From contig NC_002939.5 of the NCBI RefSeq assembly GCF_000007985.2, positions 3,000,001 through 3,032,000 of the forward strand: DNA of 32,000 nucleotides. Reading direction: 5' to 3'. The translations under genes were made by a program, and so were the position numbers. This DNA comes from Geobacter sulfurreducens PCA (GTDB lineage: Bacteria; Desulfobacterota; Desulfuromonadia; Geobacterales; Geobacteraceae). Below the pieces are notes generated by a model. It did not search any database and had not been told where the DNA came from. It saw nothing but the letters and a program-made list of their open reading frames with translations. Positions 1-32,000 of the stretch are shown piece after piece; position 1 is the first letter of the stretch; every line of letters starts with the position of its first letter.

Positions 1-71
1 GATGACGAACACGCATCTTAACAGACCGTGGAATATGTGTGAAGCCTTATGCGTTCAAGGCGGCCGCGGGC

Positions 72-1049
72 TCAATAAAAGAACTCCCGCCGCGGTGGCC
101 GGTAGAGGTGGGACACGTGCTCGCCGTAGCCATTGAAGATGACCGTGGGCCGTCGCTCTCCCGTGCCGAGCATTCGCTCGCTCTTCTGGGACCAGCGGGG
201 ATGATCGACGTCCGGGTTCACGTTGGCCCAAAAGCCGTATTCGTCCGGACCCAGACTGCTCCAGAAGGTGGAAGGCTGCCGGTCGGTGAAACTGATCTCC
301 ACGATGGACTTGATACTCTTGAAACCGTACTTCCAAGGCAGGACCAGACGAATCGGCGCCCCGTGCTGCTTCGGCAACTCCCGGCCGTAGACCCCCACCG
401 CGAGGAAGGCCAGTTCGTTAGTGGCCTCGGCCAGGGTAAGCCCCTCATGGTAGGGCCAGAGGTCGGTTGAGAACAGGCCGCTCTGGTTGGGGGCCTGATC
501 CTTGCGCAAAAATGAGAGGAACCGCAGATGGGTGGCACCCGGCAGCGGGTCGGCCCGCTTCACGAGCTCGGCCAGGGGAAAGCCGACCCAGGGAACCGCC
601 ATGGCCCAGGCCTCGACGCAACGGTGACGGTAGGTCCGTTCCTCCAGGGGCATAGTCCGGACCAGTTCATCCACGTCGAAGACCTTGGGGTTCTTCACCA
701 AGCCGGTCACCGAAATCTGCCAGGGGCGGGTGATGAATTGATCCACGTAACGCCAGACGTCCTTACCCGAGGTGAATTCGTAGAAATTGCAGTACATGGC
801 CGCTTCCTGCCGGTCGGTGAGGGGCCTGTCCAGGGGGTAGCGCGCGTTGGGCCGCGCCGGCAGGGTCTTGAGGTTGACGAGGGTGCCGCCCAGTTCCCGC
901 CGCTCCATGGCGTAGTTGGTACAGGCGTTCAGGAGGGGCCAGGCGTTGAGCCCGGCGAAACCGAGGGCCTTGAGGAACGTGCGCCGATTGAAGAAGGCCT
1001 CCTCGGGTGAAATTTCATGGGAAGGAAGGGTGAAGCGGCTGTTCTTCAT
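72..1049 (-). CDS. msrP: Protein-methionine-sulfoxide reductase catalytic subunit MsrP (YedY-type periplasmic molybdopterin oxidoreductase)
   Basis: 325-aa ORF. ATG at 1049 with AAGGAG 7 nt upstream. Twin-arginine signal (FFNRRTFLKALG). Long colinear blocks match E. coli MsrP as I remember it (PLEERTYRHRCVEAW, VPWVGFPL, GAPIRLVLPWKYGFKSIKSIV, DEYGFWANVNPDVDHPRWSQ). Confidence 0.9.
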   Translation of the reverse strand: MKNSRFTLPSHEISPEEAFFNRRTFLKALGFAGLNAWPLLNACTNYAMERRELGGTLVNLKTLPARPNARYPLDRPLTDRQEAAMYCNFYEFTSGKDVWRYVDQFITRPWQISVTGLVKNPKVFDVDELVRTMPLEERTYRHRCVEAWAMAVPWVGFPLAELVKRADPLPGATHLRFLSFLRKDQAPNQSGLFSTDLWPYHEGLTLAEATNELAFLAVGVYGRELPKQHGAPIRLVLPWKYGFKSIKSIVEISFTDRQPSTFWSSLGPDEYGFWANVNPDVDHPRWSQKSERMLGTGERRPTVIFNGYGEHVSHLYRPPRREFFY

Positions 1050-1118
1050 AACCGTGCTCCTTCGCCGGAAAGGCGGGGGATTGCCCCGCCTTTCCGGCCT
1101 TCCGTCAGTCCGGCCCCG

Positions 1119-3194
1119 CTACCACGTCATGCTTCTCGTATGGTTCTCGTTGCCGATGTGGCAGGTGAACAGGCAGCTTCTCGTGGCCGGATCATAGTTC
1201 AGCGAATCGAGCAGGGTCGATGATGCCGGCCCTTCCATGGCCGAGGTCTGGAGATTCGTGAAGTGGGTGGTCGCCAGCTTAGTGGTGTCGTGACATTCGG
1301 AGCACACCAGCGTTATCTCCGTGTGGTGCCGCTTGTCGCCAGAAGAAAAGCTGTTGAACTGGGTGGTGCCGTAAGCATGGCACGAGGCGCAGTCGGTGCT
1401 GACATTGATCTGGCCGCTGGGCCAGGGTGGCGATGTCTGTCCGCCGTGGCAACTGACGTTCGAGCAGGTACCGGTGCCTGCATTATAGGCCGGTGCCCCG
1501 CCGTCCTTGTCCTGGAAGGTCGCCGACAGGACCACGTTGGCCGTCCCGTTGCCATGCAGAACGGTGGCGTAGCCGGCCCCGCTGTGACAGGAGCCGCAGG
1601 TCACGTTCGGGAAGAGATGCTCGGTGTGCTGCAGGTCCCGGTTCGGGAAGGTCGAACCCACCGGCGGGTTGCCGTGGCACGAGACACAGCCGGTCTGGAT
1701 GTTGAAGAGCCCGGTGCCGGAGTCCTTCACGGCAACGGCGTTGAAGTGGCAGACCGCGTTTACGCCAGCGATGTTCAGCCTGCTCGATCCCGAAACGCAG
1801 GAAGGAGCCACTCCGCCCGCGCCATCGAGATTGGCGCCATGGCAGAGCGTGCAGTAGTTGGTGACTGCGGTGCCGGCAGTGGCGAGGACGGCAAGGGTCG
1901 AGTGGCGCAGCTGGTTGGTCACGCCCTGGGTGGTTCCGCGCCCGATGAGCCAGGGGGTGGGATGGGCCGTTCGCGCTGTGTGGCAGGTCTCGCAACCAGC
2001 GGTGAGCGTAGCGCCCCGCGGCACGTTGAAACGCGGGTTGGCGCCGCTGGCCGGCGTGGCGTGGCAGGGCTGGCAGGTATTCAGGCCGGTGCCGTTATTA
2101 TTCCTGTTGATGGCGTCGGCACCATGCTGCGCAGATGGCAGATAGGCCCCGGCGACCGGGTGGGGAGGCTGGACGTCGGAACCGTGGCACAGGGTATTGT
2201 TGAAGCAGCCCGCAGCCGTGCCCGCCGGTGCAGGAGTCGTGGGCTGGCGGGTTGAGTTGGCGCCGTTGGCGTGACAGGCGGCGCAGGAGGCGGCGTTGGT
2301 GGTGTCGGTGTTGGTGTGGGTCCGGGCAGCGCGCCAGGGTGCCGGAGAATGAGGTGCAATGGCGGGCGCGCCGCCGTTGTGGCACGAGAAGGCTCCCACA
2401 GTGGCGGAGAAGCAGCTGACCGCCGTGCCGACGCCCTGGTAGTTGGCGCCGTGGCATCTTCTGCAATAGCTGAATCCTCCGGAGGGAGAATCGGCCGCTT
2501 TTGCCCTGGGCCCGTGGAAGTTGGCGCTGTTCGGGTCGCTCCACCCGGCGGGATGCCCCGCTTCTGCGCCGTGGCAGAGCGTGTTGTTGAAGCAGCCGGC
2601 AGGAGTTCCAGCAGGCGCGGGCGTCGTGGGCTGCAGGGTCGAGTTGGCGCCGGTGGCGTGACACTTGGCACACTCGGGGGCATTGCCCTGGTCAACGAAT
2701 ATGTGGTTGGTCCCCGATGCAGTGGTGCCGTGCCACGGAGCGTCCGGGTGGGGCGCGTTGGTATGGCAGGCGAAGCAGGAGCGGGCCGGCCCATTATCGA
2801 AGAGAGCACCGTGGCACCTGCTGCAGTAGGCGAAGCCGGCCGCCACGGCCGGGGCGGCCATGGCCCCCGAGCGGCCATGCTGGTCTGCTGCTCCCCAGCC
2901 CGCGGGGTGGCCGGCCGGACCGGTGGCGTGACAGACCTGCGCTCCCCGGTTGGGACTGAAGCAGCTCACCCCGGAGATGCCTCCCGACTGGCCGGCATCG
3001 AGATATGAGCCGTGACAGGAGACGCACTGATCCCGGTCCTTCCGGAACTCACCCCAGTGGGTCTCGATCCAGTTGGCGGGGTGTCTGCCGGTTGTCGGGT
3101 CGATGGCCGGAGCGTCTCCACTGCCGCTGGAACAGCCCCAGAGAGCAAGCCCGACACAGAATACAGTCAGGAAACGAACGATTGTCGATTTCAC
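1119..3194 (-). CDS. extG: Large outer-membrane lipoprotein multiheme c-type cytochrome (13 CXXCH plus 7 CXnCH motifs); probable ExtG of the extEFG conduit
   Basis: Open frame 1119..3233. I prefer the GTG at 3194 because AGGAGG lies 6 nt upstream; the ATG at 3233 has no SD and would overlap the upstream gene. Signal peptide with lipobox (LALWGC). 13 CXXCH motifs counted in the translation. The gene name is from memory of the G. sulfurreducens ext clusters. Confidence 0.85.
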   Translation of the reverse strand: MKSTIVRFLTVFCVGLALWGCSSGSGDAPAIDPTTGRHPANWIETHWGEFRKDRDQCVSCHGSYLDAGQSGGISGVSCFSPNRGAQVCHATGPAGHPAGWGAADQHGRSGAMAAPAVAAGFAYCSRCHGALFDNGPARSCFACHTNAPHPDAPWHGTTASGTNHIFVDQGNAPECAKCHATGANSTLQPTTPAPAGTPAGCFNNTLCHGAEAGHPAGWSDPNSANFHGPRAKAADSPSGGFSYCRRCHGANYQGVGTAVSCFSATVGAFSCHNGGAPAIAPHSPAPWRAARTHTNTDTTNAASCAACHANGANSTRQPTTPAPAGTAAGCFNNTLCHGSDVQPPHPVAGAYLPSAQHGADAINRNNNGTGLNTCQPCHATPASGANPRFNVPRGATLTAGCETCHTARTAHPTPWLIGRGTTQGVTNQLRHSTLAVLATAGTAVTNYCTLCHGANLDGAGGVAPSCVSGSSRLNIAGVNAVCHFNAVAVKDSGTGLFNIQTGCVSCHGNPPVGSTFPNRDLQHTEHLFPNVTCGSCHSGAGYATVLHGNGTANVVLSATFQDKDGGAPAYNAGTGTCSNVSCHGGQTSPPWPSGQINVSTDCASCHAYGTTQFNSFSSGDKRHHTEITLVCSECHDTTKLATTHFTNLQTSAMEGPASSTLLDSLNYDPATRSCLFTCHIGNENHTRSMTW
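2184..2672. repeat. Intragenic repeat in extG: two ~100-bp copies (2184-2285 and 2571-2672), 387 bp apart
   Basis: Peptides CAKCHATGANSTLQPTTPAPAGTPAGCFNNTLCHG and CAACHANGANSTRQPTTPAPAGTAAGCFNNTLCHG. The underlying DNA is roughly 80 percent identical by eye. Confidence 0.7.
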
Positions 3195-3204
3195 CGTGAG
3201 CCTC

Positions 3205-3678
3205 CTATCTGTGGCATGCAACGCACTGCTCATTGTTGGTCCGGCCGTGGCAGCGGAAGCAACTGGTCGGGTCGATCCTGCCGTCGATCTGGTGCCGGGT
3301 CAGGTAATCGCCCCGGTGGACCAGCTGCCGGTCGGGCCGGTCCCCGTGCATGACCGACGGTTTGATCTCCAGTTCGTTGGCATGGCAGTCGTAGCAGAAG
3401 GACCGCTTGTGACATGACGCGCACAGACGGTCATCCTGGCCGGCATAGTAGCGGTGGTCGCGCACGAAGACCGGCGTGTGGCTGAAGGCGGCATAGGGTT
3501 TGAGCACTCCTCGCGCCCGGTCCTCGTGGCATTCGGTGCAGTCAACCCGCCCCGTGGCCAGTGATTCCGGATGCCAGGACGGCAGGCTCGATTCCTTCGA
3601 AAGCATATGGGTGCAGGCGGTCAGGGTGAGGGCGCCCGTCACGGCCACTGCAACAATGAAGAGCTGTATCGGTTTCAT
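3205..3678 (-). CDS. extF: Small pentaheme c-type cytochrome with a lipoprotein-type signal; probable ExtF
   Basis: 157 aa. ATG at 3678 with AAGGAG 7 nt upstream. 5 CXXCH motifs (CTECH, CASCH, CYDCH, CFRCH, CVACH). N-terminal signal ends in LTLTAC. ATGA start/stop overlap with the upstream porin gene. Confidence 0.85.
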   Translation of the reverse strand: MKPIQLFIVAVAVTGALTLTACTHMLSKESSLPSWHPESLATGRVDCTECHEDRARGVLKPYAAFSHTPVFVRDHRYYAGQDDRLCASCHKRSFCYDCHANELEIKPSVMHGDRPDRQLVHRGDYLTRHQIDGRIDPTSCFRCHGRTNNEQCVACHR

Positions 3679-4970
3679 TTCGCCGCTCCTTTGCCCGAAT
3701 GGCTGAAGTTATAGACAAGCCGGACCACGCCGCGGGTCTCCGAATCCAGGCGAGGATTCTCGCCATAGCTGATATCGCCCGACAGCATCAGGTTCGGGAG
3801 CATCTTCCACCCGAGGGAGGCGATCACCTCGTAGGCGTTGTCTCCGCCATAGGGTTGCACGGCGTCGTCGTAGAGATGAGCAATGGCATCGACGCTGGCC
3901 CGATAGCGCGTTGCGTCGCGCAGGATATAGGCCCGGACCTCGTGGTAGGCATTGGCGGAAACATCCGCATCGGCCCGGTGGTAGGAAAGTCCCGCCCGGA
4001 CCGTGCGTTCGGCCAGGGTCATCCGCACCTCGCCGCCGTAGCGATGGGTATTGCCCCGGTCGGCCCGGTGGTAGTTGATCCGCTTGTAGTCGGCAATCAG
4101 CTCCAGGGGTTTGGCCACGGTCCAGGCAACGCTGCCGCCGTAGCTGCGCAGCGTCGTATCGCGATCGATGTTGAAAAGGGAGCGGTTATTGGTGGTGGCG
4201 AGGAAGTGTTCGAGGTTGTAATCGTTGTATTCCCCCGACACGGACACACCTTTCATCGGGGTTACGAGAAGGAGGTAGCTGTGCTCGGCAAAGCCGTCGG
4301 TGGCGGTATTGTAGCTGGTGGTGCCACGGAGTTCGACCATCCTGAACGGTGCGAGCCAGATGTCGCCCCCCACCAGCTGCCGGTAGTTTTCCGGGGTGCC
4401 GGTGAGGCCGGTATCGGTATTGGCCTCGTACAGGGCCGAAGCGCCGATCTCCAGGTAGCCGGGAAGCCGCCAACCCAGGCGACCGCCGGCAATGGCATCC
4501 CCCTTATTCCGGTCGGTCATGTTCAGCCTCACCGGCACCCCGCCGAAGAGGGAGCCGGTGAAGCCGCCGGCCAGGTCGGTCCGAACGCTGACACCGTCCA
4601 CGTGCTCGGCTGCCACCCCCTCGTAGACGTAGAACCGGCCCAGCTTGAGGAGTCCGTCGGCCCGGGGGAACCGGTATGCCAGGTAGGCATAGGCAAGGTC
4701 GCCATCGGTTGAGCCCCCATCGGTGCTCTTGTCGGCCAGATCGAGCCGCCCCCAGCCATAGAGATGGAAAGAAAGATTGCCGTCGGCAAGCTTTTCCACA
4801 TCGATGCCGAGGAACTGCGTAGCCGGCGCCAGGGTCTCGTCCTTGAACCCGGGAACGCTGCGCTCTTCCAGCCGGATGAGCGTAGTGGCATCCACCGCCA
4901 CGTCAGCCGCGCCGGCCATGCCGGGCAGCGAGGCGATGGCCAGCGCAAGGAACTGCAATCGCTGTTTCAT
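3675..4970 (-). CDS. extE: Porin-like outer-membrane beta-barrel protein of a porin-cytochrome conduit; probable ExtE
   Basis: The ORF track gives 3675..5255, but the internal ATG at 4970 has AAGGAGGG upstream and starts a clean signal peptide (MKQRLQFLALAIASLPGMAGA/ADV). The mature part has no Cys or heme motifs, is rich in Gly, Tyr and aromatics, and has alternating hydrophobicity. It is translationally coupled to two cytochrome genes. Confidence 0.75.
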   Translation of the reverse strand: MKQRLQFLALAIASLPGMAGAADVAVDATTLIRLEERSVPGFKDETLAPATQFLGIDVEKLADGNLSFHLYGWGRLDLADKSTDGGSTDGDLAYAYLAYRFPRADGLLKLGRFYVYEGVAAEHVDGVSVRTDLAGGFTGSLFGGVPVRLNMTDRNKGDAIAGGRLGWRLPGYLEIGASALYEANTDTGLTGTPENYRQLVGGDIWLAPFRMVELRGTTSYNTATDGFAEHSYLLLVTPMKGVSVSGEYNDYNLEHFLATTNNRSLFNIDRDTTLRSYGGSVAWTVAKPLELIADYKRINYHRADRGNTHRYGGEVRMTLAERTVRAGLSYHRADADVSANAYHEVRAYILRDATRYRASVDAIAHLYDDAVQPYGGDNAYEVIASLGWKMLPNLMLSGDISYGENPRLDSETRGVVRLVYNFSHSGKGAAK

Positions 4971-5341
4971 TGCTCCCTCCTTAAAAAGGGGAGGTGGCGG
5001 TAACTTCGCCAACTCCATCATGTTTACAGATTCGATACTAGAAGAGTCTATTCCCCGGCCTCCTGTTGTCAACCTCACGACTCGGGAAATACGATGCCGC
5101 CCCTGCGTGCCAACAACTGGGAGATTTGCCCCACCGATTGGGTCAAATGAATCCACCGATACAACACCATCGTCTCCCTCGCAGTTGCATCTCCTTAAAT
5201 CTACTAAACAATCAAAAACGTGCCACAAGGGCATCGATATTGCTAATTGAGGCAAGCAGCAAAACCGATCGACATGTCAGAGAGCATGCGCCTACACACT
5301 GTTTATTCGACATCAAACGGGAGGGGGGAGGAAATACCGAC

Positions 5342-5794
5342 ATGAGGGATGCCCTAGCCGAGCTTTCAGACGAGAAACGAAAACTCATCGGGAAATACCG
5401 CCTTGTTCCCAAGGACATCAATGGGAAGATTTACTGGGTACGACGGTTCGGCAATCGACCCGATCATCCCTACGCGACCCAGCGGGCACTCAGGAACTGC
5501 CACATCATCGAACTGGTCTTCAGTTTTTACGATCTCTGCGTCGCCAAGATGACCTACTTCAAGAATAACTTCGCCGATTACATCCCCTGCAAGAACAATT
5601 ACCGGGTCGGACAGATGGAAGAGTGCGAGCCGTGGGACATGGAAATCCTTGTCCAGCGGGAAACGGGCATCGTCATCGACCTCAGGAACCTGGCTGAAAT
5701 CAGTGACATCGAGGTATTCAAGGAAATGTGCAAGTGGCTGGAATCGCGGCTGAACGAAGCCGATGCATGCTCGAGGAAGGTTATGGGGCTGTGA
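5342..5794 (+). CDS. Hypothetical cytoplasmic protein (150 aa), no family recognised
   Basis: Internal ATG at 5342 preceded by GGGAGGGGGGAGG. It is the only plus-strand gene in the first 22 kb and lies in a visibly AT-richer stretch. No signal peptide or motif recognised. Confidence 0.45.
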   Translation: MRDALAELSDEKRKLIGKYRLVPKDINGKIYWVRRFGNRPDHPYATQRALRNCHIIELVFSFYDLCVAKMTYFKNNFADYIPCKNNYRVGQMEECEPWDMEILVQRETGIVIDLRNLAEISDIEVFKEMCKWLESRLNEADACSRKVMGL

Positions 5795-5814
5795 TGCAGA
5801 CCGTGAAGCCGGAG

Positions 5815-6951
5815 TCAGTCCCCGGTTTCCGCTGATATGAGTTCCGCCCGCACCCGACCGAGGGAGATGGCCGTGTCCATTCTCACGGGAACCTTGTAAG
5901 CATCGTCGGTGACCCAGATCATCATGTCACCGGTTCTCCTGAAGATACCGGCGGTCTTCAGAAGCGGATGGACAACCAGCGTATCAACGGTCCGTCCCCC
6001 CGGCAGCGTTACCCCTTCCCGCCGCAGCACCGCGACCGTAGTGGGAGCGTACTCGTTGCTGTCGAACAGGTGGAGCACCACCGGCTGCCCCACCTCAAGC
6101 CGTTTGTTTCTAAGGAAATAGAATCCCGAAACAATATCGGTCACGTCCTCCCGCGGCAGGAGATGCGTGGCGTAGCGGTTCCGCAGGCGGTCGGCCCAGA
6201 AGGCCTTTTTTTCGCGCATCATCAGGGTAAAGCCGCTGTCCCCCGTGAAGGTTCCTTCCCGCTGCCTGATCCTGGTGATCAGGTAGTTGCCGGCAACGAG
6301 CCGGGTTTCTATCACATCATCCACCGGGTATATCGCAGAGATGACCGGATAGGACCTGACGCGCGTGGTGATGGTGACTTCCTCGCGCTCCCGCCCCCGA
6401 ACCGCCTCGATCATTGCCTCGCCCACGGGAATGCCGAGCATGGTGATCCGGTAGGTGAGCTTTTCCCGGCCCGGTGCGAGAAACTCCCCAGCCCGGCGCA
6501 ACGGCGGCATGACCTCCAGGTGCTGCGGCCTGGCAGCAGGGGCTGCATCAGCCACGGCCTCGAATGATGCGGCGGGCTCAGACACGGGGGCAGCTACAGC
6601 CGCGACCTCCGGCGCTACAGGCGACAGAGCCTCGGCGGCCGGGGCGGCTTCGCGGGCGACTGACGAAGCGTTCGGCTGGTCCGCGCGCTCCGGAGCTGTA
6701 GCGACGCTCCGCTCGCCTGGCGGCACCGTCTCCCCTGGGTCGACGCTCTCACGCGGCGACTGCACCTCAGGGAGAGGCGGAACAGACGTCTCCGGTTCGC
6801 GGAGCGAAATGCTGACGTCCGCCATGGGCAGAACCGGTGTACCCAGATCGAGAATGCCGATGCTCGGGAATACACACAGTCCCGCCACGTGCACAAGCCC
6901 GGAGAGTACGACAAACACAGCGAATCGATATGATTTAACCGGCAAATCCAT
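5815..6951 (-). CDS. Membrane-anchored protein with a Pro/Ala/Glu-rich linker and a DUF3108-like C-terminal domain
   Basis: Open frame 5815..7002. The start is taken at the ATG at 6951 (MDLPVKSYRFAVFVVLSG... is a TM helix). The C-terminal 230 aa (GREKLTYRITMLGIPVGEAMIE ... MIWVTDDAYKVPVRMD ... GRVRAEL) fit my memory of DUF3108. No clear SD for either start, so the start is uncertain. Confidence 0.6.
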   Translation of the reverse strand: MDLPVKSYRFAVFVVLSGLVHVAGLCVFPSIGILDLGTPVLPMADVSISLREPETSVPPLPEVQSPRESVDPGETVPPGERSVATAPERADQPNASSVAREAAPAAEALSPVAPEVAAVAAPVSEPAASFEAVADAAPAARPQHLEVMPPLRRAGEFLAPGREKLTYRITMLGIPVGEAMIEAVRGREREEVTITTRVRSYPVISAIYPVDDVIETRLVAGNYLITRIRQREGTFTGDSGFTLMMREKKAFWADRLRNRYATHLLPREDVTDIVSGFYFLRNKRLEVGQPVVLHLFDSNEYAPTTVAVLRREGVTLPGGRTVDTLVVHPLLKTAGIFRRTGDMMIWVTDDAYKVPVRMDTAISLGRVRAELISAETGD

Positions 6952-6963
6952 GCATGGTCCGAA

Positions 6964-6997
6964 GCGCAGAGGGGGTACCGGAGCGCCCCCTCTGCGC
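6964..6997. other. Perfect 12-bp GC-rich hairpin (GCGCAGAGGGGG / CCCCCTCTGCGC, 10-nt loop)
   Basis: Read directly from the sequence. It lies 13 nt upstream of the preferred start of the DUF3108-like gene. No U-tract on either strand. Confidence 0.5.
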
Positions 6998-7178
6998 TGC
7001 ATCTATAGATGGAATCGTATCGGCAACCGGACGTCCCGGCTCCGCATCCCCGGCGTCACGCCATCGCCGAGCGGCCCCCAAGCACCCACCCCGGCCACGA
7101 CCACGCCTCGCCCGAAGAACTGCCGGGGCCCATGAACCCCGGCGCGATCCGGTGCAACGCCGCTGACCCGATCGTTAC

Positions 7179-7640
7179 TTAGTGTCCCTTCCCCTTGCCT
7201 TTTCCTTTACCCTTTTCCGTGCCGTGATGATGATCATCGTGGGAAGCATGGGATGGCTTGCCGGTCAGGGCAAAATCACCTCTCTTCAGGGCATGGAACT
7301 CGGTGGAGCCGGGCTTGATGCCGAGACGCTTGGCAATCACCCCCCATCCCTTGCCCTGATTGGCCTGATAGGTCTTCAGCACTGTTTCGTACGGTTTATG
7401 GGTCATCTGCCCCAACTGGTAGACCATAAAGGCATCCGCAGGCTCCCGGACCGACCCCAGCACCACGCTGACCTGTGCGCCGGGCACACCGAACTGAGCG
7501 CTCAGCCTGCCGGCAAAACCGGTCGGATCGGCCCTTGCCTCGACATTGAGATTGCCCAGAAAACCGTCGAGGCCGCCGGCGGCCAATGCCGCCGAACCGA
7601 TAAAGATCATCACGAGTAGTACCGCAAAAAATCGTTGCAT
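7179..7640 (-). CDS. Secreted hypothetical protein with a His-rich and (Gly-Lys)5 C-terminal tail
   Basis: Internal ATG at 7640 with AAGGAG 8 nt upstream. Signal peptide MQRFFAVLLVMIFIGSAALAAGG. The C-terminus is ...SHASHDDHHHGTEKGKGKGKGKGH. The 58-codon N-terminal extension in the ORF track has no support. Confidence 0.6.
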   Translation of the reverse strand: MQRFFAVLLVMIFIGSAALAAGGLDGFLGNLNVEARADPTGFAGRLSAQFGVPGAQVSVVLGSVREPADAFMVYQLGQMTHKPYETVLKTYQANQGKGWGVIAKRLGIKPGSTEFHALKRGDFALTGKPSHASHDDHHHGTEKGKGKGKGKGH

Positions 7641-7761
7641 GGCGTATTTTCTCCTTTTCACGTTGCTCCGGCAAGCTCCTTTTTTCGCATCACGGAGGGA
7701 TTGCAGACATTCCCGGTGAACCCGGCAGCTGTCCTCGCGCAGCGGCGGGGCAGACTGCGCC

Positions 7762-7803
7762 TGAAAAGTGCAAGGCCGGCCCCCCGGAGGGAGACCGGCC
7801 TTG
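7762..7803 (-). terminator. Rho-independent terminator downstream of omcC
   Basis: Minus strand reads CAAGGCCGG-(loop)-CCGGCCTTG followed by CACTTTTC. It starts 43 nt after the omcC stop. A homologous hairpin with a compensatory base-pair change follows omcB. Confidence 0.6.
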
Positions 7804-7845
7804 CGGTTGTGCATCGGATGATGCGCCGGAACGTCGCGTCCGCTA

Positions 7846-10152
7846 TTACGGACGGGTCGCCCCGAGGTAGGCCTTGGCGGCCGTTGCCGTGGCGCTGTCC
7901 AGTCGAGCCGCCGTTACCTGGGCATCGATCGCAGCCGTGACGTCGTTGTTCAGTACGCCGTCAAAGATGAAGTCGATGGAATCCCAGATCAAACGCTTGC
8001 TGTAGAAGCGGTTGTGGGCATAGCCGCCCGGATCGTGGATCAGCAGGTTGGCGTTGAATGCAGCGCCCATGACATCTTGCCAGAGGGCAAGCCCGTACAC
8101 GCCAGCCCAGTTGGTGAAGGCGTTCGAGGAAACAGTCTCCCCAGGATCGGCAATGCCGTTGGCATTCGTATCTCTGTAGAAATACGGATGGGCGTTGAAG
8201 AAGAGGATTCCCTTGCCGGCCAGAGCCGCTTTGAGGGCTTCAAGGGATGCCACGTACTCTTCTTCTTCGGCGGTCAGTCCCTCGGGGGTGAGCGCAAAGG
8301 TACCGGCATGGCAGGTGACGCAGGCAGTGCTGGTAATGGCAGTGATGGCGCCCGTGCCGTCCTTGGTCACCGGCAGGAACAGGTGCGAGGTCGGGGTGGT
8401 CATGTGGCAGCCGGCGCAGGGGCCGTTGGTGCCGGTGCCGGGGGCAGCGGCGGTGCCGATCTTGTCATGCTGGAAGAAGGCCGGATTGGCGTAGCTGCGG
8501 GTTGCGTACTCATAACCGGTGGTGCCGAACAGCTGGCCGCCTGCGGTGAGATAGTGGGAGTTCACGAAGCCAAGGATACCATCCGCGTCGGTGATTGCCT
8601 TGATGTTGTCGCCAACTTCACGCCCGAGGTGACACCCCATGCACACGTTAGACCCTTTGATATCAGGATAGGAAACCGTAACGTCCAAACCGGTAGTTCC
8701 AGTGCTCGTTGAGTTGATCCCAGGATAAACCTCGGTGATGGCCCCGGGGTTGCGCAGCTCACCGGTGCCGGCCTTGGTGTGGCAGCCCCAGCAGTAGAGC
8801 AGTTCGTTCTGGTCGGACCGCTTGTTGCTGCTGGTCCAGCCGGCCAAATGAGTGAAGCTGTTGCCTGCGCCGGTCCTGTCATATCCGGCGGGGTTGTTGA
8901 GGAAGTTCGAGGCGCCGGTCGAAGTGTGGCAGCGCTGGCAGGCGCCGCGGCTGGCAGTATCGTCCCAGTTGTAGTGGGTCCAGCCGGGAGCCGTGGCGTC
9001 GGTGGCGCCGGCCTTCATGACATCGTCCACTTCAGCCGCGCCGGAGCTCGCCAGGGCCGCTGCGGCCACCTTGGCCTGGAGGAGCTTGCCACCATGGGCC
9101 GACTGTCCCCAGTCGAGGAAAATAGTGTTAGGCCGGTCCGCTCCGGCCAGCCGCCGGGTGTTGGTCTGGAACTCGTGACCGTGGCAGTCGAAGCAGGGGT
9201 TGGCGGTATTGCGCCGGATTACATACCCTTCGATCGTGGTGCCGCTGGCCGTGGTCTTGGATTCCGGGAAGTCGTAGTGGGTCGAAGGCAGGGTCCGGAA
9301 CCAACGGGTGTTGTGGTAGAAGGGGGCCGTGGTCACGCTCTTGGTGCCGGAGCCGACGGCGTTGCTGGTGAAGATCTGGAGAACGTTGCCGCTGCCGATC
9401 AGGGTGCCGGTCATGGTGTTGACGGTGTGGCAGCTGGTGCAGAGGTCGTACTGATCATTGATGCTGTTGCGGTTCGGATCCCAGGCCACCGTCCGCCGGC
9501 TATTCGGCACGCCGGCCGTCGAGATCTGGGTGAAGACCTGACGCTGAGCCCCGCCGTGCTGATGGCAGGTGGCGCACGTCATGACGTTGAAGGTCTCGGG
9601 GTCCTGGGGATACACCGGCTGGTAGGCGGCGTTTCTCAGGATGTTCCCGTCGCCGGTGAAGCCCGCCTGTGCCCCGAAAATGGCTCCTTCGTGGGAGTGA
9701 CAGCGGCTGCAGAGGTTTTCCTTGGCCTCTTCCCCGCCAAAGGGGTTGGCATGGTTGCCGTTGACGAAATTGGGCGAGCTGCTCAGGGGAGCAATCACAC
9801 CATTGTGGCAGGAGGCGCACCGGGCGGCTATCTGGGCCTCACTCTGGCCGGCCAGCGGGAACGGCAGGGGACCGACGCCATTGTGCTGGGCGCCGCCGCC
9901 GTGGCAGCCTTCGCAGCCGACACCCTTGCTGTAGTGGAATGAGCGGGTGTACTGCGTGATGATGGACTCGCCGGTCAGCGGATCCACGACAGCGCTGTGA
10001 CACTGGACGCAAGCGGTATCGCCCACGGTTGCCACGCCGCCAGGGCCGGTTCCGACCGTCCCCTCCTTGTTTTCGGAGCCGCAGCCGGCAAGCGCCGCCG
10101 CGAACAACGAAACCGCAAGCACAGCAGAATACTTTGTTACTTTTCTACTCAT
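7846..10152 (-). CDS. omcC: Outer-surface dodecaheme c-type cytochrome lipoprotein OmcC
   Basis: 768 aa. ATG at 10152 with AAGGAGG upstream. Lipobox AALAGC. 12 CXXCH motifs counted. Paralog of the 744-aa protein at 13385..15619. Size and context match my memory of G. sulfurreducens OmcC. Confidence 0.95.
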
Positions 10153-10186
10153 GCCATTTCCTCCTTGTGGTGTGTGGTGCTCTCAA

Positions 10187-10882
10187 TTAGTACGTACCAG
10201 GAAGGTGACACTTCGTGCACACCCGGCTCCCGGCCCGATCCTTGTAATTGTTCTTGATGCTGTTCCAGTTCCGCGGGTGCGGACTCGTCTTACCGCTGGA
10301 GTGGCACTGGATGCACACATCCCCCTCGGGGTGACACGTCTGGCACGACTGCAGGTTGCGGCGTGCCTCGATTGCGTGCTCACCAAGCCCGAAGCTGTAC
10401 TTCTGACCGTTCGGTCCCAGCATCAGGTGAGACTTGATCCGCAGGGATCCCTTCGGGAACCGGGCGTGGCACTCGTTGCAGTACGACTGGTCGTGGCAAC
10501 GCGTGCAGGTCTGAGGGTTGTCCAGAGCCTTGGTCGGGTGGATGCTCAGGAAGTTGCTCCGGTGGCTCTTGGGTACGTAGTCCCTCATGAAGGTCCGCGT
10601 CGACAGGTCGGCTTCGATCCCGCCGCCCTGGTGACAGTCGAGGCAGAATTGCTGGACGTGGCAGTCCGCGCAGTTCTTTCCCGCTCGGCTGGCCACGACG
10701 CGGTGACCACGAACCCAGTCGGCGTCATGGTTGGGGGCGATGCCCTCACCCTTGTGGCACGCATTACATTCGCCGATGGGGGTGGTGGCGTACTCCTTGT
10801 GCGACATCTTGTCGGCCAGTGCCATCTGGACCGTGAAGGCCGACACCGTCAGGAGCAAGAGCGCGATAAACCATTTCTTCAC
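10187..10882 (-). CDS. omaC: Periplasmic octaheme c-type cytochrome OmaC
   Basis: 231 aa. GTG start at 10882 with a G-rich SD. Sec signal (…TVQMALA/DK). 8 CXXCH motifs. The protein is identical to the one encoded at 15654..16349. Confidence 0.95.
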   Translation of the reverse strand: MKKWFIALLLLTVSAFTVQMALADKMSHKEYATTPIGECNACHKGEGIAPNHDADWVRGHRVVASRAGKNCADCHVQQFCLDCHQGGGIEADLSTRTFMRDYVPKSHRSNFLSIHPTKALDNPQTCTRCHDQSYCNECHARFPKGSLRIKSHLMLGPNGQKYSFGLGEHAIEARRNLQSCQTCHPEGDVCIQCHSSGKTSPHPRNWNSIKNNYKDRAGSRVCTKCHLPGTY

Positions 10883-10897
10883 GGATTTCCCCCCTTT

Positions 10898-12109
10898 CTA
10901 GAAGTCGTAGTCAAAGACGAAACGCCCTTGAACGTCGTTGTCGTAGACCGCGTTGACGTTGTTCTCGACGCGCAGGGACGCCGACATGTTCTTCGCCAGG
11001 CGGTACTTGCCCCCTACCCAGTACAGCCGCGCGATCTCGTCGTCGGACAGTACGTCCCGCTGGTAGGTGTCGTAGGCGATGCCGCCGGACAGTTGCAGGC
11101 TCTTGGTCACGTCATAGTACGCATCGGCAATGAAGCCGTGGGTCTTGCCGTTGTAGCCCTGGTTGTTGTCGTACTCGAAGTTGAGTTGCAGCGGCTCCAC
11201 CGGACGGACGCTCAGACCCGCCTGGTAGATGTTGCCGTTGGCGCCGCCTTCGAACCACTGGCGGGTGTAGCCCCCGTGTACCGCGATCTGCTCGGTGATC
11301 GTGTAGTCGGCACGGAACACTGCTTCCTGGTACCGATCGACCGCGAACACGGAGTAGATCGAGGTGGCGTCGAATACCGGGTAGCTCTGGTACCATTCTC
11401 CCGTCAGAACCAGGTTCGAGGTGGGATAGTACTTGGCTCCGGCCAGCACCTCGCTGAAGGTCTCCGATACCACGTCGTACCGCGTGTTGCCGTAGACCCG
11501 CAGGTTGTTGAACAGGTACTGCTTGACGCTCGCTCCCAAGGTGTCGCGGGCGATGTTCCAGTCGTCCCACTTGCGGAACCAGCTCACCTCCAGGTCCGTT
11601 GATTTGAACCCGTTCAGGTAGGCCGCTACACCCAGCGCGAGGTCGCCGCCGTGACCGTTTTCCTCGTCCAGCGAGAAAATCACGTTCCGGCCCCCGAATA
11701 CCGTCAGCCCTATCGGGCCGGCGTTGTTCAGGTCTACCTGACCGCCGTCGATGATCGCCGTGCCTGCCGCTAGGTTGACGAACTGACGGCCAAGGCGGAT
11801 GTCCAGTTTGTCGAACAGTCCCCGGTACTCGCCGTACAGGTAGTAGAGCCTGCCGTTGAACCCTTCTCCGTTGTTCAGGTCCTGCGTCATCCGCCCGTAA
11901 CCGAACAAAGAGGCCTTGCCAGCCTTGTCCAGGTTCGTGACCGACATCCGCAGGTACTCACCCAGCTCTATCTGTCTCTGATCGTTGAAGTAGTTGTTGA
12001 ACCAGAGCAGCTGGGTCGAGCTCCTGCCATGGATCTCTGCGGACCAGGCCGTGGACGCGGTCAGCACGGAACCGAGCAGGAGCAGTCGAGTGAACCCTTT
12101 GATTCCCAT
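10898..12109 (-). CDS. ombC: Porin-like outer-membrane protein OmbC
   Basis: 403 aa. ATG with AAGGAGG upstream. Signal peptide (…STAWSA/E). No Cys, Tyr/Gly/Asn-rich, C-terminal ...FVFDYDF (terminal Phe typical of OMPs). The protein is identical to the one encoded at 16365..17576. Confidence 0.9.
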   Translation of the reverse strand: MGIKGFTRLLLLGSVLTASTAWSAEIHGRSSTQLLWFNNYFNDQRQIELGEYLRMSVTNLDKAGKASLFGYGRMTQDLNNGEGFNGRLYYLYGEYRGLFDKLDIRLGRQFVNLAAGTAIIDGGQVDLNNAGPIGLTVFGGRNVIFSLDEENGHGGDLALGVAAYLNGFKSTDLEVSWFRKWDDWNIARDTLGASVKQYLFNNLRVYGNTRYDVVSETFSEVLAGAKYYPTSNLVLTGEWYQSYPVFDATSIYSVFAVDRYQEAVFRADYTITEQIAVHGGYTRQWFEGGANGNIYQAGLSVRPVEPLQLNFEYDNNQGYNGKTHGFIADAYYDVTKSLQLSGGIAYDTYQRDVLSDDEIARLYWVGGKYRLAKNMSASLRVENNVNAVYDNDVQGRFVFDYDF

Positions 12110-12252
12110 TAAGTGGACCTCCTTTCTTCATTCTATCTGCAACTCGAAGCTTGTTCCGGCAGGATCACGGCGGCTGCTGACATCACCTCCTTCGGCCGTC
12201 TCCCGTCCCTATCACAACCGTTGATCACTTTTGGCGCGTCTGATCAGCGCGG

Positions 12253-12906
12253 TTACGATGCCCTGGCATAGTCCGTACGGCCGATACCGCCCGTGCCGTG
12301 GACAAACATCCGGACGAATTCCCGCACGGCCTTCTCTCGGTCCGTGGGACGGTACTGCTTGCGCAGCAGTACCTCTTCGATATTGAAAAAACAGTAGAAC
12401 ATGGCGTGAAACACCCGCGCACCAAGCTCGGGGTCGAAACTGCCGATGCTGCCCCGCTGCTGCAGCTCACGGAAATAGGACGCGATCACTTCGAACAGCT
12501 CGTCCAAAAACGTGTGGTACACCCCCAGCAGCTTCTCAGGCGAGCGCTGGACCTCCGCGTGCATGATCCGAAGCCAGTCCTTCAGCTGGATCAGCGTGTC
12601 CAAAAGGATGTTCGCCATGGCCGCCAGCGCATCCTCGTAGGGCATGGCGAGCGCCCGGGGCACGAAGGCGCGCAGCGACGGCAAAATGGAATAACGGGTG
12701 ATCGCTTCTTCGAGAAGTTTTTCTTTGGAGGGAAAATGGCGGAAGAGCGTCACCTCCGCGATGCCCGCCTGTCGGGCGATCTCGCGGGTCGTGGCTCCCA
12801 GGTACCCCTTGGTCGAGAACAGACCGAGGGCCGTTTCGAGGATCCGCTCATGGGTCACGGTAAACGGATCGAACGGGCCTTCACCTTTGACAACCGAGCA
12901 CGACAA
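12253..12906 (-). CDS. orfS: TetR-family transcriptional regulator OrfS
   Basis: TetR N-terminal HTH (ILETALGLFSTKGYLGATTREIARQAGIAEVTLFRHFPSKE). The start is taken at the TTG at 12906, with AAGGAGG 5 nt upstream. The ORF-track start at 12951 is also TTG but has no SD. Identical to OrfR from residue E20 onward. Confidence 0.8.
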   Translation of the reverse strand: MSCSVVKGEGPFDPFTVTHERILETALGLFSTKGYLGATTREIARQAGIAEVTLFRHFPSKEKLLEEAITRYSILPSLRAFVPRALAMPYEDALAAMANILLDTLIQLKDWLRIMHAEVQRSPEKLLGVYHTFLDELFEVIASYFRELQQRGSIGSFDPELGARVFHAMFYCFFNIEEVLLRKQYRPTDREKAVREFVRMFVHGTGGIGRTDYARAS

Positions 12907-13090
12907 GGCAACCTCCTTGTCCGTCGTCCCATCAGTGGGACCTGCGCACAACCTTCACTCATGGAAGATCGTGTCTACGTAATGCACTAAACACTCGGAA
13001 GAGGGGGAAGCTAGCCAGGCTCCTGCGACTGAAAGCCGGAACGGGCGGTGAAGACAGCCAGTCGGAGCAACTCATGAGCTAATGGGAATG

Positions 13091-13118
13091 AGTTTAAAGC
13101 GGGTTGCCATTTTGTCAA
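13091..13118 (-). promoter_or_regulatory. Candidate sigma-70 promoter for orfS-ombC-omaC-omcC (TTGACA-N16-TAAACT)
   Basis: Read on the minus strand in the AT-rich unique spacer, about 185 nt upstream of the orfS start. Pattern match only. Confidence 0.3.
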
Positions 13119-13298
13119 ATTTTCGAGGTAAATTAGTCTAAAAAAACTGCATGAGAATGGAACAATGAGAGGAAAAGTCGACGATCACGCTCAGGCGGAC
13201 AGTTCCCTATCCAATACGTTCGCCTGATAGATCGAGGCGGAAAGCATGATCTGCTTGCGGTATACGTATGCAATCAATAAGTGCACACAGTGTGACAG

Positions 13299-13342
13299 AC
13301 AAAAAGAGCAAAGCCGGCCCCCCCAAAGGGAGACCGGCTTTG
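13299..13342 (-). terminator. Rho-independent terminator downstream of omcB
   Basis: Minus strand reads CAAAGCCGG-(loop)-CCGGCTTTG followed by CTCTTTTTG. It starts 43 nt after the omcB stop. Confidence 0.6.
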
Positions 13343-13384
13343 CGGTTGTGCATCAAATGATGCGCCGGAACGTCGCGTCCGCTA

Positions 13385-15619
13385 TTACGGACGGGTCGTG
13401 CCGAGGTAGGCCTTGGCGGCCGTTGCCGTGGCGCTGTCCAGTCGAGTCGCCGTTACCTGGGCATCGATCGCGGCAGTGACGTCGTTGTTCAGCACGCCGT
13501 CATAGATGAAGTCGATGGAATCCCAGATCAGCCGCTTGACATAGAAGCGGTTGTGGGCATAGCCGCCCGGATCGTGGATCAGCAGGTTGGCGTTGAACGC
13601 TGCACCCATGACGTCTTTCCAGAGGGCAAGTCCGTACACACCGGCCCAGTTGGTGAAGGCGTTAGAGGAAACAAGCTCCCCAGGATCGCCAATACCGTTG
13701 GCATTCGTATCTCTGTAGAAATACGGATGGGCGTTGAAGAAGAGTATCCCCTTACCTGCCAGGGCAGCTTTGAGGGCTTCAAGGGATGCCACATACTCCT
13801 CTTCCTCGGCGGTCAGAGCCTCGGGGGTAAGGGCGTAAGCGCCGGCATGGCAGGTGGCGCAGGCAGTGCTGGTAATGGCGGTAACGGCACCCGTGCCGTC
13901 CTTGGTCACCGGCAGGAAGGAGTGAGAGTTCGGGGTGGTCATGTGGCAGCCGGCGCAGGGGCCGTTGGTGCCGGTGCCGGGGGCAGCGGCGGTGCCGATC
14001 TTGTCGTGGGCGAAGAAGGTCGGCTTGGCATAGCTGCGGGTTGCGTACTCATAGCCGGTTTTGCCGAACAGCTGGCCGCCGGCGGCGAGGTAGTGGGAGT
14101 TCACGAAACCAAGGATACCATCCGCATCGGTGATGGCCTTGATGTTTTCGCCGGCTTCGCGACCGAGGTGGCAGGTCATGCAGACGTTGGAACCGGCGAT
14201 ATCCGGATAGGATATGGTCACAGCTGTGCCAGTAGTTCCAGTGCTCGTGGAGTTAACACCTGCGTAATTTTCGGTGATGGCGCCCGGGTTGCGCAGCTCA
14301 CCGGTGCCGGCGTTGGTGTGGCAGCCCCAGCAGTAGAGCAGTTCGTTCTGCTTGGAACCGTTGGCGGCAGACCAACCCTGCAGGTGCGAGAAGCTGTTGC
14401 CTGCGCCCGTCGGATCATACCCGGCGGGGTTGCTCATGAAATTAGCGGCGCCGGTGGCGGTGTGGCAGCGCTGGCAGGAACCGCGGCTGCTCGCATCCCA
14501 GTTGTAGTGGGTCCAGGCGATGGCGGTGGTGTCGTCCACATAGGCGTTCATGGCCGCGTTGACGGCAGCGGCACCGGTCAGGGCGCCAACGGCATTGTAC
14601 TTGGCGGTCAGCAGGCCACCGGCGTGGGCAGACTTGGCCCAGTCAGTGTGGATCGTAGCATCGCGACCCGGACGGGTGTTGGTCTTCGCCTCGTGACCGT
14701 GACAGTCGAAGCAGGGGTTGGCGCCGGTACGGCGAAGAACGTAACCTTCAACCTTGGCGTTGGTGCCACTTGCACCAGCACCGGCCTGGGGACCGGTCGA
14801 ATAGTTGTCGAAGTGGGTCGTGGCGATGATCCGGTACCAGGTGGTCTCATGGTGACCCACCGTGCCGGTGGCGACGCCGTTGACGGGCACGCCGTTGGTG
14901 AGCAGGGTCGAGCCATTGTAGCTGTACATGTTGTGGCAGCTGGTGCAGAGGTCGAACTGGTCAACCGTACGGTTGTTGTTCGGGTCCCAGTTTACGACAG
15001 GACCGGCAGCGCCGTTGGTGGCCTTGATGGTGCGCAGTCCGCCGCCGTGCTCGTGGCAGGTGGCGCAGGAAATCTGCGAGTAGGAGCTGACGAGGGGAAC
15101 CTTGTTCTGGTTGACCGTGTCTTCCAGGGTTGCCAAGTCGCCGGTGTAGCCGGCGATATTGGAGAGAACGGCGCCCTCGTGGGTGTGGCAGCGACGGCAG
15201 GTGGCGCCACTGCGGATAGTCTGGATGTTATGCCGCGACTCGGCGAATGCGGTGTCCGAGTTGGTTGCCACGGCAGTGGTACCGTCGTGGCAGTCGGCAC
15301 AACGGCTGGCGTCGGGCTGAGCGAACGGGATGGGGCCCACGCCGTTGTGCTGCGCGCCGCCGCCGTGGCAGCTTTCGCAGCCCAGGCCTGCTGTGTTGTG
15401 GGGTGAGCTCTTCTGATATTGAGCAATGAGGCTCTCGCCGGTCAGAGCTTCGGTTACGGCACTGTGACACTGGACGCAGGCGCTATCGCCCACGGTTGCC
15501 ACGCCGCCAGGGCCGGTTCCGACCGTCCCCTCCTTGTTTTCGGAGCCGCAGCCGGCAAGCGCCGCCGCGAACAACGAAACCGCAAGCACAGCAGAATACT
15601 TTGTTACTTTTCTACTCAT
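13385..15619 (-). CDS. omcB: Outer-surface dodecaheme c-type cytochrome lipoprotein OmcB
   Basis: 744 aa. ATG at 15619 with AAGGAGG upstream. Lipobox AALAGC. 12 CXXCH motifs counted. Size and context match my memory of G. sulfurreducens OmcB. Confidence 0.95.
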
Positions 15620-15653
15620 GCCATTTCCTCCTTGTGGTGTGTGGTGCTCTCAA

Positions 15654-16349
15654 TTAGTACGTACCAGGAAGGTGACACTTCGTGCACACCCGGCTCCCGG
15701 CCCGATCCTTGTAATTGTTCTTGATGCTGTTCCAGTTCCGCGGGTGCGGACTCGTCTTACCGCTGGAGTGGCACTGGATGCACACATCCCCCTCGGGGTG
15801 ACACGTCTGGCACGACTGCAGGTTGCGGCGTGCCTCGATTGCGTGCTCACCAAGCCCGAAGCTGTACTTCTGACCGTTCGGTCCCAGCATCAGGTGAGAC
15901 TTGATCCGCAGGGATCCCTTCGGGAACCGGGCGTGGCACTCGTTGCAGTACGACTGGTCGTGGCAACGCGTGCAGGTCTGAGGGTTGTCCAGAGCCTTGG
16001 TCGGGTGGATGCTCAGGAAGTTGCTCCGGTGGCTCTTGGGTACGTAGTCCCTCATGAAGGTCCGCGTCGACAGGTCGGCTTCGATCCCGCCGCCCTGGTG
16101 ACAGTCGAGGCAGAATTGCTGGACGTGGCAGTCCGCGCAGTTCTTTCCCGCTCGGCTGGCCACGACGCGGTGACCACGAACCCAGTCGGCGTCATGGTTG
16201 GGGGCGATGCCCTCACCCTTGTGGCACGCATTACATTCGCCGATGGGGGTGGTGGCGTACTCCTTGTGCGACATCTTGTCGGCCAGTGCCATCTGGACCG
16301 TGAAGGCCGACACCGTCAGGAGCAAGAGCGCGATAAACCATTTCTTCAC
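15654..16349 (-). CDS. omaB: Periplasmic octaheme c-type cytochrome OmaB
   Basis: 231 aa, 8 CXXCH motifs, protein identical to OmaC. Confidence 0.95.
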   Translation of the reverse strand: MKKWFIALLLLTVSAFTVQMALADKMSHKEYATTPIGECNACHKGEGIAPNHDADWVRGHRVVASRAGKNCADCHVQQFCLDCHQGGGIEADLSTRTFMRDYVPKSHRSNFLSIHPTKALDNPQTCTRCHDQSYCNECHARFPKGSLRIKSHLMLGPNGQKYSFGLGEHAIEARRNLQSCQTCHPEGDVCIQCHSSGKTSPHPRNWNSIKNNYKDRAGSRVCTKCHLPGTY

Positions 16350-16364
16350 GGATTTCCCCCCTTT

Positions 16365-17576
16365 CTAGAAGTCGTAGTCAAAGACGAAACGCCCTTGAAC
16401 GTCGTTGTCGTAGACTGCGTTGACGTTGTTCTCGACGCGCAGGGACGCCGACATGTTCTTCGCCAGGCGGTACTTGCCCCCTACCCAGTACAGCCGCGCG
16501 ATCTCGTCGTCGGACAGTACGTCCCGCTGGTAGGTGTCGTAGGCGATGCCGCCGGACAGTTGCAGGCTCTTGGTCACGTCATAGTACGCATCGGCAATGA
16601 AGCCGTGGGTCTTGCCGTTGTAGCCCTGGTTGTTGTCGTACTCGAAGTTGAGTTGCAGCGGCTCCACCGGACGGACGCTCAGACCCGCCTGGTAGATGTT
16701 GCCGTTGGCGCCGCCTTCGAACCACTGGCGGGTGTAGCCCCCGTGTACCGCGATCTGCTCGGTGATCGTGTAGTCGGCACGGAACACTGCTTCCTGGTAC
16801 CGATCGACCGCGAACACGGAGTAGATCGAGGTGGCGTCGAATACCGGGTAGCTCTGGTACCATTCTCCCGTCAGAACCAGGTTCGAGGTGGGATAGTACT
16901 TGGCTCCGGCCAGCACCTCGCTGAAGGTCTCCGATACCACGTCGTACCGCGTGTTGCCGTAGACCCGCAGGTTGTTGAACAGGTACTGCTTGACGCTCGC
17001 TCCCAAGGTGTCGCGGGCGATGTTCCAGTCGTCCCACTTGCGGAACCAGCTCACCTCCAGGTCCGTTGATTTGAACCCGTTCAGGTAGGCCGCTACACCC
17101 AGCGCGAGGTCGCCGCCGTGACCGTTTTCCTCGTCCAGCGAGAAAATCACGTTCCGGCCCCCGAATACCGTCAGCCCTATCGGGCCGGCGTTGTTCAGGT
17201 CTACCTGACCGCCGTCGATGATCGCCGTGCCTGCCGCTAGGTTGACGAACTGACGGCCAAGGCGGATGTCCAGTTTGTCGAACAGTCCCCGGTACTCGCC
17301 GTACAGGTAGTAGAGCCTGCCGTTGAACCCTTCTCCGTTGTTCAGGTCCTGCGTCATCCGCCCGTAACCGAACAAAGAGGCCTTGCCAGCCTTGTCCAGG
17401 TTCGTGACCGACATCCGCAGGTACTCACCCAGCTCTATCTGTCTCTGATCGTTGAAGTAGTTGTTGAACCAGAGCAGCTGGGTCGAGCTCCTGCCATGGA
17501 TCTCTGCGGACCAGGCCGTGGACGCGGTCAGCACGGAACCGAGCAGGAGCAGTCGAGTGAACCCTTTGATTCCCAT
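16365..17576 (-). CDS. ombB: Porin-like outer-membrane protein OmbB
   Basis: 403 aa, protein identical to OmbC. One synonymous difference (GCA versus GCG Ala) at 16416. Confidence 0.9.
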   Translation of the reverse strand: MGIKGFTRLLLLGSVLTASTAWSAEIHGRSSTQLLWFNNYFNDQRQIELGEYLRMSVTNLDKAGKASLFGYGRMTQDLNNGEGFNGRLYYLYGEYRGLFDKLDIRLGRQFVNLAAGTAIIDGGQVDLNNAGPIGLTVFGGRNVIFSLDEENGHGGDLALGVAAYLNGFKSTDLEVSWFRKWDDWNIARDTLGASVKQYLFNNLRVYGNTRYDVVSETFSEVLAGAKYYPTSNLVLTGEWYQSYPVFDATSIYSVFAVDRYQEAVFRADYTITEQIAVHGGYTRQWFEGGANGNIYQAGLSVRPVEPLQLNFEYDNNQGYNGKTHGFIADAYYDVTKSLQLSGGIAYDTYQRDVLSDDEIARLYWVGGKYRLAKNMSASLRVENNVNAVYDNDVQGRFVFDYDF

Positions 17577-17719
17577 TAAGTGGACCTCCTTTCTTCATTC
17601 TATCTGCAACTCGAAGCTTGTTCCGGCAGGATCACGGCGGCTGCTGACATCACCTCCTTCGGCCGTCTCCCGTCCCTATCACAACCGTTGATCACTTTTG
17701 GCGCGTCTGATCAGCGCGG

Positions 17720-18367
17720 TTACGATGCCCTGGCATAGTCCGTACGGCCGATACCGCCCGTGCCGTGGACAAACATCCGGACGAATTCCCGCACGGCCTT
17801 CTCTCGGTCCGTGGGACGGTACTGCTTGCGCAGCAGTACCTCTTCGATATTGAAAAAACAGTAGAACATGGCGTGAAACACCCGCGCACCAAGCTCGGGG
17901 TCGAAACTGCCGATGCTGCCCCGCTGCTGCAGCTCACGGAAATAGGACGCGATCACTTCGAACAGCTCGTCCAAAAACGTGTGGTACACCCCCAGCAGCT
18001 TCTCAGGCGAGCGCTGGACCTCCGCGTGCATGATCCGAAGCCAGTCCTTCAGCTGGATCAGCGTGTCCAAAAGGATGTTCGCCATGGCCGCCAGCGCATC
18101 CTCGTAGGGCATGGCGAGCGCCCGGGGCACGAAGGCGCGCAGCGACGGCAAAATGGAATAACGGGTGATCGCTTCTTCGAGAAGTTTTTCTTTGGAGGGA
18201 AAATGGCGGAAGAGCGTCACCTCCGCGATGCCCGCCTGTCGGGCGATCTCGCGGGTCGTGGCTCCCAGGTACCCCTTGGTCGAGAACAGACCGAGGGCCG
18301 TTTCGAGGATCCGCTCCCTGGTTGCATTGAATGAGTCAAACGGCTTGTCGCCTTTGACAACTCCCAT
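17720..18367 (-). CDS. orfR: TetR-family transcriptional regulator OrfR
   Basis: 215 aa. ATG at 18367 with GGGAGGGG upstream. TetR HTH. Identical to OrfS except for the first 17 residues. Confidence 0.9.
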   Translation of the reverse strand: MGVVKGDKPFDSFNATRERILETALGLFSTKGYLGATTREIARQAGIAEVTLFRHFPSKEKLLEEAITRYSILPSLRAFVPRALAMPYEDALAAMANILLDTLIQLKDWLRIMHAEVQRSPEKLLGVYHTFLDELFEVIASYFRELQQRGSIGSFDPELGARVFHAMFYCFFNIEEVLLRKQYRPTDREKAVREFVRMFVHGTGGIGRTDYARAS

Positions 18368-18389
18368 TGCCCCTCCCGGTGGGCTGACT

Positions 18390-18409
18390 ATGTAAGCGCT
18401 TGCTTACAT
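18390..18409. promoter_or_regulatory. Inverted repeat ATGTAAGC-GCTT-GCTTACAT, candidate TetR-type operator upstream of orfR
   Basis: Perfect 8-bp arms with a 4-nt spacer, 23-42 bp upstream of the orfR ATG. I did not see a counterpart upstream of orfS. Confidence 0.4.
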
Positions 18410-18495
18410 TTCCGGGCCAAAAAAAAATCTTCAGATCAAGGTTTCTGCACTAATGAGCAAAAGGCGGGCCAATTCCATACCGGGACAATCAACTA

Positions 18496-18774
18496 CTAGA
18501 AGTTGATATCGGTTGGCGTGGCGACAACTTTAAACATTTCTGCTATTGGGAAATAAAGCGCTGAAACTGCGAAGAAACAAAGAATGGTCATTGCCGAAGA
18601 CAAACCGTCACAGAACAACGCCATCCCGCCCTGCCCAAAAACGGCAAAGTCAAAATATTGGCTCAACATTCTGTCAAATGGCGAATTGACGAAGGTGGTG
18701 CCCAAAACCGACACCCCGAAAGGGGCCACAAAGAGTAGACAGGGGGGAGATGGGATGAGAAGCGAAGCCGGCAC
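18496..18774 (-). CDS. Doubtful small hydrophobic ORF (92 aa)
   Basis: AT-rich ORF with hydrophobic stretches. The start is a GTG inside the terminator hairpin, there is no SD, and no family is recognised. Confidence 0.2.
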   Translation of the reverse strand: MPASLLIPSPPCLLFVAPFGVSVLGTTFVNSPFDRMLSQYFDFAVFGQGGMALFCDGLSSAMTILCFFAVSALYFPIAEMFKVVATPTDINF

Positions 18775-18794
18775 GGACGGGCCGGCTTCGCTTC
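18759..18794 (-). terminator. Strong hairpin (14-bp perfect stem GAAGCGAAGCCGGC / GCCGGCTTCGCTTC, 8-nt loop) after the cytochrome c operon
   Basis: Begins 10 nt downstream of the stop of the 142-aa gene. There is no clean U-tract, so terminator function is inferred from position and stem strength. Confidence 0.45.
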
Positions 18795-18803
18795 CGTTGC
18801 CAG

Positions 18804-19232
18804 CTACTGACAGACGGCTTCCTGCAGAAGCCCCAGGCGGGTGAACTCGTCGATCGCCTCCCAGTCGGTCTTGCCCGAGAGGTTGTACTCCCTGATGGGC
18901 TCCGCCTTGTCGTCAAAGTGGATGACCTTTTCCAGGCGGGATTTTGCAGCCTTGCAGTCGATGGTGTAGAGGAAGTGGGTGTGGCTCAGGTCCTTGAACG
19001 CCGGAGGGTTTCCCATGGTGTCGAGGGCATCGGCTTTGCCCTCCTCGGAATAGATGGCCCTGGTCCACACGGAGACCATCCCCTCCTTGTCCCGGCTCAC
19101 GGACGAGGAATCATAATAAAAATTGGAGAGCATAGGGTCCTCGTCGAGCACCACCCATTCGGCGGCCAGCACGCTTCCCGCCGTCAACGCGAGGATAGCG
19201 ACGGCCGAAAGCAGACGTACCACTATCGTCAT
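18804..19232 (-). CDS. Secreted protein, possibly of the surface-adhesin-E-like family
   Basis: 142 aa. ATG with GGGAGAAAGGA upstream. Signal peptide (…AGSVLA/AEW). The pattern FYYDSSSV ... VSVW ... LYTIDC ... AVC resembles my memory of the protein-E/adhesin-E fold family. Starts 33 bp after the cytochrome gene. Confidence 0.7.
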   Translation of the reverse strand: MTIVVRLLSAVAILALTAGSVLAAEWVVLDEDPMLSNFYYDSSSVSRDKEGMVSVWTRAIYSEEGKADALDTMGNPPAFKDLSHTHFLYTIDCKAAKSRLEKVIHFDDKAEPIREYNLSGKTDWEAIDEFTRLGLLQEAVCQ

Positions 19233-19265
19233 GACAGAATCCTTTCTCCCGGAGGCGGCTCCGGA

Positions 19266-19601
19266 TTACTTGAAGGTCTTGAGGATATACTCGGCAACGA
19301 GCTTGGCATCCTTGTCCGGGATCGCCTTGGCGTCGAAGGTACTCATTCCCGGCCCCGGATTCCGCATGGTCTTGACGATATCCTTCCAGGACGTGATCTT
19401 GTTGGCCTTCAGGGACTCTTTGCCGAGGGGCTTCTGGGGGTTCACGATGTTGCCCCCCTCGGGGTGGCACACGGCACAGTGCTGCTTGAACAGCTCTTCG
19501 CCGCGCTTCAGGTCCTTGTCCCCCTTGCCTTTGGCGGATGCCACGCCGAACGACAGACCAACCGCCACCACGGCGGCAACTACTGCGATGGAATGTTTCA
19601 T
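19266..19601 (-). CDS. Monoheme class-I c-type cytochrome (c553/c6-like)
   Basis: 111 aa. Signal peptide. Single CAVCH motif and a distal GPGM Met-ligand motif. GAGG SD 7 nt upstream. Confidence 0.85.
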   Translation of the reverse strand: MKHSIAVVAAVVAVGLSFGVASAKGKGDKDLKRGEELFKQHCAVCHPEGGNIVNPQKPLGKESLKANKITSWKDIVKTMRNPGPGMSTFDAKAIPDKDAKLVAEYILKTFK

Positions 19602-19673
19602 GTCGATACCTCGTTGTCGGTGAATTTATGCCCCCCGCGACGCCGTGCGGGAAATGCATCCGAATATTTGAAA

Positions 19674-19701
19674 ATGATAGATTGCCCGCGCCTGTTGTCA
19701 A
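19674..19701 (-). promoter_or_regulatory. Candidate sigma-70 promoter (TTGACA-N16-TATCAT) for the cytochrome c operon
   Basis: Read on the minus strand, about 70-100 nt upstream of the ATG at 19601 and just downstream of the MFS gene stop. Confidence 0.4.
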
Positions 19702-19714
19702 GCGGGGTGCTCGG

Positions 19715-20896
19715 TCAGGAGCTCCGCGGGCTCTGCGCCTCCGGCGGGTCCTCCCTCACCAGGACGAGCAGCAGGATTGACGCCAGGGCTGCCAGCGCCG
19801 CGCCGAACAGAAATGCCGCTCCCTGCCCGGCCCTCTCCCAGATCAACCCGAAGAGCACGCTGGCCGGCAGCGCCCCGACGCCCACGGCGAAATGGTACCA
19901 GCCAAAGGCGCCGCCCCGGGCCTCGGCGGGGACGAGATCGGCGACGAACGCCTTTTCGGTCCCTTCGGTCATCCCGTAGAAGGTGCCGTAGACGGCGAAG
20001 AGCAGCCAGCAGGCCGGCTCGGATGCGGCAGCGGCAAACCCCAGGTACGACAGGGCGTAGACTGCCCAGCCGGCAACGATGACCCGCCGACGGCCGATCC
20101 GGTCCGACAGGGCGCCGAAGGGAGTGGACGCCAGCATCTTCACCAGGTGAAAAAAGGCCCACAGCAGCGGGATGCGCGCCGGCGAAACCCCGAGCTGGCT
20201 CGCCCGCAGCAGCAGGAAGGCGTCGGAGGAATTGCCCAGCGTGAACAGGACGAGGACGGCCAGGTACCGGCGGAGCCCATCCCTGGGTATCGCCCCCAGA
20301 ACGCTTCCGTCGCTGGTTCGCTTCCGCTCCACGTCGCGGACCCGCAAAATGATGAGAAGTACGGCCAGAAGCCCTGGTACGGCCGAGAGCCAGAACACGG
20401 TCCGCAGGTCCAGGGCGGCGCCGGCCAGGAGCAGGGTGGCGAGCAGGGGGCCCACGAGGGCTCCGGCGTGATCCATGGCCCGGTGAAAGCCATAGGCCTT
20501 CCCCCGGACCGAGGGATCGGAAGAGTCGGCGATGAGAGCATCCCGGGGGGAGGTCCGCACCCCCTTCCCCACCCGGTCGGCGAAGCGGATGGCCAGTACC
20601 GCGACCGGGCCCGTTGCCGCAGCCACCAGGGGACGTGCCAGGCTCGACAGGGCGTACCCCCCCAGAACCAGCCCCTTGCGGCTTCTGGTCCGGTCGGACA
20701 CGATGCCGGAGACGAGCTTCAGCAGCGCCGCGGTCGATTCGGCCACTCCTTCGATCACGCCGAGAAACGCAGGGCCGGCACCGAGCACAGTCGTCAGGAA
20801 GAGGGGGAGTAGCGGATAGATCATCTCACTGGAGACATCGGTCAGGAAGCTGACCACCCCCAGGATGAGCACGTTGCCGGAGATGCCTGAAAACAT
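19715..20896 (-). CDS. MFS transporter
   Basis: 393 aa with about 12 hydrophobic segments. MFS-type loop motifs (SDRTRSRKG, SDRIGRRR). Confidence 0.85.
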   Translation of the reverse strand: MFSGISGNVLILGVVSFLTDVSSEMIYPLLPLFLTTVLGAGPAFLGVIEGVAESTAALLKLVSGIVSDRTRSRKGLVLGGYALSSLARPLVAAATGPVAVLAIRFADRVGKGVRTSPRDALIADSSDPSVRGKAYGFHRAMDHAGALVGPLLATLLLAGAALDLRTVFWLSAVPGLLAVLLIILRVRDVERKRTSDGSVLGAIPRDGLRRYLAVLVLFTLGNSSDAFLLLRASQLGVSPARIPLLWAFFHLVKMLASTPFGALSDRIGRRRVIVAGWAVYALSYLGFAAAASEPACWLLFAVYGTFYGMTEGTEKAFVADLVPAEARGGAFGWYHFAVGVGALPASVLFGLIWERAGQGAAFLFGAALAALASILLLVLVREDPPEAQSPRSS

Positions 20897-20917
20897 GAAA
20901 CGCCCCGAAATTGAAGA

Positions 20918-22405
20918 TTAGAACTTGCCCGCCGCCGGCACGGCCCGCTTGAAGGCCCACGCCTCGATCTTCTTGATCTGTTCGGCCATGGTGACCGAGA
21001 GCGGCACGGTGCGGCTCACGGCGACGATGACGTCCTGCTGGGTCAGGGTGCGCCGGTCCGCCCGGGCCTCAAAGGCGGCGGAGAGCACCGCCTGTTCGAT
21101 CTCGGCACCGGAGAACCCCTTGGTGGAGCCGGCCAGGAGCGGCACGTCGAACCGCGCACTATCCGCCTTCTGCCGCTCCAGGTGAATGCGGAAGATATCC
21201 TCCCGGGCGCCGGCGTCCGGGAGCCCCACGTAGAAGACCTCGTCAAAGCGCCCCTTGCGGATGATCTCGGCCGGCAGCATTTCGATGGCATTGGCCGTGG
21301 CCGCCACGAAGACCGGCGCTTTCTTCTCCTGCATCCAGGTGAGGAACGATCCCAGCAGCCGCGATGCCGGCCCCCCCTCGGCCTTGAACCCCTGCACGGA
21401 GATCCCCGACTCGATCTCGTCGATCCAGAGCACGCAGGGGGCAACGGCCTCGGCGGTGCGAAATGCCTTGCGCAGGCTCGATTCAGGGGTACCGAAACTG
21501 CCGTCGTAGACCGCTGCCATGTCGAGGCGTATGAGCGGCAGCCGCCACCGGGCCGCAATGGCCTTCACGAACAGGGACTTACCGCAGCCGGCAATCCCCA
21601 TCATGAGAATCCCCTTGGGGAGAGCCGCTCCCGAGGCGATGCTCTCCAGGCCGAAGGCCTGCTCGCGCCGCTCCATCCAGGCCTTCAGGTTCTCCATCCC
21701 CCCCACCTGCTCTGGAGCGGTATCGTTGGCCACGAACTCCATGATGCCACTACGGCGGATCACGGCCTGCTTGGTCTCGAACAGGGAGCGCACCATCTCG
21801 TGACCAGCCGCCTCCGGGACGTTCCGCAAGGCCCGCACGCCCCGCTCGATGTCGACGAGGTCGAGCCCCTGGGCCGCCACCACCAGGTGATCCATAAGCC
21901 CGGGATGGCCGGCGCAAGCCGCGGCCAGCACCGGCTCGCGCTCCTTGAGCTGCCCCAGAAACGCGGTGATCTCCCCTATTCCCGGCAGGCCCTGGCCGAG
22001 CACGACGATATCCTCCCGCAGCTCCGCCGGCACCGACTCGTCCCTGGCCAGGACCACGGCCGCCTTCCCCCGGGCGCGGACGGCGAATTCCTTCAGCTTG
22101 CGGATGACGTAGGGATTGTCGCTCCAGAACCAGGAAAGGTCCTTGAACAGGGTCATCAGCGGTGCCGGGTGGGCCAAGGCATGATCCAGGGCCGCCACGG
22201 GGTCCACGGTGCCGGGCACCACCGTGCCGTCGCGGGTGAAGCCGTCGGTGCAGGTCCAGACCAGCGGCGAACCCGCCCCCTTGAGCCGGGCTGTCGCCTG
22301 CCCCACGATGGCCTCGGTGCGCCGCTCGTTGTCGGTCACCACGCACACCAGATTTGCCCCTGCCCCCATGAGCCGCACGAGCCCCTGCACGGTCAGCTGT
22401 TCCAT
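20918..22405 (-). CDS. AAA+ ATPase (single classical AAA module with a ~230-aa N-terminal domain; possibly Ycf46-like)
   Basis: 495 aa. Walker A GIAGCGKS, Walker B VLWIDEIE, second region of homology [20 protein letters not shown]. Its stop is 21 nt before the MFS start. Confidence 0.9.
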
Positions 22406-22629
22406 GTGCCCTCCCCGCAGCCGCGCGCGTCAGGACGGCAGCGGCCATTCAAGTGTACCGTACCATACCGCCCCGTAAATGATTTCTCAAGTCCGGCGAA
22501 AAGTGTCCGATACGTTCAATACGAGGCAGTATGCCAGGGAGCAGGACAGGGTTTCGGCAGGCCCGGACGGGCGGCGGGAACGGAACGGCGCGGCAAGGAG
22601 CCGCACCCCAGGGACGAAAGGAGTCAGGG

Positions 22630-23709
22630 ATGGTCATTACGGGATCGGACATCACCATGGGCAGCCGCCACGTATCCATCGAGCGATACGAGCGAAAGGA
22701 GTCGCTGAAGATGTGGATCGGCGACGAGCGGCCGGATTTCGAAGGGGAGGAACGGGGGATCGGCCTTGGCCCGGACCGGGTCGATCTGTCGGAACGAAGC
22801 AGGGCGGCGGAGGCGCATGCCCGCAACGCGGAGAAGAAGCAGGCCGCGGAAGATACCGAAGAAGCAGGGTGCGGCTGTGCCGAGGACAACCTGGAGCCCC
22901 GCCTGCGACTGCTGAAAGACCTGATCGAACAATTGACCGGCCGCTCGATCAGGGTCTTCGACATGGAAGAGGCGAAAAAGGCCGCCGACACGGCCGACGG
23001 GGAAGGAGCCGCCGCGGGCGGCGAGGACGGAGGGGCAGGCTTCGGCATCGAGTACGATTTCTACGAATCACGCTACGAATTCGAAAGCACCGCCTTTGCT
23101 GCGTCGGGGGTGATCCGGACCGCCGATGGGCAGGAAATCCGCTTCGACCTGGGAATGCTCATGGAGCGCGAGCACTTCAGCGAAACAAGCGTGAGCCTGA
23201 GAGCAGGCGATGCGGTGAAAAAGGATCCCCTGGTCATCAATTTCAACGGCACGGCAGCGGAACTGACCGATCTCCGCTTCTCCTTCGACCTGGATGCGGA
23301 CGGCACCGCGGACCGGATCGCCTCGCTGGGCTCCGGCAGCGGCTACCTGGCCCTGGACCGCAATGGCGACGGCGTCGTGAACAACGGGAGCGAACTCTTC
23401 GGCCCCGCCACCGGCGAGGGATTCGCCGAATTGGCCGCCTACGACGATGACGGCAACGGCTGGATCGACGAGCGGGACGCCGTCTTCAGTCAACTCAAGG
23501 TATGGACCGGCGCATCCGCCACGTCAGCCGGCACCCTGACCGGTCTGGGCCAGGCCGGGATCGGGGCCATCTATCTCGGTAACCAATCGACCCCGTTCGA
23601 CCTGAAAGACGGCGACAACCAACTCCTCGGCTCAGTACGAAGCACCGGTATTTTCGTGGGCGAGAAGGGATCCGTCGGCACCGTGCAGCAGATCGACCTG
23701 GCGGTGTAG
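22630..23709 (+). CDS. Hypothetical protein with an acidic N-terminal half and three DxDxDG-type calcium-binding motifs
   Basis: Internal ATG at 22630 with AAGGAG 7 nt upstream. No signal peptide. Motifs DLDADGTAD, DRNGDGVVNNGSELFG and DDDGNGWIDERDAVFSQLKVW. Confidence 0.65.
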   Translation: MVITGSDITMGSRHVSIERYERKESLKMWIGDERPDFEGEERGIGLGPDRVDLSERSRAAEAHARNAEKKQAAEDTEEAGCGCAEDNLEPRLRLLKDLIEQLTGRSIRVFDMEEAKKAADTADGEGAAAGGEDGGAGFGIEYDFYESRYEFESTAFAASGVIRTADGQEIRFDLGMLMEREHFSETSVSLRAGDAVKKDPLVINFNGTAAELTDLRFSFDLDADGTADRIASLGSGSGYLALDRNGDGVVNNGSELFGPATGEGFAELAAYDDDGNGWIDERDAVFSQLKVWTGASATSAGTLTGLGQAGIGAIYLGNQSTPFDLKDGDNQLLGSVRSTGIFVGEKGSVGTVQQIDLAV

Positions 23710-23730
23710 CCTGCTCCGACCCCACGCACG

Positions 23731-23772
23731 AGGGGCGCCGCTCCCGGGAGGGCGGCGCCCCTTCTCTTTTCT
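23731..23772 (+). terminator. Rho-independent terminator
   Basis: AGGGGCGCCGC-(loop)-GCGGCGCCCCT followed by TCTCTTTTCT, 22 nt after the stop at 23709. Confidence 0.6.
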
Positions 23773-23792
23773 GCCGGACCGGACCGCCGGCT

Positions 23793-23981
23793 TCAGAGGC
23801 CGGTCATCTCCTCAACCTTCAGTTCCACGTCGTCCATGTTGAGCCGGACCACCTTGCCCTTTTCTTCCTCGGCCCGGACGAGCCCGTCTTCCACCCATCC
23901 CAGGAGCTTCGCCCGCTCCACGCCGAACTTCGCTACGGCCTCTTCCACCGTGCACCATGCTTTGATTGTCTCGATGGTCAT
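23793..23981 (-). CDS. Small helix-turn-helix (MerR/excisionase-like) protein
   Basis: 62 aa. GGGAGG SD. TVEEAVAKFGVERAKLLGWVEDGLV resembles a short winged-HTH. Confidence 0.5.
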   Translation of the reverse strand: MTIETIKAWCTVEEAVAKFGVERAKLLGWVEDGLVRAEEEKGKVVRLNMDDVELKVEEMTGL

Positions 23982-24121
23982 GGCAAACCTCCCTTCCAGG
24001 CATCGTCCTCTTAGTTAGAGTATACCACCGGATTGGCCATTCTTACCCCCTTGACCTGACGACCGGAAATCATTAGCCTTCGTGCTGGGCGATCATGGAG
24101 CCCGCAACCAGGAGGTCCGTC

Positions 24122-24640
24122 ATGCCGGTCTACGAATTCTACTGTGCCGACTGCCATACCATTTTCAACTTCCTTGCCCGGCGGGTGAACACCACCGCAA
24201 GCCCGGCCTGTCCCCGGTGCGGCCGGCCGGGGCTCGACCGCCGGGTATCGCGCTTCGCCATAACCCGGAACCGGCCGGACGAGCCCCTGGACGGGATGCC
24301 CGACCTGGACGATGAACAGTTGGAACGGGCCATGAGGAGCCTTGCCGGCGAAATGGAGGGGCTGAACGAGGATGATCCGCGCCAGGTGGCCCGCCTCATG
24401 CGGAAGCTCCAGGAGGCCACGGGCATGAACCTGGGCCCGGCATTCGATGAGGCCATGCGGCGCCTGGAGGCGGGCGAAGACCCGGAGGCACTGGAAGAGG
24501 AGATGGGCGATCTCTTCGACGCGGAGAATCCCTTCTCCAGGGAAGGGATCAAGGGGCTGAAGCGGCGGCTTTCCCCGCCGGAGCACGATGATACCCTCTA
24601 CCGCCTCCCCGTGGGCGATGAGGAGGCAGGCACCCCATGA
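24122..24640 (+). CDS. FmdB-family zinc-ribbon protein
   Basis: Internal ATG at 24122 with AGGAGG upstream. MPVYEFYCADCHTIFNF...CPRCG is the FmdB-type CxxC...CPxCG ribbon. Acidic C-terminal tail. Confidence 0.75.
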   Translation: MPVYEFYCADCHTIFNFLARRVNTTASPACPRCGRPGLDRRVSRFAITRNRPDEPLDGMPDLDDEQLERAMRSLAGEMEGLNEDDPRQVARLMRKLQEATGMNLGPAFDEAMRRLEAGEDPEALEEEMGDLFDAENPFSREGIKGLKRRLSPPEHDDTLYRLPVGDEEAGTP

Positions 24641-25596
24641 CAGACACCGGTCTGCCGCCCCTTCCCGTCCCGTTCCTGGCACTCATGGAGGAAGTGCTCC
24701 CTCCGGACCTGCGCGACGCATGCCTGGCCAGCTTCAGCCAGGAGAAGCCCACCTCGCTGCGTCTCAACCCCCTGAAGGGCGACCCGGACGAGACCCGTCG
24801 GGAGCTGGAAAGCGCCGGATTCGACCCGGTGCCGGTATCCTGGTATCCCCTGGCTTTCACCGTTGACGGCGAGAGGCGCCGCGCCCTGACCGAGTCGCCC
24901 CCCTTCCGGGAGGGGCGTATTTACATCCAGAGCCTCTCCAGCATGACCGCGCCCCTGGCCCTCGCGCCCGAGCCGGGGGAGACGGTGCTTGACCTGGCTG
25001 CCGCTCCCGGCGGCAAAACTGCCATGATGGCCGCCATGATGGAAAACCGGGGACGCCTGTCGGCCGTGGAGGCGGTGCGAGGGCGCTTCTTCCGGATGAA
25101 GGCGAACCTGGACCATCAGGGGGCCACCATGGTGCGGACCTACCTGACCGATGGCCGGAGCGTGGGACGCAAGTGCCCGGAGATGTTCGACCGGGTGCTG
25201 CTGGACGCGCCCTGTTCCTCCGAGGCCCGCTTCACGCGCCTGAACCCGGAGAGCTGGGCCCACTGGAGCCCCCGCAAGGTGGAGGAAGCGGCCCGCAAGC
25301 AACGGGGGCTCATCCGCTCGGCCCTGGAGGCCCTGCGTCCGGGCGGACTGCTGCTTTACTGCACCTGCTCCTTCTCGCCGGAGGAGAACGAACTGATCGT
25401 CAACGATGTCCTGCGCCGGGATGGGGACAACCTCCGGGTCTGTGCCGTGGACCTGCCCCTGCCGAACCGCCGGCCGGGCCTCACCCGCTGGAAGGGGAAG
25501 GAGCTCCATCCCGACCTGGCGCGGGCGGTCCGTATCCTCCCCGACCGGCTGATGGACGGCTTTTTCCTCTGCCTCATCCGCAAATCGTCTGATTGA
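24637..25596 (+). CDS. RsmB/NOP2/Sun-family SAM-dependent RNA (m5C) methyltransferase
   Basis: 319 aa. ATGA overlap with the upstream gene. SAM motif LDLAAAPGGKT and catalytic Cys motifs DRVLLDAPCS and LLYCTCS. Confidence 0.85.
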   Translation: MTDTGLPPLPVPFLALMEEVLPPDLRDACLASFSQEKPTSLRLNPLKGDPDETRRELESAGFDPVPVSWYPLAFTVDGERRRALTESPPFREGRIYIQSLSSMTAPLALAPEPGETVLDLAAAPGGKTAMMAAMMENRGRLSAVEAVRGRFFRMKANLDHQGATMVRTYLTDGRSVGRKCPEMFDRVLLDAPCSSEARFTRLNPESWAHWSPRKVEEAARKQRGLIRSALEALRPGGLLLYCTCSFSPEENELIVNDVLRRDGDNLRVCAVDLPLPNRRPGLTRWKGKELHPDLARAVRILPDRLMDGFFLCLIRKSSD

Positions 25597-25669
25597 TGAA
25601 CCCGTCTTCGGCGGGGACGCTCGTGGGTAGGAGTGATGAACTGCCCGGGCGGGCAGTGCAAACAAGGGA

Positions 25670-26041
25670 TCATTCGCTGCCTGCCAGAAGTTCGAGATGC
25701 CTGGTCACTTCTTCGGGCCGGCAGGCAATGACAGGCCCCGCCATTTCGGCAGCACTGGGGTCAGCGTCGGACACCAGGAGGATGGGGAGCGCGGCCCCTG
25801 AGCGATCCAGCCGACCCACAAGCCATGCCCCGTCCGGAGCACAGGTCAGGGAACCGAGCACCAGGGCGAAGAACCGCTCCGGCGCCCCCTGCCGCTTGAC
25901 CACCCAGTCGAGGGCCTCGTAGGAAGTCCGTACCGGCGTCACCCGGTAGCCGGCAAGCCTCAGCACGAAACCGAGGCTCTTCCGCTTTTCTCCGTCGCAT
26001 TCCACCAGAAGGATCCGCCTGCCACCGCTCTCTCCCGTCAT
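25670..26041 (-). CDS. Stand-alone receiver-like domain, apparently lacking the phospho-acceptor Asp
   Basis: 123 aa. GGAGG SD. CheY-like layout (RILLVECD ... FFALVLGSL ... LPILLVSD ... ACRP). In my hand alignment Gly occupies the phospho-Asp position. Confidence 0.65.
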   Translation of the reverse strand: MTGESGGRRILLVECDGEKRKSLGFVLRLAGYRVTPVRTSYEALDWVVKRQGAPERFFALVLGSLTCAPDGAWLVGRLDRSGAALPILLVSDADPSAAEMAGPVIACRPEEVTRHLELLAGSE

Positions 26042-26118
26042 GACTCCTCCATTGCTGCTCCCCCTGATACCCGAGGGGGGATACCCCCCCCGGACTGCCT
26101 CATGTCGCTGCCCTTCTT

Positions 26119-27447
26119 TTACAGCACGAACTGTGAAATCCCATAGGCCGCCAGCGTGGAGACGCTAACCCCGATCAGGCCGGGAATCATGAAGCTGTGG
26201 TTCAGGAGGTATTTGCCGATGCGGGTGGTGCCGGTACGGTCGAAGTTGATGGCTGCAAGGTCGCTGGGATAGAAGGCAAAGAAGAAGTAGGCGTAGCTGG
26301 CCGGCATGAGCCCCAGCAGCAGCGGGACCGGTAGCCCCAGGGCAAGGCCCAGCGGGAGCGTGATGGCCAGGGTGGCAGCCTGGCTCTTCACAAAGGCGGA
26401 GATGCAGAAGGTGGCGATGGCAAAGGTCCAGGGGGCCATCTTGACCATGACGCCGATGTTGTCCACCAGGAACTTCTTGTTGGCGGAAATGAAGGTATCG
26501 CTCATCCAGGCGATGCCGAAGATGGAGACCACGGCGATCATGCCGGCGGTAAAGACGCTGGAGTGGGCGATGTCCTTGGCCTTCACGTCGGCGGCGAACA
26601 TGATGAAGGCGCCGTAGGCGAGCATGATGAACTGGACCACCGTGGTCATGGGCACCGGCTTCTTTTCGCCGTTGAGGGGGAGCAGGTCGGGAAACACCGC
26701 AAAGAGGATGATGGTGGCCACACCGGCAAAGAAGAGGGCCACGGACACCTTGGCGGTGGTGCTGATCTTCTTGTCCAGGGTGGTGACATCGACATCAAGG
26801 GCCTTGCGGAACTCGGCATCCTTGAGGCGCTCCTGGTACTCGGCGTCCTTGTCCAGGTCCTTGCCCCGGTTGAAGCTCCAGGCAGCGGCCACCAGCACGC
26901 CGATCACGCCGGCCGGCATGGTGACGGAGATTATGTCGATGAGGGTCACGGGATAGCCGGACTTGGAGGCAAAGCCGAGGAAAAAGGTCACTGCCGCGGC
27001 CACGGGACTGGCGGTGATCCCCATCTGGGAGGCAACGCTGGAGATGGCCATGGGCCGCTCGGGGCGGATACCGGTCTTGATGGCCACGTCGGCGATGACC
27101 GGCAGCAGCGCATAGACCGCGTGGCCGGTGCCGACACAGACCGTCAGGAAGAAGGTGGAGAGCGGGGCCAGGATGGTCACGTACTTGGGGTGGGCCCGCA
27201 ACAGCTTCTCCGTCAGTTGCACCAGGTAGTCGAGCCCCCCGGCCACCTGCAGGGTCGCCGAGGCGGTGACCACCGCCAGGATGATGAGCATGACCGCGAT
27301 GGGGGGCTCCGACGGAGAGCTGCGGAAGCCGAGCACCAGGAGCGACACGCCGAGTCCTCCGATAAGGCCCAGGGCCACCCCACCCCTGCGGATACCGATC
27401 AGGACCGCGCCGAGAACGAGAACGAACTGGATCCAGAACATCATCAT
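26119..27447 (-). CDS. dcuB: Anaerobic C4-dicarboxylate (fumarate/succinate) antiporter DcuB
   Basis: 442 aa. Strong colinear similarity to E. coli DcuB as remembered (GGVALGLIGGLG, IRPERPMA, GKDLDKD, YPSDLAAINFDRTGTT, LNHSFMIPGLIGVSVS). Confidence 0.9.
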   Translation of the reverse strand: MMMFWIQFVLVLGAVLIGIRRGGVALGLIGGLGVSLLVLGFRSSPSEPPIAVMLIILAVVTASATLQVAGGLDYLVQLTEKLLRAHPKYVTILAPLSTFFLTVCVGTGHAVYALLPVIADVAIKTGIRPERPMAISSVASQMGITASPVAAAVTFFLGFASKSGYPVTLIDIISVTMPAGVIGVLVAAAWSFNRGKDLDKDAEYQERLKDAEFRKALDVDVTTLDKKISTTAKVSVALFFAGVATIILFAVFPDLLPLNGEKKPVPMTTVVQFIMLAYGAFIMFAADVKAKDIAHSSVFTAGMIAVVSIFGIAWMSDTFISANKKFLVDNIGVMVKMAPWTFAIATFCISAFVKSQAATLAITLPLGLALGLPVPLLLGLMPASYAYFFFAFYPSDLAAINFDRTGTTRIGKYLLNHSFMIPGLIGVSVSTLAAYGISQFVL

Positions 27448-27514
27448 AACTGCCTCCCCTTAGGTCGGACCCGTTGGATCCGCACCTGTTGTCTGTCAGA
27501 TTCACCCTTCAATG

Positions 27515-27530
27515 AGCAAGGGGGATACCA
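27515..27530 (-). promoter_or_regulatory. Candidate sigma-54 promoter upstream of dcuB (TGGTATCCCCCTTGCT)
   Basis: The minus strand shows GG-N10-GC with the exact -24/-12 spacing and TTGC at -12. It lies 68-83 nt upstream of the dcuB ATG. Confidence 0.5.
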
Positions 27531-27604
27531 AGGACGACAACACCGTGCAAGAGGCTGTTTTAATTATGAAAATTGTCTTTTACAGGGATATTTCAGGAGG
27601 GAAA

Positions 27605-27629
27605 CCGGCATAACCTGCGGTTATGCCGG
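27605..27629. promoter_or_regulatory. Perfect palindrome CCGGCATAACC-TGC-GGTTATGCCGG (candidate enhancer-binding-protein site 1)
   Basis: 11-bp perfect arms, about 90-100 bp upstream of the sigma-54 promoter. Confidence 0.45.
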
Positions 27630-27679
27630 CAATGAACCGCTGCAGGTACTATCAGTTATTTCGGCAGGTTAAAACAACC

Positions 27680-27712
27680 ATAACCAAGGTTATCGCTATA
27701 ACCTCCGGTTAT
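27680..27712. promoter_or_regulatory. Two further palindromes with the same core: ATAACC-AA-GGTTAT (27680-27693) and ATAACC-TCC-GGTTAT (27698-27712)
   Basis: Read directly from the sequence. They lie 150-190 bp upstream of the sigma-54 promoter and just 3' of the regulator gene stop. Confidence 0.4.
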
Positions 27713-27718
27713 GGGGGT

Positions 27719-29125
27719 TCATTTCCGCATCATCTTGAGCCGCTTGGAGAGGGCGGGCTGGGAGATGCCGAGGAGTCGGGCGGCGAGGGTCTGGTTACCG
27801 CCGGAACGATTGAGGGCCTCTTCCACGAGGAACTCGGCGGCGTCGGTAAAGGTGGGGAGCTTGTCGAACCCGGCGAAGGGGTTCAAAGTGGGCGGCGGAG
27901 TACCGGCGGGTTCTTCCGTGCCGCCGATGGCCCTGACGAAGCTTTCCATGGAGAGCATCCGGTCCCGGTGGACGCTGACCGCATCGAAAACCATCGACTT
28001 CAACTCCCGCACGTTACCCGGGAAATTGTAGGTGGCCAGATGCTGGGCCAGTTCCGGCGGTGGCGTGGGTTTTTTCTTTCCCAGGGTGCGGGCTGCCTCG
28101 GCCAGGAAATGGTCCAGCAGGAGCGGGATGTCCCCTTTCCGCTCCCGAAGGGGCGGCATATGGACCTGGTGGGTGCGGAGCCGGTAGTAGAGGTCGCGCC
28201 GGAACTCTCCGGCAGCCTCCCGGGCCGCCAGGTTGCGGTGGGTGGCGACGATGACCCGCGCCCGGAGCCGCCGGGGCTGGTCGCTCCCCAGAGGAAAGTA
28301 CTCCCCTTCCTGGAGGAGCCGCAGGAGTTTAACCTGGGAGGGGATGCCCAGGTCGCCGATCTCGTCCAGGAACAGGGTACCGTTGGCCGCCTCCTCCACC
28401 ATGCCGCGCCGCGCCGTCTCGGCACCGGTGAAGGCGCCGCGCACGTGACCGAAGAGAGTGTCGGCGAAGACCGTGTCGTCCAGCCCGGCCACGTTCACCG
28501 CCACCAGCTGCCCTTTGCAGCCGCTCAGGGTATGGGCGGCCCGGGCCAGGAGTTCCTTGCCCACCCCGCTCTCGCCGGTGATGAGGAGCGGCTGGGGGCT
28601 CACGGCCACTGCCTCGATGTAGGCGAACAGGGAAAGCATGCCCCGGTCGGCGGTGACGATGCCGGCAAAGGCCTCCGGGTGCCGCAGGCCGCCGGAGACG
28701 AGCCGGCTCGACATCTCCCGGTTCTCCCGCTGCAGCTCCAGCATCCTGACCGCCCGGAGAACTCCCCCCACGAGCCGGTCCTCCTCGTCGGTCTTGACAA
28801 AGTAGTCGAAAGCCCCGAGCTTCATGCAGCGGACCGCGGTCTCCACCTGGTTCAGGCCGCTGATGACGATGACCGCCACCTCGGGGTGTCTCTCGCTGAT
28901 CGTGGCGAGGAGTTCCTCCCCCGACAGGTGGGGCATGGTGAGATCCAGGAGTACCAGGCCGATGCCGCCCCCTTCCAGCAGCGCCGGAACGTCCCTGCTG
29001 TCCTGGCAGAGGATGGTATTCGTGATGCCGGCGGACGACTCCAGGGTCAGGGAGAGGGAACGGAGCCAGGCCGGTTCGTCGTCAACCAGAAGGATGCCGA
29101 AGGGGGGATAGCGATTCTCGGTCAT
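27719..29125 (-). CDS. Sigma-54-dependent response regulator (NtrC family: REC, AAA+, Fis-type HTH)
   Basis: The internal ATG at 29125 gives MTENRYPPFGILLVDDE. REC phospho-site LLDLTMP. Walker A GESGVGKE, GAFTGA motif, Walker B LFLDEIGDL. C-terminal HTH LAARLLGISQPALSKRLK. Confidence 0.9.
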   Translation of the reverse strand: MTENRYPPFGILLVDDEPAWLRSLSLTLESSAGITNTILCQDSRDVPALLEGGGIGLVLLDLTMPHLSGEELLATISERHPEVAVIVISGLNQVETAVRCMKLGAFDYFVKTDEEDRLVGGVLRAVRMLELQRENREMSSRLVSGGLRHPEAFAGIVTADRGMLSLFAYIEAVAVSPQPLLITGESGVGKELLARAAHTLSGCKGQLVAVNVAGLDDTVFADTLFGHVRGAFTGAETARRGMVEEAANGTLFLDEIGDLGIPSQVKLLRLLQEGEYFPLGSDQPRRLRARVIVATHRNLAAREAAGEFRRDLYYRLRTHQVHMPPLRERKGDIPLLLDHFLAEAARTLGKKKPTPPPELAQHLATYNFPGNVRELKSMVFDAVSVHRDRMLSMESFVRAIGGTEEPAGTPPPTLNPFAGFDKLPTFTDAAEFLVEEALNRSGGNQTLAARLLGISQPALSKRLKMMRK

Positions 29126-29361
29126 AAGTGAATGGACTCCATCATTGACGTGGTTTTTCTCCTTCCGTCCCACCGCATACGGTTCCTGGAGGGGGGCGGA
29201 GGGCTCGCGGAGAAAAGAGTCCCCGCAAAAAAGCACCGGACGTCACCCGAAGGGAAAGCGCCGGAAACGGCCGATCAGCCCCCATGAAACCCGACCGGCG
29301 ACGCTTGGACTCTTTTCTGAGCGAACCCTCCGCCTCCCGATCGCCACAGTCAGCGCAACAA

Positions 29362-31134
29362 TCAGGCGATAACCGGCAGAGAAAGCGTAACCGTGGTCCC
29401 CTCGCCAAGAGCCGACTCGAAGGAAAGGGCTCCCCCATGCTCCTTGATGATGCCCGCGGATACCGAGAGCCCCAGGCCGGTGCCGCCGCTCTCCCGCTTG
29501 GTGGTGAAGAAGGGGTCGGTGAGGCGCGGGATGTTTTCCGGCGCGATGCCGCTCCCCTCATCCCGCACCCGCAGGTTCACACACCCAACGGCCGGATCGA
29601 AAGAGGTCTCCAGCTCAATACCCCGGCTCGGGTCCGGCAGGGCCTGGCAGGCGTTGAGGACCAGGTTCACCACCACCTGCTCGATCCGCTGGACGTTTGC
29701 CAGCACCCGCGGCAGGTCGGGCTCATAGCGGGCAGTGAAGCGGGTCGTGGCCTTGCGCAGCGAGGCATCCACCAGCCGTACCGCCGCCTGGGCCACGCCG
29801 TTGAGGTCGACCAGCTCCTTGCCGCCCACGTCGTCGCGCCGGGCAAAGTCCTTCAGGTCCTCAACGATCCGCTTGATCCGCTTGGCCCCGTCCTGCATCT
29901 CGTCCAGAAGCCGCGGCACCTCCTCACGAACCCGTGAGTAACGGAGCCCGCCGAGGGTGAAGTCCCCCTCCGTCCGGTAGCGCTCCTCCAGGATGGGGGC
30001 CGCATCATTGTAGATCTTGCGCAGGATCGGCACGTCCAGCAGGATGAGGCCGGTGGGGTTGTTGATCTCGTGGGCCACGCCGGAAACCAGGATGCCCAGC
30101 GCAGCCATCTTGTCGGCCTGCAGGAGCTGCTGCTGGTTAAGCTGGACCTCCTCCAGGGCCCGGGAAAGGGATTCGGTCCGCTGGGCCACCTGCCGCCGGA
30201 GCGAATGGCTCCAGAGCACCGTGCCGCCGAGGATGACGAGCAGGGGAATCACCACCACCGCCGCATACTTGGCGATCTCCTGCCAGCGGACCGGCTGGGG
30301 CTCCAGCACCCCCAGCCACTTGGCGCGGATCGCCTCGTACTGGCCGGTCTTCCTGAGGATGGCGAGCCCCTCGCTGAAGCGGGCCAGAAGCTCCGCATCC
30401 CCCTGGCGGACTGCATACCCGTAACGCTGGGCCGCGATGCTCCGGGCCACGGGCACCAGGTTCGTGAGCCGGTTCTCCCGGATGATGTACATGCCGGGAA
30501 CCATGGCCACCACCGCGTAGTCGCACCCCCCCGCGGCCAGGAGCCGGAGGGCGTCCGCCGGGGTCGGGGTCAGGACCAGGTCCTTGCCGTAGCCCCGCTC
30601 CGCCAGGTACTCGTGCATGATCCCGTCCCGGTGGAGCGCCACCTTCCTGCCCCTCAGATCCTCAAGTCCCGCGGCAGGGGGCGAATCGCGCCGGGCAAAG
30701 ATGGCATGGTAGACAATGGTGTGAGGCGGGGTGAAATCGATCTGCCTGGCCCGCTTCTCGGACCACGAGATCCCTTGGAGCACGTCGACCCGACCGCTCT
30801 TGAGGGCGGAGAACATCTCCGACCAGGCGCCGAGGCGAAACTCCACCGTCATCCCCATCACCTCGGCGATGGCCCGGGTCAGTTCCACGTTGTAGCCGGC
30901 GGGCTTGCCGTTCTGGTCGATGAACTCGTAGGGGGGGTAGTCGCGATCGCCGCCCACGACGATGGTGCGATGCCGGTCGCGGGGCGCGTCGGCGGCCGAC
31001 GCTGTTCCCACGGCCACAAGGACCAGCGCCGCGAGCACCGTCAACAGCACGGCCAGGTACCGGTAGCCGCGCCCCGGCAACGGGACGGGCGGAATCTTCC
31101 ACCGGCAGGACATGCATGCGAAGCGGCCGCCCAT
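29362..31134 (-). CDS. Sensor histidine kinase with a family-3 solute-binding-protein-type periplasmic domain
   Basis: Internal ATG at 31134 with AAGGAGG 7 nt upstream. TM helix, then a periplasmic domain (GGDRDYPPYEF, GYNVEL, ALKSGRVDVL), then a second TM helix. H-box HEINNPTG, N-box LVLNACQAL, G-boxes DEGSGI and GGTGLGLS. Confidence 0.85.
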   Translation of the reverse strand: MGGRFACMSCRWKIPPVPLPGRGYRYLAVLLTVLAALVLVAVGTASAADAPRDRHRTIVVGGDRDYPPYEFIDQNGKPAGYNVELTRAIAEVMGMTVEFRLGAWSEMFSALKSGRVDVLQGISWSEKRARQIDFTPPHTIVYHAIFARRDSPPAAGLEDLRGRKVALHRDGIMHEYLAERGYGKDLVLTPTPADALRLLAAGGCDYAVVAMVPGMYIIRENRLTNLVPVARSIAAQRYGYAVRQGDAELLARFSEGLAILRKTGQYEAIRAKWLGVLEPQPVRWQEIAKYAAVVVIPLLVILGGTVLWSHSLRRQVAQRTESLSRALEEVQLNQQQLLQADKMAALGILVSGVAHEINNPTGLILLDVPILRKIYNDAAPILEERYRTEGDFTLGGLRYSRVREEVPRLLDEMQDGAKRIKRIVEDLKDFARRDDVGGKELVDLNGVAQAAVRLVDASLRKATTRFTARYEPDLPRVLANVQRIEQVVVNLVLNACQALPDPSRGIELETSFDPAVGCVNLRVRDEGSGIAPENIPRLTDPFFTTKRESGGTGLGLSVSAGIIKEHGGALSFESALGEGTTVTLSLPVIA

Positions 31135-31256
31135 GGCGGAGCCTCCTTTCCGGCTAATCGGTCGCGCGGGCACGGACCGATCCCGGCGCTTGTATCGGAC
31201 GGGTCACTATAGTATAACACCCAGACGAGCCGTCCATCAGCCCGGGGGCACTGCCC

Positions 31257-32000
31257 GTGAACACACCCTTATCAGAGACACATCTCCTGGATGCCTGTCG
31301 GCAGCTCTTCGGCCCCGATGTCGATCTGTCGCGCGAATTCCTCCACTACCTCCAGCCGAGCGGCGCCAAGGCCGCCTTCCGGCAACGGGCACGGGAAACC
31401 CACCCGGACCTCTTCGGCCACGAATCTCCCCATCTCCAGCAGCGCCAGGCCGAGCTGTTCCGCCAGGTGCGCGAGGCCTACGACCTCATGTGCGCCTTTT
31501 TCAGACACCGGGAGGAAGGACTCGCCCGGCACGAAAGCCCGTGCCAGTCCGCGGGCAGGAGGAGATCCGCCGGGCGGGAGCGACCCCGGGACGACGGCCC
31601 CCGGGACGGATTCTATCAGGGTCACCTGCCCCAGCGCCCCCTGAAACTGGGCCGATACCTCTATTACCGCGGCATGATCTCCTACCGGGACCTGATCCGG
31701 GCCCTGGCCTGGCAGCGGGCGGGACGCCCCCCCATCGGCGCCCTCGCGACCCACTGGGGCTGGCTCGACGACACCCAGGTCCGGACCATTCTCTCCGCCG
31801 GCCATCACCCCGGCCGTTTTGGCGAAAAGGCCATCCGGTTCGGCTTCCTCACCCCCCGCCAGGTGGAGCTCCTGCTCTTCCGCCAGCGTTCGCGGCAGAC
31901 GCGCCTCGGCCAGTATTTCGTAGCAGGCAACGTGGTGAGCATGACGGAAATGGAGCGACTCGCCCGGGAACTTCGCCAGCACAATGCACGCACCGGCGGC
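31257..32000 (+). CDS. J-domain (DnaJ-like) protein, 3' end beyond the window
   Basis: Not in the ORF track because it has no stop inside the window. The frame is open from 31218 to 32000, with a GTG at 31257 preceded by GGGGG. Translation contains AKAAFRQRARETHPDL...AELFRQVREAYDLM, with the HPD tripeptide and helix III pattern of J-domains. Confidence 0.55.
   Translation, partial: MNTPLSETHLLDACRQLFGPDVDLSREFLHYLQPSGAKAAFRQRARETHPDLFGHESPHLQQRQAELFRQVREAYDLMCAFFRHREEGLARHESPCQSAGRRRSAGRERPRDDGPRDGFYQGHLPQRPLKLGRYLYYRGMISYRDLIRALAWQRAGRPPIGALATHWGWLDDTQVRTILSAGHHPGRFGEKAIRFGFLTPRQVELLLFRQRSRQTRLGQYFVAGNVVSMTEMERLARELRQHNARTGG

Follow-up and report, generated by a model that had tools for sequence, protein, structure and literature searches.

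Gene conversion as the probable source of near-identity between the tandem omcB and omcC clusters of Geobacter sulfurreducens

The tandem omcB and omcC clusters of Geobacter sulfurreducens share a 2,833-bp tract in which the two copies differ at one base. We conclude, with a probability of roughly 90%, that this tract has been homogenised by gene conversion within the chromosome or between sister chromosomes, i.e., by concerted evolution, and does not stem from a young duplication. The clusters lie in a window of 32,000 nucleotides from strain PCA, the term window denoting the whole stretch of DNA that was analysed. A preliminary description had inferred conversion from the discontinuity of identity alone. 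Its reading is supported, and the decisive evidence comes from a comparison between genomes: six genomes carry 0-5 differences between their own two copies, whereas lineages differ from each other at 114-222 sites over 2,833 bp, and the endpoints of the tract differ.

Parts of this picture have been published. The omcBC tandem clusters were described by Leang in 2003 and 2005, as cited in PMC4282303, and reported identities are 100% for OmbB/OmbC and OmaB/OmaC, 99% for OrfR/OrfS, and 71% for OmcB/OmcC (PMC4282303, PMC4589669, PMC4245776, PMC6148476). According to the same group of papers, hybrids arise by recombination between 'large regions of 100% identity' when omcBC mutants are constructed. 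Published accounts ascribe the identity to gene duplication (PMC4245776, PMC4589669), and an identity below 64% between adjacent clusters in other species was taken as evidence against duplication (PMC4245776). Neither gene conversion nor concerted evolution is named at the omcBC locus in the literature searched, the original texts of Leang from 2003 and 2005 lying outside it. The identity of the Oma and Omb proteins and the recombinogenic behaviour of the locus are already known, and the conversion reading is a modest refinement, one more case of a well-known process. Added here are the comparison across genomes, the exact position of the edges, and the polymorphism of the endpoints.

Extent and edges of the identity tract

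Both units show the gene order omb-oma-omc, with eight haem motifs in Oma and twelve in Omc, that characterises Pcc outer-membrane conduit clusters (Table 1). Omb had no Pfam match; a porin fold with 20 strands has been predicted for it (PMC4282303). OmcB and OmcC both carry a LAGC lipobox, are 49-52% identical at alignment columns 46-430, and 85-93% identical in their C-terminal part. Scanning the whole window against Rfam at the gathering threshold gave no match to an RNA family, nor any riboswitch in the vicinity of the clusters.

Direct comparison at an offset of 5467 extended the tract by one base at its low end relative to the 2,832 bp described before (10018-12849 and 15485-18316). Instead of many more differences, the alignment contains one mismatch only, the synonymous Ala codon difference that had been pointed out previously (C at 10949 and T at 16416 on the plus strand), which falls on the third base of codon 387. 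The drop in identity beyond the tract is abrupt at both edges, as had been stated. At the low edge, identity first breaks at 10016/15483, the second position of omc codon 46, which reads ACC (Thr) in omcC and AGC (Ser) in omcB. The part of omcB inside the tract encodes the signal peptide, lipobox, and linker only, and the first haem motif of OmcB (C48) follows two codons past the edge. At the upper edge, a match at 12849/18316 is followed by a mismatch at 12850/18317. The codon positions given earlier (omc codon 46, OrfR codon 18, OrfS codon 20) are correct, the last one if TTG 12906 is the start. OrfS is complete only if translation begins at this TTG, whose context is conserved in 7/7 genomes. 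Further supporting this start, the full TetR_N profile (1-47 of 47) was found in OrfR and OrfS (E=4e-17), together with TetR_C_7 (E=4e-9).

Table 1 Features of the two omcBC units in the window
Feature	Coordinates	Strand	Remarks
Identity tract, copy B	15484..18316	-	orfR codon 18 to stop, orfR-ombB intergenic region, ombB, omaB, omcB codons 1-45 and first base of codon 46
Identity tract, copy C	10017..12849	-	orfS codon 20 to stop, intergenic region, ombC, omaC, omcC codons 1-45 and first base of codon 46
Sole B/C difference	16416	-	ombB Ala387 GCA; GCG at 10949 in ombC
Apparently unconverted edge of old duplication, B side	18317..18361	-	~62% identical to 12850-12894; upstream sequence without homology
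Apparently unconverted edge of old duplication, C side	12850..12894	-	
orfR	17720..18367	-	TetR-family regulator, 215 aa; TetR_N 20-66, TetR_C_7 107-200; first 17 codons outside tract
orfS	12253..12906	-	TetR-family, 217 aa if start is TTG 12906 (AAGGAGG upstream); first 19 codons outside tract
ombB	16365..17576	-	Porin-like outer-membrane protein, 403 aa; identical to OmbC (10898-12109)
omaB	15654..16349	-	Periplasmic cytochrome, 8 CXXCH, 231 aa; identical to OmaC (10187-10882)
omcB	13385..15619	-	Lipoprotein cytochrome, 12 CXXCH, 744 aa
omcC	7846..10152	-	Lipoprotein cytochrome, 12 CXXCH, 768 aa
omcB 3' half and ~80 bp downstream	13302..14723	-	83% identical to omcC 3' half (7764-9205); dS 0.12-0.5; moderately diverged portion of repeat unit
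Terminator-like hairpin 3' of omcB	13343-13308		Strong; in 3' end of B unit, just outside spacer (pattern match)
Unique inter-unit spacer	12907..13301	-	Sigma-70-like promoter match 13118-13091 (pattern match only)

On the omc side, the sequence beyond the tract is ~60-86% identical per 50 columns over ~170 bp (~73% overall); further out, identity is ~50% with indels and then 83% in the omc 3' halves. The orf side remains alignable for ~45 bp at ~62%, after which homology stops. The preliminary description had proposed to compare synonymous divergence between the tract and its flanks. The tract has a dS of 0.0016 (1 difference in ~622 synonymous sites), compared to 0.12-1.95 per 50-codon window of omcB/omcC outside the tract and 0.51 for the whole gene; the flanking omc dS is not as low. 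Values of dN/dS above 1 in some omc windows were left uninterpreted, as the alignment is gap-rich and dS is saturated there. When the 667 non-identical columns were redistributed at random 10,000 times over the 5,195 homologous ones, stretches containing no more than one mismatch reached 136 bp at most, compared to the 2,833 bp observed. A chance origin of the tract is excluded. A signal of GC-biased conversion was absent from third codon positions, GC3 being 78-85% in the tract genes and 73-89% in the omc bodies and neighbouring genes.

The copies might also be kept identical without recombination if Omb, Oma, and the regulator were under strong purifying selection; Omb and Oma are conserved Pcc components in all Geobacter genomes (PMC2825233), and dN is much below dS between species. 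However, ~622 synonymous sites and two intergenic regions are equally identical, which refutes this reading, and the same sites diverge between lineages (67 synonymous omb differences between PCA and SD-1). Its probability is negligible.

The same holds for an assembly artefact, i.e., a collapsed or cross-polished repeat that mimics identity. The repeat does cause short-read assemblies to break or merge, as seen from contig ends in G. hydrogenophilus and a hybrid unit in draft L061, and polishing may remove a few true differences. Nevertheless, the tract and the single B-specific base recur in independent data sets. The tract is reproduced in KN400, CP072789, and Logan and JGI contigs, and KN400, CP072789, OSK2A, 60473, and SD-1 come from independent assemblies. 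Logan contigs L004 and L005, which include the B-copy flank, carry the same A at ombB Ala387; on the gene strand, this third base is G in both copies of KN400 and CP072789. The A represents a derived state that is private to the PCA-like lineage. In addition, the locus has been verified by published long-read and PCR data, and regions of '100% identity' were seen to recombine in vivo.

Within- and between-genome divergence

We compared the locus in seven genomes, namely G. sulfurreducens (the PCA-like window, KN400, CP072789, OSK2A, and 60473), G. anodireducens, and G. soli. These were reached via cluster members and exact-protein look-ups; a search of genome contigs with OmbB gave no genome of the G. 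sulfurreducens clade among the matches, the best of which was 79% identical. All seven share the two-unit layout with unit-specific upstream flanks. The 5' flanks fall into a B-type and a C-type that lack homology with one another (126/331 columns), and each is conserved by position (B 86-95%, C 93-100%), as are the OrfR/OrfS N-termini and the inter-unit spacer in 7/7 genomes. This position-wise conservation demonstrates that the duplication predates the divergence of the seven genomes: with its unit-specific junctions, it was in place before G. sulfurreducens separated from G. anodireducens/soli. Within each genome, substitutions that postdate this separation are found in both copies.

Tract copies group by genome and not by position. 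The B and C copies of six of the seven genomes differ at 1, 0, 5, 1, 0, and 3 sites, where read-mapping polishing may have inflated the near-identity behind the counts of 0-3. PCA-type tracts differ from those of G. anodireducens/soli at 195-197 sites and from that of OSK2A at 114-116. Polishing cannot produce this between-lineage contrast of 4-7%. Between lineages, the dS of omb amounts to 0.28 and 0.06; within genomes, it is 0-0.0035. Likewise, a single Omb protein record lists two accessions each from PCA and KN400, both copies of G. anodireducens SD-1 share one Omb, and both copies of OSK2A share another, the latter two differing from the Omb of PCA. Divergence is thus smaller within than between genomes, the duplication is older than the divergence of these genomes, the tract has abrupt edges within diverged homology, and there are multiple endpoints and partial tracts, a combination by which concerted evolution is recognised.

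The endpoints vary among strains, a comparison that had been suggested earlier. In SD-1 and G. soli, the tract measures 3,975-3,993 bp with zero mismatches and reaches ~omc codon 429, and its upstream edge is ~10-18 bp further out. In OSK2A, omcB has C-type bases at three sites past the PCA edge, placing the endpoint ~25 bp further in. In CP072789, both copies carry three variants at matching sites within 319 bp, a shared set that polishing may also have affected, and the 5 kb that separates the two patches is free of strain-specific changes.

These data bear on the duplication favoured in the literature, in which 100% identity is taken as gene duplication (PMC4245776; PMC4589669). If the tract had been copied recently, foreign or divergent DNA must have replaced the omc body and the upstream flank in one copy. 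Import of a module is plausible, as the OmcC N-half is nearer to relatives outside the clade (58-66%; distant, partly fragmentary matches) than to OmcB (49-52%). Local imports are also seen at the locus, i.e., an orfR upstream flank that is 5-7% divergent in CP072789, OSK2A, and 60473, and a divergence of 2% downstream of omcC. However, the same layout, flanks, and spacer occur in lineages with 4-7% tract divergence (omb dS up to 0.28), and yet there are 0-5 differences within genomes. A young duplication would need at least three independent origins with identical junctions, and endpoint polymorphism is unexpected from a single copying event. We therefore consider it very unlikely. The import of a divergent omc module may, beside conversion, partly account for the sharpness of the omc edge.

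Slightly less remote, though still improbable, is homogenisation through cycles of unequal crossing-over, in which the direct repeats expand to three units and then contract by deletion. Such exchange would find ideal substrates in direct repeats that lie in tandem 5.5 kb apart, hybrid operons arise in laboratory manipulations, and the anodireducens-like draft L061 has a single hybrid unit (orfR flank, tract, and C-type omc), the expected deletion product, which may however be an assembly collapse. These cycles would leave the same pattern in the sequence as conversion. On the other hand, exactly two units and both unit-specific flanks were present in 7/7 complete or large assemblies, and the short patch of CP072789 (319 bp or more) and the 25-bp endpoint shift are explained more simply as conversion tracts.

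With regard to timing, conversion had been called 'recent or ongoing'. The tracts of PCA and KN400 differ only by the private mutation of PCA; no conversion is demonstrable after the split of these two strains, and 'ongoing' rests here on laboratory reports. No OmcB/OmcC orthologue above ~50% identity was found in the nearest outgroups (L011, L013, L052, and L055), and a rooted omc tree is uninformative for dating. In strain 60473, the C copy is a chimera of OSK2A-type followed by PCA-type sequence and differs from the B copy at ~100 sites. This strain is an unhomogenised mosaic, an intermediate state; homogenisation is not always maintained.

Proposed mechanism and comparable systems

The sequence pattern, with the laboratory hybrids as support, suggests a non-reciprocal transfer of the RecA type. 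One copy would template the repair or strand invasion of the other, and resolution of the heteroduplex without crossover would overwrite 2.8-4 kb. The duplicated segment extends ~45 bp beyond the upstream edge; because conversion requires flanking homology, the outermost bases would escape and retain their old divergence. The downstream edge would fall where divergence between the omc bodies begins to prevent strand exchange, here from codon 46 and before the first haem motif, and selection for two distinct surface cytochromes may reinforce it. As a result, the porin, the periplasmic cytochrome, and the regulator cores would evolve as one gene at two places, while the exposed Omc module, the 17-19 N-terminal regulator residues, and the distal promoters would be free to differ.

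RecA-dependent gene conversion homogenises bacterial duplicates, e.g., Salmonella tufA/tufB and rRNA operons. Like these, the omcBC clusters combine near-identical paralogues within a genome with diverging orthologues, and their tracts are discrete and end where homology ends. Unlike them, the omcBC repeats are tandem, 5.5 kb apart, and the homogenised block spans several genes and ends inside two coding sequences. It runs from the regulator core through the porin and periplasmic-cytochrome genes to the signal peptide of the third gene, and the mechanism is one deduced from sequence.

Comparable loci occur among the Geobacterales. The tandem Pcc clusters GM18_3461-63/3467-69 of Geobacter sp. 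M18 are 100% identical (PMC4245776). Two MAG assemblies, in which exact counts are less certain, resemble omcBC: in L045, omb and oma form 2,025 bp with 7 mismatches while identity is 52-72% in the middle of omc and 95-99% at its 3' end, and in L020 a 508-bp perfect run lies within ~70% identical units. Unlike omcBC, both belong to unrelated lineages (Omb 55-60% identical to OmbB) and are without an OrfR-matching TetR gene. L042, in contrast to omcBC, is uniformly ~83% identical and gives no indication of recent homogenisation. The mtr paralogues of Shewanella are clearly diverged in all three components and are not known to be homogenised. Like omcBC, mtrCAB/mtrDEF is a duplicated outer-membrane conduit, whose porin, periplasmic cytochrome, and surface cytochrome are functionally analogous, but there is no sequence relationship between the two systems (PMC4282303).

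Consequences for the two conduits

Under conversion, the identity of ombB/C and omaB/C reflects maintained homogenisation of an old duplication and is not the sign of a recent one. By the same logic, neighbouring Pcc clusters of other species may have low identity and still stem from a duplication. Homogenisation also explains the rearranging mutants at the omcBC locus, and an engineered difference in one tract copy is predicted to be erased or to spread to the other.

Translation confirmed for this strain that OmaB equals OmaC and OmbB equals OmbC, and the complete TetR_N and TetR_C_7 domains lie inside the tract, in agreement with the claim that OrfR and OrfS have the same DNA-binding and ligand domains. 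The further claim that functional differences are confined to the Omc bodies, 17-19 regulator residues, and the promoters stands for this strain except with respect to the promoters: since the orfR/S-ombB/C intergenic region is in the tract, only distal promoters and transcriptional context differ. The OmcB- and OmcC-conduits may therefore differ here only in the Omc residues from 46 onward, including all 12 haems, the regulator N-termini, and the distal promoters or context. This partition differs among close relatives, which is relevant when results are transferred across strains; the known electron-transfer mechanism of the conduits is unaffected. In strain 60473, OmaB (236 aa) differs from OmaC (231 aa), and the equality of the Oma proteins is not universal.

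More speculatively, tandem Pcc conduits of the Geobacterales could be cassettes that evolve at two speeds. Conversion would unify a chassis of porin and periplasmic cytochrome, here with the regulator core, selection or mere divergence would separate the surface-cytochrome modules, and shifting endpoints would reshuffle Omc halves into chimeric terminal reductases. We regard this generalisation as tentative and rather doubtful at present.

The Omc proteins would offer examples of such reshuffling: both Omc of G. anodireducens/soli have a B-type N-half and different C-halves; in G. sulfurreducens, the N-halves are different and the C-halves similar.

A near-identical tract in two conduit units

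The porin-cytochrome outer-membrane conduit units orfR-ombB-omaB-omcB (B) and orfS-ombC-omaC-omcC (C) share a tract: aligned at a constant 5,467-bp offset, 10018-12849 and 15485-18316 differ only at 10949 (C) versus 16416 (T). The preliminary description had given a 2,832-bp tract with this single difference. Our comparison confirmed it except for its length, as the identity reaches one base further, to 10017/15484 (2,833 bp); beyond this point, the copies first disagree at the second position of omc codon 46. As had been proposed, the difference is synonymous (third base of Ala387 in ombC/ombB), so that OmbB equals OmbC; OmaB also equals OmaC. The window's Omb and Oma proteins match the PCA and KN400 records exactly. 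The base at 16416 is a derived ombB mutation of the PCA lineage: all other copies carry G, and the A in the B copy is common to two independent read-set assemblies.

Genes of the two conduit units and copies of the shared tract in the window
Feature	Position	Strand	Product
orfR	17720-18367	minus	
ombB	16365-17576	minus	
omaB	15654-16349	minus	
omcB	13385-15619	minus	744 aa
orfS	12253-12906	minus	
ombC	10898-12109	minus	
omaC	10187-10882	minus	
omcC	7846-10152	minus	768 aa
Tract copy B	15484-18316		
Tract copy C	10017-12849		

Gapped alignment of the whole units bore out the abrupt drop in identity described outside the tract. On the omc side, identity was ~60-86% per 50 columns over ~170 bp and ~50% with many indels in the middle of omc; the omc 3' halves plus ~80 bp downstream were 83% identical (7764-9205 vs 13302-14723). 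On the orf side, ~45 bp could be aligned at ~62%, beyond which the upstream regions were unrelated. When the 667 non-identical columns were shuffled among 5,195 homologous columns in 10,000 trials, no stretch with one mismatch or none exceeded 136 bp, compared to the observed 2,833 bp.

Within the tract (880 codons, ~622 synonymous sites), the one synonymous difference corresponds to a dS of 0.0016. Outside it, dS between omcB and omcC ranged from 0.12 to 1.95 in 50-codon windows, with 0.51 for the full gene; the flanks are thus not as low as the tract. Purifying selection was ruled out as the cause of the identity because silent sites and both intergenic regions inside the tract are identical as well.

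Concerted evolution among related genomes

Using exact-protein look-ups and cluster membership, we recovered this locus from six other genomes, all of which carry two units in unchanged order. The upstream flanks are conserved by position, with 86-95% identity to the window for the first unit and 93-100% for the second, as are the unit-specific N-terminal residues of OrfR (17) and OrfS (19). Flanks of the B type could not be aligned with those of the C type. Therefore, the duplication and its junctions predate the divergence of these lineages.

Differences within and between genomes over the tract-homologous 2,833 bp
Comparison	Accession	Differences
Window, B vs C	NC_002939.5	1
KN400, B vs C	CP002031	0
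CP072789, B vs C	CP072789	5
OSK2A (strain named in PMC13130476), B vs C	AP028061	3
Strain 60473	AP028967	
G. anodireducens SD-1, B vs C	CP014963	1
G. soli, B vs C	JXBL01000001	0
PCA-type vs anodireducens/soli		195-197
PCA-type vs OSK2A		114-116

By these counts the tract copies cluster by genome. Consistently, dS in omb was 0.28 between PCA and SD-1 and 0.06 between PCA and OSK2A, as opposed to 0-0.0035 within those genomes. Thus, within each lineage, ~200 substitutions have reached fixation in both tract copies, which excludes a young duplication. Judged from these sequence comparisons, the tract pattern is one of concerted evolution. The earlier reading as gene conversion between the copies is supported with high confidence, given 0-5 differences within six genomes versus 114-197 between lineages.

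Concerted evolution by conversion is a textbook process for bacterial paralogues. For this locus, published identities are 100% (Omb, Oma), 99% (OrfR/S) and 71% (OmcB/C) (PMC4282303, PMC4589669, PMC4245776). Their practical consequence, recombination into hybrids while mutants were being built, is likewise published, and the identity was explained as gene duplication (PMC4589669, PMC4245776). No paper in the searchable literature, which does not include the two original Leang papers, linked gene conversion or concerted evolution to omcBC. The novelty is modest, adding one more well-documented case at a locus of known identity, but it usefully corrects the earlier reading of OmbB/C and OmaB/C identity.

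Moving endpoints and Omc modules

Tract endpoints vary among the genomes. Whereas the window's tract ends at codon 46, OSK2A omcB carries omcC-type bases at three sites just past this edge, so its endpoint lies ~25 bp further in, within a 17-bp stretch common to both types. In SD-1 and G. soli, a perfect tract of 3,975-3,993 bp extends ~1,150 bp deeper into omc, to ~codon 429, and its upstream edge lies 10-18 bp further out.

CP072789 carries three omb variants within 319 bp at homologous sites of both copies, with no strain-specific changes in the 5 kb separating them. The five extra differences of its B copy are contiguous with an imported, 5-7% divergent orfR upstream flank. This divergent region is common to CP072789, OSK2A and 60473 (window 18056-18800 vs L003, L065 and L067 in our locus set); in CP072789 it enters tract copy B, giving the strain's only B/C differences and OrfR R17S. 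The C copy of 60473 is chimeric: it follows the OSK2A type over its initial ~1,900 bp and the PCA type through the ombC 3' end and omaC. Therefore, the two copies of this strain differ at ~100 sites (L065 3832-6678 vs 9261-12093), and its OmaB and OmaC are non-identical proteins of 236 and 231 aa, respectively.

The upstream edge, ~45 bp short of where the duplicated segment ends, would be an expected edge effect, because conversion requires homology on both sides. Past the downstream edge, no shared run reaches 20 bp, so strand exchange is probably blocked there; selection favouring a pair of distinct surface cytochromes may also contribute. The Omc N-halves of G. sulfurreducens strains are of two types (mutually 49-52%, each 97-100% conserved among strains) and the C-terminal parts 85-93% alike; in anodireducens/soli, both Omc copies have the B-type N-half and the C-halves differ (~50%). 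The omc genes thus look modular, and the conversion endpoints hint at a reshuffling of Omc modules. Relatives of the OmcC-type N-half occur elsewhere at 58-66% identity, and therefore module import may contribute to the sharp omc contrast.

Two further observations concern recombination here. An anodireducens-like draft (JAZIGO010000024.1) holds a single hybrid unit of orfR-type flank, tract and C-type omc, which either arose by deletion through a crossover inside the tract or reflects a collapsed assembly. Just downstream of omcC, 6475-7844 shows 32 differences (~2%) to KN400 and CP072789 alike, with the remainder of the locus only ~0.05% divergent from KN400, which suggests a local import by recombination.

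Regulators, control regions and related loci

Complete TetR_N domains (OrfR 20-66; OrfS 22-68, numbered from TTG 12906) and the TetR_C_7 domains lie within the tract, in agreement with the proposed identity of DNA-binding and ligand domains. OrfS lacks an upstream ATG; TTG at 12906, behind AAGGAGG, yields the complete TetR_N domain. This start context is kept in 7/7 genomes and picked by gene callers, and OrfS would be full length provided that translation begins there. OmcB and OmcC contribute only signal peptide, lipobox and linker to the tract; the first of 12 CXXCH haem motifs per Omc, at C48, follows two codons past its edge. That differences are confined to Omc, regulator N-termini and promoters held for this strain, but the tract takes in the orfR/S-ombB/C intergenic region; the two units therefore have the same proximal control sequences, and promoter differences lie further out.

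Pattern matches gave a promoter-like TTGACA-16-TAAACT (13118-13091, minus) in the unique spacer ahead of orfS and a strong terminator-like hairpin (13343-13308, minus, 16-bp stem). The hairpin lies 42 bp beyond the omcB stop codon, still within the 3' end of repeat unit B and shortly before the spacer. Self-comparison also revealed two imperfect palindromes of ~35 bp, at 1064-1098 and at 18759-18794; the latter is upstream of orfR, adjoining a terminator-like hairpin (18713-18726).

Similar mosaics occur in two unrelated Geobacterales MAGs. In L045, 2,025 bp of omb and oma (10010-12034 vs 15299-17323) contain 7 mismatches, with 52-72% identity in the omc middle and 95-99% at its 3' end; in L020, units that are ~70% identical include 508 bp without a mismatch (9927-10434 vs 15048-15555). 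In contrast, the units of a third Geobacterales MAG, L042, are uniformly ~83% identical (4787-7271 vs 9978-12468). Three identical gene pairs are reported for Geobacter sp. M18 (PMC4245776). In Geobacter hydrogenophilus DSM 13691 (L015, L059, L060), one contig breaks off within omb, and omb fragments sit on two tiny contigs (422 and 296 bp) of similar coverage, as expected if near-identical omb repeats broke the short-read assembly.

Elsewhere in the window, a 95-bp direct repeat with 83% identity (2182-2276 vs 2569-2663) lies inside a 704-aa ORF (1119-3233, minus), whose counterpart at this position in KN400 is called as a 691-aa product and has faint Pfam matches to multihaem cytochrome families; the 95-bp units probably represent a repeated haem-binding module.

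Follow-up and report, generated by a model that had tools for sequence, protein, structure and literature searches.

The control region of dcuB in Geobacter sulfurreducens is, quite likely, an enhancer-dependent sigma-54 promoter driven by the sensor kinase HK29 and the adjacent NtrC-type regulator through three upstream dyads. Positions are given in the window, i.e., the whole stretch of 32,000 nucleotides of the G. sulfurreducens PCA genome that was analysed, and genome coordinates are obtained by adding 3,000,005 to them.

Genes flanking the dcuB control region

26119..27447, minus strand: dcuB (GSU2751), anaerobic C4-dicarboxylate exchanger (Pfam DcuA_DcuB, 2.7e-141; NCBIfam PRK12489, 630 bits)
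27719..29125, minus strand: NtrC-type response regulator/enhancer-binding protein of 468 aa, with the domains REC, Sigma54_activat, AAA_lid and HTH_8
29362..31173, minus strand: sensor histidine kinase HK29, with the domains SBP_bac_3, HisKA and HATPase_c, and thus with a periplasmic domain of the solute-binding-protein type

The coordinates of dcuB agreed with those of GSU2751 in the supplement of Leang et al. (2009). Judging from its predicted protein, the regulator carries every hallmark of an enhancer-binding protein. Significant Pfam matches were obtained for the receiver (Response_reg, 5.6e-21), the central (Sigma54_activat, 2.2e-52) and the DNA-binding domain (HTH_8, 6.7e-08), and the GAFTGA motif (residue 230), Walker A (GESGVGK, 184), Walker B (LFLDE, 251) and the arginine-finger region (RRDLYYRL, 309) were present. 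The best solved relatives of this protein were NtrC1, ZraR and LuxO, and its scores fell below every named NCBIfam equivalog cut-off.

Residues 61-292 of HK29 were 100% identical over 232 residues to PDB entry 3H7M (Cheung, Le-Khac and Hendrickson, 2009), named G. sulfurreducens HK29s (PMC12942934), which is therefore the periplasmic domain of this very kinase. The true start codon of HK29 probably lies downstream of 31173. In the citing papers covered, such as PMC12942934, 3H7M is used only as a structural example. The link of this kinase to dcuB and to the dyads is drawn here; at the level of gene neighbourhood it had already been made by Aklujkar et al. (2010). The literature search retrieved no papers on GSU2752-2755.

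Sigma-54 promoter of dcuB

27515..27530, minus strand: sigma-54 -24/-12 element TGGTATCCCCCTTGCT, assigned by pattern, identity with Promoter 64 and conservation; predicted +1 near 27504
27548..27560, minus strand: IHF-like core AAACAGCCTCTTG (WATCAR-N4-TTR with one mismatch), at -56 to -44
27561..27590, minus strand: A+T-rich tract upstream of the IHF-like core; orthologues are generally A+T-rich there

The -24/-12 element was located at 27530-27515, 68-83 nt upstream of the dcuB ATG (27447), exactly where the first-pass annotation had placed it. It reads TGGTAT-CCCCC-TTGCT, with the GG and GC dinucleotides 10 bp apart in the canonical TGG-N8-TTGC spacing. The pattern TGG-N8-TTGCW was by itself common in the 32-kb window (2 found, 1.6 expected), and the tighter form TGGYAY-N5-TTGCW occurred once against 0.09 expected. 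Since the general pattern alone is not rare, the promoter call relies on its conservation in relatives and on the primer extension published for it. In this position 29 orthologues carry TTGGCAY-N5-hTGCT, and the 17-mer of the window was identical, in its coordinates too, to TTGGTATCCCCCTTGCT, published as "Promoter 64" (3027520-3027536, minus strand) and assigned to GSU2750-GSU2751 (Leang et al., 2009, BMC Genomics 10:331). In that work primer extension, which mapped the 5' end, confirmed the dcuB promoter as RpoN-type along with others, and dcuB rose 1.63-fold upon overexpression of RpoN. Leang et al. (2009) also remarked on the activator gene upstream of dcuB and could not obtain an rpoN deletion in G. 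sulfurreducens; DcuB being essential for fumarate respiration in this organism, the RpoN dependence of dcuB was one of the reasons they offered for the failure to delete rpoN with fumarate as electron acceptor. The assignment of a sigma-54 promoter to dcuB is thus correct and already experimentally established by published work. A promoter scan of 27300-27800 revealed no competing -35/-10 pair of the sigma-70 type, and no Rfam family was matched within 27200-27900 at E ≤ 1.

An A+T-rich tract at about 27553-27590 had also been proposed as a possible bend. The tract is real: over the 20 nt that precede the IHF-like core, A+T makes up 85% of the window sequence. The proposed bending can be narrowed to the IHF-like WATCAR-N4-TTR sequence at 27560-27548. 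The best match to this pattern between the proximal dyad and the promoter fell at -55/-56 in 18 of the 30 promoters compared (0-2 mismatches); the match is modest, and a role of IHF at this place would be tentative.

Three conserved dyads upstream of the promoter

27698..27712, no strand assigned: candidate distal enhancer site 1, exact dyad ATAACC-GGA-GGTTAT (read 27712-27698), centre about -201
27680..27693, no strand assigned: candidate distal enhancer site 2, ATAACC-TT-GGTTAT (read 27693-27680), spacer N2, centre about -182.5
27658..27664, minus strand: short element CCGAAAT (consensus cTGAAAT), from conserved columns of the 30-sequence alignment, about 12 bp downstream of site 2
27605..27629, minus strand: candidate proximal enhancer site 3, CCGGCATAACC-GCA-GGTTATGCCGG (read 27629-27605), within a hairpin with 11-bp arms; core 27610-27624, centre about -113

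The motif ATAACC-N2-3-GGTTAT was present three times in the 32-kb window, always at dcuB, whereas shuffled sequences gave an expectation of 0.00; the three palindromes with one shared core described previously were all found at the coordinates given for them. When up to two mismatches were allowed, one extra weak dyad match appeared in the window, at 8725. The perfect 11-bp arms around a TGC spacer at 27605-27629 were confirmed, as was the end of the regulator gene 7 bp beyond the last palindrome (TGA at 27721-27719).

The 300 nt upstream of dcuB were aligned for 30 sequences, namely the window and 29 orthologues from Geobacteraceae and relatives. Conserved blocks corresponded mainly to the three dyads, the short GAAAT element, the IHF-like core, the -24/-12 element and the ribosome-binding site. 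The search for the motif in orthologous regions suggested by the first-pass annotation gave a clear answer, with dyad centres at about -201, -182 and -111 from the predicted start, each ±2, in 30/30 promoters. Site 1 was found at -198 to -202 and the core of site 3 at -109 to -113 in all 30, and the successive arm positions A/T/A/A/C/C of site 1 were conserved in 29, 29, 29, 29, 28 and 29 of 29. Site 2 was the least conserved dyad, being degenerate in loci L031, L037 and L071; its spacer is N2 in G. sulfurreducens and N3 in nearly all orthologues, the distance between sites 1 and 2 being 18.5 and 19 bp, respectively. Given the N2 spacer, site 2 of G. sulfurreducens may be a weakened site. Six loci (L003, L004, L009, L011, L013, and L015) presented a gap of 0.7-2.5 kb between regulator and dcuB, yet the dyads kept a distance of about 270 nt from dcuB on its upstream side. 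Across 701 kb of related loci, exact copies of ATAACC-N3-GGTTAT were confined to such promoter regions, 56 in total (0.016 expected from composition); they include the copies that precede a DcuA/B paralogue in L044 and L055.

On the basis of these comparisons, the palindromes are very probably the enhancer docking sites of the adjacent activator. Their earlier reading as enhancer sites is strongly supported by position, exclusivity and covariation with the recognition helix of the regulator, with the refinement that the 11-bp arms exceed the protein site. The site definition for this activator is probably new, whereas the promoter was already known. No published definition of its binding sites was found within the reach of the search, outside which most subscription journals and databases such as RegPrecise lay; the literature retrieved on dcuB with two-component systems and enhancer-binding proteins in Geobacter held no site definition, queries with the motif sequence returned primer matches only, and no usable genome-wide transcription start site or ChIP-chip paper was found for G. 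sulfurreducens.

Regarding the short element, promoters of the TTAACC-type paralogues showed a similar GAAAT or GAATT at the same place. Its reading as an extended -10 (cTGAAATTAT) was discarded, the window version CCGAAATAAC not fitting that pattern.

Half-sites of paralogous activators

Paralogous activators encoded beside dctA, porin or flavocytochrome genes were accompanied by altered half-sites (TTAACC, ATAGCC), and their recognition helices displayed matching substitutions. The helix-turn-helix read GNQT[LIM]AARLLGISQPALSKRLK at ATAACC loci, GVQAIAARLLGIS[PA]PALNKRLK at TTAACC-N2-GGTTAA loci and GNQTLAARLLGISQPSLWKRLK at ATAGCC-N3-GGCTAT loci, and the three half-site types were found together in the genome of Geomonas azotofigens (L028, L069, and L067). 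This set represents a small natural example of duplicated enhancer-binding proteins diverging in DNA specificity.

Targets of the paralogues comprised DctA, DctP, DctQ, a DcuA/B paralogue, porin O/P and a flavocytochrome c with a FAD domain of the fumarate-reductase type. By analogy with these targets, the ligand of HK29 would most probably be a C4-dicarboxylate such as fumarate, malate or succinate, in agreement with work on G. bemidjiensis (Aklujkar et al., 2010). No equivalent regulator was found among the Desulfovibrio regulators of Kazakov et al. (2015).

Hairpin at the proximal dyad and alternative explanations

The palindromes could be mainly RNA hairpins, i.e., terminators or 3'-end stabilisers of the co-directional kinase-regulator transcript, instead of protein sites, and several observations, mostly on site 3, go in that direction. 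The kinase-regulator genes end 6 nt before the first palindrome and are read in the same direction. The outer five stem pairs of site 3 covaried (31 doubly changed cells vs. 12.7 ± 3.2 in shuffles, 0/500), its mean stem extension was 4.2 bp (vs. 0.5 and 0.6 bp for sites 1 and 2), and the RNA of the window folded into a helix of 11-12 bp with -22.9 kcal/mol (z -3.97). In ten orthologues site 3 reads ATAGCC..GGTTAT, so that G pairs with U in the sense RNA. The hairpin was often trailed by a T-run in relatives, and an independent scan called it terminator-like in L021 and L026; the site of the window, with a tail of only UUU, was not called by that scan. Stem extension was around 4.5 bp where the regulator lay immediately upstream vs. 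around 2.7 bp in the six loci where the two genes lie apart, numbers too small for a trend to be claimed. Against an origin of all three dyads in RNA structure, the 12 core bases were near-invariant across genera while loop and outer stem varied, which structure alone would not produce; sites 1 and 2 lacked both stem extension and T-run; the dyads remained by dcuB even with the regulator gene up to 2.5 kb away; the half-sites covaried with the recognition helix of the regulator; and the distance to the -24/-12 element was fixed. We therefore consider it very unlikely that the palindromes are mainly RNA hairpins. Beyond the protein site, the arms of site 3 would instead belong to a covarying hairpin of RNA type, which resembles a terminator in many relatives and is added to a candidate enhancer site, and we propose tentatively that site 3 may additionally act as a terminator-like 3' hairpin of the kinase-regulator transcript.

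The dyads could also be bound by another factor (a repressor, for example, or a protein that controls anaerobic respiration globally), the adjacent activator binding elsewhere or nowhere. Deletion of the regulator gene GSU1771 (ΔGSU1771) alters dcuB expression, thus indicating that other inputs to dcuB are present, and the conserved GAAAT element suggests that additional factors may act at this promoter. However, all the dyad-bearing promoters adjoin, or share a locus with, a member of the same regulator family, changes in the half-sites track the helix-turn-helix substitutions of that family, and position and number of the dyads fit enhancer sites; binding by a different factor is accordingly very unlikely. 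As for a chance cluster or a dispersed repeat without regulatory role, multicopy nucleotide features have been described near these genes in G. bemidjiensis (Aklujkar et al., 2010), but an expectation of 0.00 for the three dyads of the window, the confinement of all 56 exact copies in the 701 kb to equivalent promoter positions, and the constancy of these positions across genera effectively refute this explanation, to which we attach almost no weight.

Taking the activator as the protein that binds the dyads, a broader reading would combine two proposals. Site 3 would be of dual use, one 25-bp sequence under selection both as DNA enhancer and as RNA terminator or 3' hairpin of the activator transcript, and the pairs of SBP-type kinase and enhancer-binding protein of Desulfuromonadales would form parallel C4-dicarboxylate circuits (dcuB, dctA, dctPQM, porin, and flavocytochrome), insulated from each other by a half-site code (ATAACC/TTAACC/ATAGCC), by N3 or N2 spacers and by 2-3 substitutions in the recognition helix. 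This combination is possible, and we lean slightly against its holding as a whole.

Proposed mechanism of dcuB activation

In the mechanism that we infer from these features, the periplasmic solute-binding-type domain of HK29 would sense a signal, most probably a C4-dicarboxylate, and the kinase would phosphorylate the adjacent regulator at its receiver aspartate, probably D61. Dimers of the regulator would occupy the 15-bp dyads cATAACC-N3-GGTTAT, as an abutting pair at about -201/-182 (19 bp apart) plus the site at about -111, and would assemble there into an active AAA+ ring. A bend at the IHF-like site around -50 and the A+T tract would bring this ring to the sigma-54 RNA polymerase waiting in closed complex at TGGTAT-N5-TTGCT, where ATP hydrolysis would open the promoter, with transcription of dcuB-GSU2750 from near 27504. 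On the sense transcript, the hairpin of the proximal dyad would probably terminate the kinase-regulator message or stabilise its 3' end. Three helical turns separate the NtrC sites at glnAp2, whereas the 19 bp between sites 1 and 2 correspond to about 1.8 turns; the geometry of assembly is therefore not obviously canonical.

Comparison with known systems

In Rhizobium, DctB/DctD exert sigma-54 control of dctA through tandem upstream DctD sites. Both systems are two-component, with an NtrC-type activator, dyads upstream of a sigma-54 promoter and a C4-dicarboxylate transporter gene beside the regulators. They differ in the sensor domain, which is here SBP_bac_3 (that of 3H7M) and not of the DctB type, in the target, here an exchanger of fumarate respiration, and in the number of sites, here three, of which the two distal ones abut at -201/-182. 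As far as protein and promoter sequences indicate, the HK29/regulator system would work like DctBD, yet it is not a member of it. NtrC promoters of the glnAp2/nifH type, with dyad enhancers and looping assisted by IHF, share with dcuB a GAFTGA activator and dyads located over 100 bp upstream, and dcuB has an A+T tract with a candidate IHF-like core between these dyads and the -24/-12 element; particular to dcuB are the sequence ATAACC-N3-GGTTAT, the 19-bp distal pair, the third site 71 bp further and the fusion of the proximal site to a hairpin. DcuS/DcuR of Escherichia coli resembles the present system functionally, in the two-component induction of dcuB by external C4-dicarboxylates, but it is defined by a sigma-70 promoter and a non-AAA+ regulator, in contrast with the sigma-54-type promoter and AAA+ enhancer-binding regulator found here.

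The dcuB promoter of Leang et al. (2009) is the same locus with the same -24/-12 element and a 5' end determined by primer extension. That work makes no mention of enhancer sites, palindromes or inverted repeats, nor of an IHF site, the sensor's identity or conservation in relatives, all of which the present analysis adds. Together with the HK29/regulator pair, the enhancer sites would turn the published promoter into a full circuit from signal to gene and provide a candidate ligand class for 3H7M. In the laboratory this model electroactive bacterium is grown as standard by fumarate respiration, and the 15-bp motif could be used for regulon prediction or as a compact fumarate-responsive part in Geobacter engineering. 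This is a real, ordinary and well-conserved enhancer-dependent promoter, which leaves the general understanding of sigma-54 regulation unchanged.

Leader of the dcuB transcript

27462..27487, minus strand: hairpin in the 5' UTR of the dcuB mRNA, core CGGAUCC-AAC-GGGUCCG, from single-sequence folds
27453..27457, minus strand: ribosome-binding site GGAGG, within a block before the ATG that was invariant in the alignment

When the 5' UTRs were aligned with MAFFT, RNAalifold gave no consensus structure, as their hairpins do not line up there. Folded one by one, nearly all the orthologues presented a hairpin in the corresponding position, of differing sequence, the folding z being negative in 27 of 30.

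Promoter and upstream dyads of dcuB

The first-pass annotation had placed a sigma-54 promoter, three palindromes and the end of an activator gene upstream of dcuB (GSU2751). Reading of the minus strand over 27300-27800 recovered the promoter, the palindromes and the regulator stop exactly where they had been claimed, and domain searches (DcuB, sigma-54 activator) agreed with its account of the flanking genes.

Features upstream of dcuB (window positions; dyads in minus-strand reading)
27721-27719, minus, stop codon TGA of the regulator gene
27712-27698, minus, site 1, ATAACC-GGA-GGTTAT
27693-27680, minus, site 2, ATAACC-TT-GGTTAT
27629-27605, minus, site 3, CCGGCATAACC-GCA-GGTTATGCCGG
27560-27548, minus, IHF-like core AAACAGCCTCTTG, one mismatch to WATCAR-N4-TTR
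27530-27515, minus, sigma-54 -24/-12 element TGGTATCCCCCTTGCT
27447, minus, dcuB ATG

The promoter itself is already known. It was published as Promoter 64 (TTGGTATCCCCCTTGCT, 3027520-3027536, minus, operon GSU2750-GSU2751) by Leang et al. 2009 (PMC2725144), with coordinates that fit the window element at an offset of 3,000,005, and primer GSU2751-02 of that study is the reverse complement of window 27430-27412. These matches, with that of Promoter 8 (see below), identify the window as G. sulfurreducens PCA. The same authors validated this RpoN-type promoter by primer extension, reported a 1.63-fold increase of dcuB in an RpoN-overexpressing strain and stated that an enhancer-binding-protein gene lies upstream; palindromes or inverted repeats are not mentioned in their paper, where "enhancer" appears only as general background. 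In the window, TGG-N8-TTGCW was by itself not rare (2 found vs. 1.6 expected), whereas the tighter TGGYAY-N5-TTGCW was found once against 0.09 expected. Three copies of ATAACC-N2-3-GGTTAT occurred in the 32-kb window, all upstream of dcuB (0.00 expected from shuffles), and tolerating two mismatches added one weak match, at 8725; a chance repeat is a weak explanation of such dyads.

DcuB gave a Pfam match of 2.7e-141. The regulator (27719-29125) displayed REC, Sigma54_activat and HTH_8 domains with GAFTGA, Walker A and B motifs and an arginine finger, and the histidine kinase HK29 (29362-31173) a periplasmic SBP_bac_3 domain; kinase residues 61-292 were 100% identical to PDB 3H7M, a sensor domain named G. 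sulfurreducens HK29s in later papers (PMC12942934). No paper defining the binding sites of the regulator was found in the part of the literature open to searching. The kinase stop and regulator start are separated by a G+C-rich gap of 236 bp (29126-29361), which the closest relatives (loci L001 and L002) also have; in other orthologues the distance is about 20 bp.

Conservation across dcuB promoters

With the regulator as query against GTDB species genomes, 80 loci were retrieved (70-91% identity; Geobacter, Geomonas, Citrifermentans, Oryzomonas, Trichloromonas and many MAGs). The kinase lay upstream of the regulator in 80/80, and a dcuB orthologue (86-95% identity) downstream in 29. When the 300-nt regions preceding dcuB in these 29 loci and the window (30 sequences) were aligned, the following blocks stood out from sequence that was otherwise unalignable.

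Conserved blocks in the 30-sequence alignment
Site 1, cATAACC-N3-GGTTATA
Site 2, cATAACc-N3-GGTTAT, 19 bp past site 1
Short cTGAAAT
Site 3, CCATA(A/G)CC-N3-GGTTATGG
A+T-rich stretch with wTCAr-N4-TTA/G at its end
TTGGCAY-N5-hTGCT
Before dcuB, hairpin-forming segment, GGAGG, ATG

Conservation in orthologous regions had been named beforehand as a check on the palindromes, and it held in 30/30 promoters, with dyad centres at -201, -182 and -111 (C of the GC element as -12), each at most about 2 bp off. Base counts indicated nearly invariant arms and free spacers. In six loci (L003, L004, L009, L011, L013, L015) the regulator and dcuB are 0.7-2.5 kb apart and the dyads stay about 270 nt upstream of dcuB; they are thus components of the dcuB promoter rather than of the regulator gene end. 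Exact ATAACC-N3-GGTTAT occurred 56 times in 701 kb of loci (0.016 predicted from composition), 56/56 in such promoter regions, including five copies upstream of a DcuA/B paralogue preceding the kinase gene (L044, L055). The spacer of site 2 is 2 bp in G. sulfurreducens (ATAACCTTGGTTAT, 27680-27693) and 3 bp in nearly all orthologues; N2 is the form of a paralogous regulator group adjoining dctA or dctP in other species.

The A+T tract that had been proposed to bend the DNA is real, and the claim is refined in that its conserved part is the IHF-like core: the best WATCAR-N4-TTR match between site 3 and the promoter fell in the same register in 18/30 promoters, and we infer that IHF would bind at 27560-27548. 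The cTGAAAT element (CCGAAAT in the window, 27658-27664, minus, about 12 bp downstream of site 2) was not accounted for by dyad, IHF or sigma-70 models; a similar GAAAT/GAATT appears in TTAACC-type paralogue promoters.

Paralogous loci and protein-DNA covariation

The retrieved loci other than these 29 are paralogues, in which the downstream genes encode DctA, DctP, DctQ, a DcuA/B paralogue, porin O/P or a cytochrome-c3/FAD flavocytochrome. Their promoters retain the dcuB layout, in which a pair of abutting dyads precedes the -24/-12 element by about 177-182 bp, frequently with a weaker proximal site, and their half-sites vary in step with the regulator helix-turn-helix.

Half-sites and matching helix-turn-helix sequences
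ATAACC (N3 or N2 spacer): GNQT[LIM]AARLLGISQPALSKRLK
TTAACC-N2-GGTTAA: GVQAIAARLLGIS[PA]PALNKRLK
ATAGCC-N3-GGCTAT: GNQTLAARLLGISQPSLWKRLK

This covariation, the best available evidence short of experiment, suggests that the adjacent regulator reads the dyads; reading by a different factor is a weak alternative. All three half-site types occur together in Geomonas azotofigens Red51 (L028, L069, L067).

Genomes carry up to three paralogous pairs (Red51; also G. paludis, L021 and L064), with ATAACC at dcuB, ATAGCC at the porin and TTAACC at dctA and matching recognition-helix substitutions, in what look like insulated parallel circuits. Three similar pairs, beside dcuB, dctA and a phosphate-selective porin gene, were described in G. 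bemidjiensis (Aklujkar et al. 2010). In L040 and L046 (about 5600-7470), the gene downstream of a paralogue group encodes a flavocytochrome of 596 aa (cytochrome c3 + FAD_binding_2) similar to soluble fumarate reductase; its upstream region has one ATAGCC-N3-GGCTAT dyad together with a TGGCAC-N5-ATGCT element.

Hairpin at site 3

Pairing beyond the 6-bp arms averaged 0.5 bp at site 1, 0.6 bp at site 2 and 4.2 bp at site 3, which is frequently followed by a T-run. Over 11 pairs of the site 3 stem (ungapped alignment, 29 distinct sequences), 88% of cells were paired vs. 25-40% with the partner slid, and 31 cells had changed on both sides vs. 12.7 ± 3.2 in shuffles (0/500). Outer pairs vary (U-A 8, C-G 7 and G-C 3 at one position), and 10 sequences read ATAGCC..GGTTAT, which pairs as G-U in the sense RNA but is mismatched (A-C) on the opposite strand. 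For the window hairpin the folding energy is -22.9 kcal/mol (z -3.97). Orthologous copies in L021 (12-bp stem + TTTTATTT) and L026 were classed as terminator-like by an independent scan, which did not call the window copy, with its tail of UUU only. That the dyads are hairpins only is a weak reading, to be set beside the short pairing of sites 1 and 2. In our reading of the sequences, the site 3 core would be a protein site extended by evolution into a hairpin, and an additional role in ending or protecting the co-directional kinase-regulator transcript is conceivable, if somewhat doubtful.

Proposed circuit

The observations are best explained by an enhancer-dependent circuit of the standard kind. 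HK29 would sense a periplasmic ligand, probably a C4-dicarboxylate (the ligand class suggested by the family's target genes), and phosphorylate the regulator, which would occupy the dyads at -201, -182 and -111; an IHF-assisted loop would carry it to the sigma-54 closed complex, whose remodeling would allow dcuB-GSU2750 transcription from about 27504. Speculatively, three dimer sites could supply the six protomers of one AAA+ ring. The circuit works like Rhizobium DctB/DctD-dctA, but its sensor domain, of the solute-binding-protein type, places it outside that family. The enhancer-site definition, site geometry, IHF-like element and paralogue code are apparently new, each exemplifying a class of system that is well understood. 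Their interest is modest and would rise somewhat with confirmation of the dual-use hairpin or of the specificity code.

Other elements

The sole other TGG-N8-TTGCW match in the window, a -24/-12-like element (TGGCCCGCCTTTTGCT, 18456-18471, minus, upstream of ORF 17720-18367), corresponds at the same offset to one of the RpoN promoters predicted by Leang et al. 2009 (PMC2725144), Promoter 8, with a score of 91. dcuB opens with three successive ATG codons (27439-27447), the second of which (window 27444) is the start in the annotation used by those authors; orthologues start M(A)MFWIQF. The dcuB 5' UTR contains a hairpin (27462-27487, minus, core CGGAUCC-AAC-GGGUCCG, some 17-42 nt past the predicted start) without an Rfam match, which may stabilise the mRNA. 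A hairpin of differing sequence occupies the same place in nearly every orthologue, and the UTR folding z was negative in 27/30.
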